The position numbers were made by a program, and so were the translations under genes. Shown one piece after another: positions 1 through 64,000 of a DNA stretch of 64,000 bases. The stretch's first letter is position 1. The number at the start of each line of letters is the position of its first letter. Source of the DNA: a virus. The DNA lies in the IMG/VR virus record IMGVR_UViG_3300032046_000008, positions 1-64,000 of that record. The stretch is one strand, 5' to 3'. The notes under the pieces are model-generated. The model was not told the origin of the DNA. It did not search any database and worked only from the letters and a program-made list of their open reading frames with translations.

Positions 1-50
1 GGCCATGCGATGCTCCACCTTCGGGATAATTGACTTCAGTGATCTTTACC

Positions 51-473
51 TTAACTGTTCGACAACTCATTTTTGGCATCCTTTTCCTTTGAGTCTTTTG
101 ATCCAAATTTCTGCTCCATCCACCTAAAGATATAATCTACAACAGAGGTGCACTTTGGAATATCTGGATCATTTGTCCTGCCAGATGGACCGAAGCAGAC
201 ACCTGCGAGTTTCTTGCTTAGGATATTAAGCGGGATGCCATATTGCAGCAAGAGACTTGTTTCGACTCCTATTGTATCTAGGAGTCCTCGCAGCGTGGAA
301 CCTGCCTTGCCCATTTTGAGAAAGAGTTCTCCTGGCCTGCCATCCTCGTAGAGTCCCACAATAATGTAGAAATCAAAGATGCCCTGCTCTGGGTCAATTA
401 TCTCAACTCTATGAGTTATTGCTGGACGAGTTGGATCAAGATGAATACGTGCTACCATCCTGCGCACTCTCAA
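51..473 (-). CDS. Stand-alone TSCPD-domain protein (C-terminal domain of class II ribonucleotide reductase)
   Basis: Motifs FYIIVGLYEDGRPGELF, K.GS...GLLD...SLLLQYG, F.PSG.T and CTSVVDYIFRW match the NrdJ C-terminal TSCPD domain. Confidence 0.8.
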   Translation of the reverse strand: MRVRRMVARIHLDPTRPAITHRVEIIDPEQGIFDFYIIVGLYEDGRPGELFLKMGKAGSTLRGLLDTIGVETSLLLQYGIPLNILSKKLAGVCFGPSGRTNDPDIPKCTSVVDYIFRWMEQKFGSKDSKEKDAKNELSNS

Positions 474-787
474 TCTTCACCTTGCGCCTCCTTCGCGATG
501 CGGGCGGCACGGCGGAAGTCACCGAACGTGTACGTGGTACACTCCGCGCCCATTGGTGTCGTGAGAACGATCTTCTCATCATCGGCCCAGGCCCAATGCC
601 GTGAAAGTCGCCCTAATTTAGCAAATGGCTCCAGCGCCGCCCGCGCCTCCCTGAGCTCGGCGACGAGGGCGAGGGTTTGCTCGGCGCGACGCCGCTCTAT
701 CGTATCGCCCTCACTGTCAGCCACAACTATCCGGTGGTGTTCCTCCACCTCTATCCGCGCCAGATCGCGCTCGGTGATGTTGGTCAT
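470..787 (-). CDS. Hypothetical phage protein
   Basis: ATGA-type overlaps with neighbours; AALEPFA...TFGDFRRAA phage-type motif. Confidence 0.6.
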   Translation of the reverse strand: MTNITERDLARIEVEEHHRIVVADSEGDTIERRRAEQTLALVAELREARAALEPFAKLGRLSRHWAWADDEKIVLTTPMGAECTTYTFGDFRRAARIAKEAQGED

Positions 788-1596
788 GGCGTCACCTCAC
801 TTATTGTCACCTTACATGTCCCGTACCCACAGACCCGCTGGTGGGCCAACTCTGAGAGATCGATATCGATAACGTTGGCGCTACACCCTGGACAGACATC
901 CTGGACGATCACCCCCTGGCACCCCGCTGGTCCGCAGAGCATCAGGCGAACTCCACAGGGCCAGGGAGAATCTGGTCCGGTTGCGGCAATAGTAGGGTCC
1001 GACGAATCGTAAAGGTTATCCGCGTCGGCGTCGATTCGCAGCGCACATCCCAGCCATCCTCCGTTGTAGTCCACGGCGTCTCCCCAGGCGGCACCTCCTC
1101 CGTAGTGGGTCGCCCAGACGGTGGCGATTGCCGGCCAGCCTCCAGGGCTGCCACTTCCAAGATACGCATCCGTTCCTCCAGCCGATGCACTTGCTCCCAT
1201 ACTGGTCGGTGGATATGAAACGGCACCGTCAGCGGGCTCGATGCCGTCGCCGCGCCTGCCGAGGACGGCGTAGGGTTCAGTTCGCAGAAGGCTTTCTCCA
1301 GCCCAGTCTCGATGTCTACCAAGTCCCTGTGTAGCAGGTGTAAAGCATCCCTCAGCGCTGCATCCATCTACCGCTCCTTCGGCCGCCGTCGTATCGCCTC
1401 GTACTGCCAGCGTCGGTGTGCCCACTCCCTGCCCAAGAGGAACAGGTAGGTGCCGATCCCCATGCCGCCCAACACTGCCAACGCTACCCAGAGGATGATT
1501 TTGTCCATAAGGGCCTCCATTCGCAAAAGCTAGCCCCAAACTGATCGCCGTCAGGATTACGCCTAGCTGTGCCAGCCTGGGGATCGGGCACCTCAG
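784..1596 (-). CDS. Membrane-anchored RlpA-like/double-psi beta-barrel (DPBB) protein, paralog 1
   Basis: C-terminal ATHY...IAA...WPCG..L...V.VQD.CPGC...IDLS..A DPBB pattern; hydrophobic N-terminus; frame is open upstream of the TTG at 1539 to a CTG at 1596 (start uncertain). Confidence 0.7.
   Translation of the reverse strand: MRCPIPRLAQLGVILTAISLGLAFANGGPYGQNHPLGSVGSVGRHGDRHLPVPLGQGVGTPTLAVRGDTTAAEGAVDGCSAEGCFTPATQGLGRHRDWAGESLLRTEPYAVLGRRGDGIEPADGAVSYPPTSMGASASAGGTDAYLGSGSPGGWPAIATVWATHYGGGAAWGDAVDYNGGWLGCALRIDADADNLYDSSDPTIAATGPDSPWPCGVRLMLCGPAGCQGVIVQDVCPGCSANVIDIDLSELAHQRVCGYGTCKVTISEVTP
942..1367 (-). CDS. Nested out-of-frame ORF (141 aa, short coiled coil) inside DPBB paralog 1
   Basis: GAAGGAG RBS 6 nt before ATG; homologous nested ORF present in paralog 2. 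Confidence 0.5.
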   Translation of the reverse strand: MDAALRDALHLLHRDLVDIETGLEKAFCELNPTPSSAGAATASSPLTVPFHIHRPVWEQVHRLEERMRILEVAALEAGRQSPPSGRPTTEEVPPGETPWTTTEDGWDVRCESTPTRITFTIRRTLLLPQPDQILPGPVEFA

Positions 1597-1724
1597 CGCC
1601 CTTCCTTCTTGGGCTTCGTGTCCTCACGAAGCAAGCCCATCGTTTCGGCTACATCCTCGATTGTGCGGGTGACGGTTGCAGTCACCCTAGTTGCTAGTCT
1701 GTTGATCTCTTTGAGAACACCCAT
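1593..1724 (-). CDS. Small 43-aa protein (MGVLKEINRL...KKEGR)
   Basis: TGATG overlap with the upstream ORF and purine-rich RBS; below the ORF-track cutoff. Confidence 0.5.
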   Translation of the reverse strand: MGVLKEINRLATRVTATVTRTIEDVAETMGLLREDTKPKKEGR

Positions 1725-2020
1725 CACTCCTTCTCCTTCCCCGCTAGCGCGTCGAGGCGGGCGAGCATCGCCTGGACCTCACAACCTTCCATGTGCGGCT
1801 CAGGGTCTTTACACTCACAGGCGACACACTCTTTATCCGCCCCACGGAGGTCTGCGGCAGCCATCATCGCGGCGAGGACGGCATCATCGTCCGCATTTGA
1901 AGCCTGCCAGAACCGCTCGCTCGGTGCTCGGTCAGCAAGTTCTAGCAGGCGTTCCTTTGTCTCTTGGCGCCTCTTCCATGCCTTCTCAATCGTCATGATT
2001 GGCCACCGTCCAGCCGCCAC
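1724..2020 (-). CDS. Hypothetical protein with small Cys/His cluster
   Basis: CVACEC...H..GC motif; fits gene tiling. Confidence 0.55.
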   Translation of the reverse strand: MAAGRWPIMTIEKAWKRRQETKERLLELADRAPSERFWQASNADDDAVLAAMMAAADLRGADKECVACECKDPEPHMEGCEVQAMLARLDALAGKEKE

Positions 2021-2083
2021 ACATGCACCTTGTAACGAAGGATAGCAAGGGCGATCCGCAGTTCTGCTAGCGTCACTGCGGCT

Positions 2084-2446
2084 TCATACGAGATCATGGC
2101 CGGCCTCCTGGTGGCTTCCACCACTCTCGATATGGACACCATCAGGCATCTTCCTGGCTACCTTCGGCGCAGGCTGCGTGAGCAGGGCGCGAGCCTCACG
2201 AATACCCCCCTGGGCATCCATGAGCCGATCACTCTCGAAGTCATCGGCCAGCGTACGCCCGATGTCGTAGTCAGCACCATCGAGGCGCTTGATAGCCTCA
2301 GCCTGTCGCTCCTTCAGCGCCCCCACCCGCTGCTCCGCCGCCGCGAGGTCGGCCCGCAGTTCCTCATGGCTGGCAGCGAGTTCCTGTAGGATCGGGTACT
2401 CTACCCAACGCTGTGCGATGTCCTTCACCTGGTCAGCCGTCAGCAT
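2084..2446 (-). CDS. Hypothetical coiled-coil protein
   Basis: GGAGG RBS before MLTADQ; IREARALL motif shared with 8886..9155. Confidence 0.55.
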   Translation of the reverse strand: MLTADQVKDIAQRWVEYPILQELAASHEELRADLAAAEQRVGALKERQAEAIKRLDGADYDIGRTLADDFESDRLMDAQGGIREARALLTQPAPKVARKMPDGVHIESGGSHQEAGHDLV

Positions 2447-2723
2447 CACGCGCCTCCTTGAAGTGGGCGACGGCGGTGCTGAGGGCAACCACTACGGTGC
2501 GCTCTGTAAGGTCTAGGTTGCCGTATCTCAGGATAACCAGGGCGCCTTCTGCCGCCTCTACCAGTTCCCCCACCGCCTTCTCCATCTCGGCGGGGTCCTT
2601 GAAGCCGAGGCGGGCGCAGGCGTCAAGAACAGTTTGGGCCTTCCGATACCGTTGCACTTCTGGACATTCAGTATCCAGGTCGTGAACCGTATGGCACCGT
2701 GTACAAAAGCCTGTCGCGCTCAC
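2433..2723 (-). CDS. Hypothetical protein with N-terminal zinc-finger-like motif
   Basis: CTRCHTVH...CP; RBS and overlap with neighbours. Confidence 0.55.
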   Translation of the reverse strand: MSATGFCTRCHTVHDLDTECPEVQRYRKAQTVLDACARLGFKDPAEMEKAVGELVEAAEGALVILRYGNLDLTERTVVVALSTAVAHFKEARDADG

Positions 2724-2965
2724 TCCTCAACCTCCTCCACAAGAGAATACATGCGCCAATTCATATCCGCGTCTCCGATCGGTCCAGTAAATGATCTATG
2801 ATCTTGATAAGCATCAACTGACCAAATGTGCACAACCCCACAAATTGTGCAACGACCATGAAAATGAGGATATTCACTTTCCTCACAGCAGCATCCTACA
2901 GTCTCTATCTTCCAGCGATGCTTGCAAATTATTTCCAAAAGAGACATATCTAACTTTCTATCCAA
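2720..2965 (-). CDS. Small Cys/His-rich hypothetical protein
   Basis: CKHRW...CTICG motif; tiles between neighbours. Confidence 0.5.
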   Translation of the reverse strand: MDRKLDMSLLEIICKHRWKIETVGCCCEESEYPHFHGRCTICGVVHIWSVDAYQDHRSFTGPIGDADMNWRMYSLVEEVEE

Positions 2966-3805
2966 TTAATGTCTCAAGATCTCTGCAGTTATTTCACATG
3001 TCCCATAACCACAGACATTTTGATGCGCCTGCTCTGACAGATCGATAGTATAGATTCCACATCCTGGACAAGTGTCTTGAACGATCACTTCCTGGCACCC
3101 CGCTGGTCCGCAGAGCATCAAGTGGACTCCGCACCTCCAAGAAGATTCATATCCGGTGGCTGCGATGGTAGGATCGGACGAATCGTACAGATTATCGCCT
3201 CTTTGGTTCTCCGCACGTCCACATCCCAACCACCCGCCATTGTAATCCAATGTATCACCCCAGGCTGGGCCTCCTCCATAATGGGTTGCCCATATTCGGG
3301 TGGCGATTGCGGGCCAGCCTCCAGGTTGAGCACCTTCTGCTTCAGGATTATCATCTCCGTCTGTATCTGGTCTGCCCACTCCTGCCACTGCTCGGGGGAT
3401 AGGGGCGGGCTCGATTCCTGCGCCTCGTCGCCCGAGGACGGCGTAGGCGACCAATCGATTATCTGACCCTCTGGTCCCACTGCAAAACCAGCTTGCCAGA
3501 GTTTGTGTGCGGCCTTGAGACCCAGCATATAACCCCGAGTGCGAGCCGCATATACATCGTCCTCTGTTGGCATCATCTATCGCCTCCTTATGGCATTCCT
3601 CTCCATAGGCAAGCAGCCATTGTGTCTCCGCCTGTAAGTTCCATTGACAATCTGTGCACCGAAGAAGAGCAGCGCGAGCGTCAGGACTGCGCCCGTCAAC
3701 ATACCCGCAAAGAACAAGTTCATTAAGGCCTCCTTTCTGATATACAATACCGATGCTGGTTAATCCGACCAGGAGCAGGCCCAGCACCGGCCTTAACCAT
3801 CTCAG
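2966..3805 (-). CDS. Membrane-anchored RlpA-like/DPBB protein, paralog 2
   Basis: C-terminal domain highly similar to 784..1596 (WATHYGGG.AWGD..DYNGGWLGC, NLYDSSDPTIAATG, CGPAGCQ, CPGC, DLSE.AHQ.VCGYGTC); N-terminal TM; start at GTG 3787 or CTG 3805. Confidence 0.7.
   Translation of the reverse strand: MRWLRPVLGLLLVGLTSIGIVYQKGGLNELVLCGYVDGRSPDARAALLRCTDCQWNLQAETQWLLAYGEECHKEAIDDANRGRCICGSHSGLYAGSQGRTQTLASWFCSGTRGSDNRLVAYAVLGRRGAGIEPAPIPRAVAGVGRPDTDGDDNPEAEGAQPGGWPAIATRIWATHYGGGPAWGDTLDYNGGWLGCGRAENQRGDNLYDSSDPTIAATGYESSWRCGVHLMLCGPAGCQEVIVQDTCPGCGIYTIDLSEQAHQNVCGYGTCEITAEILRH
3118..3576 (-). CDS. Nested out-of-frame ORF (152 aa) inside DPBB paralog 2
   Basis: TAAGGAGG RBS 6 nt before ATG; similar to 942..1367 (PTPSS, LEAG.QSPP, GWDV, TIR..L..QP). 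Confidence 0.5.
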   Translation of the reverse strand: MMPTEDDVYAARTRGYMLGLKAAHKLWQAGFAVGPEGQIIDWSPTPSSGDEAQESSPPLSPEQWQEWADQIQTEMIILKQKVLNLEAGPQSPPEYGQPIMEEAQPGVIHWITMAGGWDVDVRRTKEAIICTIRPILPSQPPDMNLLGGAEST

Positions 3806-3864
3806 AGCACCTTTTCTCCGCTATTACGGAACCTCATCGTGACCTCCCAATTCTGCCCCGCCAT

Positions 3865-4101
3865 TTATTCTATCGTCCTCAACACAGTCTTTGGAGATAT
3901 TCTTATCATGCCAAGAACTAACCAATTCTGACCTCTGGAATCATGTTTATTCTGCCACTTTCTGGCGAAAATCCTAGCCTCGTCAGCATTAGGAGCCCTA
4001 AAGCCATGGAGAATGATCCCAGCCTCACTATCTATGATGAAGTATTGCTTTTCCAATCGACCAACTCCAGAAACTTCTCCAACGGCAACACAACCAACCA
4101 T
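3865..4101 (-). CDS. Hypothetical protein
   Basis: ORF tiles the gap; true start probably downstream of the annotated one. Confidence 0.4.
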   Translation of the reverse strand: MVGCVAVGEVSGVGRLEKQYFIIDSEAGIILHGFRAPNADEARIFARKWQNKHDSRGQNWLVLGMIRISPKTVLRTIE

Positions 4102-4331
4102 CGCGAGCGATCTGCTCGCAGCGCCAAAAGATCAGCCTTCCCTAATGCGGCATAGAGAGTCTTCCATCCATCCTTCTGTGATTTGACCTGCGCCTTCATG
4201 CCATTTGGCAAGACAACATCTTCGGAGAATTGTCCTCCCGCTGCGCCAGAGAGAGGAACACGCTGTCCCCCTGTCAGGTGCGCAAACTCATTCTCCCGTC
4301 TATATCCCTTGTCTCTTTGCATTCTTCCCAC
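4032..4331 (-). CDS. Holliday junction resolvase (Hjc-like PD-(D/E)XK)
   Basis: R.KG.R.E.E, RVPLSGA, EDV, QVK and ADR..WLVVLPL pattern typical of phage Hjc-like resolvases. Confidence 0.8.
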   Translation of the reverse strand: MGRMQRDKGYRRENEFAHLTGGQRVPLSGAAGGQFSEDVVLPNGMKAQVKSQKDGWKTLYAALGKADLLALRADRSRWLVVLPLEKFLELVDWKSNTSS

Positions 4332-4366
4332 GACACCCTCCAGAACATTCCGTCAAGGCGTAAAAC

Positions 4367-4425
4367 ACGTGGATCGCAAGGCCTGAAAAGAAAGGGCCTA
4401 CCGAAGCCTTAGCCGCTAATAGTTT
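4367..4425. repeat. Intergenic 59-bp element, copy A (inverted relative to 58783..58841)
   Basis: Ungapped manual alignment gives 46/59 identity with 58783..58841. Confidence 0.65.
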
Positions 4426-4470
4426 CTTACCTGCTCCGAAGCTACGCAAGGGTGATTTTACGTGGATCAT

Positions 4471-4698
4471 TCAAATACCCAATTTGCTCTTACTTCGCAT
4501 TGCTGCAAGTTGTTGTTTCTGGGCCTCAGAGAGTGGTTTATGTGCGCGTACATAAGCATGCTCCACTGCCGACGTATATCCTGTCCAGCCACGGAGCAAC
4601 AACCTCCTAGCATAAAGATCAAAGTGTTCTGGTCCACATTCTTCATAAAGAGCCTTGCAAGCCTCACAATGATTTGGATCTAGTTTGTCCCGTTTCAT
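4471..4698 (-). CDS. Hypothetical protein
   Basis: ATGA overlap with the upstream ORF; CEAC motif. Confidence 0.5.
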   Translation of the reverse strand: MKRDKLDPNHCEACKALYEECGPEHFDLYARRLLLRGWTGYTSAVEHAYVRAHKPLSEAQKQQLAAMRSKSKLGI

Positions 4699-5033
4699 GG
4701 TGTCCTTCCTGTTGTTATCTGGGCCTCGAGAGCCCGCAGCGTAATTTGGCGTGACACAGTATCCTCAAATTGACCATAAATTGCCCACAATTCTTTTTCT
4801 TTGAACCTAACCACAGGTAATGTAAATCGTTCAAATAATTCTTTATCACGAACTGCGTCCTTCTCAGAATCATGCCAATATTCTCCATCAGCCTCAAAAG
4901 CCAAATGATGCGGTACCAACTTGTGAGTCTCGGACATTTTGCGTTTGGTCTCAATCGAATGTTTCCTGCCAAGCATTGCCTGACGCATTTTCTCGATCGA
5001 TTCTGGTTTGTGCCGAAAGCCAATTTTGGGCAT
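4695..5033 (-). CDS. Degenerate homing endonuclease (NUMOD3 repeats plus truncated DUF559/Vsr-like domain)
   Basis: G..H..ES.EKMR and GRKHS.ETK.KMS NUMOD3 motifs; FEADGEYWH...D..RD nuclease half; C-terminus duplicates that of the upstream gene. Confidence 0.65.
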   Translation of the reverse strand: MPKIGFRHKPESIEKMRQAMLGRKHSIETKRKMSETHKLVPHHLAFEADGEYWHDSEKDAVRDKELFERFTLPVVRFKEKELWAIYGQFEDTVSRQITLRALEAQITTGRTP

Positions 5034-5656
5034 TAGGGATGTCTCCCTGTAGTTATTTGGGCCTCTAAACTTTTTATAGTTATCATACGGCTAACGGTAT
5101 CCCAGGAAATTCTATAGGCATCCCGCAGCCCCTTGATAATACATAGTTTGGCATCTTCTTCTATGAAGAGACGCTTAGTCTGACGCAATGTCTCATTTAC
5201 TTGAAGAATTGTTGCCTCCTTAGTCTTCTCTGTGAGCTTGCTGCTATCTTGAAGTTTGGAAGTAGCTATCATCATTGCCACGTCGTAACCTTCCTTAAGA
5301 GTACTGCGGCGACTCGTTATCTGGCCCATCAGGGTCTCCAGATAAGTCAAGTAAGCTCCAAACTTTTGGAGCAATTCGCTTAATTCACCTGTTGTGATAT
5401 CATCTCTCTGAGGCAGAGTTTCAAGATTCGGCTCTGGCACTCCTAGATTCTGCACCCACTCAGTGCTATCCTGGAAGACAGTCCACCACCCCCAGCCGCG
5501 CCGTACCGCGATAATCGAAAGTGGCAAAACGATAGGATCAATCCCTTGCTCATGCATTGTCTTGACTTGTTCCCATAGAGGATCTCCCTCAAGACATTTC
5601 CAATTCTGTCCGTATTCGTCTCGAATGAGAATTTGGGTCTCCGTCTCCGCTATCAA
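5033..5656 (-). CDS. UvsY-like recombination mediator (putative)
   Basis: Long helical protein ending ...SRMITI; lies in the RecA/exonuclease operon. Confidence 0.4.
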   Translation of the reverse strand: MIAETETQILIRDEYGQNWKCLEGDPLWEQVKTMHEQGIDPIVLPLSIIAVRRGWGWWTVFQDSTEWVQNLGVPEPNLETLPQRDDITTGELSELLQKFGAYLTYLETLMGQITSRRSTLKEGYDVAMMIATSKLQDSSKLTEKTKEATILQVNETLRQTKRLFIEEDAKLCIIKGLRDAYRISWDTVSRMITIKSLEAQITTGRHP

Positions 5657-6409
5657 TTAGTTCTCCTCGGTATATTTGATTACACTAGCAACATGCTCTG
5701 GCGTTAGAACAAATCCAGAGCACAAAGGATAGAAAGAACACCCTGAATCACGCGCCAACGGCGTCCTCTCAACCATCATGCCACTCCGCGCCCGTTCCAG
5801 AATATTCTTTAAGCGTCTCTCTATCCCATCCCAGATAGCAGGATCTAGTTGGTATATAAAGGGTTTTAGGGATTGGTCATTTTTATCCTCATATAAGAAA
5901 TATGTTGGCCAACCATGATGATGACGCATGTAGGGATGCACTTGTATCTTGTGCGCAAGAGTTGGTTCTCTGAGAGCCTTGAATTGTTCATGGTGCATAG
6001 TCTTAAATTCAAAGACATAGCGCTCACCAGTTGTGCGATTCCTCACAAGATCGTCGCATTCGCCTCGGATGCACAATTCTGGCAATTCCACGAGCCGGTC
6101 AGAATCTTTCTGCACCAGCGAGATGCCAGCCTTGTGCAAATATTCTTTCCAGTATCTGTCTCGGCAATGACCATTGTCGAAAATACGCTGTGTCCTGGCC
6201 GTGTGCGTCGTTTGTTGTTTGAGCCCAAGAAGCTCAAAGAGCAAACAAGCATCGCATTGATGAGAGAGACTAGAAGGATGGAACCAACCTGAATCACTGC
6301 GAGCCTTTAGACTTTTCTCGTGCCAGTTCTCTACTTCATCAACAAGCCAAGTTCCAGTTCTGAGGCCTATCAGACGACGTAACGGAGTATCTAACTTTGG
6401 ATTAGGCAT
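5657..6409 (-). CDS. Cas4-like PD-(D/E)XK exonuclease
   Basis: FHPS...C, IFDNGH, GECDD, FEFKT, Q...YM and C-terminal C..C...C. Confidence 0.8.
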   Translation of the reverse strand: MPNPKLDTPLRRLIGLRTGTWLVDEVENWHEKSLKARSDSGWFHPSSLSHQCDACLLFELLGLKQQTTHTARTQRIFDNGHCRDRYWKEYLHKAGISLVQKDSDRLVELPELCIRGECDDLVRNRTTGERYVFEFKTMHHEQFKALREPTLAHKIQVHPYMRHHHGWPTYFLYEDKNDQSLKPFIYQLDPAIWDGIERRLKNILERARSGMMVERTPLARDSGCSFYPLCSGFVLTPEHVASVIKYTEEN

Positions 6410-6749
6410 TGGTTCCTGCCCTCATTTGATGTTTCCTCGGTTCCGATGTGCTGGCCCACTTCTCTAAGAATGGTACGAGCCGTCTCTGAAAGTTGTCGCC
6501 ATTAAGACCTTCGGCCTTTATTCGCAATGTTGGAATAAAATATCGTTCTTCCAAGAAGGCATCTCGCTCTCTGTCGCTCTTTCTCGTGTGGCCTGGACCA
6601 TCAATCTCTACGCAGACATGGAATTCAGGGAGGTACAAGTCCAAAACCTTTGGAGTGAAATCTTGACATTCACTCAAGTAACTTATCTGGAGTTTATCCA
6701 GATATTTCTCCGCCTGCCGGTGCGGGCCTGTCCTTGTCGTTTCATCCAT
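6402..6749 (-). CDS. DUF559/Vsr-like endonuclease
   Basis: LDLYLP....VEIDG..H....D.ERD..L.....PTLRI. Confidence 0.75.
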   Translation of the reverse strand: MDETTRTGPHRQAEKYLDKLQISYLSECQDFTPKVLDLYLPEFHVCVEIDGPGHTRKSDRERDAFLEERYFIPTLRIKAEGLNGDNFQRRLVPFLEKWASTSEPRKHQMRAGTNA

Positions 6750-7440
6750 TGCTAATTCTTTTCAAAGCAATTTCTACAGCCGTAGCATCGGAATCACATC
6801 CCAGGAATTTTCTAAATGTTTGCTGGCATGCCACAGCCATTGTCCCAGATCCCAACATCGGATCAACTACAAGATCCTCTGGCCTTGTGCTACCAAGAAG
6901 CAACCTCTTCATAAGCCTGATAGGTTTCTGCGTTAGGAACCCAACCTTTTCTTTTGAAAAGGAACACTGATCCACTGGCTCAATATCATCCCACCAGTCG
7001 CTATATACAAATCCTCCACCTCCTCCACCACCCCTACGCTCATAGTTCTCTGGCTTCGGCCTCTCAATTCTTCTCCATCTCCAATCCTTGCCAGCGAAGC
7101 CTGCAATTAACTGATATTGACGAGGCCAGAATCTAGTAGAACGGCTCTTGAATCCGCTAATCCAGCCATTGCGCCAAGCAATACATCCTCGCAGTGGAGG
7201 CAATTTACCTCCGAGCTCGAAGAACATTTGAGGATCACCATGCAAATAAACAATGCCCTTTAGACCAATAAGTTCATAGGACCTACAAACTATCTTGCAC
7301 AGATTCTCTAAATCAAAGCCACCGAAGGCTCCGTGCCCAAATGGCGGATCAATATAGACCATATTAGCAGAATCAATCTGCGACAAGAATTCTAAAGCGT
7401 CAGCTTGACAGATTTTGATGCTCGGTTTTGTCTGCTCCAC
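6742..7440 (-). CDS. Beta-class amino (N6A/N4C) DNA methyltransferase
   Basis: Motif IV YIDPPF precedes TQKP..L and motif I DPMLGSGT. Confidence 0.85.
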   Translation of the reverse strand: MEQTKPSIKICQADALEFLSQIDSANMVYIDPPFGHGAFGGFDLENLCKIVCRSYELIGLKGIVYLHGDPQMFFELGGKLPPLRGCIAWRNGWISGFKSRSTRFWPRQYQLIAGFAGKDWRWRRIERPKPENYERRGGGGGGGFVYSDWWDDIEPVDQCSFSKEKVGFLTQKPIRLMKRLLLGSTRPEDLVVDPMLGSGTMAVACQQTFRKFLGCDSDATAVEIALKRISNG

Positions 7441-8380
7441 AATGTCTAAGCTCCTGTTTCAATAATTCAAATGCCTCTGGCTGGTCGCAGAAATGTTGCC
7501 TTGCCGCCGCTCGCCCGAGCCATTTGAGAGACTGCCAGGAATAATACGGTGGCCGTGCCACAATAAGACCTCTGTTGATAGCCTCATCAATATAAGATTG
7601 CAACAAATCCAGTTGTCCTTGAAAGCGGAAAGGAATACTCGCCACGCCTTGTGGTGTCCCTGTCTTGTTCTTCTGGCAAGAGACCTCTAGTGTGAATCCC
7701 ACCCGCTGAGTCCCTTCTAGAAGCCATCCCTCTCTTCTTGTACGCAGAATTATATGACTGTAGTGTCGCTGCCCTCTGCCGCCAGGATAAACTTCTTCTG
7801 GGCCATAGCCTCCCATGCTAGAACGCAATTGATTAATGGCAATGAAAATTGCCTGTTTGTTCAAAGGCATTATGGTGTAGAAGAGCAGATTAACTAACTG
7901 GGCCAGCAAACCCATGGTCTTCTCTTCCGCAGATCTCTCCAAAATTGGCATTGGAGTCATTGAAGCAATACTGTCAAGAATGATGAGCCCTAATTCCTTG
8001 TCGCTTTCAATCATAGAACGCATAACATCGATGGCTTTTTCGCCAGTTGTCGGTTGACTAATGATCAATTCTTCAGTATTGACTCCGCTAGCCTGCCACC
8101 AAACTTCGTCATAAGAACGCTCAGTATCTACCAGGAGCACATGCGAGCGCCCTTCTTGCTCTTGTTGCGCCTTTGCAGCGTACTGGGCAATCAGAGTCTT
8201 GCCTGTGCTCTCTGGTCCCACCATGAGCGTTGTGCGCCCATAAGGAAAGCCACCGTTTAGTATCTCATCAAGGGAAGGAATACCTGTCGCGAGGCGGCGA
8301 ATGTGTAGACGTTCATCATTCCCCTTCATGAGCAGTCCATCTTTTATGAGTTTGTCTACGGAAGGCAGAGTCGTCGTCAT
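7400..8380 (-). CDS. recA: RecA/UvsX recombinase
   Basis: TGIPSLD..L.GG.P.GR, Walker A GPESTGKT, DTE, IILDSIA, INQLR, PGG and KNKT. Confidence 0.92.
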   Translation of the reverse strand: MTTTLPSVDKLIKDGLLMKGNDERLHIRRLATGIPSLDEILNGGFPYGRTTLMVGPESTGKTLIAQYAAKAQQEQEGRSHVLLVDTERSYDEVWWQASGVNTEELIISQPTTGEKAIDVMRSMIESDKELGLIILDSIASMTPMPILERSAEEKTMGLLAQLVNLLFYTIMPLNKQAIFIAINQLRSSMGGYGPEEVYPGGRGQRHYSHIILRTRREGWLLEGTQRVGFTLEVSCQKNKTGTPQGVASIPFRFQGQLDLLQSYIDEAINRGLIVARPPYYSWQSLKWLGRAAARQHFCDQPEAFELLKQELRHCGADKTEHQNLSS

Positions 8381-8883
8381 GCAATTCTCCAAGCATCCGC
8401 CGCCGACCCAAATTCAAAGCCCAGTTCTTTCCAGGCAGGTATCAGAATCTGTTGTTCCAACAATACTATATTCCCACCAATCTTTGGGTAAGCAATGACA
8501 AGCCTCTTCAGGGAAAGAGAACTGGCTAGACCAATTCCATCAGAAAATCGTGAATGGCGTTGCCAGAATTTGCGGCTAGTCCCATTCGGCATTCCCGCGT
8601 ACTTATCATAAAGAGTCAACCGGCTGGCGAACAAATCTGGAGGCAATAGATTATCACGAGCATAACGCTCATAATAAATGCCAGGAACCAATTGCCCCCA
8701 GATTGGCGAACCATTGCGCGGCTTGGGATGGAGTTCTACATCTCGCTCAAGCCAATGACTATTGGAAAAGAAATCATAGAAGACTCTGAAGGCTCCATAA
8801 GGTAGAGATTCTGGCCTTTCCAAAATAGAATGGGCCTCTATTCCCAACAAATGCAAGAGTTGAAGAGCCAATATTTCATCCAT
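8377..8883 (-). CDS. Hypothetical protein
   Basis: 168-aa ORF coupled to recA; no recognised motif. Confidence 0.55.
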   Translation of the reverse strand: MDEILALQLLHLLGIEAHSILERPESLPYGAFRVFYDFFSNSHWLERDVELHPKPRNGSPIWGQLVPGIYYERYARDNLLPPDLFASRLTLYDKYAGMPNGTSRKFWQRHSRFSDGIGLASSLSLKRLVIAYPKIGGNIVLLEQQILIPAWKELGFEFGSAADAWRIA

Positions 8884-8885
8884 GG

Positions 8886-9155
8886 TTAGTTTCCTTTAAG
8901 AACTTCGATCTGCCGCTGTAGATCAAGCAGGGCGCGGGCCTCTCGAATTTCTCGTCTCACATACTCGACACGCTGACGATCTGTAACGCTTAGACCGAGA
9001 TCATCTAGTAAACGATCCGCTGTGAATAGTGCCCGCTCTAATGGTTGGTCGGTCTTCGCCAGCATGTCCTTCAGAGCCACATTCTCAGCACGGAGGTCTA
9101 CGTTCTCGTTCTCCAGGACCGTCCAGCGTTCAGTTTCCTCATTCCCGAATGACAT
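8886..9155 (-). CDS. Small coiled-coil protein
   Basis: Heptad pattern LENENVDLRAENVALK; GGAG RBS. Confidence 0.55.
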   Translation of the reverse strand: MSFGNEETERWTVLENENVDLRAENVALKDMLAKTDQPLERALFTADRLLDDLGLSVTDRQRVEYVRREIREARALLDLQRQIEVLKGN

Positions 9156-9158
9156 CGC

Positions 9159-10115
9159 TCATCTCCCTATGGCCTTCATGAATGCTCTTCCTGCCATTAC
9201 CCAATCTGGATACATTTCGCAATGCCTAACCCAGTCTGGGCCAAGCGCAGAACTCTTGTATCCGCAGCGATACACTGCCAGAAAATCAGATGCAAACTCC
9301 AAGAACGGCATCTGACTTTGTACCATATAACCATCAAGTATTTGATTCAATTCTCCAATTAATACATCGTGCGGCAACAAGCCTTTGAAGAGCGGTCCAG
9401 GTTTCGGCAATCTCGGCAATGGGCTTTCATATTCATCCATCATGCGCCTGGTAATTCGATGTGCCGGACCATCCTTATACAAGTGTAGGCTATTGCTAAT
9501 GTGAGTCTGAATACCAATCTTCACGCCTAAACGAGCCGCAATATATTGGAGGAGAAAACTAAATTCTGCCTGATTAATGGCATAGAGGCCCCAATGAATA
9601 TCATTGCTGCGGCAATAGATGGTAAGATGCAGCCTGCCATTACGTAGTTTGAAGGTTAGGATGCTATTGCAAGGCGGATCATTTGAATCTGTAGTCAAGT
9701 CTTCAATTCGCCAGATAAGAAGTTGTGCTCGTCTGTCGTTAGGGTCGGCTTGCAGTCTCTGGATGACATTCTCTATCTGATCTGCTATGCGCTCGCCATA
9801 GGCCCCAGACATCTTGACTCCGTCGTCAGAAAACTGAAGAATGTTCTTGTTGTACGGCGTTAGGGCTGCCACATCATCTCGTCCTGCCAACACCCAGAGA
9901 GATTCGCTCAGGGCCAGAAAGGGGTTCCATCTTCTTCCAGGAACAATATGCACCATGCGCTCGGGATATCGAAAGACAGTTGCTACATTGAGAAATTCAA
10001 GTGTATCCTTAATTGTGCCTCTATTTCTAACGGACACATATTGACCTAGCAATAGCAAAGTTGAGAGTTGTCTACGATAAAGATGCATCGGACAACAACT
10101 TCTGAAAACTATCAA
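9159..10115 (-). CDS. Thymidylate synthase-family enzyme, likely dUMP hydroxymethylase
   Basis: NPF..L.E.LW.LAG, GAYG.R, RRA...IW, catalytic PPCN, RSND..WG...N (Asn = dUMP specificity) and SLHLY; adjacent to hypermodification genes. Confidence 0.85.
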   Translation of the reverse strand: MIVFRSCCPMHLYRRQLSTLLLLGQYVSVRNRGTIKDTLEFLNVATVFRYPERMVHIVPGRRWNPFLALSESLWVLAGRDDVAALTPYNKNILQFSDDGVKMSGAYGERIADQIENVIQRLQADPNDRRAQLLIWRIEDLTTDSNDPPCNSILTFKLRNGRLHLTIYCRSNDIHWGLYAINQAEFSFLLQYIAARLGVKIGIQTHISNSLHLYKDGPAHRITRRMMDEYESPLPRLPKPGPLFKGLLPHDVLIGELNQILDGYMVQSQMPFLEFASDFLAVYRCGYKSSALGPDWVRHCEMYPDWVMAGRAFMKAIGR

Positions 10116-11014
10116 GACGCCATAACCTTATCGTAGTGTTGCTCGAGCCATCCAGATTCCTTCGGCAAGAAATAGCGCTTGCGGCCCTTGCCATTCTGGA
10201 GCTTTTTGTATTTCATCCACTCGCAGCATGAATGTTCTATATTGCGCAGATTAAGAACCTTGTTTTGCCAGAACGGCATCTCCATACCATCAAAGCACTC
10301 TGGCTGTGCATGTCGCAGTTCCAGAAGTTTCTCATATTGGATCTTGTAATTTCTACTCCCTGTTAGAAAATAAAGACCGAGTCTTGCTCCTGGTCCAAGG
10401 TTGGCCCAATCATCAATACTCCAGGGCAACAGACCATCGACCAGAAGAAGATCACATACGACCTCGTAGGCCGTAAACATAGCCACTCCATTTAGTTGTG
10501 TTAATTCTTCGGCAAATCCCTTCAGATCCATGCACGGAGGAATTTCTCCGACACTAGGAACTTGTTCCCAAGCCTCGTCCATAAACTCTATGAAGTTTGT
10601 TATGCGATCCGATACACGAGGTAATTGCAAGGTTATGTATGCCTTGGAGTAGATCGAGCCAATCTTCTGAAGCCCGCGCAGCTTGTCTTCAATATCTTTC
10701 CTAGACCATTCCCAATCTCGCAATTCAGGAAACTTGCCAATAGCGGACCATGTATCAACGCTATTCACTAATCTGTAGGCTAAGGTTTGCCAGATAGCAT
10801 CACCCAGATTGCCCTTGAAACAAGACGCTATATTCTCTAGATACCAGACCGTGCCTCTATCTAATTCTCTGTAAACATTTGTAAAGTGATATTGCGCCAA
10901 AACAAGATCCTCTGTCCATGGTGGAGACTGTTTGAGAAAAAAACGACGATGCCAGATCTTATGCCTCTCCGCGACAAATCTAAAGAAGTCTTCATCCCTG
11001 CTCGGCGGTTGCAA
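10112..11014 (-). CDS. aGPT-Pplase1 / 5-hmdU DNA kinase helical-domain family protein
   Basis: FF.FV.ERH.IW.RR...PPWTED.VL..Y.FTNVYRELDRGT, F.AYEVVCDL, N.GPGA..GL, IEH..CEW.KY. Confidence 0.85.
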   Translation of the reverse strand: MQPPSRDEDFFRFVAERHKIWHRRFFLKQSPPWTEDLVLAQYHFTNVYRELDRGTVWYLENIASCFKGNLGDAIWQTLAYRLVNSVDTWSAIGKFPELRDWEWSRKDIEDKLRGLQKIGSIYSKAYITLQLPRVSDRITNFIEFMDEAWEQVPSVGEIPPCMDLKGFAEELTQLNGVAMFTAYEVVCDLLLVDGLLPWSIDDWANLGPGARLGLYFLTGSRNYKIQYEKLLELRHAQPECFDGMEMPFWQNKVLNLRNIEHSCCEWMKYKKLQNGKGRKRYFLPKESGWLEQHYDKVMAS

Positions 11015-11342
11015 AATGTTCCTCTTTCACAAGTTGCAATTCCTGCCAGGCAGAGACCAGGCTGCCGAGAATTCCCCCTCCGCCAATGTCCTCGCCATAG
11101 CGAAAGATGAGAGCTAGCACATTAAAAACTGTGTCTACTATCTCTTCTTCTATCAACCGAACATTATCTGATTGCATGACCTTGTTAATTCGACGATCAC
11201 CGATTTTGTCATCCAAAAGATATTCTTCGCCATGCTGCTCATACCGACTTATGACTTGAAGCACAAGATCAAATGGTAGAAAAGCCAGAAAATCTTCAAG
11301 AAGATCCGTAGAATCAGGATACCATTCCTTAGTTTTATTCAA
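10992..11342 (-). CDS. Putative all-alpha (MazG-like) nucleotide pyrophosphohydrolase
   Basis: R...HG..Y and EEEIVD..N acidic helix; location in the modified-nucleotide locus; TTG start overlapping the dnaE stop is inferred. Confidence 0.4.
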   Translation of the reverse strand: MNKTKEWYPDSTDLLEDFLAFLPFDLVLQVISRYEQHGEEYLLDDKIGDRRINKVMQSDNVRLIEEEIVDTVFNVLALIFRYGEDIGGGGILGSLVSAWQELQLVKEEHFATAEQG

Positions 11343-14178
11343 CCACAACCGCGAAGGACTCTGCGAGGAATACTGGCTCGCGGGATCCATCTGTGGAGTT
11401 TCGACCTCTGATCTCGAGCGCTGGTCCACCATGCACCTCCTTACAGAACTGGCTCCAAAGATCTGGGAACATGATTGCTCGGAAGGTTCCCTTTGTGTTC
11501 CCTAGCGTCACATATCCCATATATCGTCCTTTGTTGTACCCTGGTTTCACAATCTCTCGCTGACTCATGTCGATCAACCAACCGGAGATGCTTGATTTGC
11601 GTACATCGTTGGCTTTCTCGACAAATTCCTGCGAAAGAAGATTCGTGTTGAAATCATAAAGCTCATCCATGATCTTTTTGTCGCCATTGATACCAATAGA
11701 AGTCAAGACTCCTGCTTGTTGGAGCATCATGCGCTGCTTCTCACTAAGAGCTCGTGAGCCCTCTTGTTTCGCCGCCAGATCATCTAAACTCTTAGTTGGC
11801 CTCCTCGCCATAATGGCCATCACAGTTGCCGGCCCCAAACCTCGTATTTTGCCAAGCCCTATACAAACTTCCCCATTGCGAAGAGATGTCTTATATTCAC
11901 TGAAGTTTACATCTGCTGCCCGCCAATGAACTCCATAATGATAACTCTCTAGCAACAAACGAGGAACATCGGTGCATTCATCAAAAACTGCTGCATAGAA
12001 GATTTGTGGATAATATCGTTTATACCATGCCATCTTGTAGGCCAAAGCGGCATAGGTCACAGCGTGAGCGCGATTGAATGCGTACCCTGCGAAGCCCTTT
12101 ATGGCCTGCCATATAAGATTATGATCTCTTGGACATCCTCGTTGAAATCGTTCTTCCATCTTCTTGAAGACTTCAGGATGGACATATTTGATGGCTTCTT
12201 TGATATCATCCTGAGCTGCGTCATCAAAACCTCCTAGAACCCGACATATCTCCATAACCTGTTCTTGGTAGAGAACAATTCCTCGTGTCGAGGCAAGTAT
12301 TGGTTCTATTTCTGGATAAAAATCTGTGAGTTCTGTTGTTCCCTCGCGATATAGATCAACAAAGCCAGCAGCGCCTGGCAACTTCAAGGCATTAACTGCC
12401 ACAATGTCCTCAAAGTTACTCACAGGCAGTCTCTCAAGTACTCGTCTGGCTGCCCAACCATCAATTTGGAAGATCTCTGATGTATCTTTCCTTCGGAATA
12501 CATCGTATACCTTAGGATCGTCATACTCTTCTGGAGCCTGTGCGCCAGATGCTCTTGCCATTTGCTCCAACTGATCCAATGTATTTAGACCAAGTATGTC
12601 GAGTTTGAAGAAACCAAGTTCCTTCAGTGCATACATATCATACTGAGTTGCCATCTGTTGGCTCGAAGCGACCCAGACCAATGGCACTTCTCGCTCCAGA
12701 GGGCGATTCTCATCTGCCAGAACAATACCTGCTGGATGTACAGAGAGATTGAAGTAGAGTCCCTTCATCCCCTCGACAACCTTCCGGACATCCTCCGCCA
12801 AGATACTAAGATCTGTGAATCCCCATTCCCCCACCATGCCTCTGCAAACATCATCCATTCTTGGATTTGGCCAACCAAGAGCTCGCAATACAGAGCGAGT
12901 AGCCCCTCTTGGACCATAATGCCCATATGTTACTATAGGAGCACTATGCGCATACTTCTTCTGGAGGTAATCTAGAACCTCGCCTCTACGACGACTACTG
13001 ACATCAATATCGAAATCTGGAATTGTTGGACGAGCCGGCGAGACTGCTCGCTCGAACAGAAGTCGATGACGTACTGGATCCTCTGTCGTTATGCCAAGAA
13101 TGTGACTTATAAGACTTCCAGCCATGCTGCCTCGCCCAGACACCATAATACCCTGCTTGTGGCACCAGGCGACAAGATCATATGCTACCAAATAGGATTG
13201 CGCTATAAGCGGAGCCTTCTCTAGTACTCTTAGTTCGCGCTCATAGCGCTCCTGATATTCCTTCGGGCGATCCACTTGGAAATATATCTCGCAGAGTTGC
13301 TTCAATCGGGCGATAGGAGCAGATATCTTGGGAACATGCCAAGTACGCTTCTCTAACTCGGGGATTCTGAATTCTCGACAAAGATTTGCTACTTCAATAG
13401 TATTACTAGCAGCTTCTGGCGCACCAATCTTCTCTGCAATTTGATGCATAACATTGGATGGTTTAAGGTAGAATCCCTGCGCATCAAAGACAATACCCTT
13501 GCTCGCAACTTGCCTCGAGCGCAAGAATTGCTGATGAATCTGCTCTCGCTCCTTAGAGATATAATGGCAATCATTCGTCAGAACACAAGGGATACTGAGG
13601 TCGCGGCTAAGTTCCTTCAAGCCTCTGATAAGCAATTTCTGTTGCTCTGCCCATTCTTCATTGCCCGAGTGCCACATCAATTCTAAATAAAAAGCTCCTG
13701 CATGTTTCGCGAGAAGTTCGGCTGCCTGTTTTGCTCGACCATCGCCAGCAACGACCCAGCGCGAGATGATACTCGTGAAGCATCCACTCAGCACAACCCA
13801 ACGCTTCATCAATTCTTCATCTATAAGTTGACGCATAGATATACGAGGCCGGTAGTAGAATTGTCTCTGGGCAATATTGTTAGCGCGGATGAGATCCCGA
13901 TAGCCCTGCTCGTCCATCACCAGAACAGTCAAGTGCTGAGGATAATCGGCTACCTCTTTAGGATCAACAAATAACTCGCAACCAACAATAAATTGCAATC
14001 CTGCCTCGCGGCAAGCCTTGTAACCTTCTACAATACCGCCTAGACTACCATGGTCTGTAAGAGCAAAGGCTGGCTGACCATCTGCCTTCGCTGCTGCAAC
14101 ATAGCCGATAACAGTTGCTTGCCCATCAAGAACAGAGTATTGAGAATGATTGTGAAGATGACAGAAATCAGCCATCAA
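11335..14178 (-). CDS. dnaE: DNA polymerase III alpha subunit (family C)
   Basis: PHP domain HLHNHS/TDHG/TNDCHY, GRGS.AGS, catalytic PDFDID, HPAG, KLDILGL, YQEQVM, FAGYAFNRAHA and C-terminal OB fold. Confidence 0.95.
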   Translation of the reverse strand: MMADFCHLHNHSQYSVLDGQATVIGYVAAAKADGQPAFALTDHGSLGGIVEGYKACREAGLQFIVGCELFVDPKEVADYPQHLTVLVMDEQGYRDLIRANNIAQRQFYYRPRISMRQLIDEELMKRWVVLSGCFTSIISRWVVAGDGRAKQAAELLAKHAGAFYLELMWHSGNEEWAEQQKLLIRGLKELSRDLSIPCVLTNDCHYISKEREQIHQQFLRSRQVASKGIVFDAQGFYLKPSNVMHQIAEKIGAPEAASNTIEVANLCREFRIPELEKRTWHVPKISAPIARLKQLCEIYFQVDRPKEYQERYERELRVLEKAPLIAQSYLVAYDLVAWCHKQGIMVSGRGSMAGSLISHILGITTEDPVRHRLLFERAVSPARPTIPDFDIDVSSRRRGEVLDYLQKKYAHSAPIVTYGHYGPRGATRSVLRALGWPNPRMDDVCRGMVGEWGFTDLSILAEDVRKVVEGMKGLYFNLSVHPAGIVLADENRPLEREVPLVWVASSQQMATQYDMYALKELGFFKLDILGLNTLDQLEQMARASGAQAPEEYDDPKVYDVFRRKDTSEIFQIDGWAARRVLERLPVSNFEDIVAVNALKLPGAAGFVDLYREGTTELTDFYPEIEPILASTRGIVLYQEQVMEICRVLGGFDDAAQDDIKEAIKYVHPEVFKKMEERFQRGCPRDHNLIWQAIKGFAGYAFNRAHAVTYAALAYKMAWYKRYYPQIFYAAVFDECTDVPRLLLESYHYGVHWRAADVNFSEYKTSLRNGEVCIGLGKIRGLGPATVMAIMARRPTKSLDDLAAKQEGSRALSEKQRMMLQQAGVLTSIGINGDKKIMDELYDFNTNLLSQEFVEKANDVRKSSISGWLIDMSQREIVKPGYNKGRYMGYVTLGNTKGTFRAIMFPDLWSQFCKEVHGGPALEIRGRNSTDGSREPVFLAESFAVVVE

Positions 14179-15002
14179 CTACCTATGTTCCAGAATACCA
14201 CTGGTGGTGTTAAATCATGAATATGGGCACACAACCAATTCCATGCTTTTAAGTCATAATAAGGATTGCAAGGAAAAGGGCTAGTGCATTCAGCTCTATC
14301 TCTATAGGAATAACCCTCATCTATGATAATTGTTCCCTCCCCCAATCGCTTTCTCAGCAATTTCTGACTGTGACTGTAGCCCATATGAGCCACTAATTGC
14401 GCTCGCCCAGACAAACCCGCCGCCACGCCCTTTGCTATTGTGCCTGTACTGACTGAGACAATCCATGTGCCCCCAAACAAGCTGTCAGGAGTGTATTGCT
14501 CCACTTCTTTCTTGGTAGCTTCCGCACTTTCTGCAAGTTGAAGTCCATTGGGCAACATATGCCCTCTGCCACCTGTCAATTCCAACAACTGCCGCTTGGC
14601 TTGATGGAAAAGAATAGCAGAACGCCCTGCCTTTAGTGGTATAAGTTTCGCCCCTAACATGCAAGCTCTGATCTGACCTTCACGCATTTCAATGTCGTGT
14701 CGGTAAAAAGGATAGAAATTATAGCATTGATGACCTAGTGCCTTGCAAACATAAGCCGCTCCCCATCCAGCTTTAGAATGATACGTATCCAGGACCCCGA
14801 TTATAGAATCTGCTGGGTAATTATTCAAGTACTTCGCTAATCCTCTGATCTTGGAAAATTGTGGTCCTTCAGGGCAACACAAATCTTCGCGCTTGACCCA
14901 GACAGTCTTATCCCCCACCTTGTGCAATTCCCAAGGTGTGTCTTCTAAAACAATCCTGGTCTGCGCATTAATCGACAAAGACGAATCCGCGTTTGCGATC
15001 AT
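14175..15002 (-). CDS. PLP-dependent enzyme (fold type II), putative DNA-base decarboxylase
   Basis: TP.E...VWVKREDL...SKIRG (PLP Lys), SVSTGTIA.G, PFPCNPYYDLKAW and FWNIG. Confidence 0.8.
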   Translation of the reverse strand: MIANADSSLSINAQTRIVLEDTPWELHKVGDKTVWVKREDLCCPEGPQFSKIRGLAKYLNNYPADSIIGVLDTYHSKAGWGAAYVCKALGHQCYNFYPFYRHDIEMREGQIRACMLGAKLIPLKAGRSAILFHQAKRQLLELTGGRGHMLPNGLQLAESAEATKKEVEQYTPDSLFGGTWIVSVSTGTIAKGVAAGLSGRAQLVAHMGYSHSQKLLRKRLGEGTIIIDEGYSYRDRAECTSPFPCNPYYDLKAWNWLCAHIHDLTPPVVFWNIGS

Positions 15003-15702
15003 GTATCCACATTTCCTCTGCCTGATGTTGGCCAGGTTTAGCCAAGAAGTTTGCTTCGCCTGCATGATAAGCGGCACGAGAAATAGTGTAGCCAAACATA
15101 TCAAAGAGATATGACGAAACCAGAGCTGTGTAATCCTCTATCCTAACAATAGGAACACCAAAATGCTTTGTATAAAGTTTACAATTGTGTCCCAGGTGGG
15201 TTATTGCCGTATCTGTCCACAGAACTGCTTGTGGATCTTTAGCAAATAATCTAGAAAAAGGTTCCGACCAATCACTACCTTTGATGTGCTGATACAATGT
15301 CCAACTATTGAAATCCGCTATGAAAACATCGCCGTCTGCGACCCCCATAACCTGCCGCGAATCTGCCTTAATAATTGACATATGAGAACAAGCACCAAAC
15401 ACCCTTTGCAGATGATCAATGCAATTTTGATCTAATTCAAACACTGTATGAGATAAAGGCACAAGTACTTCTTCCGCTATCAAAGCACTTCTGCCTACCC
15501 CGCCAAAAAATTCCACAACTCTCAAACTCTTGGGAAGAGAAGAAAGTAACCATTCTATCGCCAAGGCTCCGCCTGCAACATCTGCTAGTCTTCTTTTCAA
15601 CTGGACAAAGAAAGGAGCAAATTGGACAGCAGTTGGGTAATCTTTTGCCAGATCTGATTCTGAGATAGGAAGCAACCATTTTTCGCAAATCAAGGCTTTC
15701 AT
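14968..15702 (-). CDS. Class I SAM-dependent methyltransferase-like protein
   Basis: VVEFFGGVG (motif I), VFELD (motif II), IIKADS and DVFIADF Rossmann pattern. Confidence 0.6.
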   Translation of the reverse strand: MKALICEKWLLPISESDLAKDYPTAVQFAPFFVQLKRRLADVAGGALAIEWLLSSLPKSLRVVEFFGGVGRSALIAEEVLVPLSHTVFELDQNCIDHLQRVFGACSHMSIIKADSRQVMGVADGDVFIADFNSWTLYQHIKGSDWSEPFSRLFAKDPQAVLWTDTAITHLGHNCKLYTKHFGVPIVRIEDYTALVSSYLFDMFGYTISRAAYHAGEANFLAKPGQHQAEEMWIHDRKRGFVFVD

Positions 15703-15703
15703 C

Positions 15704-16567
15704 CTAGGCCTCCATCAAAGAATAATGCGGTATCCTATATGCCATTCGTCTTTGCATGCCCATACCTTCTTTCAAGTTATCTGCTGTATCTCCACAACAA
15801 CACACAGATATACCAAGATCGTCATGAACAAAACTCATCCAAAATGCCCATATCGCTTTAGAGAGAAACTGACTAGAATAATCATGCTTGGCTTGTGTAA
15901 TAACTGCCACTCCAGAATAAACATAGCCGCCAACCAGACCCGAAATGATTCCGTTTCCATTTAGGGCAAAAAACATTCTCGAATTGGCAAAATGACAATG
16001 GGCTCTTATCATCGCTCTGTAATGCCCTCGCACAACCATAAAGTGGCGCTCCTTGGCCTTTTCATACCATCGTTCCAGAATATCAAACATTTGCTGTTGG
16101 CCAATTTCGTCCCTGGAGACTTCGACAAACCTGTATCTTCTTAAGGCAGAGCGTATTTGCCACCGTTTGTTGGCACTCAATTCAGAATTTTGCCAAGAAG
16201 AAAAAGAATACCACACAGATGCTTTCACCAACCTGATATAATCTAGACACTCCGGCAATAGGAGAGAGTTGAATCTGGTAATTCCCAAATTCTTAAGGCA
16301 TAACGTTGCCATGTGGTAGAACTTCTCAGTCTTTTCTCCCTCCCAATGAATCAAAGTAGCCTGTGTCTTCTCTTTCCGAAGATACCAAACAGCCTCCATC
16401 ATATTTAGGCGCAAAAGACAAGATCCTGGTTTGGAATAGGCAAATGTGGAAATAACCTCTGGAAAACTATAGTAGCTTTCACTTGGCAAAACCTCTATTC
16501 CTTCCAAGGTATATTGTGGAATTATTGCCAAAGATGCACTATGCGTCATTATTTTCTCAGACCACAT
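15704..16567 (-). CDS. GNAT/DUF2156-like (aminoacyl/acyl transferase-like) protein
   Basis: KR..IR....RY.F, ..W..., FF...G.I.G..GG and ..QAKHDY...LSKAI resemble the DUF2156/FemABX double-GNAT pattern; weak. Confidence 0.4.
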   Translation of the reverse strand: MWSEKIMTHSASLAIIPQYTLEGIEVLPSESYYSFPEVISTFAYSKPGSCLLRLNMMEAVWYLRKEKTQATLIHWEGEKTEKFYHMATLCLKNLGITRFNSLLLPECLDYIRLVKASVWYSFSSWQNSELSANKRWQIRSALRRYRFVEVSRDEIGQQQMFDILERWYEKAKERHFMVVRGHYRAMIRAHCHFANSRMFFALNGNGIISGLVGGYVYSGVAVITQAKHDYSSQFLSKAIWAFWMSFVHDDLGISVCCCGDTADNLKEGMGMQRRMAYRIPHYSLMEA

Positions 16568-17996
16568 TCATTCTTGCCATCAGTACTTCGTCAAGCGAAG
16601 GTAATCCCCATAATTCTGCATCTGTTGCCAAATTAGGATTACGACCTCGCTCTTTGGCACATTCCGGCAAAGGCGAGGAATCAAGCAATTGCCAATCCTC
16701 TTCCCGTCCCTCTAGTCTTACAGAACAATAATCTTTGTACTGCAAAGCCTTGGCAGATAACAGAACTACGTTGCGGCAAGCCTTTGTTCCATATTCCTCA
16801 CAATACAAACAACCCTTGCGATAGCATCCTGGCAATGGTTCAAACCTAGCATCTGGTGCTGACCGATAATGAATGGGCACGGCTGGACCATGACATTGAT
16901 CGGCAGTGGTGAACCAAGGCGCTAAGTTCGCGCCTCCTTTGCCATTGTTATAATATTCGTAGCACAAGCTCATGGTGATGTTGTGTTGTCGTGTCCAAGG
17001 CAACAATTCTTGCAACCAAGCCACTCGCGTATCTTGACGAATCGTGCGAACACCACCGATGATTTGTGTCATAAGGGATTCAAACTCCTCCACCCCTTCT
17101 AGATGACCTCGCCGGAGTCTGTCCAACAATTCTTTGTAAGAACCCAGATTAGATTCGCAGAACTTAAAAATAACATGATTTGCTCCTGCCTGGGCCAAGC
17201 AGCGCACCAACTCCTTCATATCATCCAAGGTGACAATCCCAGGCAGCACAGGATTGACCTGGATACTAATGTAAATGCCCAAATCCGCGTATTCCCGTAT
17301 AATCTCATACAATTGATACAAATGGAACGATCCTGGGGATAATCTCCTGAAGACCGCCTCATCTGCCACATTCACACTCCACTCCATATAAGAGTATGGA
17401 CTTTGCAACAAAATATCTTTGGCCCAATCGGGCGGAAGCTTCCGACTTAAGTAAAAAAGAGGAATACCTTCATCCACAAACACCTTGGACAATCGCTCTA
17501 CAACATGATAGCGAGTCTCTAGATTCTGGAAAGGCTCTGTGAAACTTGATATGTAAGCTGGACCCACGACCATCATTTTGCTAAGGCGATTACGAATAAA
17601 ATCTGGGTAGTCTGGGTTTACCGCCGGCAAACCTGTTGCATGATAACCCCTGCTCCCAAAATCTATATAACAGAATTTGCAGCCTATCTCGCAATATCCA
17701 GTGTACGGTATAGTCAATATTGCTTCGGAATAACAAGGTCGAGGCCTTACCTTATCAGAGACATGCTTGTCTTTGTACCATCCTCGGGGATTAGGACTAC
17801 TAGAAATTAATAGATGTTTAACTGGCTCGGTGTACACTTTTGCAGGTTTCGTTTTGCCACCCAGCACCATGCTTATTGGTATAGATTGATATGGACCTTG
17901 ATCATCCACGCCCTCTTCTATTGGAGCAGCCAAGCGAAACCGTCGTTGCCGATATTCCTCATCCGATTCCGATTGTGGCTTCCCAACCTCGTTCAT
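16557..17996 (-). CDS. Radical SAM enzyme (SPL-like subfamily) with extra C-terminal Cys cluster
   Basis: YCEIGCKFCY (CxxxCxxC), SSFTEPFQ.LE, NPVLPGI and GCYRKGCLYC......C. Confidence 0.9.
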   Translation of the reverse strand: MNEVGKPQSESDEEYRQRRFRLAAPIEEGVDDQGPYQSIPISMVLGGKTKPAKVYTEPVKHLLISSSPNPRGWYKDKHVSDKVRPRPCYSEAILTIPYTGYCEIGCKFCYIDFGSRGYHATGLPAVNPDYPDFIRNRLSKMMVVGPAYISSFTEPFQNLETRYHVVERLSKVFVDEGIPLFYLSRKLPPDWAKDILLQSPYSYMEWSVNVADEAVFRRLSPGSFHLYQLYEIIREYADLGIYISIQVNPVLPGIVTLDDMKELVRCLAQAGANHVIFKFCESNLGSYKELLDRLRRGHLEGVEEFESLMTQIIGGVRTIRQDTRVAWLQELLPWTRQHNITMSLCYEYYNNGKGGANLAPWFTTADQCHGPAVPIHYRSAPDARFEPLPGCYRKGCLYCEEYGTKACRNVVLLSAKALQYKDYCSVRLEGREEDWQLLDSSPLPECAKERGRNPNLATDAELWGLPSLDEVLMARMNVV

Positions 17997-18046
17997 CCAG
18001 ACGCCTCCAATCTCGTATTTTCAAAGTTATCACCATCGATCAAGAA

Positions 18047-19084
18047 TCAGATGGGAACATCCTGGCGATTACCAATTCCCTCAGGCCATTCGTCCCAAGT
18101 CGCAAGGACATCTTGCGCCTGTATGTCACCAGCGCGTGCACGGCGAATCAATTCCTCGGAGACTGGAATTCCCTCGTGTCCCTCGGTTGTCTCGAGAAGT
18201 TCACCAAGTCGTGCCGTGCTAATCTGGCACAAATCCCGATCAGCAAGATCCTTGTCTTCCTCAATACCAATGTCAATGTCATCACCAGGAATTGGCACAT
18301 ACTCTGCTAAGGTATTCGCCAGAGAACCCCAGCCAATCAAAGCCTCTTTTATATCACGGCAGTCCTTGCCCACATAGTAATGGCCTGTTTGCGTGGCTTT
18401 GTATTTGCACAATATAGTTTCTATTTCCTGCACATTTATGGGCCGCTCGCTACGAGGAGGAGCCACCCAATCCGAAAACTGTTCCTTTAATGCCGATACA
18501 ACATAATCAAGTTCCTGGTCGTTCAGCGGAGCCTTCAGATCACCCTTCAATATTACCGCCGCTCCTTTGCGCACTTCCGCATATATGCAAAGGGAAGAAC
18601 CAGGAAACTCTATTTTGGCCAATCCCAGTCGTTCCAACATATCTGCAAGTTTCCATGTTATCCATGGACCAAACATTGGAACTGGCGCGCATGCATCTTG
18701 CACCTGATTGAATGTGACACACCTGCATAATTTCTCAAAGAAAGCCTCAATAGCCTCTTCACACGGAAAGTATATAAGAGTCCGTTGCGCCTGCTTGCCA
18801 CGGAAATGTCTACGCTCCATGCCCCTCGGGAGAGTTCGCAACGTTTCCTGAAGCCAATTCTGCCAATCATCGTGATCTGTTGCATAACTCGCAACGCCTG
18901 CGTGGTAGAACAACCAATAAACCCAAAGCCAACGACAAAGAGAACCGCGATTTAGTAAATTATTGTCTATCCCTCGCTGGAGCATTATATATATAGGATC
19001 AAGATCGCCAGTTGTAAGCAGGCTCTCCCCGAATTCTACGCAAGCCTGCCAATGAACAGGATTAACCTTGGTTGGAACATCCAT
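18047..19084 (-). CDS. aGPT-Pplase2 / amino acid:DNA transferase (AADT) family protein
   Basis: L.TGDLDPIY, YW.FYH.G.AS, RG.ERRHFRG, FGPWI.WK.ADM.ER and NVQE.ET.LCKYK...HY.VGKD. Confidence 0.85.
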   Translation of the reverse strand: MDVPTKVNPVHWQACVEFGESLLTTGDLDPIYIMLQRGIDNNLLNRGSLCRWLWVYWLFYHAGVASYATDHDDWQNWLQETLRTLPRGMERRHFRGKQAQRTLIYFPCEEAIEAFFEKLCRCVTFNQVQDACAPVPMFGPWITWKLADMLERLGLAKIEFPGSSLCIYAEVRKGAAVILKGDLKAPLNDQELDYVVSALKEQFSDWVAPPRSERPINVQEIETILCKYKATQTGHYYVGKDCRDIKEALIGWGSLANTLAEYVPIPGDDIDIGIEEDKDLADRDLCQISTARLGELLETTEGHEGIPVSEELIRRARAGDIQAQDVLATWDEWPEGIGNRQDVPI

Positions 19085-19091
19085 TCTTGTA

Positions 19092-19292
19092 CTATCTCCT
19101 TAAATTTCTAGCATAGACGAATGTCAAGATCACCACTCCTGGCAGAAGACCTGTAGCTCTGTTCAGAGCATAGACAAACCATAAGCTCTGTCCAGCAAGC
19201 CCAAACACCCAAGCCCAGTAACTTTTATTTCCGGCCAGCCACATATTGACAAGCGTCATGACACTCAACATCCAGGGTATGTAATCCAGCAT
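19092..19292 (-). CDS. Small 3-TM PnuC/SemiSWEET-like membrane protein
   Basis: W.LS..TL..MWLAGNK..WAW..GL..Q.LW..Y hydrophobic pattern. Confidence 0.6.
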   Translation of the reverse strand: MLDYIPWMLSVMTLVNMWLAGNKSYWAWVFGLAGQSLWFVYALNRATGLLPGVVILTFVYARNLRR

Positions 19293-19856
19293 CTAACCAT
19301 ATACCTTCGGCAGAGCAATCCCCTCCAGAGCGAACACATCCAGCAACTGACGGTATGCTCTCTCATGATTAAGAATCCGTACTATTTCGCCCGCTTGCAG
19401 AGCTTTGTTAAGAATGCTTCGAACTCTCTCAAATTTGTCAAAAATATTGTTCGGATTGATGGTCCTGCCATTGTTACGGATATAGACTCGGCTGAGGCAA
19501 ACTTCCTTCGGTGTATCCAGAAATACCCAAGTAAATTGTCCTGGACCAAGTTCTTGAGAAAGATTATGCCATCGTCCCCAGATTGCGCCTACGATCATAC
19601 CCTCAAATAGCACATTGCCCCGTTCGGCATATTCTCGCACCATAGGTTCTATACGGTCAAAGGGTTTGATAGAATCACATCCGCCAGTCTTCATTGTATA
19701 AGGGCCAAGAACAAACGTGTTGAATTCTGGGATATGAAAGACCTCTGCGGTTCCTCTGGCATCAAAGCCAACAGCCTGATGATCATGCTCAATTAAGAAT
19801 CGTCTCACCAGTGTTGTCTTGCCACTGCCAAAGGTGCCGCAAATTAGAAATATCAC
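19293..19856 (-). CDS. P-loop nucleotide kinase of the hypermodification-associated type
   Basis: GTFGSGKTT, LG.Y....GG.D.I, VLFEG and FLDTP.E.CL.RV..R. Confidence 0.8.
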   Translation of the reverse strand: MIFLICGTFGSGKTTLVRRFLIEHDHQAVGFDARGTAEVFHIPEFNTFVLGPYTMKTGGCDSIKPFDRIEPMVREYAERGNVLFEGMIVGAIWGRWHNLSQELGPGQFTWVFLDTPKEVCLSRVYIRNNGRTINPNNIFDKFERVRSILNKALQAGEIVRILNHERAYRQLLDVFALEGIALPKVYG

Positions 19857-20074
19857 TGCAACCTTCTACCAAGTTCCTGCTCTATTTTGGCTTCTAGCTC
19901 CTGCTCGACAAGCGTCACTGTTTCTCGGAGAGATTGCTTGGCATCTGCCAATTGCTTCTCTAGGGGCTGTTCTGTGTCAATCTCATCTACGCGCACCATG
20001 AAGCGCATATATTCATTATGACCAGGATCGCCGATATGCATCGTTACGCTGCACTCACACCCCACTTTTGGCAT
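19853..20074 (-). CDS. Hypothetical protein
   Basis: TAATG coupling to the SSB gene. Confidence 0.6.
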   Translation of the reverse strand: MPKVGCECSVTMHIGDPGHNEYMRFMVRVDEIDTEQPLEKQLADAKQSLRETVTLVEQELEAKIEQELGRRLQ

Positions 20075-20949
20075 TAGAACAACTCCTCTGGAGGTACATC
20101 TTCATCTGGAGGAGGAACAATTGCTTCTGCCACAGCCGCCACTGCTTCTTCCACCATTGCCGCAGGAGCCTTTGCTGCAGCCGCTGGTGTCGGCTTATAG
20201 GTGCTGGCCGGAGCAGGTGATGTTACTGGAGCTCCTGGTGTATAAGCCTTCACAGTCCCAGGCGTAGATATCTCTGCTACAGGTGCAGGTCTGCGCACTG
20301 TCTCTATGCCTAACAATTGTTCTCGCAGAATATCAATCACAGGCTTGGCTTCTTGCTTAGCCTGCGCAACTATCTCATCAGGCAGTGCCCCAGTATTCGG
20401 CACAACATGAATCTTGTATCGACGATCCAGACCTCCTCCTGTGGACACAAGATTCATCTGGCTGGCTCGCAGATTGCCAAGTTGCTCGCCGAGGAAGATG
20501 ATGTCTGCCAGAGGAGATTCGCGCCAAGCACTTGTATCCCAGAGGCGAAGACCATTGACAGGTTGCTTAAAATAGTTGCGACCAGAATAGAAAACTGTCT
20601 CCAATTGCTCCCCCTGCTTCAATTGTGTGCGCAAAATATCATCTATCCAGAACCAGATCATCATTCGGTCCTTCTTCTTGATATCCTGATCACACAGAGG
20701 ACAGGGGAGGTCAGAAGTTGCCACCAAAGACTTCGGGCAGAACTTTACATCACCAAAGCCTCCCTCTCTCTGGGCAGGCAACTCATGACCTTCAAATACT
20801 TCCATGTAGGGATCATCATCTTCGCCGCTGGACAGAAAATGGAAGAAGACTAGGTCTCCTTCGCGCGGATAATACCATTGTCCTCCTCCCTTGGGACGCT
20901 CTGCCTCGATCTGCTGTTGCCGTTCCCTGAGATCCTTGATGCCAGCCAT
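20074..20949 (-). CDS. Single-stranded DNA-binding protein (gp32-like, Zn)
   Basis: H...C...CPLC zinc motif, G.G.D.RY, Pro/Ala linker and acidic tail ending EELF; in the replication operon. Confidence 0.7.
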   Translation of the reverse strand: MAGIKDLRERQQQIEAERPKGGGQWYYPREGDLVFFHFLSSGEDDDPYMEVFEGHELPAQREGGFGDVKFCPKSLVATSDLPCPLCDQDIKKKDRMMIWFWIDDILRTQLKQGEQLETVFYSGRNYFKQPVNGLRLWDTSAWRESPLADIIFLGEQLGNLRASQMNLVSTGGGLDRRYKIHVVPNTGALPDEIVAQAKQEAKPVIDILREQLLGIETVRRPAPVAEISTPGTVKAYTPGAPVTSPAPASTYKPTPAAAAKAPAAMVEEAVAAVAEAIVPPPDEDVPPEELF

Positions 20950-20971
20950 TAGTTCCTCCTTCTTCAGTTCT

Positions 20972-21484
20972 TCAATCAGGACAACCTATAAGCGGATCAG
21001 CGATAGGTGTTAGATCTCCAGGCCCGACTCTGAACTGTCCTACAAATACGTTGTCCTTCAACGCCTGTACATTGAACAGAGTCCGGTTGTACCACTCAGT
21101 ACGATCCCTCAGTTGCTGAACGAGATCGGTGAACCGCCCTGCCTGCTGCTGATATGTCAGGTCGAGGGTAGCAGGCTCACCTGCACCTATGATAACAACG
21201 GCCTCCGCCTGCTGGATGGCATTGACATAGACGCAGCGCGTCTCAGCGAAACCTCGGAGGGCCTGGACAGTGCCTAGGCTAGCGAAATACAGAGAAGGCC
21301 ATACAATCGCAAAGGTGATGGCCGCGAGGAGCCCAGGCCACATTAATAGATGCCCTGGTAGAAAGAGCCAGACTCGCTCGTCTTTGCCTTTGTCACGGAA
21401 ATCGCCGGAGTCATCACCATGTCCCAGGATGATGAGTATAGCGCCAAGAATTATCGCACCCACAGCTCCAAAGAACGGTAACAT
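20972..21484 (-). CDS. Membrane protein (2 TM plus LemA-like helical region)
   Basis: Two hydrophobic segments and YN..L......N.FVG.F motif. Confidence 0.55.
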   Translation of the reverse strand: MLPFFGAVGAIILGAILIILGHGDDSGDFRDKGKDERVWLFLPGHLLMWPGLLAAITFAIVWPSLYFASLGTVQALRGFAETRCVYVNAIQQAEAVVIIGAGEPATLDLTYQQQAGRFTDLVQQLRDRTEWYNRTLFNVQALKDNVFVGQFRVGPGDLTPIADPLIGCPD

Positions 21485-21495
21485 TATGACCTCCT

Positions 21496-22440
21496 TTAAA
21501 TTTCTACAAGATTATGCGCCTGTTCTATACCGAGGCGCACTTCCTCAAATGTGCACTCCTGAGGATCCTTTCGGTATGCCGGAGCATTGGCCCTAAAGAG
21601 TTGTCCCCAAGTGAAGTACCGCTCCAGAATACGACGAGATTGCTCCTCGACCTTGTGTCCCGCCTCATCTGCGTCGAACCATAACACAATCCTCCCCGCA
21701 CCATGCTGCAATAGAACTGAGGCCTGCTTGATGCTCAGCATCGCCCCCAGAATTGCCTTGGCACAATATCCTGCCTCGCAGACCCAGATAGCATCCAAAG
21801 GCCCTTCCACTAATACTATCGTGCTCTGCCAATCCTTTGGCAGCCCGTAGAGGAATGCACTCTTATGCATCCCTAGGCTGTTCATATACTTCGGTTGGAC
21901 AGAATCTGAATTGCGAACAATGGTGCCAAGGAATTCGCCATCATCTCCATAAGCTGGTATCACAAGCTGTGAATAGAGTTGATCATAACGCAAGCCCCAA
22001 TGTTCCACCATGCTCCAAGTAAAGCCTCGATTGAATAACCATTTTGGCATCTCCGTAGCATTTAAACTCTCATAATGTTGTTGCCAATTTGATATCGGTT
22101 CTTCTGCGATAATCGCTGGAGCCGGCTCCACCAATTGTTTCTGCAATATTTCGATGCCGCCAGATTCATGTTGCGCTATCCATGCCAGAGCTTCTCTGAG
22201 ACTACAATCCATAATCTGCCGTACAAGGTTAACAAAGTCACCAGACCAACAGCCAGCGAAACAGATGCCTCTTCCAGTCTTGAGATTCAAAGAAAATGAT
22301 GGATGAAGATCACTATGGAATGGACAATGAGCATGCAATTCGTTGCCGCTTATCTGGCCATCAATTCCCAAGGCTGCTATGAGTTCAGTATAATCTTTCA
22401 TGGTTTTATCGGCCCTGGCGAGGTCATCTCCCCTTGCCAC
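21496..22440 (-). CDS. dnaG: DNA primase (CHC2 zinc finger plus TOPRIM)
   Basis: CPFH.D..PSF, CFAGC, PKYMNS, LVEGPLDA and FDADEAG. Confidence 0.9.
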   Translation of the reverse strand: MARGDDLARADKTMKDYTELIAALGIDGQISGNELHAHCPFHSDLHPSFSLNLKTGRGICFAGCWSGDFVNLVRQIMDCSLREALAWIAQHESGGIEILQKQLVEPAPAIIAEEPISNWQQHYESLNATEMPKWLFNRGFTWSMVEHWGLRYDQLYSQLVIPAYGDDGEFLGTIVRNSDSVQPKYMNSLGMHKSAFLYGLPKDWQSTIVLVEGPLDAIWVCEAGYCAKAILGAMLSIKQASVLLQHGAGRIVLWFDADEAGHKVEEQSRRILERYFTWGQLFRANAPAYRKDPQECTFEEVRLGIEQAHNLVEI

Positions 22441-22578
22441 GGCAACCCCGCCAGAGCCTCACGACAGACAAGGACCGCCATTTTGTCTCCCGCTCTGGAA
22501 ACTGGTCGGCCCACCCGCTCATAAGGCGGGGAAGAAAGCAATAGCGAGCCATAACCAGTTTCCAAAGCGACAGACAAA

Positions 22579-22968
22579 TCATATAGATATACCAAGAGCT
22601 CTGAATACCTTCGCAATATCCGGAGGATCCCATTTGTCGCTCTTCAGTATCTTGCCATCCTTCCTACGGAGTGGCAGGCCATCCTCGCCCAGTTTTGTCA
22701 TGTTACTGCGATGCACTTCCTCGAAGACTGCATCAATAGGAATACCATGAGCAATTGCTGTCCCATAAACAACATAAAGTAAATCTGCAAGAGCGTCTGC
22801 GATCTCAATTATGTCTCCAGAAGCGACCGCTACACAATATTCTGTCAACTCTTCAAACATCAGTTCATAACGTAACTTTCCCTCTGGAATCTTTGCGCTT
22901 GCCTCTTCTCGCGCAGGAAGGCCAAAAGCAAGATGAAATTGTCGCACCATATCGGCATTCGTCTTCAT
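22579..22968 (-). CDS. MazG-like NTP pyrophosphohydrolase (DR2231-type, probable dUTPase)
   Basis: V..FH..FG, EEL.E, ADALADLLYVVYG, F.EVH.SNMTK and R.DGKILK. Confidence 0.85.
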   Translation of the reverse strand: MKTNADMVRQFHLAFGLPAREEASAKIPEGKLRYELMFEELTEYCVAVASGDIIEIADALADLLYVVYGTAIAHGIPIDAVFEEVHRSNMTKLGEDGLPLRRKDGKILKSDKWDPPDIAKVFRALGISI

Positions 22969-24311
22969 CAGTTTATCTCAATCCCCAATTGTGCCATCTC
23001 TTGCAGAATCAATTGCTCATTTTGACCATGATGAGACATATCGAAAATGTGTCCAGAATCTACATCCCAAGCTAGTGCCCATCGAGGAGCCCACTCTGTA
23101 TCTCTATCACGCGTCTTCCTAAGACTATACCAGAGAAGTTTCCGATAGTTGCGATCTGGAGCCATGGTTATAATTGTATTTGCCGCCTGCACAAAGGAAT
23201 CTCCAAATGCTGCATCATTCAGCGATGGCATTAGAAAATCCTCACCTCGTCCCAGTGCGACATCTGTATCTGTGCGCCGTCCTCGCCTGCTGTTGACTGC
23301 TTGGTGAGTAACGATAATAGGAACTCGTATGGCCGTGGCCAGTTGCTTCAGTCGATAGGACAAAGATCGAATCTTTTCCCAGGTCTGTTGGCCTTTATCT
23401 TCGTCCTTGAGCAAACTTAAGCCATCAATAAGTATGAGCGTTGGCTTGTACTCCTTATGCAGCATCCTAATGTCGCCGACGCTGACAGCCTCGCCCTTGA
23501 TACTATCTACTGTAAACCAACGTTCGCTTACCTTGACCTTGTCACGGTAGGCTGCATACACTTCTATCATACTAGAATCACCTGCCACTATTGCTTTATG
23601 ACTGAGAGGAATTCCTAATTCTGCTGCAATCAAGACATCTATGCGCAAGGCCATCTGTGATTCTGGCATCTCTGGGCTGATGAGAAGAATTCTATTCTTG
23701 GTCTGCATCCACGCAATCGCACCCAATTTGTTTATGAACCAGGTCTTGCCAACAGAAGGTCTGGCATAGATACCGATTAATTCTCCTGGCATCCAGCCCT
23801 GATGACTACCATCGATGGGTTTCAGACCTGTTGGAATGCCCCAAAGTTGATATCCCTTCTTGCGCATCTCTGTCCTCTTGAGATAGCGTGTGTATCTCAA
23901 ATCTGCTCCAATATCTGTTGCAGCCATATGTCCATTTGTAGAGATATGTATCGTCTCCAGACGGTCTAGCATAGCAGCGCCAGCTTTGTCGGGATCTTCC
24001 TCAAGGAGTTCCAGATTATCACGCCAGATCTGTTGTATTTGCCGTATCTTGACATAATGCTGCAATTGCTGGAGCCAATAGCGAAAGTCACCTTCTGGTG
24101 GTTGCCAGTCTGTATAGGACGCTCTTATCTGATCGTGTGTTGGAAGGATCTGGTACTGCTGTTGATAGTTACTAATCCAGGCGAATAGATCGCCCCATAC
24201 TACAAAGTCCTGTTGACGAATACCTGCTTGCCAAATCTCTAGGAGCTGCTCTGGGCTTGCTATGGCACCGATGAGTCCTGCCTCCACAGCAGCCTGCGGT
24301 GGTCTTGCCAA
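22968..24311 (-). CDS. dnaB: Replicative DnaB-like helicase
   Basis: GIPTG...D, ARPSVGKT, SPEMP, ILIDGL, LK.LA....VPII..Q and K.R. Confidence 0.9.
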   Translation of the reverse strand: MARPPQAAVEAGLIGAIASPEQLLEIWQAGIRQQDFVVWGDLFAWISNYQQQYQILPTHDQIRASYTDWQPPEGDFRYWLQQLQHYVKIRQIQQIWRDNLELLEEDPDKAGAAMLDRLETIHISTNGHMAATDIGADLRYTRYLKRTEMRKKGYQLWGIPTGLKPIDGSHQGWMPGELIGIYARPSVGKTWFINKLGAIAWMQTKNRILLISPEMPESQMALRIDVLIAAELGIPLSHKAIVAGDSSMIEVYAAYRDKVKVSERWFTVDSIKGEAVSVGDIRMLHKEYKPTLILIDGLSLLKDEDKGQQTWEKIRSLSYRLKQLATAIRVPIIVTHQAVNSRRGRRTDTDVALGRGEDFLMPSLNDAAFGDSFVQAANTIITMAPDRNYRKLLWYSLRKTRDRDTEWAPRWALAWDVDSGHIFDMSHHGQNEQLILQEMAQLGIEIN

Positions 24312-24335
24312 CAGAAGCCTCCAATCACTACATCG

Positions 24336-24791
24336 TCAATTTCCACGACTTTGGAAGGCTCCTCTTCCTACCTGCGCCTGCACTCCTGCAAGTTGATTCT
24401 TTACCCATTCTGTTAACTCTTCTCTAACTCGTGGCAGAGCCGACGTTGCCCTGGCATCTAGCCAATTCTCTGGCAGCAGATCTCGATATGTCCAATAACA
24501 ATTCGGCAACTTCACGGCATTCATTACAGAGCAAAGCAGTGCCTCTGCGATAAGTTGATCTCTCTCGATCCAATCCTCAAATGCATGTAGAAACACTGAA
24601 GGATTAGACCATGACTTTTCCTTCTGGAGATAGAAACCAAGCAGCACCTGGCTCGGCTCGATACCCTCTTCATCCATGAACTTCCTAAACAGCCTAGCAT
24701 CTCTGCCAAGAACAACATTACCTCCACAGATGGACTTAAAGAGAGGGACAAGGTCAACTGCTGTTAATTCTGAAATGTTCTTTTTAGGCAT
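24336..24791 (-). CDS. Hypothetical protein upstream of helicase (possible loader)
   Basis: ORF directly upstream of dnaB; start at MPKKN inferred. Confidence 0.5.
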   Translation of the reverse strand: MPKKNISELTAVDLVPLFKSICGGNVVLGRDARLFRKFMDEEGIEPSQVLLGFYLQKEKSWSNPSVFLHAFEDWIERDQLIAEALLCSVMNAVKLPNCYWTYRDLLPENWLDARATSALPRVREELTEWVKNQLAGVQAQVGRGAFQSRGN

Positions 24792-25136
24792 TAGAGAGAC
24801 CCTGGCAAGGAACCCAAATTCTGCGCTGGGTTGCACATTGGACGGGGAACACACGAGATTTCACCCAGACTCTCCCGCCTCGCCAGGATCATACACGGTG
24901 AATAAGCCATCTGGCCTGCACATCGTCTTACGAGGCAATCTAGCCAACAATTGAATTCCTCGCAGTCTTCGCTTGGCGACTCATCCACCGCCTGGGAGAC
25001 TGAATTCGTCTACCGGCTTGCTCAAGATTCTCTCGTTCCACTGAGGCCATCGTCTCATTCAGTCCCCCAGGCGAGGGGCGAACCCTTCGCCTCCTGCATC
25101 CCTGCAGGCAACTAGCTAAAGGCAGATCGCGTGGTA
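24792..25136 (-). ncRNA. Candidate structured non-coding RNA or leader
   Basis: About 345 nt without a convincing ORF; long stems, e.g. 24989-25005 pairing with 25057-25073, whose mismatch is G-U on the minus strand. Confidence 0.35.
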
Positions 25137-25307
25137 TCAATCTACCTTCATCCCCCAAAGTTTTCTCCAGATTCCTGCTCTCGCAAGAACTCTACCAATA
25201 ATCTTGTTCTTGCCTCGTCGCACCATGCGACGAGGACTTCCGCTCGTTAAAGCTTTAACATCAGCCGAGAGTCGTGCACTTCTAAATAGCAGACTTGTTA
25301 GATTCAT
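25137..25307 (-). CDS. Small basic protein (56 aa, MNLTSLLFRSARLSADVKAL...)
   Basis: Open frame below the track cutoff; amphipathic basic sequence. Confidence 0.55.
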   Translation of the reverse strand: MNLTSLLFRSARLSADVKALTSGSPRRMVRRGKNKIIGRVLARAGIWRKLWGMKVD

Positions 25308-25322
25308 TGCTCTGGCTCGATC

Positions 25323-25847
25323 TTAAATGTTTTCAACTGCTTGTTCTTCCAAAATCTGGAGTATCTGGCATACTACCGCTGCTTGCCCTGCCAATTTCCT
25401 TAATTCTTCTCGCACATATTCCTCATCACGGTACATACCCTTCTGGGAAATTCCACTTATCCCTGGAACCAGATCCCAAGCATGAGCACAATCAAACCCG
25501 AACCACCATATATCCTGCCCTGTCTTGGTCGGATATTCGCTGTCTTCGCCTGCATGTTCCTGCTCATGTACCAACAGCCTGCGTGGGAAGTCTGAAATAG
25601 GAGGACCCATCTTCGCGTACTCTTCTATCTTGACTTCCAGCATCGCTATCTCAGCCGGATGGCCCCAGTTCTGATGATGCGAGAATGTCAGGCCACCATG
25701 GACTTCTGCACTAATATCATCATAGCGCTTCCCATACCAAGGATGCGAGGATGGCACACCAATATAGCCGCATAAGGAGCCGAGTTTATCATGCTTCGTT
25801 ATAGCAAAAGGGAAATCACCCTCGATCCAATAATTAATCAGAACCAT
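25323..25847 (-). CDS. Conserved phage hypothetical protein
   Basis: CGY.G.P..HP.YG..Y, VHGGLTF and WWFGFDCAH..D...YRD..YV motif common in phages. Confidence 0.75.
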   Translation of the reverse strand: MVLINYWIEGDFPFAITKHDKLGSLCGYIGVPSSHPWYGKRYDDISAEVHGGLTFSHHQNWGHPAEIAMLEVKIEEYAKMGPPISDFPRRLLVHEQEHAGEDSEYPTKTGQDIWWFGFDCAHAWDLVPGISGISQKGMYRDEEYVREELRKLAGQAAVVCQILQILEEQAVENI

Positions 25848-27546
25848 CTACCAATCTCCGCAACTGTGCTTCTGACCATCGTGCTCGCTCTTCTGTCGCT
25901 GCGCGATTTATCACATCGTCAAATAACATCTCTCGCTTTGCGAGTATCTTATTCATACCGACATCGATAGTGCCCTTGCACAATAATTTCACTACGTTGA
26001 CTGGCCGTTCTTGACCAATCCTGTGCAATCTGTCCTCACGTTGCACCATGCGAGAAGGATTCCAAAGCATATCTAGGTGGCAGATCATATCTGCACCTGT
26101 AATGTTCAGGCCGAAAGCTCCAGCATCCGTGCTGGCAAGTACCTTGCCTAATTCTCCTCTGTTGAATGCTTCTATCCTCGGCACTCTCTCCTCTGCCGGT
26201 ACATATCCTGCGATGATGGCTTCCTCCGGTAGCTCGAGTTCTTTCACGAGCAATTCTGCCATCTTAGCAAAGCGTGTGAAGACAACTGCTCGCCCTTCCC
26301 ATTCTGCCAACAATTCCCTCAGAGCTTCCAGCTTGGAGCCGTGGAAATTGTTATCCTTCTGGCTAATGAACCCCACAGGCCCACCCGAGAAAACCGTCTG
26401 ATCGCTCCCTTCGGGCGTTGCCAAAAGAGCCGGCGAGCTAGTAAATTGTTGCAGACGAAGTAATTGTGTGAGGACATTGGCTTCTGATGCAGATCGGCCA
26501 TGCTCTGCGAGCCAGAGGAGGAAAGCCCGCTTGATCTTCTCATACTCCTCTCGCTCCTCTGGCGAGAGATCGATCCATATCTCGTTATAGAGTTTTGGAG
26601 GCAGATAGGATGCAACCTCAGCCTTAGTGCGCCGGAGTAGCCATGGCGCTATTCTCTCTCGCAGCAATTCATGATTCTTGGAGCCTATTACGTTGCCCCA
26701 GAAGTCTAGTATCAAGTGCTGATCCCGAAAACGACTAAAACTGCCAAGAATCGTTGGTCGAAGCAAACTCATAATACCCCAGAGTTCTTCTAGGCGCATT
26801 TCCAGAGGAGTGCCTGTCAGAGCCCAGACATTATCAGAAGTCTGCACAATCCGTTGTACCCGTCTCCAGGTCTTGGTCTGTGTATTCTTACATTTCGTAA
26901 CTTCATCCAATACAAGAACATCCCATTTTCGATCAAAAGGCCAGTCCTGAAGAATAGTCTTCTCATAATTGGCAAGAACTATGCGACCACATTCGCCATG
27001 AGCATCAAAGTCTTGCCACATATCCTTGCGTTTGTTGTCGGGTACAATAAAGGGAACCCAACAATCCAAATATCCCCATTTTTCGATCTCGGCCAGCCAA
27101 TTCCAGAGCAAAGTTTTTGGAGCCAATATTAGAATATCAGCAGCCTTGATTACAAAGGCTGCATCTAATGCCTCCTTAGATTTTCCAAGGCCCATAGAAT
27201 CTCCCAAAATTCCTTTGCCTTGGAGCGCCAGAACCTCACTGCCTACCTTCTGGAAGCCATATTGTGCACCATTCAGATTCTGATATTTGACTTCCAGGAT
27301 CTTGTGTAGCTGCTGGCGAAATTGAGCTTCTCGCTCTCGCGCCGCAGGAGTAGATTGATAGATAAAATGATAACGCTCGAGGTCTAGCACAACTTCTGGT
27401 CCTGTGGCCAACCATGCACGAGAGGACTTGTCCCAGAAGAATCCTGGGCATTGTTTGACTGCCTTGACCGTAGCCTCGCTGTAAGGGAAGGTTAGACAGA
27501 AGCCTTGTTCGCCATGAACGTCGAGGAGGAGTTGCGAATTCATCAT
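25834..27546 (-). CDS. SNF2/SWI2-family helicase
   Basis: DSMGLGKS, LDEV, LTGTP, LRR.K.EV..LPPK, GLN...AD, WNP....Q..DR.HRIGQ. Confidence 0.92.
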   Translation of the reverse strand: MMNSQLLLDVHGEQGFCLTFPYSEATVKAVKQCPGFFWDKSSRAWLATGPEVVLDLERYHFIYQSTPAAREREAQFRQQLHKILEVKYQNLNGAQYGFQKVGSEVLALQGKGILGDSMGLGKSKEALDAAFVIKAADILILAPKTLLWNWLAEIEKWGYLDCWVPFIVPDNKRKDMWQDFDAHGECGRIVLANYEKTILQDWPFDRKWDVLVLDEVTKCKNTQTKTWRRVQRIVQTSDNVWALTGTPLEMRLEELWGIMSLLRPTILGSFSRFRDQHLILDFWGNVIGSKNHELLRERIAPWLLRRTKAEVASYLPPKLYNEIWIDLSPEEREEYEKIKRAFLLWLAEHGRSASEANVLTQLLRLQQFTSSPALLATPEGSDQTVFSGGPVGFISQKDNNFHGSKLEALRELLAEWEGRAVVFTRFAKMAELLVKELELPEEAIIAGYVPAEERVPRIEAFNRGELGKVLASTDAGAFGLNITGADMICHLDMLWNPSRMVQREDRLHRIGQERPVNVVKLLCKGTIDVGMNKILAKREMLFDDVINRAATEERARWSEAQLRRLVDGSD

Positions 27547-27556
27547 CCCAAAAACT

Positions 27557-27757
27557 TCAGACTCTTTGCTTCGCCTTTTTGATTGCGCACTCGGATTCTG
27601 CTAAAGCTTCTGAAAGTTTGTTAATCAATGTGCCCAATTGTCTACCTCGCTCATAATTGGCAGGACCGATCATAAGCGCATCTACTTCAACAATATACTC
27701 GAGCACAGATTGGCAAAGATCCTCTAATGCCTCCAAAACCTCGGGTTGCGCGTTCAT
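27557..27757 (-). CDS. Hypothetical protein (P.LLEAL...AI.KA family)
   Basis: Motif AQPEVLEALE...AIKKAK; coupled ORF. Confidence 0.55.
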   Translation of the reverse strand: MNAQPEVLEALEDLCQSVLEYIVEVDALMIGPANYERGRQLGTLINKLSEALAESECAIKKAKQRV

Positions 27758-28026
27758 CTAATCTCTGCGTCGCGCATACGCCCACAATCCGGGCAAGGCC
27801 GGCTACCCAGCAAACCTTCGATCCTATCATCTGGGTATGACATACCACAGAGAGGACAAAACCATGCTTTACAGTTCTGCCCGTTGGTTAGGACCATGTG
27901 ACATGGCCCCTGGTGAAAGTAGCCCATATCCTCTCGTAGAGCTTTGCCCTCACGCACACAACACACAGGATGATTTCTAATCCTTGCATCATAAAGATAG
28001 TTTCTAACCCTCTTGCTTAACATCAT
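27754..28026 (-). CDS. Zinc-finger-like hypothetical protein
   Basis: CPLCG...CPDCG. Confidence 0.55.
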   Translation of the reverse strand: MMLSKRVRNYLYDARIRNHPVCCVREGKALREDMGYFHQGPCHMVLTNGQNCKAWFCPLCGMSYPDDRIEGLLGSRPCPDCGRMRDAEIR

Positions 28027-28288
28027 CTCTAATCCCTGTGTACAAAGACTTCGTAATAACGAATACTGGCCCGAATCTCGCCGACAGAAAGTAATTCAGG
28101 CTTCATTATCTATGCCGCCATAGAAGTAATTTCTCCCAAAGTGTTCTTCTTCGCTTCTCCTCTAGCAAATCTAATCCTTTCTGTACCAATGTCTGGTTCT
28201 TCGGTATATAAGAACCATCGACAGAATGACCTGGATCAATTCCTTTCCAATTCTGGGACATAATTGATCTTCTTGTTTCCTCCACCTA

Positions 28289-28558
28289 TTACATCGTTGG
28301 AGCAAGTTCCTTTGGAGAGCTCAAAACTTTGAGATATTTCTCATGCAGAGAGACAAGTGCATAACCACCACGGAGTTCTGGACGAGAAACTTCTATAGTC
28401 CATATTCCTGGTTCTGGAGATTCCTCTCCTTGCCATCGTTTGCCAATTCTTCCACCTTCTCTAGTCTGATGGCAGATAATTCCTTCTTTCCCTCTGGCCC
28501 ATTTGGGAATTGCTTTAGAAGATTTGATTTTGACTTTCGTTCCACGTTCAATGTTCAT
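28289..28558 (-). CDS. Small SH3/KOW-like hypothetical protein
   Basis: MNIERGTKVKI...G.EG.I pattern; start inferred from overlap with the HNH stop. Confidence 0.45.
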   Translation of the reverse strand: MNIERGTKVKIKSSKAIPKWARGKEGIICHQTREGGRIGKRWQGEESPEPGIWTIEVSRPELRGGYALVSLHEKYLKVLSSPKELAPTM

Positions 28559-29157
28559 CCCAATTGGCGAAGAACTTTCTTTATCGATCTTATCTGCGCG
28601 TATTCGCAACCAGATCGCTCCATGTCTTTTATTTGTTCCTCAATAAGTTGTCTTAGTCCTTTACCATTGCGTGATGGAGGATTGCTTGGGCCTTGCTGTA
28701 AAAACCCTGCGAGTTCAGGACGTTCGACCAAAAGAGTTTTTAGATAGGGTTGAATACTATTCTTGTTGCGCATGGAAGATTTCTTAATTCGTAGACGCAA
28801 TTGCCCGCGTCTTCTTCCTAATTTCAACCCAGGATGATTGAACTTGGGTTTGTTGCAATCTTGGCAGCATGAAACAAGATTCTGAGGGACAGTCTTGCCT
28901 TTAGGCCATGGAACAACATGATCAATATTGGCATTTTCATAAGTGACTTCACGTTTGCAATATTGACAACGATATCTGTCTCTCTTTAGGACGAACATTC
29001 TTAATTTAGCAGGAGCATAATGATTATTTTTGAAGGCTTCCTGCAAGAAGAGAGTTTCTTTTCTACATTCTGGACTGCACCAACGAGATTTCTTTTCAAG
29101 TCGACTTTGACAACCTCTGCAATAATAAGGTTTTAGAATTCTTTGTTTATTTTTCAT
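28555..29157 (-). CDS. HNH endonuclease (McrA-like) with N-terminal Zn ribbon
   Basis: VLKRD...CQYC, IDHVVP...G, NLV.CC..CN..K. Confidence 0.85.
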   Translation of the reverse strand: MKNKQRILKPYYCRGCQSRLEKKSRWCSPECRKETLFLQEAFKNNHYAPAKLRMFVLKRDRYRCQYCKREVTYENANIDHVVPWPKGKTVPQNLVSCCQDCNKPKFNHPGLKLGRRRGQLRLRIKKSSMRNKNSIQPYLKTLLVERPELAGFLQQGPSNPPSRNGKGLRQLIEEQIKDMERSGCEYAQIRSIKKVLRQLG

Positions 29158-29345
29158 TCTTCAAATTTGTACTCTTAGAAGGGTTAGACCTGCCCCCTTC
29201 CCCAGAGTGGGGATCAGGGTCTCTTAGTGAGGGTTGAGCCTGCCCACGCAGTCATTGCAGCCTGTCCAGTCACGGCGTGGGTCACTGGGTCAAAGACTAG
29301 GGAGCAATGACGACTGTCTCCCTAACAGGCAAAAATGGTCAGAAC

Positions 29346-29639
29346 CTAAGCCCTGGCCAATTTGGATACAACAAAAGATCGCTGGTAGCGGTCTCTCATT
29401 CTCTTGACGAGTTCTCTGGTGCTAACAGAAATGGCTCCAAACCGAATTGCTTGTTGCCGTTTGCTAGGAGCCAGATCATAATGTGGGAATATTTCATCAT
29501 CTTGGAACCATGAGTATCGCAATCCGAGTTGGTGGGCAAAGGAATGCAATTCTTCTTCGTTCTCATCACTGACCATATGGCACCATGCTAAGTATCGCGT
29601 ACGGCTTTTGCAGTGGCGAAGTTTATCTATCAGAATCAT
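29346..29639 (-). CDS. DUF4031-family protein
   Basis: WCHMVSD...EELH.FA..LGL...WFQ....PHYDL..SKR..A...GA. Confidence 0.85.
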   Translation of the reverse strand: MILIDKLRHCKSRTRYLAWCHMVSDENEEELHSFAHQLGLRYSWFQDDEIFPHYDLAPSKRQQAIRFGAISVSTRELVKRMRDRYQRSFVVSKLARA

Positions 29640-29842
29640 CGTGATTCGTCAATGCAACAGCATTCTTGAATCTGGACTTCTACCCATTGGACAGGCCCAT
29701 CCGGTCCGTGATATTCTGGCGACATCTTGCCGATGGCAATTCTGGCTTTGTCTAAAGTCTTGGTCGTCGCTAGCGTTCTTGGGGATGTGCTCCGACCCCA
29801 TTTGTCCGCTGGCAAGAAACCGAGTACATGAAAATGGGTCAT
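29636..29842 (-). CDS. Small hypothetical protein, paralog of 38798..39031
   Basis: Shares THFHVLGFLP.DKWGRSTSPR.LATTKT and ECCC. Confidence 0.7.
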   Translation of the reverse strand: MTHFHVLGFLPADKWGRSTSPRTLATTKTLDKARIAIGKMSPEYHGPDGPVQWVEVQIQECCCIDESR

Positions 29843-29871
29843 TCGGAATCATCCCATTTTGGACATAAATA

Positions 29872-29922
29872 AGACCGCTCCTGGTGAAGACAGGCTGGGC
29901 ACCCGAAGTCCAGGAGCGGTCT
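29872..29922 (-). terminator. 13-bp perfect inverted repeat (possible terminator or processing stem)
   Basis: AGACCGCTCCTGG...CCAGGAGCGGTCT followed by TATTT on the minus strand; 25-nt loop is long for a terminator. Confidence 0.35.
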
Positions 29923-29997
29923 AAATGGCTCGCCGTCCGGCGGGGCGGCGGAAAGCCCAATTGTAAATTGCCCAGTTGTCTTCATGGTAACCTAATT

Positions 29998-30684
29998 TTA
30001 ACCCTTTTGATGAGAAAAGGAAAGTCCCCTCTCATCAAAGCTATTAGAACCTCTACTTTTCCATTTCCAAGTTGCTCCTGATTTGTGCCGTTTAGTATGT
30101 TCCGCTTGACTCGCAAAAAGTTCCAGATTATCTGGGCAGTCATCATCGATAATTCCATTGATATGGTGTATGACTTCCCCTGATAGGAGCGGTCTTCTAA
30201 TCATTTGTTCCATCGCCACATGTGCGCGAAAGCGCCAACCAGTTTTCGTCTTGATACACATACGACCCTGGACATGATGTGTACTGCCGATTGGCACCCC
30301 TTTACCTTCTCGCCCAATGCCTGGACCTTGTCCATAGATCTTCCACCAATCTCTTAAAGTCTTTGCAAATCTAACTTTTAGCATGGAACTTCTACGAGTC
30401 GCCCAACGAGCACGAAAATCAGAATTCTGCCAAAGGCGCTCCCTGATGACGCTAAGTTTCTCCCTTGTTTCTGCTGATTTCATTGCTGCGTTGATTTTTG
30501 CTCTATGTTCCGGAGAAAATATCTTATGCTTGCCCATAGCACTTGCACTCATCTTAGCACGAATCTCCGGAGACCAAGATCCACTTTTCCGGTTATGCCC
30601 TTGCGCAAAGCGGTTATTACATCTAGCCCCACATCCACATTCGCAAAGTTTCTCTGTCGTACTCGGCATGATTAAGTCTATCAA
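29998..30684 (-). CDS. Homing endonuclease (NUMOD3-like repeats plus HNH)
   Basis: CECGCG, SPE.RAK repeats, H...ME....R.L...E.IHHING...D....NL.L....EH...H. Confidence 0.85.
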   Translation of the reverse strand: MIDLIMPSTTEKLCECGCGARCNNRFAQGHNRKSGSWSPEIRAKMSASAMGKHKIFSPEHRAKINAAMKSAETREKLSVIRERLWQNSDFRARWATRRSSMLKVRFAKTLRDWWKIYGQGPGIGREGKGVPIGSTHHVQGRMCIKTKTGWRFRAHVAMEQMIRRPLLSGEVIHHINGIIDDDCPDNLELFASQAEHTKRHKSGATWKWKSRGSNSFDERGLSFSHQKG

Positions 30685-30839
30685 TCGGGATTATCAGGCT
30701 TCTTCAGGATTGCGCAAGGCAGCGCAACGATGAAGAGCGCCGAACCAAAGATCCACCATAAGAGAAAGTTGCCACCCTTACCATGCGCGATCGCCGCAGG
30801 TAAGATGCCGATTATAATTGCCAATATTAGGAGAGTCAT
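30681..30839 (-). CDS. Small membrane protein (52 aa)
   Basis: MTLLILAIIIGILPAAIAHGKG.NF..WW.FG..LFIVALP.A; below the track cutoff; AAGGA RBS. Confidence 0.65.
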   Translation of the reverse strand: MTLLILAIIIGILPAAIAHGKGGNFLLWWIFGSALFIVALPCAILKKPDNPD

Positions 30840-30891
30840 GCTCGTGTTTTATCCTTCACTTTATACATCGTTGCGAGGCTTTCCTTTGGAT

Positions 30892-31377
30892 TTACAGGAG
30901 TCCAAGAGCATGGTAAACCTTCTGCCGCGCCTCCTGTCGAATCTTGCCCTGCTCTGGGCCATTGATGCGCAAAGTATGATTTATCTCTGTCGCATTATAT
31001 CCAGAGGCTGGAGCCAGGAGTACTACTCTCTCCACCATGGAGAACGTTTGTACGACGAGCAAGATTTGATGGCTGACAATATTGACTTCAGCCATATGCT
31101 CTGGCTCCTGAGGAGCAGGTAGTTCATTATCTCCAAGCAGGTCGTATGGCACTTTCATCGAGCGCCGCATCCAATCGATGAGTAGATAACGAGTCTTCAG
31201 CCAGAGCCATGCCTCTAGATTTACGCCTCTCGTTGAATCAAAGATTCTGGCTGCTTCTGTGATGGCGACTAGACCTTCTGAGTAGGCCTCATCTCGTAGA
31301 TAACTCGGCACTGCGAGTTGATTGATGAGAGTTTCTACTATTGGCAAATGATCAGGCAATCCCTCTCGCCATGACAT
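30892..31377 (-). CDS. Sigma-70 family RNA polymerase sigma factor (regions 2 and 4)
   Basis: DE.YSEG..A..EAA..FD..RG......W.....LIDW.R and ER.V......GY...EI...L HTH. Confidence 0.8.
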   Translation of the reverse strand: MSWREGLPDHLPIVETLINQLAVPSYLRDEAYSEGLVAITEAARIFDSTRGVNLEAWLWLKTRYLLIDWMRRSMKVPYDLLGDNELPAPQEPEHMAEVNIVSHQILLVVQTFSMVERVVLLAPASGYNATEINHTLRINGPEQGKIRQEARQKVYHALGLL

Positions 31378-31378
31378 T

Positions 31379-31678
31379 TTAGTTCTCTTCTCTATGGATA
31401 ATCTTCCTTCCGTCTCGATAACCAAAAGGCCTCTCGGCGGCATGGAGATAGGCTAATACTGTGCGCGCATCCTCCTTTTCCAGAAGATTGTACAGATATG
31501 CCTCACTGAAGAATGGTGCTTCGTCGTCTCCTTCCTCATAATACTCCGAATTCTTGTCAAGATGTCCTGGAAGTTTGAATTCCCACAATTCCCTTAGAGC
31601 TTTCTCGAACTGGAAGATTTGCTCTTCAAGTTGCTCTATATGTTTCTCAAGAATTTCAAGAGTCCGTTCTTGTGCCAC
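31379..31678 (-). CDS. Hypothetical protein
   Basis: Strong RBS; tiles with neighbours. Confidence 0.55.
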   Translation of the reverse strand: MAQERTLEILEKHIEQLEEQIFQFEKALRELWEFKLPGHLDKNSEYYEEGDDEAPFFSEAYLYNLLEKEDARTVLAYLHAAERPFGYRDGRKIIHREEN

Positions 31679-31961
31679 TTGCGATCTCCTTCATTGCCTC
31701 GATGGCGGTACGCTTCTTGCAAGGATTGACTACTTCTGCTAACTCATAGGCGATTACCCGATGCTCACATTGGTCGCAGATATCATCGTGAGCGGCCAGT
31801 GCCAAATCCATAGCAACGACCATGTCCTGCTCGCAGGTATGAGGCACTCCCGCTTTAGCGGCCATCTCTGCAACAATACCTTCCATCCGTCCAGAGCCGC
31901 ACCGAGGACAATGGGATTGTGCGACCCGCTTGACTTCTGCTATACCTTCCTCAACCTTCAA
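31656..31961 (-). CDS. Cys-rich hypothetical protein
   Basis: CPRCG...HTC...CDQC; GGAGG RBS. Confidence 0.5.
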   Translation of the reverse strand: MKVEEGIAEVKRVAQSHCPRCGSGRMEGIVAEMAAKAGVPHTCEQDMVVAMDLALAAHDDICDQCEHRVIAYELAEVVNPCKKRTAIEAMKEIASGTRTDS

Positions 31962-32463
31962 CTTTCACCTCCTCCTTCGCAGTGCTAGCATAGACACCAA
32001 CTTCCATCAATTCTTGGTCTTGCTTTGTGGCACGTCGCCGTACTCTATGCGGAACAGGCTTCACTTCCTGCACACTTGATTCCACTACGGAGACTGCAAT
32101 CCGCTCGTTCTCCACTGCCCTTGCGAGTTTGGCCTGGTCTACCTTGCGCTCGATGACTGTGATATCATTCCACAACCGCTGCGCCTTTGCCTTTGGCAGA
32201 AACTCGAAAATGGCCTTCTTCAGTTTCTCTTCATCCAACTTAGAAGATGAGCGATGTATTTCTCGGGAGAGCACCCAACCATCATCGCAGATAAAGCGAC
32301 CCGTCTCTTCCAGACCAACTTGCTCCACAAAGATGGCAAAAATGCGCTTCCAGACTTCATCATGCTCGCCTTGATAGCGGGCAATCATGTCCAGAATCTC
32401 AGCAAGTTGATTCTCGCACAGATTGAGTTCTGTATCTCTTGTAGGGGTAACTTGAGAAATCAT
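31951..32463 (-). CDS. Hypothetical phage protein
   Basis: LDEEKL...KVD..KL..AV pattern; AAGGA RBS. Confidence 0.6.
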   Translation of the reverse strand: MISQVTPTRDTELNLCENQLAEILDMIARYQGEHDEVWKRIFAIFVEQVGLEETGRFICDDGWVLSREIHRSSSKLDEEKLKKAIFEFLPKAKAQRLWNDITVIERKVDQAKLARAVENERIAVSVVESSVQEVKPVPHRVRRRATKQDQELMEVGVYASTAKEEVKVEG

Positions 32464-32628
32464 GATTGTTATCCTTTCTCAGTTCTTGTAATAGGCTTCC
32501 AATTAGGATTCTCCGGTCCAAAGACCTTCCTCCAGAGTTCCATGAAATCGGAGTCAGTTTCTTTATGTGCCGTTCCATGCTTATGAGGCTCAATGCCTGG
32601 TCCTTGATGTTTACGTATCATGGCACAA

Positions 32629-33003
32629 CTAGAGCACCGCTCTCCGCATCTCTCGTAGATCTTCTAGGAACGACGGGACAGAGCGGCAGATAATATCTGC
32701 AATTGTCATTGCATCCTGAATATCGCGATTGTTAGGAATGATACACACTGTCTCATTGTTAGCATCTAAGATTGTGATCTGTGCCCAACTGTAATGTGGA
32801 TCCTCCTTATGCGCAATCCGCCAAGGCAAGATAATAGGCGGAAGGTTGTTTGCTTCTTTTCTCGGAGCCCATTGTGTCCCACAATTAGTGCAAGTCGCTA
32901 TAATTGGTTCCATAACGACAAAGCCTTGATGATTGCACCCAGGAGCCAACCATTGATCTGCGGGAGTTATCATTATCCAATCAACAGGGATTCTTTGCGG
33001 CAT
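32629..33003 (-). CDS. Hypothetical protein
   Basis: C.H...CTNCG followed by LPW module; start inferred. Confidence 0.5.
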   Translation of the reverse strand: MPQRIPVDWIMITPADQWLAPGCNHQGFVVMEPIIATCTNCGTQWAPRKEANNLPPIILPWRIAHKEDPHYSWAQITILDANNETVCIIPNNRDIQDAMTIADIICRSVPSFLEDLREMRRAVL

Positions 33004-33341
33004 TATAATCCTCTTCTCTGCTTTGCAGCTTCTACAATTTTGCGCCGTTCCTGCAGCTCGCCGCTGGGTTGCCATCGTTGTTCGTGGTATCGGCGCAACC
33101 ATTCTATGGTCCGACCATCTGCTTCTGCTCGAGTTATTCTGATCACGAGTCCCGCATGTTGACCGGTCACTTCCTCCTGGGGATACAATCGACGATTCAT
33201 TTTGTGCACTCGAATAAAATCTCCGGGGTCTGTGTATTGTTCCTCGGCCAGTTGATAGAGTTGACCATTGTCACCGACTGCGAGATCACCAGGATTCAGC
33301 AGTTGCTGTCTGGTGCCATCAGGTTTAGGCCAATGTTTCAA
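33003..33341 (-). CDS. Hypothetical protein
   Basis: Coupled ORF. Confidence 0.5.
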   Translation of the reverse strand: MKHWPKPDGTRQQLLNPGDLAVGDNGQLYQLAEEQYTDPGDFIRVHKMNRRLYPQEEVTGQHAGLVIRITRAEADGRTIEWLRRYHEQRWQPSGELQERRKIVEAAKQRRGL

Positions 33342-33802
33342 TGTCCTTCTGCCTCTCTAATTGTTCTGCGCAGAAATTCGCCTTCATTATCATCATCGTC
33401 CAACAGATGTGGAACTATTGATGGACCATGCTTGGTAAGTAAACACATGACTGCTTTTGCATGCGCCAGCAATTTGGGGGCAGAAGCAATAAGGTGCGCA
33501 TTTGGCATGACTTCCTCTGGTGGCATATTAGGTGAGCCGCGAATGAAGGCGATCACTCGACCTTCCTGCCGGACACTCTCTGCGCATTCTATCACAATGC
33601 GTCCACGATCAACTTCGCATCCTGGCCATTCGGTTATCTGCCACGGCCCTGGTGTTGGCCCAGAAATAACTGTGCAGTCATGCTCATTCCAACAGGCGTT
33701 GCACATCACTTCCTGGCATAGATCACACCGCATCGTATTGTTTGGGGCGAAGACATCCTCGCATCCGTAACAAATCTCCACTTGTGGTTCACCTGGCATC
33801 AC
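33338..33802 (-). CDS. Zn-finger plus TPGPW...NA.LIA.AP.LL phage module protein
   Basis: C..C...C..C...C..C; TPGPW and NAHLIASAPKLL motifs. Confidence 0.7.
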   Translation of the reverse strand: MMPGEPQVEICYGCEDVFAPNNTMRCDLCQEVMCNACWNEHDCTVISGPTPGPWQITEWPGCEVDRGRIVIECAESVRQEGRVIAFIRGSPNMPPEEVMPNAHLIASAPKLLAHAKAVMCLLTKHGPSIVPHLLDDDDNEGEFLRRTIREAEGH

Positions 33803-34557
33803 AGTTTCCCTCTTGCCTGCTTATGTGCTATGTGTCGATTGACCTGCACTTCTCGATGCAGGCTAGCAGCCCGTCGCCTTCGCCCCTGGTGCGTCAACAT
33901 ACCAGCAGGCTTTGGTTGCTTGGGCTTGGGCACCAGTTCCCTATGGACTTTCACGTACTTATGCTTTCCCATCCTCTTCCTGCACTTTCTCAAACTGCGC
34001 CAACGAGCTGGCCACAATGCGCAGATTCTCCAATGTCTCTGGCCATCGATTCTGCCAGCGCAGAACCTTCTCTACCTCCTCGCCATGACCAGAACGAATG
34101 GCTGCGGCTGCATGCCGAAGACCCCAGAAGAAGTTGTTACTGATAGAATTGATGCTCATCTCTGCTCCTCTCTTGCCATTCCAATACATTTCTTGCAAGC
34201 ATATCCATTGCCAACCTTGGCTGCCTGCTTCGAGACTGGCCTGTTGCAAAACTGACATCGCAGAAGCTGTTGCTTGCGCGGTGCAGATTTGTAGATGAAC
34301 TTTGCCTGAGCATAACCGAGATTCATCTGACTTGCCTTGCCGCTTGCTTGTCCATGCGCGCTTGGATAGCGAAGAGTTGATTCCTCGCTCTCTTCAAACC
34401 ATGACGTATTCTCGTGGCGCTCCTACAAAAACTGCAATAATCATCGCGCTCGTGATAATCAGTGCATAGTTGGCGAAGATCTTCTTGAGCATCTCCAGCG
34501 GCAAGCAGCACCGACCATATCCAACCTGTTGGCAATGATTTAGTCATATTGTTTCTT

Positions 34558-34842
34558 CTAACTTGCCCTCTCTTCTGGCCGAAGAAATTCCAGCACCTGT
34601 GCTCTTTGCCGAAGTTCCACCATTCTTGCATCGAAGAGCTTCTGCCAGAGGCGAGGCTTACTGCGCCGATTTACATAGCGAGAGGCATGCAATGCTGCCC
34701 GCATCTCCAGACTCTTAGGCCGACCTCGTAGGGTTGCCGAACGTCTTAGGTTAGCTTCTGTTGGAAAACGCATATTGTTTCTCCGAGGTCTTATAGGATT
34801 ACAAATCCTACAAGGAATCCTATACCGTAGCCTATTGCGCAT
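34558..34842 (-). CDS. NUMOD3-like basic ORF (possible endonuclease remnant)
   Basis: R.SATLRGRPKS.E.R motif; no nuclease domain. Confidence 0.35.
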   Translation of the reverse strand: MRNRLRYRIPCRICNPIRPRRNNMRFPTEANLRRSATLRGRPKSLEMRAALHASRYVNRRSKPRLWQKLFDARMVELRQRAQVLEFLRPEERAS

Positions 34843-34882
34843 CCAAGGCCTGCGTAGATCCCGTAAGTTATGCGCCTTATTT

Positions 34883-35224
34883 CTAGCCTAGGTGCTTTGC
34901 ACGAGGGACAGAAATCCGGCAATTCCTTTTGCATCTTTGTCTTTCTTCCTTCTCCGCCCTCTCGATAGCGGCGCGGGCCTCAGCCGCCCGAATCCGTAGC
35001 CACAAAGCCTCTACAGGCTGGAACTCCTGGGCCTCCCAGTTGAAGTGCTGGTCGCAGGCTTCGGCTGCTGTCGCTAGCAGGCCAAGCGCCGCCAGGAGGT
35101 CGGCGTTGGTGGCCTCAAGCTTCTCAACCGCCTTAATCACCGGGTCTGTTGCCATCTCCCCTTCGCGGAGAGTCCGACTAAGGGGTGTAACTGGCTGCCC
35201 CAACTCAAACTTGGTCTCGTTCAT
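34883..35224 (-). CDS. Hypothetical protein (DLLAAL...ARAAI..A family)
   Basis: Motif plus GGAGG RBS. Confidence 0.55.
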   Translation of the reverse strand: MNETKFELGQPVTPLSRTLREGEMATDPVIKAVEKLEATNADLLAALGLLATAAEACDQHFNWEAQEFQPVEALWLRIRAAEARAAIERAEKEERQRCKRNCRISVPRAKHLG

Positions 35225-35760
35225 GATTCCCTCTCCGTCTCCTCTATGGCCTCGCGGGCATGAATGGCGGCTGGCACACGGTCAAGGCCCTTGTGTGACA
35301 GTTGCTCTAGACACTCTTTCAGCGCGGCCAGGAGCTTGGCCTGGCTGTTGGCGGCCTTAGCAGCGGCATACCTATCTGCTCGGCTGACTGCCAACGTGCG
35401 ATGATGGCAGGTCCATGCTCCCTCGTTTGGGTCAAGGCAGTCGATCAAGGATTGTCTTGCGCCCGCCTCTATGACGGCAAGTCGCTCTGCACATGATTCC
35501 TCCATCTTTTCAATGGCCGCTGCAGGCCAAGGACCATAGACTTCCTCACCAATACGAATCGAGTATCGCCTTGCTCCTAAGCGATGCCCTCGCTCGCGGC
35601 GATATGGAGAATTTGTCATCGCACTATGGTTGATCTTTTCAATGTAACCAATTTGGCCAAGTAGATATTGCCAAGGCAATTTGAACCAAGGAGACCAATG
35701 TGGATCTCTAATGCAAACCTTATCGCCGACTTCTGCAATCGCGCCCTTAGGGTCTCTCAT
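35221..35760 (-). CDS. Hypothetical protein (SH3-like N-terminus)
   Basis: VGDKV.I...G.I; ATGA coupling. Confidence 0.55.
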   Translation of the reverse strand: MRDPKGAIAEVGDKVCIRDPHWSPWFKLPWQYLLGQIGYIEKINHSAMTNSPYRRERGHRLGARRYSIRIGEEVYGPWPAAAIEKMEESCAERLAVIEAGARQSLIDCLDPNEGAWTCHHRTLAVSRADRYAAAKAANSQAKLLAALKECLEQLSHKGLDRVPAAIHAREAIEETERES

Positions 35761-36087
35761 GACTTCGAATCCTTCCTCTCGCTATTCGAGATGCGCGAGA
35801 GAGGCCGAAAACAATTGGGCCTATGGCTTGGGTTAGGTCTGCTCATTTAATCAACTTCTCCGCGCTTCTCATGCGCTGCCTTCACTGCCTCCCAAATGAG
35901 CCGATCAGCATCGCGCAATTCCTTCTCCACAACATTCAGCAAATCTTCATCCAGTATTGCGCGCGGCACCTGTCGCAGTCGCAGGATTCCATCTAGGATA
36001 TTGTCTAAGAATTCACTTGGTTTACTCATGAACCTCTGGCTCCTTGAAGTTCTCGCATGCCCTTAAGATCTACTTCAAATCTGTTGC

Positions 36088-36282
36088 TCATGATTCCTCC
36101 ACAAGCCGATAACCCCGCTTGCCGAGAGGTCGTAATCGAGACATCAGGATTGTCGTCACTCTACCTATAACTAGATTCTGACACTCCACTACTGCGGGTG
36201 CTGGAAGTCGAATAATCTTGAATCGACGTCCACCATCGCGTGGATCTGTGCTTTCCCAAATTTGGCCCACTCGCACGTTCAT
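36088..36282 (-). CDS. Small SH3-like protein
   Basis: V.VGQIW.S.DPR..GR.......GYRLV. Confidence 0.6.
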   Translation of the reverse strand: MNVRVGQIWESTDPRDGGRRFKIIRLPAPAVVECQNLVIGRVTTILMSRLRPLGKRGYRLVEES

Positions 36283-36296
36283 GATTGATTCTCTCC

Positions 36297-36704
36297 CTAG
36301 TACATCCCTGGGAATTCTGTGCCCTCGAGTTCATCGAGCGCACTCTCTACTTCACTCTGCGCCTCTTCCATCTCTGACTCGAGCTCGCGCAGTTCCTCCT
36401 CTTCCTCGTCTGTTGGCTCCTTGCCAATCTCGGTCTCCCTGTCCTTCCAGGCCAAGAATTTCTCATTGTAGCTCGAGACAGCACTGCCGAGACTATCCAG
36501 ACCAGAGTCCAGATTCTCACAGGCAGCCTCAAGATCCTCGTACTTCGAGGAACTCTCGAGGTTGGTACCCTGCATACCATCGCGCCAGTTCTCCATCTCC
36601 TCCTTGAGGCCCTCGATCTCTCCGTAATCCTCGGAGACCTCTTCCTCGCCGAGAACTGAGCGAATCTCATCACAGGCTTTGCTCAGTCGTCTGGCCCTGC
36701 TCAT
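36297..36704 (-). CDS. Acidic coiled-coil phage protein
   Basis: EIE.LKEEMENWRD.M..TNLESS.KY..LE and C-terminal EFPGMY. Confidence 0.65.
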   Translation of the reverse strand: MSRARRLSKACDEIRSVLGEEEVSEDYGEIEGLKEEMENWRDGMQGTNLESSSKYEDLEAACENLDSGLDSLGSAVSSYNEKFLAWKDRETEIGKEPTDEEEEELRELESEMEEAQSEVESALDELEGTEFPGMY

Positions 36705-37228
36705 GTAGACAGGTGCGCCAGTCTTCTTGAGACCTTCACGATTGATGCACTCGCCACATCGCTTGCCCTTCTCGGCGAGGAAGAGGTCTCTTCTGTTGTT
36801 TCCCGCAACCGCCACAGGTCTGCATTCGATATGTCTTAGGCATCGGGATTCTCCTTGCACCAAGCTTTAAATTGGCGAAGAGCTTCTGAGTAGACTTGGT
36901 CTTCTTCTTGCCAACCTTTTGCATCGCCGATGGCAGACATCGCAGTCAGTACAGCACGATTGGCCTTGAAAGCTCTACGATCTGCCTTTTCGCGAGTAAT
37001 CATCAGATTGCGAATCTGTCTTGCTGTTGGAATACCCATTATCCTATCCTTCCTCGGACTGCGTACCAAAAACACAATCCTGCTATCAGGGCTAAACTCC
37101 AGATGAGTGCAATGATCTTGAGAGTTTCGAAAATGTGCATCAGTGAGAACATATCTCGCACTGCCAACCCATGCGCGTCCATCGATGCGGTCTGACAATC
37201 TTACAAATCCAGCAATATATCAGTAGTG

Positions 37229-37696
37229 TCATGCCTGAACTTCCATATCTGCCCAATCGGGCTCTGGATCATCCAGCGGCACGACAGCCCGAATTGTCCA
37301 ATCTTCGCCGATTCGTTTCAGCACATTCATCGCGCCAATTTCCTCATCGAACACGTATGCCCACTCCATGCCCATGTCATCAGTCTCAGTAACAGATGAT
37401 TCTTCTTCATGCCGATCATCGTGACAATAGCACTCTGCTGGCCGCTCACCATCAAGGAAGTTCACCTTGTCACCAAGTTCTCTGAATCCTGGTGACAGGT
37501 CAAGGTTAGCGCCGTTGATTGTAGACCAACCGGCTGGATGCTCGTCGATGAGCAGACGCAACAGATCGGGCAATGGACGCTCATGGGCGGCTGCCCATAA
37601 TGTCTTGCCCAGGCCAGTCGGATAGCCATCCCAATGATGATAGACACCCAGGAATCCATCCCCGTGCTTTCTAGCTATACAGGCTCTTGTGGACAT
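37229..37696 (-). CDS. Conserved phage hypothetical protein
   Basis: MSTR..I......VY.H.DGYP...G..L and EWAYVF motifs; strong RBS. Confidence 0.75.
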   Translation of the reverse strand: MSTRACIARKHGDGFLGVYHHWDGYPTGLGKTLWAAAHERPLPDLLRLLIDEHPAGWSTINGANLDLSPGFRELGDKVNFLDGERPAECYCHDDRHEEESSVTETDDMGMEWAYVFDEEIGAMNVLKRIGEDWTIRAVVPLDDPEPDWADMEVQA

Positions 37697-38267
37697 GCTC
37701 TTCTCCTTCTGCCCTTTGCATCAGCCGTTAATTTTCAACGGTTCATGAGGGGACAGAAGTCCCCCTCTTTCTGCGCTGCCAAACAGCCCTGATCCGTTCC
37801 TCTCTTTTGATCTCGCGTTCTGCCTTAGCCGCCACCGTGTGATAGCGGCAGACAGGTTTGCCATCCTCAATGATTACGGCGTTCCGGCCACATGGGTGCC
37901 TGCTCCATCTACTGAGACCACTGAAGACCTGTTCCAAACATTGCTCGCTCATTCTCACGCCTCCACTAGTTCACATGCCTTGCAGTTGGCGCTGCCCATG
38001 CAGTTCTCACATACCAGCTGCTTGCATTTGGGACATCGCTGCATACAATCCAGAGACCTCACCTGCGAGTATACCTCACAACTGTTCTGGATGTCTGAGA
38101 GTTTTACCATATTGTTCCTTCCCCAGAGCTACCGGCCCTGGCCCCTGAGTCTAGGGTTAGGCGCTGGACTGACTGGCAGGTACGCTATAGCGGCTGAAAA
38201 GCCTTCTCCCTGCACTTACTGCCACCGCTGTCACCCGCAGGCCCAGGGGCGAACGCCAGAGCGCCCG

Positions 38268-38480
38268 CTAACTGACAGTGTTACGGTCTAAGTATCGCTC
38301 TAGGTTGTGACGTTCTTTTCCCTCTGGTTCTATTAGACTCCCAAGGTAGGTTGGCATGCGACCTATAGGCCGGAGTACACCTGCCAGTCCATCGGTGACT
38401 AGCCTCTGCGCCTCTGCTAAATTGTCGGCCTCTACATCGCGGTCGAAGATCGCCACTGCTGCCACATGATACCGTACCAT
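38268..38480 (-). CDS. Hypothetical protein
   Basis: GGAGG RBS; V.A....EA motif. Confidence 0.55.
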   Translation of the reverse strand: MVRYHVAAVAIFDRDVEADNLAEAQRLVTDGLAGVLRPIGRMPTYLGSLIEPEGKERHNLERYLDRNTVS

Positions 38481-38797
38481 CGTACCCTCCTGCCTCTAAC
38501 TCTGCGCCCTCACACGGCGCACAGGTGGCGGCAGGAAGCCGCCTATTTGTCATCTTTTATGCTCCTCTCAGTGCCACAGACCGTATCTCATCTGTGAGGT
38601 GGAACTGGAGCGCCAACCTTACAGCCATGTCTCCTGGGAGTCGCCCTGATCGCACAGCCTCCAGTAGTTTCTTGGCGGCCAGTCGTCGGTCCCCATCCCT
38701 TTGTAGCACACCGAGCACCATCTCATGGCCCCAGCGCCACATACTCTGCTCTTCGGCTCGCTCGACGGCCTCTAAAGGCTCTGACCGAACTTCCCAT

Positions 38798-39031
38798 TTA
38801 GCTCCCACTTGAGCCTTCTTCTCTGCAGCAGCATTCGATGATTCGAATCTCGACCCACGCCTGGGGATGTCCAAGCCCGTGGTACATGGGAGGTGCAGCA
38901 ACCTTCTTAACCTCGGCCTCCTCGTGGGTCTTGGTCGTTGCTAGTATCCTAGGGGATGTGCTTCTACCCCACTTGTCTTCTGGCAGGAATCCTAACACAT
39001 GGAAGTGTGTCTTGTTAACTCCCGCTGGCAT
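38798..39031 (-). CDS. Small hypothetical protein, paralog of 29636..29842; probable first early gene
   Basis: GAAGGAG RBS after an intergenic region; shared motif with paralog. Confidence 0.7.
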   Translation of the reverse strand: MPAGVNKTHFHVLGFLPEDKWGRSTSPRILATTKTHEEAEVKKVAAPPMYHGLGHPQAWVEIRIIECCCREEGSSGS

Positions 39032-39130
39032 GATCTCGGCTCTCCTTCACGCCTTTATTATCGCTTATTAGGTGAAAGAAGGAAAGCTTGTAGAGAAGCA
39101 TCTACAGGAGTTCTCGAGGATTGAGAGACT

Positions 39131-39604
39131 ACTAGGAGGAATTAGAAAGCGCGTTCACACGAGGACAAGAGAGTTCGCCGTTTTTCACACGAATTCGGGG
39201 ACCATTAAACATTACTGGGTTTGAAGAAGCTTCTTCGATTGCTCTTTCTGAGTTAAAAGACGAGCCAATACCGTGAGAGCTTTCTTCTCTTTCTTTAATT
39301 TTTGATGCTACGCCGAATGCGCCCCTTTGTTTGCGAAGAGTTGCAAATTGGAAGGATCATCATCCCGAGTATGACCATTAATATGATGTACTATTTCACC
39401 GTGAGCAATGGACCGACCGATCTTCTGTTCCATTACGGCATGCGATCTGGATTGCCAGCCCATCTCTGTTTTAATATTTATATATTTGGCGCTGAGTCGG
39501 CCTCGACTCATTTTGAACGCGACGTCAGGTCTACACACTCCGCAATAAGGATGGGCCTTGCCGCAGGATTTGACTTTGTACATCTTGCCTTTGCTTTTAT
39601 ACAT
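39131..39604 (-). pseudogene. HNH homing endonuclease with an internal TAG inside the final H...H motif
   Basis: HHING...D...NL.LF....AHSA*H; the frame stays open for about 58 further codons after TAG 39308-39310. Confidence 0.55.
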
Positions 39605-39634
39605 CGGGTCGCGTGGATGCTTTGTGGATCGCCA

Positions 39635-39859
39635 TTAGCACGACTGAGGGTCTAATATTTTCTTTTCTTCTTCCAGCTCCTTCTGACCCGTTGGAGCTTC
39701 TGGCGCTATCTCATCTCGCCATATATCAATCTCGCGAGGAGCCTTGATACCGAGGGAAACCTTATTGCGCTGCACTCCTAAGACAACGATATGGATCTCT
39801 AGACCATCTTTTCCTTGGAGAATCAGACCTTCATTCTCATGGCGCGTCAGTACTAGCAT
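39635..39859 (-). CDS. csrA: Carbon storage regulator CsrA/RsmA homolog
   Basis: MLVLTR..NE...I...I.I.VL.V..N.V.LGI.AP.EI.I.R.EI. Confidence 0.9.
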   Translation of the reverse strand: MLVLTRHENEGLILQGKDGLEIHIVVLGVQRNKVSLGIKAPREIDIWRDEIAPEAPTGQKELEEEKKILDPQSC

Positions 39860-39887
39860 GTCTTCCTCCCTGAAGACTGCCCCGCCA

Positions 39888-40091
39888 TTATTCCATCTCT
39901 CTTGTTAAGTGTAGACTTTGTCTGACCTGCAGCATCTCCCAAGCAGCCCAGACACTGAATGCCATAAATACTGTCAAGACTCCAAGCAGTGAACGCTCGC
40001 GCTTAGTTTCTGCGATTTCTTCTAGCATCTCAGAGGCAACTGCCAATGCAACTTGTGCAGCGAGGAATGAAGCCAAAGCATTAAGCATCAC
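39888..40091 (-). CDS. Small membrane protein (lysis-associated?)
   Basis: Two hydrophobic segments; coupled to the lysin-like gene. Confidence 0.5.
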   Translation of the reverse strand: MMLNALASFLAAQVALAVASEMLEEIAETKRERSLLGVLTVFMAFSVWAAWEMLQVRQSLHLTREME

Positions 40092-40957
40092 GCACCTAAA
40101 GCCTGCCTAGTAGCATCTCCTGCTGCCTTGGAGACCATCATTGCCACTTTGTCTATATTTACTGCAGGTCTACCTGGCTGAAGTGCTAAATCCACGATTT
40201 CCCAGGCATCCCGAGCTCCCCATTTGGCTCTGTCATTGCAATCATGAGCGGCATAGAGAGATGTGCCATGAATCTTCTGCCCCAAGACTGTCGTCCATCG
40301 CCAGGCGAGGATAATTTGCCCTATAATCTCCTCATAATCCATGCGGCCATAAGTCTGGATGGCCGGCAATATGGGGGCGCTACGACCAGGTTCTGGAAGG
40401 GTTGGGCCTAGTTTTTGCCATCGCCAATACGCATCATCAAAGGCCATCTGTAGATCACCAAACGGTGTGTTTGGATAGAATGCTTTCGGGTAGATCATTA
40501 CTAGCCAACCGGCTACATACTTTGCCAGTTCTTTGTGGTAGGGCAAACTCAGCCGATTGCCTCGGAAGTCTGTGCTGGCATAAATGGGAGCAAGACCACC
40601 AAATCTCTCTATTAATTGTTTTACATTGTTACCATTTGGCTCGGCCTCATATGGCCCTTCCATATTCAGCGCAACAGAGGCTGCGCCATGTTCCTGGACA
40701 GCCCAGCGCAGAGCATCAGCTTCAGCCAGAGCACAACTCGGCATACAATAAATCTCTGCGGCCAGAAACAACCCAGCCTGCCGTATCTTATGGGCGCTGA
40801 CTGGAAAATCTGCCCTTCTCACGAGATTATTAGAATAGATGGGTTCCTGATAAGCTGCCTTCAAAATGATGGTATTGCCCCCAATATCCTTAGTTAACGC
40901 AATCACCTTGTCAATATTGAAGGCTTGCTCATTCCAATGCCAAATTCCACGCAGAAT
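40088..40957 (-). CDS. Putative endolysin (TIM-barrel glycoside hydrolase-like)
   Basis: G.W.W...G.N.IILKA, EA, LNME, P..QTY pattern; follows holin-like genes; start upstream of GTG 40906 inferred. Confidence 0.5.
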   Translation of the reverse strand: MLRGIWHWNEQAFNIDKVIALTKDIGGNTIILKAAYQEPIYSNNLVRRADFPVSAHKIRQAGLFLAAEIYCMPSCALAEADALRWAVQEHGAASVALNMEGPYEAEPNGNNVKQLIERFGGLAPIYASTDFRGNRLSLPYHKELAKYVAGWLVMIYPKAFYPNTPFGDLQMAFDDAYWRWQKLGPTLPEPGRSAPILPAIQTYGRMDYEEIIGQIILAWRWTTVLGQKIHGTSLYAAHDCNDRAKWGARDAWEIVDLALQPGRPAVNIDKVAMMVSKAAGDATRQALGA

Positions 40958-40975
40958 TGTTACTGCCCTCCTTCC

Positions 40976-41176
40976 TTATGGCACCTTTGTCTTGACCCAA
41001 TCGATGATTCCCTGAATAGTTACACCACCGCCTGCTAGACCAATGATTGAAACGATGGTCAAGTTGAACTGCTGCTCTGTCAGACCTCCTTGGAATGCCT
41101 GAATTGCTACTACTCCTATGATGCCACTGATCCCTGCAATAACAGCGACCAATTTGCGACTATTAAGTTGTGCCAC
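40976..41176 (-). CDS. Holin-like 2-TM protein
   Basis: SRKL.A plus two TM helices and QG..D; GGAGG RBS before GTG. Confidence 0.65.
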   Translation of the reverse strand: MAQLNSRKLVAVIAGISGIIGVVAIQAFQGGLTEQQFNLTIVSIIGLAGGGVTIQGIIDWVKTKVP

Positions 41177-41238
41177 TTCCAACCTCCGTATGATGTTATC
41201 CCATTCGACTCCAGGACTACGCCTTGGAAGCCATATAC

Positions 41239-41505
41239 TCATTTCTCTAATAACCGCATCACTACTGCGGTTAATGGTCCTGCGCCAACAGCTACTAAAG
41301 CCCAGAGAGCTTTGCCTCCTCCAGCAGCACCTTCCAGCTTCGCCTTCCAAAGTTTCAATGTTCCTACTTCGCCATTGATTCGTTTCATTTCTTTCTTGAT
41401 CTCTTCATGAGCCAAATCATTACGCTCTGCCATTCCCTTGAACTCTCGGTCGCGGAAGTCAGCTAGTTCGCTCCGAAGAGCTGCAAGTTCTGTTGCTTGA
41501 TCCAT
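41239..41505 (-). CDS. Coiled-coil plus C-terminal TM protein (XhlA-like, lysis module)
   Basis: ING.V..L..W motif followed by a TM helix. Confidence 0.6.
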   Translation of the reverse strand: MDQATELAALRSELADFRDREFKGMAERNDLAHEEIKKEMKRINGEVGTLKLWKAKLEGAAGGGKALWALVAVGAGPLTAVVMRLLEK

Positions 41506-41517
41506 ATTATTTTCCTC

Positions 41518-42696
41518 TCAGAGTACATATCCCTGATTATGCACGTAGCCAGCTGCTGGCGTGTAGTCCGTGGCACAATGAGCCACCTGAAAGCCCATAG
41601 CAGAGACGTTAGCGGAGCCCCCGCTACCCGAAGTGGTCCGCATCCCGCCCAGAGTGTTGTCAAGATTAGCCTGCGTCCAGGCCGCGCCTTCCGTGTCTAT
41701 ATCACGACCATAACCCGACCACGCTGGAACCGCCCATGCGGTTGTAAGAGTGCGGGCCGTCTCCGCAATCGTCGTCGTCCGCTTCATAAGACCCGCAGCA
41801 TCATACGAATTTATGTCAGCAGTCTTAGCCCTACAGACAACCTTCACGGCCCAGATGTAGTCGCCACCAGGAATGCCAATGGTGGCGCAACTCTGCATTC
41901 CATAGAGATCGTCCAGTAGATTGCTGGTATAAACATAGTCCGTGTCACTAGAGGGCGCTTCATCAACGCAGGCATAGTTAGTGCCCGCTGAGGGAGTCCA
42001 GGCCACGGCGCTATTGCTTATCGGCCTCGATGACCGTATCGCCATGATGCCGCTCTTCGGCGGTGCTATATCTGTACCAGCAACATAAGATGCAACGTAG
42101 AGGTCGTCGGTATAGACTGTCAGCCCAGGATTCATCTTTGCGCTGGTAGCGCCCCGCAGGAACTCTACATAGTCAAGCGCCAACAAATTGCTGGTGGTGT
42201 AGGTCACGGCCAGAGTCCCGCCCACATAGACGTTCATGACGTGGGTTGCCATTATGTACTCAACACACAGCTCATTCCAGGAACCCAGAGCAATAACGTT
42301 GGGTGCTGAGGTTGCGTATATGGTCGCGCCGTCTTCACTGCTGATCTGGAGGCATGGACTCCCGCTGCTGACCGCCCAAAGCAAAGCGAAGGTCGTGCCA
42401 CTCCAGTACCCAAGCCACATTAGGAGCCCTGCTATGCCCGACCCCGTGATAGCATCCGCCGAGTAGAAACCGAATGTGGACCGAAAGGGATTGTTGACGT
42501 TCCAATCTATCCCCACACCAGAAGGCTTAATGTAGGGCTGCTGACCTGCAACGGTGCAATCATGCTTGAACGATGCTAGCCCTGTCCGCTTCTGGGCGGT
42601 GCTTCGCTCACAGCCAGTACCAACGGCGGCCTCAGTGCAGTTCCCTGCCGCGCCGTCATACTCGGCCCCAGCCATGAAGAGGGTCTGACGTGCCAC
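41518..42696 (-). CDS. Putative virion/tail accessory protein (ConA/LamG-like N-terminus)
   Basis: W..L.V......VYV.G, Y.DDL.V, NYA.VDE....D.DY and WT...L beta-rich pattern. Confidence 0.6.
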   Translation of the reverse strand: MARQTLFMAGAEYDGAAGNCTEAAVGTGCERSTAQKRTGLASFKHDCTVAGQQPYIKPSGVGIDWNVNNPFRSTFGFYSADAITGSGIAGLLMWLGYWSGTTFALLWAVSSGSPCLQISSEDGATIYATSAPNVIALGSWNELCVEYIMATHVMNVYVGGTLAVTYTTSNLLALDYVEFLRGATSAKMNPGLTVYTDDLYVASYVAGTDIAPPKSGIMAIRSSRPISNSAVAWTPSAGTNYACVDEAPSSDTDYVYTSNLLDDLYGMQSCATIGIPGGDYIWAVKVVCRAKTADINSYDAAGLMKRTTTIAETARTLTTAWAVPAWSGYGRDIDTEGAAWTQANLDNTLGGMRTTSGSGGSANVSAMGFQVAHCATDYTPAAGYVHNQGYVL

Positions 42697-43199
42697 TAGA
42701 GTTTACCTACAGTCTTCGCCATGTGAGCCGAGTAGAGCCGAAGAGCCCCGAACTGGTTGACGTAATCGGCCTGTTGAAATGGCCCGCCGTCCAACCAAGT
42801 CCGCAGCGGGACAGCAACGGTGCGATATATCCAGCCGAAGGCATATTCCTCCTGCTTCGCAGCAATCCTAGTCTGGAACCAGAAGCGGAAAAGTTCGCGT
42901 ACAGTGGTCGTGGTAGGTGCCCACAGGGCAAGTTGGGAGGCCCAGATGCGTTCCAGGGGGTGTGGAGCAGCAAGTGGCTTGGAGCCTGGTGGTGCTTCCA
43001 GCACAGCAGGCCGTACCACAAATAGGCTTTGATTGTCGTCCGAGATATAAACCTGGCCGACCTTACGTTCCGCCGCAACTCGATCCGGCGTCCAGAGGTC
43101 AACAGGTTCGGAACAAGAAGCTGCCGTTATAGGAACTTGGGCGTTCCAAATGGAAGCCGCTAGTGCATCATCGACGGCGGTTGTTACTATTCTGGCCAT
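42696..43199 (-). CDS. Hypothetical protein
   Basis: GGAG RBS; coupled to the downstream gene. Confidence 0.55.
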   Translation of the reverse strand: MARIVTTAVDDALAASIWNAQVPITAASCSEPVDLWTPDRVAAERKVGQVYISDDNQSLFVVRPAVLEAPPGSKPLAAPHPLERIWASQLALWAPTTTTVRELFRFWFQTRIAAKQEEYAFGWIYRTVAVPLRTWLDGGPFQQADYVNQFGALRLYSAHMAKTVGKL

Positions 43200-43231
43200 C
43201 TATATCTCCACCCAGTCCCGGTATGCGGTCA

Positions 43232-44821
43232 TCACCCCTTCAATGCCTTCTCGTAATACTCCATGTTGACCTTCAGCCGCTCGCTATCTGGGCGGGCAGC
43301 CAGAGCAATACCACCATACTTCAGGGCTTCTTTGTTGCGTCCTGCCTTGTGACAGGCTAAGGCTAGCTCGTCCCAGCGATACCAGTCATAGATGGTCTGG
43401 TCTACAAAGTAGGTGCTAGGGCTGAATGCTGTAGATGCTAGTAACCAACCGATAGCCTCCTCGTACCGCTTCTGGGCGCGAGCTGTCTTTCCCAGCCAGA
43501 AATAAGGCTCTGCCCAGCCAGCGAACTCAGCCAGAGACTTCAATGCTGCCTGCCATGCAGACTTTTCATCTCCTAGTGCTCGCCAACAATCGGCAGCCAT
43601 GAGACAAGCACGAGAGCGTTGAATAGGCCATCCCGGAGGAATCTGAAGTAGAAGGGCCACAAGCCCCAGACATTCATGCCAGTGCTTCTTGTAAAAATGC
43701 TGACGAGCCAGGTAAAACAATGTCCGCTCAGTTAGAGTTTCTTTCTCGAGGTCAGAGCGCAGAGCATCAAACATATCGGCATGATTTGGTCGGTCCCCAC
43801 TGGGTCGTGACAGATGTTCTACGACAATGTCTTTGTGCTCTATCCGCCCTGTTCCATTAAGCCAGTTATGGGCTGCACCATGCCAACTCCACTCCTTGGT
43901 ATTCTTGTGCAGCAGTTCTTGGCGAGCATATGTGGTAGCAGGATTCCCATTCTTGTCACGGCTGAAGATCATGAATGGCGCTATACCATCCTGTTTGCCC
44001 TCGCTAACTATCTGTCTGATGGCCTCATGGCCCTCTAGCAGAATCTCGTCAGCATCCTGCCAGTAGAGATATTCGCCGAAACATAGACCTTCAGCATAGT
44101 TCCGAGCCGCAGCGAAGTCGTCACACCAGGGAAAATGACCCATACGAGCACCATAGGACTTAGCAATCTCTATGGTCTTGTCAGAGGAGCCGGTGTCTAC
44201 GATGACCAACTCGTCCCATAGACCTTTTAGAGAATCAAGGCACGTGGGAAGAAGTTCCTCTTCATTCTTAACAATCAGTACAATTGACAATTTGGGTTGC
44301 TTGCGATGGGCAGTGGCCACAAGATATTGATCAGAATATGGATGAGTCAAAATAGGCCCAATAGCGCCAAGAGCCTTCGGCAATACACCATCTGTAAACT
44401 CACGCACATGAGCAGGATCTGGTACAGCAGCCCCATTAGGAACAGTTACCACAAGATGCCCATTAGGAGCGAGGGACTGTCTGATCTTCTTTAGCAAGAG
44501 GGCTTCTGTCTTATTATCTAAGTGCTCTAACAACTCCCCCAGGACGATGGTGTGCCAAGAACCTCGGGGCATAGGCTCCTTGATAAAATCATGCACCTTG
44601 AACTTCTTGCCAGGATTACGATGAGCAGCTAAATCAATGGCTGCCTGGGAGAAGTCGAGACCAAGGTAATGGCCGTCGCAGAACTGCGCCAGTCTACCAT
44701 CACCACAGCCCACATCTAGTACCTTGCCAGAGCATAGAGAGGCTGTGTAGCGCACCCTGTTCTCGTCCACGTGGTAGCGCCCGTTGTAGATCTTGTCATA
44801 ATAAGATGAATCCTTCATCAT
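43232..44821 (-). CDS. Methyltransferase-GT2 glycosyltransferase-TPR fusion protein
   Basis: VLDVGCG.G and E.LEH (MTase); [27 protein letters not shown] and DADE (GT2); C-terminal TPRs. Confidence 0.9.
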
Positions 44822-47145
44822 GCTGGCCTCAAACTTACTAAACACCTAGTAATCGTGCTACATGAATCCACGTTGTACCTCAGCACATCACCGACACTAA
44901 ATGCTTTTGTCCAGCCGGTCAAGGTCACATCCTGGTCCTTCACGCCGCTAGCAATTGTAGGCTCGTTTGCTGCCGTGATAGTATCTGCATTAGTAGGGGG
45001 ATAGTTCGCGTACGTATCCTTCCAGATATCAATCTTAATACTGCCCGTAACATTAGCGAAGAGACGAGCACTGGCGATGGTCACAGCAGCAGGAACTTCC
45101 AGATCACCTTTGGGACCAGTTGTGATGACAGCGCCACCACCATCAATAACAAACTCCAGAGCCTTGACAGCAGGACCAGTGGGGCCGGTTTCCCCAGTCT
45201 CGCCTGTAGTTCCTGTCGCTCCCTTTGCACCGGCTGTCCCTGTATGCCCAGTTGCGCCAGTATGGCCAGGAGTTGTTGCCCCTGTAACTCCTGTTGCGCC
45301 TTTAGCCCCTGCAGTTCCCGTATGTCCTGTTGCTCCCTTAGCTCCGGCAGTTCCAGTATGCCCCGTAGCACCTTTAGCACCAGCGGTCCCTGTATGCCCT
45401 GTCGCTCCCTTGGCCCCCGCTGTTCCGGTATGGCCGGTCGCGCCTTTAGCACCAGCAGTGCCTGTGTGTCCAGTAGCCCCTTTAGCTCCGGCTGTCCCAG
45501 TATGTCCTGTGGAGCCCTTTGCCCCTGCCGTGCCCGTATGTCCGGTGGCCCCCTTAGCGCCTGCCGTGCCGGTATGACCAGTAGCGCCTTTGGTCCCCGC
45601 TGTACCAGTATGTCCCGTAGCTCCAGTCACTCCCTTGGCACCTTGTGTGCCCGTATGTCCTGTTGAGCCAGTGTGTCCCGTCGCACCTGTTTTTCCAGTG
45701 GCACCTTTGGCCCCTGCAGTGCCAGTATGACCAGTAACTCCGGTTGCTCCTTTAACTCCAGCAGTACCAGTGTGTCCTGTCGCGCCTGTTACGCCTTTTG
45801 CTCCAGCAGTTCCCGTATGACCAGTCGGACCAGCAATTCCTTGCGTTCCAGTATGTCCTGTGGAGCCTGTATGACCAGTAGGGCCTGTGCTACCTTTAGC
45901 TCCGGCAGTTCCTGTATGACCTGTTGAACCAGTTTTGCCAGTAGCTCCTTTCGCTCCTTGAGTACCAGTATGGCCTGTCGGTCCCTGCGCACCAGCAGTT
46001 CCTGTATGGCCAGTAGCGCCTGTCGCTCCTTTGATTCCCTGAGTACCTGTGTGACCTGTTGCCCCTGTAGTCCCTTTTACTCCTTGCGTTCCTGTATGCC
46101 CAGTTGCGCCTTTCGCTCCTTGTGTACCTGTATGTCCTGTAACTCCGGTGGCTCCTTTAGCGCCTTGAGTGCCAGTATGACCGGTCGGCCCTGGTACAGT
46201 AGAATCGGCACCAGTATGACCGATCGGTCCTTGAGTTCCTGTATGACCAGTATGCCCTGTGTGACCGATTGGCCCTTGAGTCCCTGTATGGCCCGTCGTT
46301 CCTTTAGCACCCTGTGTTCCAGTATGACCAGTTGGACCTGTTGTTCCAATTGTTCCTTGGGATCCCGTAGTTCCTGTAGCGCCAGTTTTGCCAGTCGAAC
46401 CTGTCGGACCTGGAACTGTCGAGTCCGCTCCAGTTGGTCCAGTGCTACCAGTCGCTCCTGTTGGGCCAGTAGGACAAGTTGGGCATTTTCCTGTGGGGCC
46501 AGTATGCCCTGTGATTCCAGTTGGGCCTGTACTTCCAGTTGGTCCCGTAGGTCCAGCTTGTGTCGGTCCAGTTGGCCCTGTGGAACCCGTCGGACCCGTA
46601 GGGCCTGTGCCGCCTCCTCCTCCACCTCCCGCTCCAGTTGGACCTGTAGGACCCCTTGATCCTCTACCTCCGCCACCGCCTCCTGGCAGGCCACGAGGAC
46701 CAGTTGGACCAGAAGGCCCAGTTGGTCCTGTTGCCCCTGTATCACCTTTATCGCCCTTCTTTCCAGTGGAACCAGTTTTCCCAGACTTTCCTGGTGTCCC
46801 AGGAGAGCCTGAAATGCCTTGAGAACCTGTTGCTCCCGCTGGGCCAGAAATACCTTGCGGACCAGTCGGCCCCATTGGGCCAGTTGCACCCGTTAAGCCT
46901 ATTGATCCAGGCAAACCAACCCCAGAAGGACCAATTGCGCCTGTTGGTCCGGTTGGACCTGTCAGGCCCTGATAACTTACAATACCAAGCTCTTGACGAG
47001 AGACGACTTCTAGCTGTCCGGACTGTGGAGGAGAATGAGGTTTGACTTCGGCAACAGTCTCTTGTATCTCTAGCTTTCCAAATTCGCCAAAGAGATCTCT
47101 TCGGTCAGAACTCACAGAAACATCAAGAAAAATTCTGTCTGTCAT
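44818..47145 (-). CDS. Collagen-like (Gly-X-Thr) fibre protein
   Basis: Very long G-X-Y run ([12 protein letters not shown]) with a C-terminal beta domain. Confidence 0.9.
45190..46400 (-). repeat. Coding tandem repeats, 36-nt unit [12 protein letters not shown]
   Basis: Directly visible in the translation; synonymous positions vary between units. Confidence 0.85.
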
Positions 47146-47471
47146 CCTGCAATAACTTCGGCTGGTCCTTCAATCAAAGTCAGCGACTCGCCATCTTCCG
47201 GTTCAATCACCAATCTCCAGACCCCGTTTTCCCAGGTCATCTTTTCGGTTTCTTTAATAAGAATCCTAATAGTGCCAGCAGAACCTCCAAGTTCAATACC
47301 ATTGCCATCTTCCCAATAACCAAGAATAGCACCATCAGGAGATTGCTTTATCTGTAATTTCGCACGGCAGCCAGACAGATCTACAAGATCGCCATCCTTG
47401 TCTCTCCATGTTATGGTAATATCTAGAGGATTTCCTTGATAAATTGTTAGTGGATATCTGCCTGGCTTCAT
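47142..47471 (-). CDS. Ig/BppU-like tail adaptor protein
   Basis: I.QG......W.D..G..VDLSG..A.LQI, G.I.I and L.EG pattern. Confidence 0.65.
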
Positions 47472-47480
47472 GACAATCTC

Positions 47481-48632
47481 CTAGACCTTCAGCATAAACC
47501 GAGGAGCCGATCCGGTCATCAATGCTCCTCCGCCTGTAAAAGGATCAGGCAAGGCTCCATAAGCCTGTGCAACACTCCAACCTGGGTGTGATGTCACATC
47601 CTCGTTTGTTGTAAGCCCCAGCCCTTCATGAACCTGCGTTGTCGCTTTTGCTCGTACGTAAGGAGTATGACTGAATACCCCTCCCAGCCAGTACCATCCA
47701 GGGGTCAGAACTTGGTTAATTGCAATCGCAGAATAAGCGACGGCAGCCGTCCCTACGGCACCAGCATCGAGGACCAGCGAGCCAGGGACACCAGCACCCA
47801 TGTTGTAAATACCCAATCGCACATTGCTTAATGCCACCAATGTAGTTACTTCGATACCAATTTCAGTAAAGGTAGTAGATGCTCCCACATAAAATGGCAC
47901 CGCATAGAGTATATCTTTTGTAACATATAGAGTTGAGGTGATAGTCGAAGAGAGAGCCAGAGGAGATTCGTAATAGCGCCCGCTGACAAAAGAATAGGGA
48001 ATATCAAGCACAGGCGAGTAACGAGCAACCTGCCACCGAGACAAATCAGCATCAAATTCCCCATATGCATACTGGGAACGAGAAATCCAGAGACAAACTA
48101 TGGGCACTTGCTGGACCAGAGCACCACCTCCAGTGAATGGATCTGGAAGAGCCCCATAAGCCTGTGCTACACTCCATCCAGCTTTCTTAGCAGTATCGGT
48201 GCCAGAAAGCCACCCTAACATTCCAGGCCCCGCAAATGTCGTTGTCTGTGCCCGCATCGTGGGAGTAGCATCGAAGATACAGACTGCCCAATACATACCA
48301 GGCTGTAAAGTTCTGACCATGGCCTGCCATTTCGCCCCAGTTGTGCCAGTTGCAACGACACCTACATCTTGGATTAGTATCCCAGGAATTCCTGCATTAT
48401 CGGCATAAAGACCGACTCGGCAATTGCCAGCGGAGAGAGTAGACACTTGTACTCCGATTGCTTGCACATCGGTAACATGGAGTAATTTAATTGGAATCGC
48501 GTAGAGAGTATTAACTGCAACCACAAAGGTAGATTGAGTGAGAATGTGCAAGGCATCTAGAGCTACACCACCTCTTATAGGAGGCAATTGCTGCGTCCAG
48601 CGCCGATCTAGAGGTCTAACTGCCCATCCCAT
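47481..48632 (-). CDS. Virion protein with two tandem homologous beta domains
   Basis: Duplicated LYA.P...IG..V.T...N.R.G.Y...G.PG.L..D.G.V...L.PG.YW...GWSVAQAYGALPDPFTGGGAL. Confidence 0.7.
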   Translation of the reverse strand: MGWAVRPLDRRWTQQLPPIRGGVALDALHILTQSTFVVAVNTLYAIPIKLLHVTDVQAIGVQVSTLSAGNCRVGLYADNAGIPGILIQDVGVVATGTTGAKWQAMVRTLQPGMYWAVCIFDATPTMRAQTTTFAGPGMLGWLSGTDTAKKAGWSVAQAYGALPDPFTGGGALVQQVPIVCLWISRSQYAYGEFDADLSRWQVARYSPVLDIPYSFVSGRYYESPLALSSTITSTLYVTKDILYAVPFYVGASTTFTEIGIEVTTLVALSNVRLGIYNMGAGVPGSLVLDAGAVGTAAVAYSAIAINQVLTPGWYWLGGVFSHTPYVRAKATTQVHEGLGLTTNEDVTSHPGWSVAQAYGALPDPFTGGGALMTGSAPRFMLKV

Positions 48633-49240
48633 TATGCCGCCCTCAACATCAATCGGGGATAAGTACCTTGCAATGCTATATAATAATTAGGATAAATATC
48701 TGATGGCTGGAAAAAGCGAGCAGGCCAACCATCATCTGGAGTAATGAGCCCACGATCCGATACTTCAAGCCCCCAACCTGCATAATTCTGACCAAGAGAA
48801 GAAGGATCTGCAGAACGCCAACGCTGAACTGGCCCCGCAATAGAGGCTCGATAGGATACATCGCCAGTATTTGTCACAACTAACCAATAAATACCTGGCT
48901 GAAGTGTTACTGCAATAGCATGCTCTTTTCCTCCAACAGAATCAGCAGCTAAAGCACCGTTACCATCAAGTACAAGTTTGTCTGGCCAAACTCCATCCCA
49001 TTGAGAGTCATAGATTGCCATCCTCAACAGAGATCCGGCTGCGCCAGCGCTGGAAATTTCACATGCCAAACGATCAAAACTTGTACGTGATGGAACCCAG
49101 ATCTGCCCTCCATGAATAAATCCTGCAAAGACATAACAAGTAGTAACAGAATAACCAGCGATTGGGTAATAGCGCCCGCTGGCGAAAGGCGGCTGAAGAT
49201 AGCAGGGCGGCCAGGCATTCCTTTTGATCGTCCAGGTCAT
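48632..49240 (-). CDS. Virion protein, single-domain paralog of 47481..48632
   Basis: SGRYY, R.AIY...P..LVLD and LQPG.YWL. Confidence 0.65.
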   Translation of the reverse strand: MTWTIKRNAWPPCYLQPPFASGRYYPIAGYSVTTCYVFAGFIHGGQIWVPSRTSFDRLACEISSAGAAGSLLRMAIYDSQWDGVWPDKLVLDGNGALAADSVGGKEHAIAVTLQPGIYWLVVTNTGDVSYRASIAGPVQRWRSADPSSLGQNYAGWGLEVSDRGLITPDDGWPARFFQPSDIYPNYYIALQGTYPRLMLRAA

Positions 49241-49570
49241 TTATATATTCTCCAAGACACAACCTGTTGCATCGACACCAACTGCTGAGGCGATGGCCTT
49301 AATTGTCTCGCTGGCAGCATCCAAAACTTGAATTCCTCTCCAACTTGCAGTTCCCTTCGCTGGTACAACTAAATCGTCGGCAAAATACTTAGCATTAGCA
49401 CCACCATCATCTAACCAGTAAACATCCACTGTGATATCCGATGTAGTTGTGTTTGTCAGATCAAGAGAAACCATCATCGCCCGCGTTGCACCGCCAGCAA
49501 CGAATGCTGTGTAGAGAGTTGTTGCTGCGATTCCAATTGCTGCTTGTATTGGTTGTGGTGTTGTGGCCAT
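49241..49570 (-). CDS. Small virion protein
   Basis: TTLYT...L.N.T....TVDV...V.A...L.A...I.A.AS pattern seen in phage tail regions. Confidence 0.65.
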   Translation of the reverse strand: MATTPQPIQAAIGIAATTLYTAFVAGGATRAMMVSLDLTNTTTSDITVDVYWLDDGGANAKYFADDLVVPAKGTASWRGIQVLDAASETIKAIASAVGVDATGCVLENI

Positions 49571-49579
49571 GATGATCCT

Positions 49580-50350
49580 CTACAATGCTACTGCAAATCC
49601 AAGAGCAAGTATTTCATCTCCTGCTCCTGTTGCTCCCGTGCCTCCTACACCTGTAGGTCCAGTCGGACCAGTTGCTCCGGTTGGGCCAGTCGCTCCAGTT
49701 GGTCCTGGTTCAGTAGGACCAGTAGCCCCTGTTAACCCAGTACTTCCCGTTGGGCCACTTGGACCAGTAGGACCAGAGGCCCCACTTGGACCAGTTGGTC
49801 CACTATTTGCATGTAGTCCTGTGTCTAGATAAGCTGCTATATCGCTATTGCCTGGTCCAGCCCAAGCTTCGAGTGCGATAGCAAAAGCGCCAGGAGTAGG
49901 ATCTACTCCCGCATCCTCTGCCATGGTTGCCGTTGCGCTTGGTCGCAGGTAGTGTCCAGCCACCACTGCTCCCGCAACCAAGATTTTGGATTGATAACCC
50001 ATGTGGCGTACTCGGCCATCAATACCAACAGCAATGTTGTTATCATCCAGAACGCCGATAACCATATCATCATCTACGACATTGGTGACACCGAATGTCC
50101 TATCGCCGTTCTGGATAACCACAACACCCTGGCTGCGAACACCACCGCTGGCATTCTTCCACATGGTGACCGCACCGAGGATAGAGCCAACAACTCCAGT
50201 ACCGCCTGAGCTTGGAGAGACTACACCGCCAACTGCCGTAGCGCGTATTGCATCGCCAGCAGCAACAGCATCCTTCCATGCCTTGAGACGACGGATCTCG
50301 CGGTCATGAAGGACAAGGAGAGCTTCTAGTTTCTCGATTTCTCGACTCAC
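49580..50350 (-). CDS. Short collagen-containing tail/fibre protein
   Basis: GPTG repeats near the C-terminus; ends LGFAVAL. Confidence 0.7.
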
Positions 50351-53300
50351 GGTATCTCCGCCCTCGCCGCCAACCCCTGTAGACTAACACGACCATTAGT
50401 CAAATCATCAGCATCATAAGTAATGTCAACCCAATCTGGCGGCGAGACTGCCCAAGGATCGCCACGTCGCCAGATAAGCAGATCAGTGTTCAGAACCGCA
50501 TTAAAGGCGATACATAACGCACCATTATTATCAATGGCGGCAGCCCACATGTCCTCGGTATCAAGAGAAGCATCGATCTCGCTCCCATGGACGTATTCTG
50601 CCCAGGCCTGCCCATTGTCCTCAGAGATACGAATGCTTCCACCATTGTTACCAGACTGAGAGATGCCATAGATAAGGCGACTGAGACTCTGTCTTATGAT
50701 CCAACGCGAGGCTGTGCCAGCAGGATTATCCTTCGTGACCCAGGCAACGCCGTAGTCATCTGTTACCTGAATAAGCGTGCCGCCGCCAGCCACAATGATG
50801 CGGTTCCCGTCGCCGAAAACTACCCACAATCCCTCTGTTTCGTTGCCAGTTACCCCCATTGTGTGGTCTTCCCAGGCGCTTGTCGTGAAATTAAGTTTGG
50901 TCAGAGTAGCACCATTCGTATCATGGATACTAGTGATGACGACGATGTCCTTGTCCGAGGGATGCACTGCGATATCAACAGGATAGAGACAAGTGGCACC
51001 AGTACCAGCGTCTACGTAAACCGCAACACCCCAGGTCACTCCATCATCTAACGACTGATAAACCTTGAGACTCTCGCCATCATCTGTATGCGAGCCCCAA
51101 AGTGCCCAAAGTATTCCACCTGGCACAGTTGGTGGCACACCTGGCCCGATGGTCACGGCTACCACTCCGCGATTATTAGGAGCATCCTTTGCCAGCACAA
51201 CAGTCCATGTCGCCCCGCCATCATCACTCCGTTCCAGATCACCAGGGCCACCAATATTACCCCAGGTCATCGCATTGGCGATTCTGTAGAGATTGCCATT
51301 CAGATTTCGTAAATGCCAGTTCTGATTACCGGCATCCGTCGATTCTTCCGTCCAGGCGTTGCCCAACAAGCTAAGGAGTGCCTTATCATCAGCCTCTATC
51401 TGTGCCCATGGCTCGCCCACGTAATTCGGGTTAGGACTACCCTGCCCTTCAAATGCTACCATATAACCCCTCGCGCCAGGAGCGGCAGCGAAGTCAGGAA
51501 AGCCCACAGCAGGTCGCAGAAGTTCTACGTTCTCAAAGCGATCCCAGGTCTTGTAGAGGAAACCATCAACAATACCAGCGCCATCAAGAGCGGCCACGAT
51601 GTAGCACCCTGCCATGCCGCCGATGAGAGCACCTATCCAGACACCATGCTCCGCCTCGTACCCCGCCCCTAGTTGACCAGGGGCAGGGGCAACCGTGGCC
51701 GTCATCACTCCAGTCGCGGGGTCCACATCCCCTCGATAGTTGATGTTGTCATCGAAGGCGAAGCAGAACTTGCCGAACTCTAGATCCGGTGCAATCCAGC
51801 GGCCATGAGGCTTAGCAGGACAGAGAAGACAACGGGACCACTCGGCTCCTGCTCCCAGGATATCCCAGGTGTAATAGACCGCCGGAACATGACTAACAGA
51901 ATCAAGAATAATAGCAAGCTCGCCTGCCTCGCGAGAAGCAGCTTCACGGACATAGATGTCTACAGGAGCTGGAGCGCCGCCCGCACCAGGACCCCAAATA
52001 GTGCGCATTGGAGGATCTGGATTTTCCCCAGCTGGAGTAATTTCATCTCGTGAATCGAAACAAACAGATACCCATCCAACAGCTACAGTCCATTTCTCTA
52101 CATTATTACAAGGGGAGGATGCCCATACGCGTCTCTCGGCATATAAGGCTTGTTCGGCTGGATGCCAATAAAGACCCCAATACTGAGTAGCCACAGGCCC
52201 AATCTGACGCCAATCGCCATCCCAGGTGGTCCCGTTATCAGTAGACCGTGCAATCCGGCCCCAAGTCTGGGTCACATCAAACCATGCACAGTAGAATTCT
52301 GATCTGGTAGGTCCAACTATGAGTTGAGCCTGGAAATTGTCAATCCCAGTATTCCACTCGGCAGGAGAAGGAAGTGTCCAGTTGTCTCCTAGATCATCTG
52401 TATAAGCTATTAGACTATTAGTCCAGGAACTACCAGCAAAAATAAGACGGTCACCAGACCCCCACACCAAATCACTCCAAAGAGGGCCGCGATATTGTAC
52501 AGTCCGAGTGTATGGGATTTTAGCCCATTTGGTTGTCCATGTGCTACCACCATTTGTAGTGTAATGAAGTATATCGTAGAAGCCCATATATATTCCGGAA
52601 CCTGCTACGTTATAGCCTATAATAGCAATCTTATCGGGATCCGTTGGATGGCAAGCTAATGATTCTAGGACTGTCTCAGAAGAAGTAAGGTGTAAGATGT
52701 GGTCAAAAACCCAGGTCGCTCCATCGGTATTTGATTTATAAACTTCGCTCTGATTATTATCATTATCAAAGTAACACATCCAAAGAGTGCCATCTGCAGC
52801 TCGATCCAAACTACAAACGCCACTGAAATCCGTACTGCCACCTCCATCATCATAAGCAAAAACTTCTGTCCATACCTGCCCACCATCTACTGAGCGGTCT
52901 AAACTCCCCACGCCGTGATAAGTATCTCCAAAGCCCTGCGCTGAACGGATACGGAATAGAATATCATTCAGGTTCTTTATATTCCGTGCTGAACCTACTG
53001 GGACGGCAGCCTCCTCCATGAGCATTGACCAGTCGGCTACCCCATATTCGATGATCCTATGGTGGTAGTTCCCGCCGCCAGCATCCCAGCGCGGGCCATG
53101 GATACGCACAGCGTCATTAAACTGTGGAGCAGAACCACCCAAATCTACTGTCAATTCTCCACCCAAAGCAGCCTTCGCCCAGGTATGTGTGCGTGTGGGA
53201 TCAAAAGCTATCAGCGGACCAGGAACCACACCCTCTCCGCCGAAGACCCATACACCATCAGGCGCAGGCGTACCAATGCGACTTAGGCGAAGATTAGGCA

Positions 53301-55104
53301 GATTGAAAACGAGTTTCAGATCGTCATAGAGTGTCCAAGTGTCGCCATCGTCCTGGGAACGATAGAGTCTGCCATCCCGTGTGACAGCCCAAGCATCAGG
53401 CGGCCAGTTCATATCAGGCCAGATGTGCTCAATGGGCGAGCCTACAGCAGCCATGACCGAAGTTGGTGCAGTGGCACAATAGTCAGTTGTCTTCCAAATC
53501 TCGCCCGCCGATGTCCCAAACCAGGCCACCCCAAAGGTGAGACCATCGGTAACGATCTTGGCTCCGACGCTTATCACTACGGGCGGGACACCGCCAAAGT
53601 CCGCCCAATCATTCCAGGTCACACCACCATCAGGAGAGCCCGAGAACCACTGATCAAAGGCAGCGAAGAGAGCAGGAACATACATATCTTCGGAGCCAGG
53701 AGTGATAGGAATGGTCAATGTGATGCTATCCGCGCAGCCATCGGGATCTGTGACAGTAAGTGTGACTTCCCAGGTTCCGATTATACCAGGATCAATCCGC
53801 ACGGTAGCAATTGGACCTGTAAATGTGGCAATTTCTGGTACTGTAACCTGGTTATCGCTCCAAGCGTAGGTGAGAGCACCACCATCAGGGTCCATACTAC
53901 CGCTTGCATCAAAAGTCACTACAGCCCATAACTGGGTACCAATAACTTCCAGATCGCCAGTATGATTGAAAAGTGCAAAGGGACAGACAGTAACATGGCT
54001 ACCAGCCTCAGCGCCACCACGTAGATCAAGCGTCGTACTGAAATCTTTCTCATCAATTGAAGTTTGGTAGGATTCTGTGAACCAATGCCCCGTCTGTCGA
54101 GAATAGCCAGGATCCTCGATCCCAACCGTTCCTCGTAGGAACACTTGTGGGTCACCATCTACTGCCACGCCAATCTTCGTAAGGAGACGATTTAGTACCC
54201 CTACAAGACGCACTGCTACACTAGCAGCCTTAGCAGGAGTATCAATTAACTCATTACTGAACAGAATGTCATTGTAGGCTTGCCCACCAGAGGGTGTACG
54301 AATCCAGGGACTGGGAGCCAGGGCTCTACCCTCAACATCAATGCTGTCCTCTGTACCATCAGCATTCGTTTGCGTGTAAGTGCAGCCCCTCACCACAGCC
54401 TCATTCTTTGCTTCTCGTATTTCCTGGTCAACCTTGACACTGCGCAGTCGTGGGCGAGCCGGAGCTACTATGCCAGCAGGATAGCCCTCCACCAGTCCTG
54501 TCAATTGCATGCCAAAGTATTCTCGCCAGGAGTTCAACGCCGGTATCTGGTCACAGACCTCGACATGCACTGTGCCGTCAGGAATCTCGTACCAGCGACC
54601 ACCATCGACTTCTGCCACCTTGTCTATAGCCTCGCCATAGGTCTGGAATGTTAAGGTCTGTTCGCAGACCGTGCCAATAGTCCAAGCAGGCAGATTGACA
54701 GCAAAGTTGATGATACCTGCCTGCGTAAGGAGAGCAGTGACAGCAACTTGAGCAGTCACACTGGAGAAAGTGTAGATGACCTCGTGCCAATGGAAGTCTA
54801 GCGGCCAGGACTTGCCGACGCATTCAATATTGCAACCCTGCTCATCTGGATTAACATGCATCACCTTGCCGGTGAACACGCGCTGGACGACATTGTTGAA
54901 GCCTGCTTCTATATAGACATCAGCGAAGAACTTGATAGAAGCCGAAGGGGGATTCTTTATGCGGATAGAGGCTGAAGGAACCTGGCCGATGGCAAAGGAC
55001 CAAGAGGCAGATTGGACGCGAGAGACTTGAGCGCCAGCAATAACGACCTTGAGGGTTGCCTGTTTGGCATCTACTTCTTCATAGTATTCAGTTAGAGTTG
55101 GCAT
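50347..55104 (-). CDS. Large tail tip/baseplate hub protein with PKD domain and Asp-box beta-propellers
   Basis: N-terminal hub-like region, FDASGS.DPDG...Y.W...VTLTVTD..G (PKD) and many S.D.G.TW Asp-boxes. Confidence 0.8.
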
Positions 55105-55105
55105 C

Positions 55106-55486
55106 TCACTGGCTTACCAATTCTATCCTGGCCCGAATCTTCCGTTCGGTGCTGCCATCGCTACAGAGAGCAGCCACCCAAGCAAGTTGTGTCACCTTCG
55201 CCAGATAGGCAGAACGACTATCGGGTATCGGGCGTGACCAATCGGTGAAGGAATTTGTCGTGTTGACCAATGCCTCCAGCGCAGCATAGCGGCTAGGACT
55301 CAGATGACATTCAAATGATCGCTCTGCTGAACCTATTGCCAGAGCCACAATGTCATCAGTAGCCGATCCAAGGGGTCTGCTACGATTAATACTGGGACTA
55401 CGATTCCAGCCAGTATCTGTATCTGGGAGAGGCCATTCCTCTCGCTGGAAGAGAAAAGCGCCGAAACCTGCCCATGGATATGCCAT
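55106..55486 (-). CDS. Distal tail-like protein
   Basis: Position between tape measure and hub. Confidence 0.5.
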   Translation of the reverse strand: MAYPWAGFGAFLFQREEWPLPDTDTGWNRSPSINRSRPLGSATDDIVALAIGSAERSFECHLSPSRYAALEALVNTTNSFTDWSRPIPDSRSAYLAKVTQLAWVAALCSDGSTERKIRARIELVSQ

Positions 55487-58400
55487 TAGCCTATCCCCGA
55501 ACTAAGAGCTGCACCGCTCTTGAAACTCTGAGTCCTTGCGCGATCAAGAGCATTATCAACTTCAGAATGGACTGCGCTCTTAATCGCTATCCAGTCCATA
55601 CCCTGGATAGCAACTGAGATGGGAAGCGACCATTGATTGGACGGGACAATGCGTTCTCCACCATGAACCATTGCCATAACTGGTCGCCCAACAGGACCAG
55701 GAACAACACCTCCAAATTGGTACCCAGGCGTGTAGATCCATTGACCATTAACAAATGACCAACCAGATCCTGTAGGACCAGTTGGTGCTGCGCTAGCAGG
55801 AACATTCGTAGCAGGTGCCGCTACTCCTGGCAGGCCTATGATAGCCTGAACTTGTTGGATATTACCAAGAGCAATTATCATCTGGGCATACTGCGCAATG
55901 ATATTCTGATTAACTCCGAACCATGCAAGAGCCCCGCTGATAATATCACTCTGTTGGGTTGTGAGCCCAGGTAATGCTTGAATGATACGATTGACAGTGT
56001 CTTCAACTTGTAGATCAGTCAGAAGATTCTGATTAGCTAGAGTGGCCTCTGCGCGCCTGATGTCGTTTAGGAGCCGTCGTTGCTCCCCTTGCCGCTGTAA
56101 CACATCTAATTGTGCATTGATTGCGTCAAGTTCTCGTTCTGCCGGACCCTTGCCCTTCTCTTCGCCTGTTATTTGCTTCTTTAGCTTTTCCTCGAGCAGA
56201 GTGTTGCCCTTGCCTTGAATCTGATTCAGACGATCTTGTAGGTCTGATATCCGCTTCTCGCGTGCTAGTTTCTCTTCTTCTGCCTGTGCTTCCAGATCTA
56301 GCGCTCTCAATTTGAGTCTGGCCATCTCCAGATCTTCTTGCGCACTCTCAACAGTAGGAAGGCCCAGAAGTCTGTCGAGAGCTGAGGTATAGACATCAAC
56401 AGAACTGGCAAGGTTAGTGAATAGATCGTTCAAGGCTTGCAGAGGCTCGGCAACAGCTTCTGTTGCCTCGGCAGCACTTCCTGCCGCATCCGATGCTTGA
56501 CTACCAAAGTTAACATACTGCCGAGTCAGTTTGTCTACATCGATACCTGCCTTTGCGGTCTCTAACGAGATCTGGCCAACCGCTTGTGCTATCTTCTCGA
56601 ATATCGGCCCGAAGAATGGAAGCTTTAAGAATTCTGGTGGCAGATTAAGTTTGGTGATCCCTAATGCGATGGGAATAGCGATGTGCAATCTCATCACATA
56701 ATCAACAAAAGTCAAAACTTTCTGGACAGAAAGCGCATCGAGTTGAGGCAAGATCTCAACGACCGTTTCTTCGGGCAGCAGTTTGAATAACTCTAATACC
56801 TTCTGAAATTCAGTTTGTGCCGTTGGGCCGAATGCTTGCAAAAATCGTGCACCAAGAATCTGGAGTTCGAGCTGAACATCTTCAGCCCGCGCAGCTATGA
56901 AACCCAAGCGGGCATTGTATTCATCTAATTCCCTCTGACGTTCTGGAGGAAGAACACCGCCAAATGAATCTGCCAAAGCTTCAAGATCATTCACCTTGCG
57001 CTTTAGTTCGAGTTCTTCTAGACTATTCTGGAAATTCGGAAGGACAAGATCACTAAGTTGTTTGACAACATCATCAACGCCGACTATTTGTTCCGCTACC
57101 TCTTTCGCAGATTTACCAACTTCCGCCAAGCCTTCGGCTGTTATCTCAAGTGGACGTATCAGTTTGACAAAGTCCGTTCTCAATGCTTCCACATCAGGAT
57201 GTAGTGCTCTTAATCTCTTCTCTTCTTCCTCTAACACAGCATTAAGAGCTTTGGCTGCTTGTGGATATTTCTTTGTAATGTCGTATAATTCCCAAAATGA
57301 AGCTGGAGGACCCAATTTAGAATATTGTTCAATCAGTTTTTCAAGCTCATCTCGATGCTGCCCAGCAGCACTTGTGCCTTGAACATAAAGCCAGATTGCT
57401 TCTCGGAGTCCAGTCTTCTCTTTTTCTTGCGCTACCATCAATGCAAGAAGAGCCTCAGTAGTTCTTTGTATTCCAAGCCTACGCGCTTCCTGATCCGACA
57501 TACCTTCTGCTATAGCCTGATTCACAAACTCTAATGCATCACCGTATTCTCTCTGTATCTTCGCTGCAATCTGTGCTTCTCTTGCTGCGCCCGTGAGCCA
57601 GGCAATAAGCCCACTGCCTGTTAGTTTTGAGACTACTTGGTCTGCTAGGATAATGGTTCCTGTGAAAAGAATCAATTGACCTTGGAGCGTCCCGAAAGCA
57701 ATCCCTAGCAAAGTGGTACTTGTGGCAAGAAGACCTTCAGAAGCAACTGCTGCGCCCAACCAAGTCACAAGATTCATGAGCATCCCAATGAATGCTGCAA
57801 TTTGAACGGCTACAATAGCTGCTCCTATCGCCAAAAAGCCAAGCGCAACCGCAGGCAAAGAGCCAGCAAGCGGAGTGACAATTCCAGCAGCCTTAGATGC
57901 CAAACTGAGAAAGAGACCAAAGGCACCCGCCATTTTCGCACCCGCTGCAACGACAGTTGCCTGATTCTTGTCTATCGCCTCAATGACCGCACCCAGACCT
58001 GCCTTGTATTTCGAGACAAAGGGCATTGCAAGGGCTGCTAGCATTAAATTGAAATTGTCACCTAAGGTAGATTGCAGGCCGCCAATAGTCGTGGATTGTT
58101 TCACCATCAAGCCACTAAAGCGTCCTAGCTCTGTAGATAATGCAGCGAACACCTCATCCGCACTGGCTCCTTCCTTCGCCATTTCCTCCATTTGATTTCT
58201 GGCAGTTCCAGACATAAGACCCAATTCCTGGAGACGCATGGCCGACTCTCCAAAAGGTCTGCCAGACTGGATGGCGCTGTACGCACGGCCAACCCAGAAA
58301 GCAATCTCCTCGATGCCAACACTTACGCCTGCCGCTGCATCACCGACCATCGTTAGGTTCTTCATCGAATACAAACCAAAGGTCTCAAGAAGACGAGCAG

Positions 58401-58737
58401 CCTTTGAAATGCCTGGAAGTGTGAATGGTGTTTCGGCAGCAAATTTCGCCAGTTCGGCGATGCGTGCCTGGGCCTTGTCAGCAGAGCCGAGCAGAGTCTC
58501 GAAACCCAGTTTCATCTGTTCCATCTGATCGGCTGTACGGAGACCCTGCATACCAAACTTCATCGCAGATGCACCAACAGCAGCAATACTAACAGCAGCC
58601 GCTGCTCCAGCAACCTTGAGTTTGGTGCTAAGGCCTGTAGCCACCTGCGAAGTGGCCTGATTCATCTGGTCCATGCCACGCATGTATTGAGGCAATCCCT
58701 CGATGGTGGCAGCTACTCCGATCTTCTCATACGCCAT
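55486..58737 (-). CDS. Tape measure protein
   Basis: F.TLLGS...A......L..FA..TPF, VGDAAAG, LQE.G, hydrophobic middle and GG.VPG..G....A..HGGE.I.P. Confidence 0.92.
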   Translation of the reverse strand: MAYEKIGVAATIEGLPQYMRGMDQMNQATSQVATGLSTKLKVAGAAAAVSIAAVGASAMKFGMQGLRTADQMEQMKLGFETLLGSADKAQARIAELAKFAAETPFTLPGISKAARLLETFGLYSMKNLTMVGDAAAGVSVGIEEIAFWVGRAYSAIQSGRPFGESAMRLQELGLMSGTARNQMEEMAKEGASADEVFAALSTELGRFSGLMVKQSTTIGGLQSTLGDNFNLMLAALAMPFVSKYKAGLGAVIEAIDKNQATVVAAGAKMAGAFGLFLSLASKAAGIVTPLAGSLPAVALGFLAIGAAIVAVQIAAFIGMLMNLVTWLGAAVASEGLLATSTTLLGIAFGTLQGQLILFTGTIILADQVVSKLTGSGLIAWLTGAAREAQIAAKIQREYGDALEFVNQAIAEGMSDQEARRLGIQRTTEALLALMVAQEKEKTGLREAIWLYVQGTSAAGQHRDELEKLIEQYSKLGPPASFWELYDITKKYPQAAKALNAVLEEEEKRLRALHPDVEALRTDFVKLIRPLEITAEGLAEVGKSAKEVAEQIVGVDDVVKQLSDLVLPNFQNSLEELELKRKVNDLEALADSFGGVLPPERQRELDEYNARLGFIAARAEDVQLELQILGARFLQAFGPTAQTEFQKVLELFKLLPEETVVEILPQLDALSVQKVLTFVDYVMRLHIAIPIALGITKLNLPPEFLKLPFFGPIFEKIAQAVGQISLETAKAGIDVDKLTRQYVNFGSQASDAAGSAAEATEAVAEPLQALNDLFTNLASSVDVYTSALDRLLGLPTVESAQEDLEMARLKLRALDLEAQAEEEKLAREKRISDLQDRLNQIQGKGNTLLEEKLKKQITGEEKGKGPAERELDAINAQLDVLQRQGEQRRLLNDIRRAEATLANQNLLTDLQVEDTVNRIIQALPGLTTQQSDIISGALAWFGVNQNIIAQYAQMIIALGNIQQVQAIIGLPGVAAPATNVPASAAPTGPTGSGWSFVNGQWIYTPGYQFGGVVPGPVGRPVMAMVHGGERIVPSNQWSLPISVAIQGMDWIAIKSAVHSEVDNALDRARTQSFKSGAALSSGIG

Positions 58738-58782
58738 TATTTTGTACCTTGCGGAAGGTGATTTTCGTCATTTGAGGCAGAC

Positions 58783-58841
58783 AAACTAGTCGGGGCTAAT
58801 GAATCGGGCGGGCCTTTTATTTTAGGCCCTGCGATCCACGT
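58783..58841. repeat. Intergenic 59-bp element, copy B
   Basis: Matches the reverse complement of 4367..4425; contains hairpin GGGCCT-TTTATTTT-AGGCCC. Confidence 0.65.
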
Positions 58842-58888
58842 AAAATCGGGCGAGACAGCCGTTCTGAAGCCGTTCCCGCGCGACATTT

Positions 58889-59182
58889 TTAGTTCCTCTT
58901 GGCCTTAGGCATTTTGCTATCTATATGCTTCTGGATCGCATCTTCCTGATGTAATTCAACAAGGCGATGTACACGATGATGAGCTATTCCAAATATCCTA
59001 TCTTGCTTCGGCAACTGCTGCCATTGTGTCCAGTTATAGTTATTGAACCTTGCGGCCTCTCTTTCTTCGTATAGGGGGATTAGCCCTAGGTACGATGGCC
59101 CCAGCGTCAGGCCGGTTTGAATCGCTTTGCTTAGATAGGCGCTTGTTATCGGCTCGCCGTTCCGCTCTATTCCGAAAGGCAT
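58889..59182 (-). CDS. Tail assembly chaperone, frameshift extension (gpT-like)
   Basis: Overlaps the upstream chaperone in the +1 frame, directly before tape measure; W..W..LP..DR motif. Confidence 0.65.
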   Translation of the reverse strand: MPFGIERNGEPITSAYLSKAIQTGLTLGPSYLGLIPLYEEREAARFNNYNWTQWQQLPKQDRIFGIAHHRVHRLVELHQEDAIQKHIDSKMPKAKRN

Positions 59183-59705
59183 CCACCGCGAGGGCCACCT
59201 CTTCCTCAGTCGCGCCAGAACGTCGCAAAGAACTGAAGACCAGTGTCTGATCTGTCATGGATCGCATGGCATAGCACCAGATCCACTTCAGATAACGAGC
59301 TCTAGGATTCTCAGTGTCGAATTCAATGCCGAGGAAGTTTAGATCCTCGACCCAACCATCATCCTCTGGTCGTTGAAGATCCTCCGGAACATCCACTAAC
59401 TGCGTGCCCAGGAGAAGCATCACATTGATGGCTGCGAGTGCAGTCGCCTTTGTGTACTCCTCTAGGGCGCGCAGATAATTTGGATCGTTTGGGTTCTCTT
59501 CCTCTCGTCCTTTCTCTTCTATAAGGATACGAGGAGGACTAGGTTGCTCGATCCGCGCTATAGCTTGCTCGATAGCTCCTGGTGGCGCACCGAGCAACCT
59601 TAATCTTATACCAGAGGAGAGAGTGACAATCTCTTCTAGCACATCTTCCTTGGCCGCTGCATCGAACGCTTGCCTTTCGGTGCGCTCTGATGTTTCCTCC
59701 ATCAT
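59040..59705 (-). CDS. Tail assembly chaperone (gpG-like)
   Basis: Between tail tube-like gene and tape measure; NP.DP.Y..AL motif. Confidence 0.7.
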   Translation of the reverse strand: MMEETSERTERQAFDAAAKEDVLEEIVTLSSGIRLRLLGAPPGAIEQAIARIEQPSPPRILIEEKGREEENPNDPNYLRALEEYTKATALAAINVMLLLGTQLVDVPEDLQRPEDDGWVEDLNFLGIEFDTENPRARYLKWIWCYAMRSMTDQTLVFSSLRRSGATEEEVALAVDAFRNRAERRADNKRLSKQSDSNRPDAGAIVPRANPPIRRKRGRKVQ

Positions 59706-59722
59706 TTAAGCCCCTCCTAGCT

Positions 59723-61189
59723 TTAAGCAGCCTTTACCAAGAACCCATCAATTGCACCAACCGCAAGACCACCACCGAGGATAAAGTTAGGATCCTCGCC
59801 ACAAGTCGCCAGACTATTGATCTTGTTATTGGCGGGGAAACTTACAGGATCTTCTGGCAACACGTACCACGAGTTACCGCCATCAATGGTGCGCAGAATG
59901 ACAGCATTGTGCGCCATGTAACCGACAGTTGGTGTAGAGAAAGAGATATCGTGCACTTCGCTTGTGCCAGAACTAGTGAATGTCTTTTCTACCCAGGTCA
60001 CTCCTGCATCACGAGTATAATAGAGTCTGCCATTGGCAGTTCCCACGAACCATTCATTCTCGCCCTTCATCCAGCAACAATTGAGAGCGATACCAACATT
60101 AGCAGGGGGACCTGTTATCCCCTGCCAAGTGCTACCTCCATTGCGCGTGTAGATTACAACGTTAGCGGCACCTACAGCCAACAAGTTTAGTTCATCGTAG
60201 CCATGAATGTCATTTAGGTTCGTGACAACTCCAGAACTCTGCGCAACAGGCGCAGCAGTAATGTCATCTGTGAAATAGACAACGCCGCCATCCCCAACAA
60301 TCCAAGTGAAAGCCGAGCCCAGACTAAATATCGCATTAGGAGCCCCTACGATCACGATTTCAATCCAGGTCTCTGAATCATCTAGAATGTCGGCAATGGG
60401 GGCATAATGTATTGACTTATCAGCATTCGAGATAACCACCAGATAGGTACCAACGCAAGTCATGTCGCTAGGATTTACGTTTACAGGAAGAGAGCCGATG
60501 GTGCTTATCCCGATTGTCGCGCCCTGGTCTGGACTATAGACTATTTTTGCAGGAAGCCCAGGAGAACCTGGGTACACCAGAGTTACAGCAAATATTTTCT
60601 GACAGCCATCGGATGGCAAACCGCATTCACCACACTGCCTGCTATCACAGATAGAGACGGCAATTACTTCACCAACAACTTCTGTACCTGCAAATTCCGC
60701 CACTAGCAATCTCTTCAATTCATAGGCATCGCGTCCTGTGAAGGGAACATCCTCATTAATCACGGCATCCTCGCCCGAGTCAAGAGCGCCGAGTTCAGAG
60801 ACGCCATAATCAGTAGGATATGCTCCCTCTATTACCAAGATCTTGTCCCAGCCATGATTGAAGTCTCTGGGATCCTGACATTTGCCCATATGAATCTGGA
60901 GGTCCAGAGGGCACCGCTTGCGTACCAAGCGCAGCAAATCAGACATATCTCGCGAGTAACGAGTCTGTATTGGTAGGCTAGGCAAACCCTGAGCTCCTCG
61001 GACTTCATCGATGACTAAGAACTGACCATACTGATCAGGATCGGGAATTCTAATGGGCGTGATGTCACCCTGCGGCCAGGCAAATGCCATCGCTCTGGAA
61101 AGCCCCATATAGAGTGGCGCATTGGCTGGTCCTGCACGGTCTTCAATTACAAAGACTCGGCTATAAGGAGTACGCTGTGGACTAGGCAT
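59723..61189 (-). CDS. Major tail (tube)-like protein with C-terminal YCF48/BNR propeller
   Basis: Synteny; T.NGG.TW, T.DAG.TW and T.DGG.SW repeats; GGAGG RBS. Confidence 0.6.
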   Translation of the reverse strand: MPSPQRTPYSRVFVIEDRAGPANAPLYMGLSRAMAFAWPQGDITPIRIPDPDQYGQFLVIDEVRGAQGLPSLPIQTRYSRDMSDLLRLVRKRCPLDLQIHMGKCQDPRDFNHGWDKILVIEGAYPTDYGVSELGALDSGEDAVINEDVPFTGRDAYELKRLLVAEFAGTEVVGEVIAVSICDSRQCGECGLPSDGCQKIFAVTLVYPGSPGLPAKIVYSPDQGATIGISTIGSLPVNVNPSDMTCVGTYLVVISNADKSIHYAPIADILDDSETWIEIVIVGAPNAIFSLGSAFTWIVGDGGVVYFTDDITAAPVAQSSGVVTNLNDIHGYDELNLLAVGAANVVIYTRNGGSTWQGITGPPANVGIALNCCWMKGENEWFVGTANGRLYYTRDAGVTWVEKTFTSSGTSEVHDISFSTPTVGYMAHNAVILRTIDGGNSWYVLPEDPVSFPANNKINSLATCGEDPNFILGGGLAVGAIDGFLVKAA

Positions 61190-61484
61190 GGATTACCTCC
61201 CTTTCTGGGTACAAATCGACTATCTTCTGGACATCTAGTCGCAGTACAGCCTGTATTGCTGTAACTATATCATGTCTTCTTTGTTTCACATCTCTCGACC
61301 TCCACAATTTCCGTGCATAAAGTTCATTATGCAATTTGACTTCTAATTCTAGTGGCAAACCTAACGATTCTAGAGAAGGTGGCCCAATAGGAATACCCAT
61401 GGCGGCATCTTTATCGGATGCTTCATCTGGTAGCCAAACCTGAAATTTACGTCCTTTCTTGTCTGTGTAAGTAGCCTCGCGCAT
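61182..61484 (-). CDS. Hypothetical morphogenesis-region protein
   Basis: TAATG coupling; start at MREATY inferred. Confidence 0.6.
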   Translation of the reverse strand: MREATYTDKKGRKFQVWLPDEASDKDAAMGIPIGPPSLESLGLPLELEVKLHNELYARKLWRSRDVKQRRHDIVTAIQAVLRLDVQKIVDLYPEREVIHA

Positions 61485-62719
61485 TAGACCGAATCTCCTA
61501 GAGCTTCTCTCTGAACTTGCTTCCATGCCTGTATTGCTCCCCTTCTTGTGCCAAAAGGATTACTAAGATCCTCAGAACTTAAACTATAACTGGCCAACTC
61601 TTCAGCGCCAGAAGAGAATGCTAGATCTTGTCTCCATCGCTCAACACGATCATGCGCTGTTTCACAATCGCAGGTAGGCCGTGCTAATTTTGAAGCAGCA
61701 AAAGCTGCCACCGTCTGTTTCCACGAGAGAGACATATCTCTTTCTGAGCAGATCAAATCCTTGTCACGCAGACCAGCCAGATAATAAAGTCGAACAAGGT
61801 CTGGTTGCCGTTCGACTGCCCACCCTACAGAATCGAAGTCCAATGTCGCAGAGTTCCATTCAGCTGGTTGATAAACTACCAGAGAATTCCTTGGATTGCC
61901 TCGCATCATCAGGCAACCGCTCTGAATAGCATAACTACAAGAAGCGCAGCCTGCACCATCGCAGATACTGCATCCTGTCGGCTCCCATAAGAAGGAAACC
62001 TGGGCCTGAGGGTCATTGTAACGACGGTAAACATCAACTGTGGTCAAGAAATTAGCATCATCGGTTCCTTCCACTCCCTGGGCGCTTAGGGACTCAAGAA
62101 GAGCTTCCAAGACACATAATTCGCGCCGGAATGTAATGGTTGCGATACCTCCGGCAATCGTCACGTTGGTTGGCCGTATTTCCCATTCGTCTGCGCCCGC
62201 CTTCCCTGGATAGTAGATAGCAATCTCACAGGGGTCTATCACGGTTGTCGCATGATCCACAGTCCCTGTTTCCTTATAACCAACTGCATCCGGCGCGGAC
62301 CAGGTTATCGCATGAGCGGCAATAATGAGATTCTTGGCCTTCATGCCACCTGTGATGAAATGACCCCAGTTGGCCCTCGCAACTTGCCCATAACCCCTCA
62401 GATCAGTAACAGATAGATTTATAAGTTCAGGACGATAGGGCCGAATTGTGGGTTGCCATTCATCCTTCTCCCAGGAAGGACAGAGACGATAACCAAGCAT
62501 ACCTTCTATCTGGGCCTCGGCCTCAGCAATAGCCATCGCAACTTCTTCCCGACTTACACGGTCTGCTGATTGCCAACTATATTGAAGCCAAGGAGTCTGG
62601 CAAGTAGCAGTAGGAACAATACCTTGGATAAATACACTCTCAAATAAAAGTGGATGAATCCCCATAATTCGAGCCCATTCAGTTAGAGAAAGTTTTGTTA
62701 CATCAGTTGCACGAGCCAT
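61484..62719 (-). CDS. Putative head-tail connector/adaptor protein
   Basis: AI.EAE..I...LGY and V.L.Y.AG motifs; synteny. Confidence 0.55.
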   Translation of the reverse strand: MARATDVTKLSLTEWARIMGIHPLLFESVFIQGIVPTATCQTPWLQYSWQSADRVSREEVAMAIAEAEAQIEGMLGYRLCPSWEKDEWQPTIRPYRPELINLSVTDLRGYGQVARANWGHFITGGMKAKNLIIAAHAITWSAPDAVGYKETGTVDHATTVIDPCEIAIYYPGKAGADEWEIRPTNVTIAGGIATITFRRELCVLEALLESLSAQGVEGTDDANFLTTVDVYRRYNDPQAQVSFLWEPTGCSICDGAGCASCSYAIQSGCLMMRGNPRNSLVVYQPAEWNSATLDFDSVGWAVERQPDLVRLYYLAGLRDKDLICSERDMSLSWKQTVAAFAASKLARPTCDCETAHDRVERWRQDLAFSSGAEELASYSLSSEDLSNPFGTRRGAIQAWKQVQREALGDSV

Positions 62720-63996
62720 TAGTACATCCCCCACAAATTCTTATCGCCTGGTTTCCTCTTGTGGCCGGAAGGCATAGGTACGGGTTTAGGTATGGCGATA
62801 AATCCAGATGACTTCCGCGTTGAGGGCCGTGCCATAAATCCAGATGGCTTTAATGCTGAAGGCCATGTCGCAGGATTTAATAGTTCGAACACCGAGACAT
62901 GGCCTCTCAAGATTAACTTAGGCAGAGCCAGAACAGCCATTGGGCGAGAAACTACAACTGGCAAAAGTATTATCTCAACCTTGGCCTGGGCGATAATGAT
63001 TGGCATTGGAAGTACCAGAAAAACGGACACAGAAGAAAGCATTATTTCTGTGATGCCGAGTTCAATAGTCAGGGATGATAAGACCAGCGGCACCGTGAGG
63101 GTTAATGGATTGATCCCGGCAATTCCTATCGCGTTAACAGTCGATATGGGAAGAGCCAATGATAACGCCACAGGCGCGAATGTCATTTCTATAAGACCCA
63201 AGATCAAGAGTTCGATTGTGGGCTCAGGCAAGACAAAGAGAATTATTATTGAAGATGGTATTACCTCGACCAGTCCTACACCGCTGGCTGAAGGGGCGAG
63301 GATCACCAGATCCAAGGCCGTGGGTGAAGGTATAACCTCGACTATACCCAGACCAATCACAGAAGACACTGGTGTTGCCAGGGGCACAATAATAGGATCA
63401 GGAATTACCTCTATAATGCCAAGTATTCCAAGCACAAGCGGCAGAAGTTCCAAATTCGTCTCTATAGGTGTAGGGATAATCTCAGCAATGCCTGGTAAAC
63501 TAAGAGCAGAAGGTAAGGCCGAGATCCGCACAATTACAGACGAAGGTACGATTTCAAACATGCCCATGCCATTGGTAGCAAGAGTCGGCGTGACAAGAAA
63601 CATCGCTATAGGATCGAATGCGGGCGCGCAAACGCCGATGCCACCGATATTGGGCGCGGGAATGGTAAACGGAATAATCGCAGGTGAAGATGTGATCTCA
63701 GCAAGGCCCATAGCCGCAATAACTGGCGATGGCATTGCTATAGGTATCGCCACAGGAGAGGGACTTATACTCGTTGTACCAAGACTGCCGACCGCAGGTA
63801 CGGCGGCAATGAGAGGCATAGTCACAGAAGATAGAATGGTTTCGATTGGACCTATCGGAGCATCCTCCATAGTGATTGGAGGATTGGGATCGTGATAAGT
63901 GAGGATAGGCTGCCACTGCCAACGCGGGGTATTGTTGCCTATAGCAAGGCCCTGCCTGCAGAGTGTACCAAAGTGCCGAAGAGTATTTAGTCTCAC
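62719..63996 (-). CDS. Pro/Ile-rich repeat virion protein (may begin beyond the window edge)
   Basis: Degenerate ~24-aa repeats (G..E..P.P....L..P.....). Confidence 0.6.
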   Translation of the reverse strand: MRLNTLRHFGTLCRQGLAIGNNTPRWQWQPILTYHDPNPPITMEDAPIGPIETILSSVTMPLIAAVPAVGSLGTTSISPSPVAIPIAMPSPVIAAMGLAEITSSPAIIPFTIPAPNIGGIGVCAPAFDPIAMFLVTPTLATNGMGMFEIVPSSVIVRISALPSALSLPGIAEIIPTPIETNLELLPLVLGILGIIEVIPDPIIVPLATPVSSVIGLGIVEVIPSPTALDLVILAPSASGVGLVEVIPSSIIILFVLPEPTIELLILGLIEMTFAPVALSLALPISTVNAIGIAGINPLTLTVPLVLSSLTIELGITEIMLSSVSVFLVLPMPIIIAQAKVEIILLPVVVSRPMAVLALPKLILRGHVSVFELLNPATWPSALKPSGFMARPSTRKSSGFIAIPKPVPMPSGHKRKPGDKNLWGMY

Positions 63997-64000
63997 AGCG

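Follow-up and report, generated by a model that had tools for sequence, protein, structure and literature searches.

Probable out-of-frame nested genes within two phage genes for membrane-anchored double-psi beta-barrel proteins

Nested and anchored wall-protein genes in phages

The small membrane-protein gene hol187 is said to have been described in J Bacteriol in 1999 (181:4452) as lying wholly within the phage wall-enzyme gene ply187, on the same strand, out of frame and with its own translation signals. The two units studied here likewise appear to hold an out-of-frame small membrane-protein gene within a phage wall-protein gene. They differ in that the outer gene encodes a predicted signal-anchored double-psi beta-barrel (DPBB) protein rather than a CHAP/amidase endolysin, that the nested genes form two cistrons (ORF1 and ORF2) in its linker-coding part, and that no lysis cassette surrounds the locus; a holin role of ORF1 is putative. 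In phiX174, gene E for a small one-helix membrane protein was born in the +1 frame of gene D. A product of this kind is also predicted in the +1 frame here, but in a large dsDNA phage, with the nested gene conserved across divergent lineages and followed by a second nested cistron.

In SAR endolysin and pinholin systems of the phage 21 type, a weakly hydrophobic N-terminal helix tethers the wall-active domain, and a small membrane protein is encoded alongside. Such systems are introduced in PMC6139136. As with SAR endolysins, a Gly/Ala/Ser/Thr-containing N-terminal helix would tether a predicted wall-active domain outside the membrane. In contrast, that domain is no lysozyme, Gly/Ala/Ser/Thr make up only 33-44% of the anchor, and the small membrane protein, encoded by a nested rather than an adjacent gene, has a single helix; the locus also lies outside any lysis cassette.

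Two-component spanin genes of the Rz/Rz1 type occur in embedded and overlapped architectures, and embedded genes of this type are systematically missed by gene callers (PMC6139136). Shared with Rz/Rz1 are a same-strand, shifted-frame gene nested in or overlapping a phage envelope-protein gene and one partner with a membrane helix and a coiled coil. However, no lipoprotein signal or lipobox Cys was found in any nested product, so that none is an o-spanin, and the nested helix protein, with basic residues after its helix, is predicted to be N-out/C-in, the opposite of an i-spanin. In addition, the outer gene is enzyme-like, and the neighbours are early genes.

RlpA is a lytic transglycosylase (PMC6895207). 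With RlpA, expansin domain 1 and papain-inhibitor proteins (9ms5, 4jcw, 3d30, 4avr, 5ntb) the outer product shares the predicted DPBB fold, and with expansins a conserved aspartate equivalent to D78 of Clavibacter expansin. It lacks a SPOR domain and a second expansin domain, carries a membrane anchor but neither a lipoprotein signal nor a cleaved one, and has extra cysteines (CPGC). Its motifs THYG...DPTIAA...D.CPGC...IDLSE resemble the RlpA pattern, WYG...TAAH...DRGP...IDLS.

The outer gene and its start

The window, that is, the whole stretch of DNA analysed (64,000 nucleotides), comes from a 102-kb sediment phage, and all ORFs of both units are on the minus strand. The two outer genes are diverged copies, each with two small genes in its linker-coding part. 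Measured from the outer frame (B), the nested frame (A) is shifted by +1 (1596 - 1508 = 88 = 3 x 29 + 1). An earlier note had described one out-of-frame, same-strand nested ORF per outer gene (942..1367 inside 784..1596 in copy 1; 3118..3576 inside 2966..3805 in copy 2), and these coordinates and frames hold in both copies. Its placement of the units outside the lysis module was confirmed: both sit among early/DNA-metabolism genes, with no lysis cassette.

Frame B consists of an N-terminal anchor ending in GG, a linker and a C-terminal cysteine-rich DPBB domain. In copy 1 (270 codons from CTG 1596; open frame 279 codons) the anchor LAQLGVILTAISLGLAFA (1522..1575) is preceded by Arg residues and followed by NGG, and the DPBB domain (787..1143) reads GGW...THYG...DPTIAA...CPGC...IDLSE. 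In copy 2 (279 codons from CTG 3805; open frame 284) the anchor VLGLLLVGLTSIGIV (3743..3787) is followed by YQKGG, and the DPBB domain spans 2969..3322. A profile search found 868 representative proteins, typically with a hydrophobic N-terminus ending in GG, a linker and a C-terminal DPBB domain. Wherever DNA is available (copy 1, copy 2, L003, L004, L005, L007, L008, L010, L011 and L012), anchor and DPBB domain lie in one frame, as they do in P0001.

Identity between copy 1 and copy 2 at frame-B codon positions 1/2/3 was 0.73/0.62/0.50 in the anchor, where all indels were multiples of 3, and 0.77/0.81/0.50 in the DPBB domain. The YAVLGRRGxGIEPA motif, within the nested region, gave 0.92/0.92/0.55 (tested over 1225..1266); the copy 1 motif YAVLGRRGDGIEPA (1231..1272) and its copy 2 counterpart YAVLGRRGAGIEPA (3404..3445) were kept alike via synonymous changes. 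This pattern shows frame B to be coding in the anchor, motif and DPBB segments.

The assignment of the outer gene as DPBB/RlpA-like was borne out by profile and fold but not by Pfam. A PDB profile matched the copy 1 domain to expansin domain 1 (Clavibacter expansin; E = 1.9e-8), the aspartate of DLSE aligning with D78. The AF2 model (pLDDT 83) gave Foldseek matches to expansin domain 1, PA4485, papain inhibitor and kiwellin (9ms5, E = 3e-6; also 4avr and 5ntb), whereas the search with Pfam DPBB_1 gave 13.8 bits, under the threshold of 28.8. Frame B is a real gene, as the earlier note had proposed, and its predicted product is a membrane-anchored DPBB protein, given the family-wide layout and the fold matches.

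Neither outer ORF has a canonical start at 1596 or 3805; both open at a CTG, and the TGA of the ORF upstream overlaps it (CTGA). In copy 1 this ORF encodes 44 aa (1593..1727; TGA 1595..1593, CTG 1596..1594). In copy 2 it has 11 codons (3802..3837, MRFRNSGEKVL), with GGGAGG 5 nt ahead of its ATG and its TGA overlapping CTG 3805. The first canonical frame-B starts are TTG 1539 in copy 1, from which the anchor would be lost, and the in-frame GTG 3787 in copy 2; copy 1, L003 and L004 have none ahead of the anchor. The CTGA overlap is also found in L003/L013, with ATAG in L004, and short leader ORFs with a strong Shine-Dalgarno sequence (SD) like that of copy 2 occur in L003/L013 and L004. Frame B would start by termination-reinitiation at the CTG or, in copy 2, at GTG 3787.

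The lack of a canonical start ahead of the anchor in copy 1, L003 and L004 might also suggest that frame A is the main frame upstream and that the frame-B linker is untranslated, the DPBB domain being joined or started near the junction. A programmed -1 frameshift near the conserved CTGGAGGCT (L-E-A / x-G-G) would yield a coiled-coil-DPBB fusion; otherwise, initiation could occur internally after GGAGG, which is followed at 7-10 nt by an ATC in copy 1, copy 2 and L004. Frame B is indeed -1 relative to frame A, and copy 1, copy 2 and L004 all keep CTGGAGGCT where frames A and B meet, with a similar sequence in L003. However, inspection of the junction in copy 1, copy 2, L007 and L003 revealed neither an X_XXY_YYZ slippery site nor a homopolymer, which leaves frameshifting without support. 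Moreover, purifying selection on frame B reaches well upstream of the junction (YAVLGRRG motif, anchor), and frame B is open across 120-134 codons that neither a frameshift nor an internal start needs. With positive charges after the frame-A helix, a DPBB domain fused to it would end up in the cytoplasm, whereas the topology of the frame-B anchor suits export and the whole family has anchor and DPBB in one frame. Translation of the DPBB domain by such a junction is highly improbable.

Two probable nested cistrons and their recurrence in relatives

The earlier note had pointed to a strong SD exactly 6 nt before each nested ATG, and both signals are as it gave them: GAAGGAG-CGGTAG-ATG in copy 1 (ATG 1367) and TAAGGAGG-CGATAG-ATG in copy 2 (ATG 3576). 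In both copies a further frame-A ORF ends with its TAG inside the 6-nt spacer, so that each unit has two nested cistrons. ORF1 of copy 1 (1368..1508, 46 aa) has an N-terminal MDK, a membrane helix and a basic tail and ends at TAG 1370..1368; ORF1 of copy 2 (3577..3723, 48 aa) has a membrane helix and a basic tail and ends at TAG 3579..3577. A GGAGG sequence (1518..1514 and 3733..3729) lies 5 nt ahead of the ATG (1508 and 3723); other possible starts are ATG 1520 and TTG 1526 in copy 1 and TTG 3747 in copy 2. The claim of a conserved overprinted unit stands for both copies, L004 and L007, but not the count of two genes, as the bitopic membrane ORF had been missed.

ORF2 comprises 141 codons in copy 1 (942..1367) and 152 in copy 2 (3118..3576). 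Copy 1 ORF2 has a helix, a PTPSS linker and a second helix within approximately 1146..1367 and an unconstrained tail over the DPBB domain (942..1145); the helices of copy 2 ORF2 span residues 5-28 and 61-86, and its tail also runs over the DPBB domain. This fits the earlier contrast between a helical nested frame and an outer linker over the 5' half of the overlap, although AF2 confidence for the two helices is low (copy 2 ORF2, pLDDT 47.5).

Four lineages carry the frame-A membrane ORF: copy 1, copy 2, and the unrelated metagenomic phages L004 and L007. The helix and basic tail recur in all four over frame-B sequence that cannot be aligned, and the positive-inside charge pattern is identical. 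The start after the GG-derived SD is ATGGAC (M-D) in copy 1, L004 and L007 and ATGAAC (M-N) in copy 2. Gene callers in a public protein collection picked frame A in L004 (P0003) and in copy 2 (P0004, 136 aa of ORF2). Since the layout recurs in two unrelated phages, it looks like genuine, conserved dual coding, and the sequences would place the units with hol187-in-ply187 and Rz1-in-Rz.

In L004, ORF1 and ORF2 are fused in one ORF of 174 aa, while L007 again has two cistrons (TAG, three codons, then ATG). Readthrough or recoding of the TAG could give an L004-like protein in both copies, where ORF1 and ORF2 share a frame and are a single TAG apart, yet this is hardly probable. The phage has no tRNA genes, shows no genome-wide excess of in-frame TAG and ends many long ORFs in TAG, so that recoding finds no support. 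Both copies have an SD and an ATG precisely at the TAG (TAGATG), and L007 has the same order of stop, SD and ATG elsewhere, which looks like coupled separate cistrons.

Fusion to a membrane protein in L004 also speaks against ORF2 as the soluble partner envisaged earlier; a split membrane protein whose cytoplasmic half is ORF2 is a better reading than one in which ORF2 partners the DPBB domain. In a metagenomic relative of copy 2, 310 nt (3289..3600) comprising most of ORF2 were replaced by 124 nt, a difference of 186 nt that kept frame B; ORF2 is therefore less conserved than ORF1.

Selection on the two frames

Frame B might be the sole gene, the frame-A ORFs being shadows left open by Gly/Ala/Asp/Pro-rich linker codons, while Gly-Gly and Lys/Glu-Gly codons would furnish SD-like sequences at no cost. 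The frame-B protein by itself already leaves few +1 stops to be expected (P = 0.19 to 0.35), and the GG forming the SD is also conserved in single-frame relatives. A codon model trained on the phage's long genes preferred frame B over the nested region, which evolves faster, not more slowly, than the rest of the gene, much as a linker does. The frame-A proteins are orphans, with no homologues beyond these loci and no PHROG or Pfam match, and AF2 confidence for ORF2 is low. Of the only seven variants listed in the ORF1 region (1417..1492), four were synonymous and three non-synonymous in frame B, against one and six in frame A; the frame-A changes mostly exchanged one hydrophobic residue for another (V>L, A>V, M>L, L>W, H>R) but included L>P. 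GC3 plots seemingly favouring frame A are confounded, because linkers of single-frame relatives show the same drop as the nested region.

Against shadows stand codon simulations, whose P-values depend on the codon-usage null used. With the frame-B protein held constant and codons drawn by local usage, an SD and ATG opening an ORF of at least 40 codons with an equally hydrophobic helix arose with P = 0.003 (copy 1), 0.013 (copy 2), <0.00025 (L004) and 0.0003 (L007). The single-frame relatives L008, L010 and L012 had no hydrophobic +1 segment (maximal KD19 -1.1 to -0.25). The persistence of frame-A features over frame-B sequence diverged past alignment, the TAG and second SD-led ATG kept in copy 1, copy 2 and L007, and the charges alike in all four lineages likewise disfavour shadows, and we consider this explanation unlikely.

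Conversely, given the frame-A protein, a stop-free frame B had P = 0.22 (copy 1), 0.0086 (copy 2), 0.007 and 0.47 (the other two lineages) under within-region permutation, and P = 0.0002 and <0.0002 (both genome usage), 0.0004 and 0.036, respectively, under local or genome codon usage. By these simulations each frame is improbable as a by-product of the other, and the 5' part of the overlap is where frame A exceeds chance, in line with selection on it.

The 3' part of ORF2 (approximately 70 codons, over the DPBB domain) shows no sign of selection. Its TGA lies within the same conserved frame-B residues L-M-L-C in both copies, so that the lengths and equivalent stop positions noted earlier are correct, but they are not above chance: every homologue, including those without an upstream frame-A gene, has an open +1 frame across the N-terminal DPBB half, and synonymous shuffles of the DPBB codons gave an open +1 frame with P >= 0.3. 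The suppression of synonymous variation that the earlier note had proposed to look for was not seen over the DPBB part, where frame-B third-position identity between the copies was 0.50, compared with 0.56 in the non-overlapped half. Population variants in the ORF2 tail were synonymous (2) or non-synonymous (10) in the nested frame.

Taken together, one mRNA stretch is probably read in two frames, as an anchored DPBB gene and two nested cistrons. Frame B would yield an exported, membrane-anchored protein, predicted to bind or cleave the wall, whose signal-anchor, in which positive residues lead into a Gly/Ala/Ser/Thr-rich helix with GG at its end, precedes a long, poorly conserved linker. The linker-coding part would be overprinted in +1 by two translationally coupled cistrons, each with its own SD. 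That of ORF1 (GGAGG) consists of the Gly-Gly codons closing the frame-B anchor, which suggests how the nested gene could plausibly have arisen. ORF1 would be a bitopic membrane protein of 46-48 aa whose N-terminus, acidic or neutral, faces outwards and whose strongly basic tail lies inside, because basic residues follow its helix (positive-inside rule). ORF2 would be a helix-linker-helix protein that in the L004 fusion continues ORF1 on the cytoplasmic side; it runs into the DPBB-coding part up to the first stop with an unselected tail. By analogy with a signal-anchored lysin with an embedded holin, the nested membrane protein, acting on the same membrane as the DPBB protein, may tentatively be viewed as its holin/antiholin-like or release/immunity factor.

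Organization of the two units and their outer gene

One transcript region, located on the minus strand, comprises a gene for an anchored double-psi beta-barrel (DPBB) protein and two SD-led +1 cistrons inside its linker-coding part. It occurs in two diverged copies, with outer ORFs at 784..1596 (copy 1) and 2966..3805 (copy 2). The layout described in the earlier note, in which ORFs 942..1367 and 3118..3576 (here termed ORF2) lie within the respective outer ORFs on the same strand, agreed with the ORF listing, the raw sequence and a three-frame translation. In the following, frame B denotes the frame of the outer gene and frame A the +1 frame of the nested ORFs. The SD motifs reported 6 nt ahead of the nested ATGs were read in the raw sequence (GAAGGAG-CGGTAG-ATG and TAAGGAGG-CGATAG-ATG), and a homologous TGA ends both ORFs, as had been noted.

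The six spacer bases hold the TAG of a further frame-A ORF immediately upstream, which had been overlooked. This ORF1 (minus strand, ATG 1508..TAG 1368 in copy 1 and ATG 3723..TAG 3577 in copy 2) has GGAGG 5 bases ahead of its ATG in either copy. It encodes 46-48 aa with about 20 hydrophobic residues (KD19 2.0-2.3), followed by a tail with seven to eight Arg, Lys or His residues. As the spacer TAG closes another SD-led frame-A ORF, each unit appears to contain two nested, translationally coupled cistrons. The proposal of a two-gene unit thus stands with respect to overprinting, but not with respect to the number of nested cistrons, which is two per unit. Like embedded phage envelope genes, the nested ORFs lie wholly inside the outer gene, on the same strand, in a shifted frame and with an SD and start of their own.

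Neither 1596 nor 3805 provides an ATG, GTG or TTG. The outer ORFs begin at a CTG overlapping the TGA (CTGA) of an upstream ORF, which encodes 44 aa ahead of the anchor in copy 1 and has 11 codons, with GGGAGG before its ATG, in copy 2. Frame B would begin by reinitiation at this CTG; for copy 2, GTG 3787 may serve as an alternative. Near-cognate starts overlapped by the stop of an ORF in another frame were seen at 1593-1596 and 3802-3837 of the window and in two DNA relatives, L003 (~2643-2684) and L004 (~2535-2580). The overlap reads CTGA in both copies and in L003 and the related L013, and ATAG in L004. Leader ORFs of copy 2, L003/L013 and L004 have 11-14 codons, a strong SD and a basic product, and both (two) substitutions between the L003 and L013 leaders are synonymous in the leader's own frame. 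No canonical start is present ahead of the anchor in copy 1, L003 and L004.

The view that the outer genes encode membrane-anchored DPBB proteins was borne out by profile and structure searches and by frame-B anchors in both copies. A Pfam search of both full outer ORFs gave no match; the best score for DPBB_1 (PF03330), obtained with copy 2 only, was 13.8 bits and did not reach the gathering threshold of 28.8. By contrast to this threshold, a PDB profile search with the C-terminal domain identified expansin domain 1 (4jcw, E = 1.9e-8), and AF2 modeled the domain as a confident barrel (pLDDT 83, pTM 0.79). Foldseek matches in the PDB (9ms5, E = 2.9e-6; 4avr; 5ntb; 3d30; TM about 0.58-0.6) comprised expansin domain 1, PA4485, a Streptomyces papain inhibitor, kiwellins and a cyanophage baseplate protein, the alignment spanning only ~0.38 of the expansin chains. 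In the ESM Atlas, RlpA/expansin led the matches of the frame-B product (0.84). The C-terminal domain is accordingly modeled with a DPBB fold. HMMER aligned IDLSE with HLDLSE of 4jcw, placing the DLSE Asp on D78 of the Clavibacter expansin, the residue altered in the D78N mutant 4js7; the Asp of (H)xDLS was invariant in all seven family sequences compared. The model also matched a domain of the baseplate-initiator protein of cyanophage A-1(L) (8kea_A), and phage virion proteins therefore carry DPBB domains as well.

A full HMMER scan yielded 868 representative family proteins, and relatives with DNA were drawn from collections of viruses, metagenomes and genomes; viral contigs were also scanned for close relatives by exact 25-mers, with no match. 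The architecture common to the family comprises N-terminal hydrophobic residues up to a GG, a linker (20-200 residues, often Pro/Thr-rich) and a C-terminal DPBB domain. The frame-B N-termini (...LGLAFANGG... and ...IGIVYQKGG..., with arginines preceding the helix) match this architecture. RlpA proper, a lytic transglycosylase, has a lipoprotein signal and a C-terminal SPOR domain, whereas neither outer ORF showed a lipobox Cys after the anchor or a SPOR match. Bacterial expansins of the EXLX1 type have a second, CBM63-like domain, which is lacking here, the ORFs stopping 3-5 residues past the DPBB domain. SAR endolysins possess a weakly hydrophobic N-terminal helix rich in Gly/Ala/Ser/Thr, which tethers a muralytic domain until depolarization releases it; these residues make up 33-44% of the present anchors (hand count). 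One single-frame anchor-linker-DPBB gene of the family was found on a Dehalococcoidia MAG contig with 70% GC (L015; DATBWN010000222.1), which may point to the range of hosts used by the family or represent a prophage.

Coding evidence for both frames

Comparison of copy 1 with copy 2 gave identities at the three codon positions of 0.73/0.62/0.50 in the anchor, where every indel is a multiple of 3, and of 0.77/0.81/0.50 in the DPBB domain. A 14-residue frame-B motif, YAVLGRRGxGIEPA (minus strand, 1231-1272 in copy 1 and 3404-3445 in copy 2), lies midway through the nested region and is kept between the copies inside an otherwise unalignable linker. Over the segment used for the test (1225..1266 in copy 1), identities were 0.92/0.92/0.55 with five synonymous codon differences. 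The motif is missing from L004, from the public-collection protein P0001 and from the best 150 family representatives. From this codon-position signature, motif included, frame B appears to be translated across the region holding the nested ORFs too.

In a reverse simulation the frame-A protein was fixed, and the frequency of a stop-free frame B over 119-134 codons was determined. With genome or local codon usage, P was 0.0002 for copy 1, <0.0002 for copy 2, 0.0004 for L004 and 0.036 for L007, a further relative with nested genes. The stricter within-region permutation gave 0.22, 0.0086, 0.007 and 0.47, respectively.

According to the main rival explanation, which we regard as unlikely, frame B is the only gene. 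It is favored by a codon model trained on the long genes of the phage, which ranks frame B above frame A across the nested region; this model penalizes the composition of membrane proteins and scores stop-free sequence favorably, and its conflict with the frame-A evidence is left standing. Moreover, the frame-A proteins lack homologs and family matches: Pfam and PHROGs searches of all frame-A and frame-B products and an ESM Atlas search of frame-A products gave no usable match, homolog searches with frame A returned only self-matches and the public-collection proteins P0003 (L004 frame A) and P0004 (copy 2 frame A), and BLAST of the linker products of both frames against 154 family proteins gave nothing significant.

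Against this rival stands a simulation in which the frame-B protein was fixed, codons were drawn from local usage, and +1 ORFs of at least 40 codons with SD, ATG and a helix as hydrophobic as observed were scored. As a by-product of frame B, this combination is improbable in copy 1 (P = 0.003), copy 2 (P = 0.013), L004 (P < 0.00025) and L007 (P = 0.0003), and it recurs in these four lineages; a hydrophobic +1 segment was present in none of three single-frame relatives. The scarcity of frame-A stops given frame B was not significant, and the length of the frame-A ORF alone therefore proves nothing. Frame A is a probable gene on account of signal, helix and recurrence taken together. GC3 frame plots seemingly favoring frame A were discarded because they miss the known frame in the DPBB domain of copy 1 itself, and the same GC3 drop was seen in linkers of single-frame relatives.

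L004, a viral contig of 42 kb and 53% GC, has the same layout of anchor and Gly-derived SD, after which frame A starts with M-D-D-R, encodes a membrane helix, then basic residues and ~90 helical residues, and continues into the DPBB region. This is a single ORF of 174 aa already called by a public gene caller (P0003). In L007, frame B extends from ATG 106 to 837. Its frame-A ORF1 has SD and ATG and encodes 31 aa (M-D-D-E, then a helix) before a TAG, after which TAGGAGG and ATG open an ORF2 whose product has a helix, then basic residues and then a long helix. Given this shared frame-A layout, a predicted nested membrane-protein gene is present in four lineages (copy 1, copy 2, L004 and L007), between which the frame-B translation beneath it is unalignable.

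Contigs of sediment runs X1-X4 over 700..3900 comprise dozens of variants with 1-20% divergence. The population test covered 23 variants, from 40 listed of 285 variant rows. Among the seven listed in the ORF1 region, four are synonymous in frame B and one in frame A, the frame-A changes being V>L, A>V, M>L, L>W, H>R and L>P; this small sample (n=7 listed) is consistent with what dual constraint would pass. Divergence between copies 1 and 2 was too high for codon-position tests in ORF1 and the 5' region of ORF2.

Two routes to a fused product were considered and rejected. In the first, ribosomes would slip by -1 out of frame A into frame B at the conserved CTGGAGGCT, producing a neat fusion. 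The junction, however, lacks a homopolymer, and no slippery heptamer was found at the A/B boundary of copy 1, copy 2, L007 or L003; the sole one of L004 lies inside the DPBB domain. This frameshift is also disfavored by frame-B selection far upstream of the junction, and the resulting topology would not suit an exported domain rich in cysteines. Readthrough or recoding of TAG would recreate the L004 fusion; an SD and ATG sit exactly at this TAG. No tRNA genes were detected in the 101,905-bp genome, and a genome-wide search for recoding gave no signal, adjacent in-frame segments being separated by TAG no more often than by TGA or TAA.

Conservation of ORF1 and variability of ORF2

In every homolog, including five (L005, L008, L010, L011 and L012) without the upstream frame-A gene, the +1 frame is open where it overlaps the N-terminal half of the DPBB domain. 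When DPBB codons were synonymously shuffled, it was open about as often as observed (P of at least 0.3). Suppressed synonymous variation, put forward in the earlier note as a check of the nested ORF, was not found over its 3' half: third-position identity between the copies was 0.50 in the overlapped half of the DPBB domain vs 0.56 in the free half. Population variants over this 3' half, among those listed, included two synonymous and ten non-synonymous changes in frame A. The part of ORF2 lying over the DPBB domain thus looks like an unconstrained passenger. As to the helical 5' half, AF2 indeed showed two helices, but with pLDDT of only 55-64 there; elsewhere ORF2 was modeled as disorder (overall pLDDT 47.5), and nothing informative emerged beyond the helices.

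Within the outer gene, variability is highest in the nested region. On a contig from sediment run X3 related to copy 2, 310 nt (3289..3600) are swapped for 124 nt, a difference of 186 nt or 62 codons that deletes most of ORF2 and keeps frame B; positions 3600-3892 are kept at ~12% divergence, and the DPBB part diverges by ~20%. The 31 substitutions that distinguish L003 from L013 all lie between signal peptide and DPBB domain, with identical flanks. This variability and the replacement removing most of ORF2 led us to regard ORF1 as the probable conserved nested gene and ORF2 as the dispensable one. Of the conserved overprinted unit claimed before, ORF1 holds in copy 1, copy 2, L004 and L007, and ORF2 is variable and largely absent in one relative. 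ORF1 appears conserved in homologs with both frames under selection; for ORF2 the result was partial.

L003 (2756-2938) and also L006, L013 and L014 carry a different +1 ORF in the linker, with SD and ATG, for a Cys-rich, zinc-ribbon-like product of 60 aa. In the L003 lineage a second +1 ORF follows, which starts with MLPALLLLLLG and has an Arg-rich tail over the DPBB region.

Genomic setting and possible role

The record of this uncultured phage (101,905 bp, direct terminal repeats, 49% GC), the first 64 kb of which form the window, is contained in sediment-metagenome DNA runs; the runs listed for it included none of RNA. As claimed before, the units lie outside a lysis module. They neighbor TSCPD, NUMOD3 and exonuclease-like genes in the window and a primase gene in L004, i.e., early or DNA-metabolism genes and not a classical lysis cassette. 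A search for Phage_lysozyme and Amidase_2 as canonical lysis enzymes found neither, and the lysis module was not located; a promoter and terminator scan gave no signal exceeding chance. Copy 1 is GC-rich (61%, about 400-2750) compared with the genome (49%) and copy 2 (53%, about 2750-3900). In the sediment runs, assembly of the surroundings of copy 1 (~980-2420) gave numerous short contigs that differ from one another, whereas 2418-3900 is one clean contig in run X1; both features suggest a recombining or imported hypervariable module. The adjacent ORFs 4698-5033 and 5036-5656 share a C-terminal peptide (...LEAQITTGR.P), and a NUMOD3 motif in one of them indicates that the pair may be a homing-endonuclease-related duplication.

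In the proposed mechanism, the frame-B anchor, with positive residues preceding its helix, would lie N-in/C-out and export the DPBB domain. ORF1, with an acidic or neutral N-terminus, a helix and a basic tail, would insert into the membrane N-out/C-in, and ORF2 would represent its detached cytoplasmic helical part. The first nested SD is supplied by the Gly-Gly codons closing the anchor. GG is also present in single-frame relatives, which suggests how the nested gene was born.

The closest precedents are ply187, in which a holin-like gene is reportedly embedded out of frame, and embedded or overlapped Rz/Rz1 architectures. Unlike in these, an anchored DPBB protein is encoded by the outer gene, which is thus of a new kind; a linker is overprinted, with two nested cistrons fused or split by lineage, and the module is outside a lysis cassette. 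The architectural likeness to Rz/Rz1 without relatedness, as stated in the earlier note, is retained. The o-spanin of two-component spanins has a lipoprotein signal, and the nested products lack a lipobox; the i-spanin helix is N-in/C-out with a periplasmic coiled coil, and here the basic residues follow the nested helix; spanin genes lie in the lysis cassette, and the neighbors here are TSCPD, NUMOD3, exonuclease-like and primase genes. ORF1 resembles holins in being small, with a predicted membrane helix and a charged C-terminal tail, a resemblance only, and it matched no PHROG holin family. Our tentative best guess is a putative holin/antiholin-like protein or a release or immunity factor for the tethered wall-active domain. 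It is likewise conceivable, if still doubtful, that the units represent an ancient dual-coding module of an undescribed phage envelope system. In it, a signal-anchored RlpA-like DPBB gene would be paired with a +1 bitopic membrane protein whose cytoplasmic part is a coiled coil, and this membrane protein would gate, release or neutralize the wall-active domain; expression would be early, with reinitiation at the uORF stop/CTG and an SD derived from the anchor Gly-Gly.

On wholly computational evidence, the units extend the known embedded out-of-frame envelope genes by a new outer gene and layout. To our knowledge, same-strand dual coding has seldom been documented in large dsDNA phages apart from Rz/Rz1; gene callers suppress it. 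The present case is unusually testable, as the predicted nested membrane gene occurs in four lineages despite divergence of the outer frame beyond alignment, single-frame relatives provide natural controls, and the likely birth route from anchor Gly-Gly codons to a GGAGG SD is visible. It also draws attention to anchored DPBB proteins as a large family without annotation, with ~870 representatives in phages and uncultured bacteria (e.g., the Dehalococcoidia MAG). Should the tethered DPBB domain be controlled by the nested protein, the units would represent a new lysis or wall-remodeling logic; if not, they would still be a clear case of a disordered linker being overprinted.

Follow-up and report, generated by a model that had tools for sequence, protein, structure and literature searches.

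The M6-type enzyme set, the methyltransferase and the rare look-alike of tRNA-type acyltransferases that are encoded together in a compact gene run of an uncultured sediment phage make it probable that this phage produces a hitherto undescribed DNA base. The phage is represented by a complete 102 kb genome with no DNA-level match to cultured phages, of which a stretch of 64,000 nucleotides (the window) was analysed here. Positions 9159-19856 of the window are taken up by a single run of eleven ORFs on the minus strand, at the coordinates of the first-pass annotation. In this run homologues of all six proteins of the 5-NedU pathway of phage M6 are found (28-43% identity, catalytic motifs kept), and two additional genes, which we term X1 and X2, are inserted between the radical SAM (rSAM) and PLP enzyme genes. 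We favour, with a probability of roughly 0.6, the reading that the run is an M6-type operon which hypermodifies thymidine after replication, with two added tailoring enzymes, so that 5-NedU would end up N-methylated, N-(amino)acylated or both. Our search of the literature found no paper characterizing an M6-type core combined with X1 and X2, in agreement with an earlier remark to the same effect. In the direction of transcription the run encodes:

19293..19856, minus strand: 5-hmdU DNA kinase, P-loop part, homologue of M6 gp54 (PF18748, Walker A)
19092..19292, minus strand: small hydrophobic protein of 66 aa, probably a membrane protein (phrog_2421, hydrophobic windows)
18047..19084, minus strand: amino acid:DNA transferase (AADT, the old aGPT-Pplase2; PF18724, phrog_6364)
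16557..17996, minus strand: SPL-like radical SAM enzyme, homologous to gp53 of M6, a glycinyl-thymine isomerase (phrog_9252)
15704..16567, minus strand: X1, near-orphan double-GNAT-like protein, candidate (amino)acyl transferase for the side-chain amine (predicted fold)
14968..15702, minus strand: X2, class I SAM-dependent methyltransferase, candidate side-chain N-methyltransferase (fold and motifs)
14175..15104, minus strand: PLP-dependent decarboxylase of fold type II, homologue of M6 gp52 (phrog_7093)
11335..14178, minus strand: DnaE-like replicative DNA polymerase (tblastn)
10992..11432, minus strand: ORF146, acidic protein with a strong Shine-Dalgarno sequence (ORF only)
10112..11014, minus strand: 5-hmdU DNA kinase helical-domain protein, homologue of M6 gp55 (PF18723 HMUDK_hel)
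9159..10115, minus strand: putative dUMP hydroxymethylase of the thymidylate-synthase (TS) family, SPO1 gp29 / M6 gp58 type (PF00303, phrog_5131)

The distance from one gene to the next lies between -137 and +50 nt, and the majority of the junctions are overlaps of 1-23 nt, which bears out the earlier description of one co-oriented and mostly coupled run. In the Pseudomonas phage M6, a Yuavirus, the 5-NedU pathway comprises gp51 (AADT), gp52 (PLP decarboxylase), gp53 (rSAM isomerase), gp54/gp55 (kinase) and gp58 (dUMP hydroxymethylase) (PMC8989533). The TS homologue of the present phage matches PF00303 at 1.3e-22 and falls below every cut-off of the NCBIfam ThyA models; its best PHROG, phrog_5131 (2.2e-63), is shared with M6 gp58 and SPO1 gp29, and its top matches in cultured phages are the hmU phages SPO1, SP8 and SP82G (40-41%). 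Its alignment retains the catalytic Cys149 in PPCN, the RSND motif and the Asn that specifies uracil. Like that of M6, the kinase consists of two separate proteins, a P-loop protein and a helical one. The former, 33% identical to gp54, matches PF18748 at 1.6e-17 (64 bits against a cut-off of 27) and carries the Walker A motif GTFGSGKT. The latter, 28% identical to gp55, matches PF18723 HMUDK_hel at 1.6e-46 (159 bits against a cut-off of 25), which we take to be the former aGPT-Pplase1. The label aGPT-Pplase1 given to this ORF at first stands as to family, and its role is corrected to that of the helical partner of the kinase rather than a second transferase.

The AADT matches PF18724 at 1.1e-15 (58.5 bits against a cut-off of 26.2) and phrog_6364 at 8e-56, is 32-36% identical to M6 gp51 and PaMx11 gp46, and bears an acidic C-terminal extension of ~80 aa. 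The functional residues reported for PaMx11 gp46 (PMC11472151), namely D24, R94, H95, R97, W146, K150, E243 and the catalytic C247, are all kept, and in our alignment (A6) the C247 equivalent and the DNA-binding residues are invariant. The enzyme is probably specific for glycine; however, serine or diamines can serve as substrates of related enzymes (PMC13458397), so glycine is not proven for this one. The rSAM protein (phrog_9252 at 1.1e-88) shows 39% identity with M6 gp53 in an alignment that covers 86% of its length, with a CxxxCxxC motif (CEIGCKFC) at residue 102 and a second, C-terminal Cys cluster that is also conserved. The PLP enzyme matches phrog_7093 at 4e-61, with a PALP Pfam score of 19.5 that lies below the cut-off of 35, and the lysine of its FSKIRG motif, which would form the Schiff base, aligns with K36 of M6 gp52 (PMC8989533). 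Its alignment to gp52 (43% identity) begins only at ORF residue 51, and translation probably begins with the ATG at 15002 rather than with the TTG at 15104.

The DnaE gene is coupled to the PLP gene by a 4-nt overlap, and its product is ~30% identical in tblastn to phage proteins annotated as 'DnaE-like DNA polymerase III alpha' over 87-97% (about 90%) of its length. The first-pass annotation had already named a DnaE, a P-loop kinase, an AADT, a radical SAM enzyme, a PLP enzyme and a TS homologue with the dUMP-specifying Asn, and the matches given above agree with each of these assignments. Two other labels did not hold. The ORF146 product, called MazG-like, has no match in Pfam, PHROGs, NCBIfam or PDB; an EEExxD-like motif was noticed in it by eye, and its gene has the Shine-Dalgarno sequence AAGGAGGTGC ahead of the ATG and overlaps the 3' end of DnaE by 98 nt. 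The 66-aa ORF, called PnuC-like, matches only phrog_2421 (1.7e-12), a PHROG of unknown function, and LAB_N at an E of 0.0085, under the family cut-off; it has hydrophobic windows and a pI of 10.2. The embedding of DnaE and ORF146, the insertion of X1 and X2, the gene order and the acidic tail of the AADT all distinguish this run from that of M6, to which the 102 kb phage is unrelated.

The steps of the pathway that we propose are drawn, as far as 5-NedU, from homology to characterized enzymes, the biochemistry of M6 gp51-54 being that of PMC8989533. The TS-family enzyme would produce 5-hydroxymethyl-dUMP, the phage DnaE would incorporate 5-hmdU and the split kinase would phosphorylate it in DNA. 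The AADT would then replace the phosphate with glycine by means of its conserved cysteine, yielding N-alpha-glycinylthymidine, the SPL-like rSAM enzyme would turn the N-link of the glycine into a C-link, and decarboxylation by the PLP enzyme would give 5-(2-aminoethyl)-dU (5-NedU). Beyond this point we infer the steps of X1 and X2, and with them the product, the order in which the two act, how many methyl groups are added and what donates the acyl group. X2, which resembles amino-methyltransferases of the nucleic-acid type, may place one or two methyl groups on the exposed side-chain amine, and X1 may put an acyl group on this amine, most likely an aminoacyl group drawn from host aminoacyl-tRNA, although this phage has no tRNA genes. 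PLP chemistry requires a free primary amine, and the X1 and X2 steps should therefore come after decarboxylation. The final base would shield the phage DNA from host nucleases. A chemical precedent for the proposed role of X1 is Mom of phage Mu, a phage enzyme of the GNAT superfamily that moves glycine from Gly-tRNA onto DNA (PMC13219725). However, Mom is a single-domain protein that acts alone on adenine N6, whereas X1 is double-GNAT-like and lies in a thymidine pathway, and the two are likened by the chemistry proposed for X1.

X2 belongs to a family of at least 258 representative clusters (E<=1e-3). We fetched 17 loci in which the family profile detects a member, 16 of them metagenomic or viral contigs and one the cultured cyanophage Pam3, and found X2-family genes among thymidine-hypermodification genes in all except L008 (rSAM-X2). 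The gene order of these loci varies, as does the source of hmU, which is either a TS homologue or a TET_JBP protein: we noted the orders TET_JBP-kinase-AADT-PLP-X2-rSAM (L003), PLP-X2-kinase helical protein (L006), TS-X2 (L007), X2-PLP-X2 (L015), X2-AADT...kinase-TS (L017, L019-L021) and TET_JBP-X2-...-AADT-kinase (L022, L023), and in L016 X2 is added to an M6-like cluster. As X2 also occurs where rSAM and PLP genes are missing from the cluster (L017, L022, L023), its substrate may not be 5-NedU itself. An M6-type core with an X2-family methyltransferase is seen in the viral contig L014 (IMGVR_UViG_3300017971_000032), whose order AADT-rSAM-X2-PLP is that of the present phage without X1 and whose AADT, rSAM and PLP proteins are 41%, 55% and 48% identical to those described here. 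It is seen likewise in the Pseudanabaena phage Pam3 (ON014755, genes 39-52), in which gene 39 (X2 profile match at 7.9e-31) has the genes for the PLP enzyme, rSAM enzyme, AADT, kinase and TS downstream of it. We found no X1 homologue in L014 or Pam3, and in the literature searched the modified bases of both are uncharacterized. The rare part of the cluster is the GNAT-like gene X1 only, and the methyltransferase X2 is not peculiar to this phage.

It may be argued that the phage makes plain 5-NedU as M6 does, and that X1 and X2 are passengers whose targets lie elsewhere, such as canonical DNA or RNA bases for X2 and a host molecule or tRNA for X1. Both proteins are without an HMM-level assignment, X2 is nearest in fold to methyltransferases of tRNA and rRNA, L014 as the closest cluster found does without X1, and gp51-54 suffice in M6 (PMC8989533). 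However, in 16 of the 17 loci X2-family genes abut or separate genes for an AADT, a PLP enzyme, an rSAM enzyme or a kinase, and that this association spans varied gene orders and two hmU sources would be unexpected for passengers. Furthermore, X1 is squeezed between the rSAM gene, which it overlaps by 11 nt, and X2, from which it is separated by 1 nt, and when prokaryote genomes were scanned with patterns from the X1 and X2 alignments, no relative of either was confirmed. We accordingly regard the passenger explanation as unlikely; the X2 family appears to be viral only.

In the favoured reading, X1 (287 aa, basic, pI 8.9) would be an (amino)acyl transferase. It has no match in Pfam, PHROGs or NCBIfam even at an E of 10, a profile built on it (A4) had no meaningful match in the PDB, and its two known relatives are P0007 (45%), which is likewise without a Pfam match, and a fragment in the contig L005 (1.8e-11), located directly after two X2 genes. 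The longest contigs of the X1 and of the X2 homologue clusters are 6325 bp each and are possibly one contig. The ESM Atlas model (pTM 0.77) gave a feature score of 0.96 to LPG_synthase_C clusters and, over residues 7-286, TM values of 0.75-0.81 to FemAB, Acetyltransf_6 and LPG_synthase_C clusters. Mainly from this one model, we consider a double GNAT similar to FemAB, the C-terminal domain of MprF (LPG_synthase_C, DUF2156) and Acetyltransf_6 as the candidate fold. X1 would share this predicted architecture and a length of ~290 aa with FemX/FemAB and their kin, but lacks an HMM match to them at E<=10, and the acceptors of FemX, FemAB and MprF are peptidoglycan precursors or lipids while that of X1 would be the side chain of a DNA base. 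The earlier label GNAT/DUF2156-like thus has the support of the predicted fold only, and not of family membership at the HMM level.

The AF2 model of X1 is poor (pLDDT 49) and in it only the C-terminal half matched GNAT folds. The best VIA matches of this half are acetyl-CoA GNATs (Z 9.3-7.5), with the aminoacyl-tRNA users ATE1, Sbb17, FemA, FemX and MprF also among the matches. The former would accord with X1 being an N-acyltransferase dependent on acyl-CoA or an acyl carrier, a functional analogue of PaMx11 gp48 that yields N-acyl 5-NedU. The use of tRNA is not proven for members of Acetyltransf_6, nor is it known for every protein of this type. The Pseudomonas phage PaMx11 itself provides a precedent, as it N-acetylates a thymidine side-chain amine (PMC8989533) in its 5-AcNmdU pathway of gp46 (AADT), gp47 (FAD lyase) and gp48 (GNAT acetyltransferase). 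Both phages have the front end of kinase, glycine AADT and TS, and in both an unmasked side-chain amine is apparently N-acylated by a GNAT-fold enzyme. However, the present phage has no FAD lyase, gp48 has 140 aa as against the 287 aa of the predicted double GNAT X1, and hhalign gave a probability of only 0.2% for similarity between their profiles. Moreover, the beta4-alpha3 loop of X1 reads DYSSQF, without the Q/RxxGxG/A motif that binds the CoA pyrophosphate, and the full-length matches are to double-GNAT FemAB and LPG_synthase_C proteins, not to single-domain GNATs. Dependence on acyl-CoA or an acyl carrier hence seems improbable to us.

X2, for which we retain the preferred role of a candidate methyltransferase acting on the side-chain amine, has no match in Pfam, NCBIfam or PHROGs. 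Its AF2 model (pLDDT 96.1) matched many SAM methyltransferases with Z scores of 12-16, including Trm1 (16.1), Trm5 (15.3), an RsmD-like protein (14.7) and TYW2 (14.4), and the family profile matched KsgA at 2e-4. SAM motifs I-IV are kept in 80 relatives: G68 and G70 are invariant, residue 89 is acidic (E/D) in 80/80, D130 is found in 78/80, and E64 and D114 are conserved. We saw no feature in the X2 sequence that distinguishes methyl from aminocarboxypropyl or aminopropyl transfer. X2 has in common with Trm1, RsmD, Trm5 and KsgA the class I Rossmann fold (Z 14-16), SAM motifs I-III and an Asp-aromatic motif IV, but differs from them in its identity of 10-14%, in the apparently viral distribution of a family that adjoins AADT genes, and in motif IV, which is D-F-N-S-W in X2 and D-[FW]-[PN]-x-[FW]-T in the family against the canonical (D/N)PP(Y/F), as in DPPY. 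We think it very unlikely that X2 is instead a non-methyltransferase that extends the side chain with SAM as aminocarboxypropyl or aminopropyl donor in the manner of TYW2 (3a27), since the closeness to TYW2 in fold and profile (E 0.003) and the matches of 5/80 family members to PF02475 TRM5-TYW2 are set against close folds that are mostly true methyltransferases (Trm1, Trm5, RsmD, RlmL, KsgA) and a larger number of members (7/80) matching RrnaAD. The earlier label of methyltransferase is therefore supported by the fold and the SAM motifs. The wider proposal, an M6-like core into which two tailoring enzymes are inserted between the genes for the rSAM and PLP enzymes, is likewise sustained, by homologues with catalytic residues and by the predicted FemAB/MprF-C-like double-GNAT and methyltransferase folds.

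The virus record is a genome of 101,905 bp with direct terminal repeats, rated complete, of which the window is the first 64 kb. An identical sequence is present in sediment metagenome runs, and the sequencing-run search listed sediment metagenome DNA only, with no RNA runs among those listed. Megablast against 50,697 cultured-phage records recovered no nucleotide-level match to the region. Nearly all long ORFs of the window, including every gene of the hypermodification cluster, lie on the minus strand, and the cluster sits within a replication module, with genes for an SNF2 helicase, a DnaB-like helicase and a primase upstream of it. The eleven ORFs that the first-pass annotation had placed at 9159-19856 are all present as described; the principal genes and the downstream neighbors are as follows.

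Genes of the hypermodification cluster and its downstream flank, with BLASTP identity to proteins of the M6 locus
19293-19856, minus: P-loop 5-hmdU DNA kinase (PF18748, 1.6e-17); 33% to M6 gp54
18047-19084, minus: amino acid:DNA transferase, AADT (PF18724, 1.1e-15); 32% to M6 gp51
16557-17996, minus: radical SAM (rSAM) enzyme, PHROG label 'DNA repair photolyase' (phrog_9252, 1e-88); 39% to M6 gp53
15704-16567, minus: X1, 287 aa, candidate double GNAT
14968-15702, minus: X2, 244 aa, methyltransferase-like protein
14175-15104, minus: PLP enzyme, PHROG label 'threonine dehydratase' (phrog_7093, 4e-61); 43% to M6 gp52
10112-11014, minus: HMUDK_hel, helical partner of the kinase (PF18723, 1.6e-46); 28% to M6 gp55
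9159-10115, minus: thymidylate synthase (TS) family (PF00303, 1.3e-22); 36% to M6 gp58
7400-8392, minus: RecA homologue, just downstream of the cluster
6742-7440, minus: N6/N4 DNA methylase, downstream
5657-6409, minus: Cas4-like exonuclease, downstream

In gene order the junctions measure -4, 0, +7, +50, -11, +1, -137, -4, -98, -23 and -4 nt, and the longest overlap shrinks to about -35 nt if the PLP gene starts from the ATG at 15002. Given that most of these are short overlaps of the kind usual with translational coupling, the genes appear to form a single transcription unit. Scanning for consensus sequences gave no convincing internal terminator or promoter, the matches being equal to or marginally above those in shuffled sequence. 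Two acidic ORFs of 291 and 73 aa (19853-20949, minus strand) run up to the start of the kinase gene with 1-nt and 4-nt overlaps; neither has a Pfam or PHROGs match, and they may belong to the same operon.

The proposal of an M6-like core joined by two extra tailoring genes held up, with six M6 homologues at 28–43% identity whose catalytic features are intact. In the Pseudomonas phage M6, Lee et al. showed that gp54 phosphorylates 5-hmdU in DNA and gp51 then adds glycine, after which gp53 isomerises the N-alpha- to the C-alpha-glycinylthymidine and gp52, which is inactive until the primary amine is unmasked, decarboxylates it to 5-(2-aminoethyl)-dU, or 5-NedU (PMC8989533). The kinase is split into two genes in both M6 and the window phage, and its P-loop protein has an intact Walker A motif (GTFGSGKT). 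The rSAM enzyme has an intact CEIGCKFC motif at residue 102 and keeps the C-terminal cysteine cluster of gp53, while the lysine of FSKIRG in the PLP enzyme aligns with K36 of gp52 (position from PMC8989533). The residues shown to be important in gp46, the AADT of phage PaMx11, namely D24, R94, H95, R97, W146, K150, E243 and the catalytic C247 (PMC11472151), are all kept in the window AADT. At its C-terminus this protein also has an acidic tail of about 80 aa (18047-18290, minus strand), which is absent from M6 gp51, PaMx11 gp46 and the AADT of the metagenomic locus L003. At 10112-11014 an 'aGPT-Pplase1' protein had been proposed; the family match to PF18723 stands, and since we take this label to be an older Pfam name of HMUDK_hel, we read the protein as the kinase's helical partner rather than a further transferase.

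The TS homologue retains the catalytic Cys and has an Asn where the dCMP hydroxymethylase of T4 has an Asp, and our alignment revealed further motifs common to the hmU-type enzymes (NPF...ESLW, SDDG, PPCN and RSND, together with a C-terminal extension). Its best PHROG, phrog_5131, is also that of M6 gp58 (1.9e-172) and of SPO1 gp29 (2.5e-136), the latter annotated in its record as dUMP hydroxymethylase. The best matches in cultured phages are SPO1, SP8 and SP82G at 40–41% identity, followed by PaMx11-like phages, and the protein scores far under every NCBIfam ThyA cut-off. These features support its prediction as a dUMP hydroxymethylase.

X2 matched nothing in the family libraries searched. 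An exhaustive HMMER search nevertheless defined a family of 258 representative clusters at E<=1e-3 (128 at E<=1e-10), whose members are mostly about 245 aa long. An AF2 model built from an 80-sequence alignment reached a pLDDT of 96.1, and both Foldseek and VIA placed it among the class I SAM methyltransferases, the best VIA matches being Trm1 (Z 16.1 over 211 aligned residues), Trm5 (15.3), PH1948 (15.2), RsmD-like (14.7) and TYW2 (14.4). At the sequence level the best PDB match of the family profile is KsgA (2e-4), and 7 of the 80 aligned members touch RrnaAD. In this alignment motif I takes the form VVE(Y/F)FGG(V/I)G in which G68 and G70 never vary; all 80 sequences carry an acidic residue at position 89, motif III contains D114 and motif IV reads D130-[FW]-[PN]-x-[FW]-T. 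X2 thus has the appearance of an active SAM enzyme, and its closest relatives are methyltransferases that act on exocyclic amines in nucleic acids; given the variant motif IV and the similarity to TYW2, it may instead use SAM for other chemistry. Neither X2 nor the X2-like protein of locus L016 has a tblastn match in cultured phages. No relatives emerged from a k-mer homology search, a viral-contig pattern scan with the closest X2 relative found nothing, and pattern scans of prokaryote species genomes with the X2 alignment yielded no confirmed relative.

Pattern scans for X2 did locate further loci among viral and metagenomic contigs, which were annotated by BLASTP, HMM and Pfam searches; the genomic setting of X2 that they reveal is our principal new finding.

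Gene order at loci with X2-family genes (percentages are sequence identities)
L014: AADT(41%)-rSAM(55%)-X2-PLP(48%) ... kinase; the window order minus X1
L016: AADT-PLP-rSAM (62% to M6 gp53)-X2-kinase-helical-TS-HD; an M6-like phage plus X2
L003: TET_JBP-kinase-AADT-PLP-X2-rSAM; with an intein-like insert
L015: X2-PLP-X2
L006: PLP-X2-kinase helical protein
L007: TS(54%)-X2(47%)
L017 and L019-L021: X2-AADT...kinase-helical-TS; without an rSAM or PLP gene
L022 and L023: TET_JBP-X2-unknown-AADT-kinase
L008: rSAM-X2 only; without other known hypermodification genes
L024 (Pseudanabaena phage Pam3, ON014755, 10971-21603): M6-like core plus an X2-family gene

The family has one member in a cultured phage, gene 39 of Pam3, whose match to the X2 profile has an E-value of 7.9e-31; the Pam3 genes for PLP, rSAM (72% to M6 gp53), AADT, kinase and TS proteins lie downstream of it. 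The published Pam3 papers that we found do not discuss modification of its DNA. X2-family genes thus recur in AADT-based pathways, and X2 is best viewed as a so far uncharacterised enzyme for tailoring in such pathways, of which the window is one instance. Papers on the thymidine pathway (PMC8989533 among them) and on T-dioxygenases annotate gene neighborhoods by Pfam, and the X2 family, having no Pfam model, is invisible in such surveys. A further scan hit, L004, was discarded as a false positive, being a C5 cytosine methylase that matches motif I only. In L003 the match between the rSAM homologue (4482-6887, 801 aa) and the window rSAM is interrupted by some 316 aa, an insert with a weak Intein_splicing match. 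In L008 (6890-10480) the gene for a 198-aa X2-like protein comes after those for a radical SAM enzyme of 504 aa and a protein of 492 aa without known function, and a ParB_N gene is close by; kinase, AADT and TS genes were not found at this locus, which may represent a different modification module.

X1 is a near-orphan with only two relatives, one at 45% identity (P0007) and a 125-aa N-terminal fragment (27% identity by BLASTP, 1.8e-11 by hmmsearch) encoded on a 1.4-kb metagenome contig, L005. There (2-1416) the X1-like N-terminus directly follows two tandem X2 paralogues, making this the only other site with relatives of X1 and X2 side by side. The clusters of the closest X1 relative and of the closest X2 relative both have a longest contig of 6325 bp, which hints that the two are encoded on one shared contig. 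The k-mer search returned one relative; tblastn of X1 against cultured phages gave no match, scans of viral contigs with P0007 and the X1 alignment and of prokaryote genomes with the alignment found nothing, the alignment profile gave only noise against PDB, and no HMM-level family membership was found. A relationship to the acetyltransferase gp48 of PaMx11 was rejected, as there is no profile similarity.

The ESM Atlas model of X1 (pTM 0.77) has LPG_synthase_C clusters as its feature neighbors (score 0.96, 191 of 256 features in common), and over residues 7-286 its structural neighbors are FemAB, Acetyltransf_6 and LPG_synthase_C clusters at TM 0.75–0.81. An AF2 model from a two-sequence alignment was poor (pLDDT 49); its C-terminal half matched GNAT folds at Z up to 9.3, the list including ATE1, the aminoacyl-tRNA-dependent synthase Sbb17, FemA, FemX and MprF along with many acetyl-CoA GNATs. 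Sequence and predicted secondary structure place DYSSQF in the beta4-alpha3 loop, which lacks the Q/RxxGxG/A motif for the CoA pyrophosphate. X1 and P0007 are both basic (pI 8.9 and 9.4). On this evidence we read X1 as a candidate Fem/MprF-C-like double GNAT.

By homology to the reconstituted enzymes, the steps to 5-NedU would proceed as in M6, whereupon the side-chain amine would be methylated by X2 and acylated by X1. The most plausible acyl group is an aminoacyl residue taken from aminoacyl-tRNA of the host, given that the phage has no tRNA genes of its own. As the PLP decarboxylase acts only on an unmasked primary amine (PMC8989533), N-methylation or N-acylation should come after decarboxylation, and X1 and X2 may act in either order. 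The Mom protein of phage Mu is a GNAT that moves glycine from Gly-tRNA to adenine in DNA (PMC13219725), establishing that tRNA-dependent GNAT chemistry exists on DNA. Because some loci have X2 but no rSAM or PLP gene, the general target of its family may be the amine in the product that AADT makes, and by analogy with reported variation in AADT donors (PMC13458397) the donor here could be other than glycine. The boldest version is a 'peptidyl' base in double-stranded DNA: X1, acting as a FemX/MprF-like enzyme, would link the amino acid of a host aminoacyl-tRNA through a peptide bond to the aminoethyl group of the hypermodified thymidine, with X2 methylating what results. This strikes us as possible, if rather unlikely. 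Were it true, a thymidine pathway would for the first time include a tRNA-dependent step, and a Fem-type double GNAT would for the first time be seen to act on DNA. Our literature searches found no paper on a methylated or aminoacylated 5-NedU.

By hypermodifying their DNA, phages defeat restriction enzymes and CRISPR nucleases, and these modifications are a source of new DNA chemistry and enzymes. Combinatorial diversity of thymidine-hypermodification clusters in viromes has already been reported (PMC8989533), and the principle is therefore known; the cluster offers a concrete new lead, well supported and directly testable, toward a predicted product. What is new is its particular enzyme set, a large methyltransferase family without a Pfam model that is tied to AADT clusters and has a cultured representative, and the coupling of a rare, predicted Fem/MprF-like transferase to that family. 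With its genes neighboring those for AADT in many uncultured phages as well as in Pam3, the X2 family may define a whole set of methylated thymidine derivatives, and X1 could extend tRNA-dependent DNA modification from adenine, as in Mom, to thymidine side chains.

The labels initially attached to two of the smaller ORFs found no confirmation. For the 66-aa ORF, labelled 'PnuC-like', the only matches are to LAB_N, below threshold, and to a PHROG without known function. The supposed 'MazG-like' ORF at 10992-11432 has no match in Pfam, PHROGs, NCBIfam or PDB sequences, and its identification as MazG found no support in any library searched. Elsewhere in the window a 174-aa ORF (25323-25847, minus strand) matches phrog_2164, whose function is unknown, at 4.6e-26, with a second, weak match (8e-5) to a PHROG labelled 'MazG-like pyrophosphatase'. 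Should the phage encode an enzyme that clears dTTP/dUTP, this ORF is a better candidate than the one at 10992-11432.
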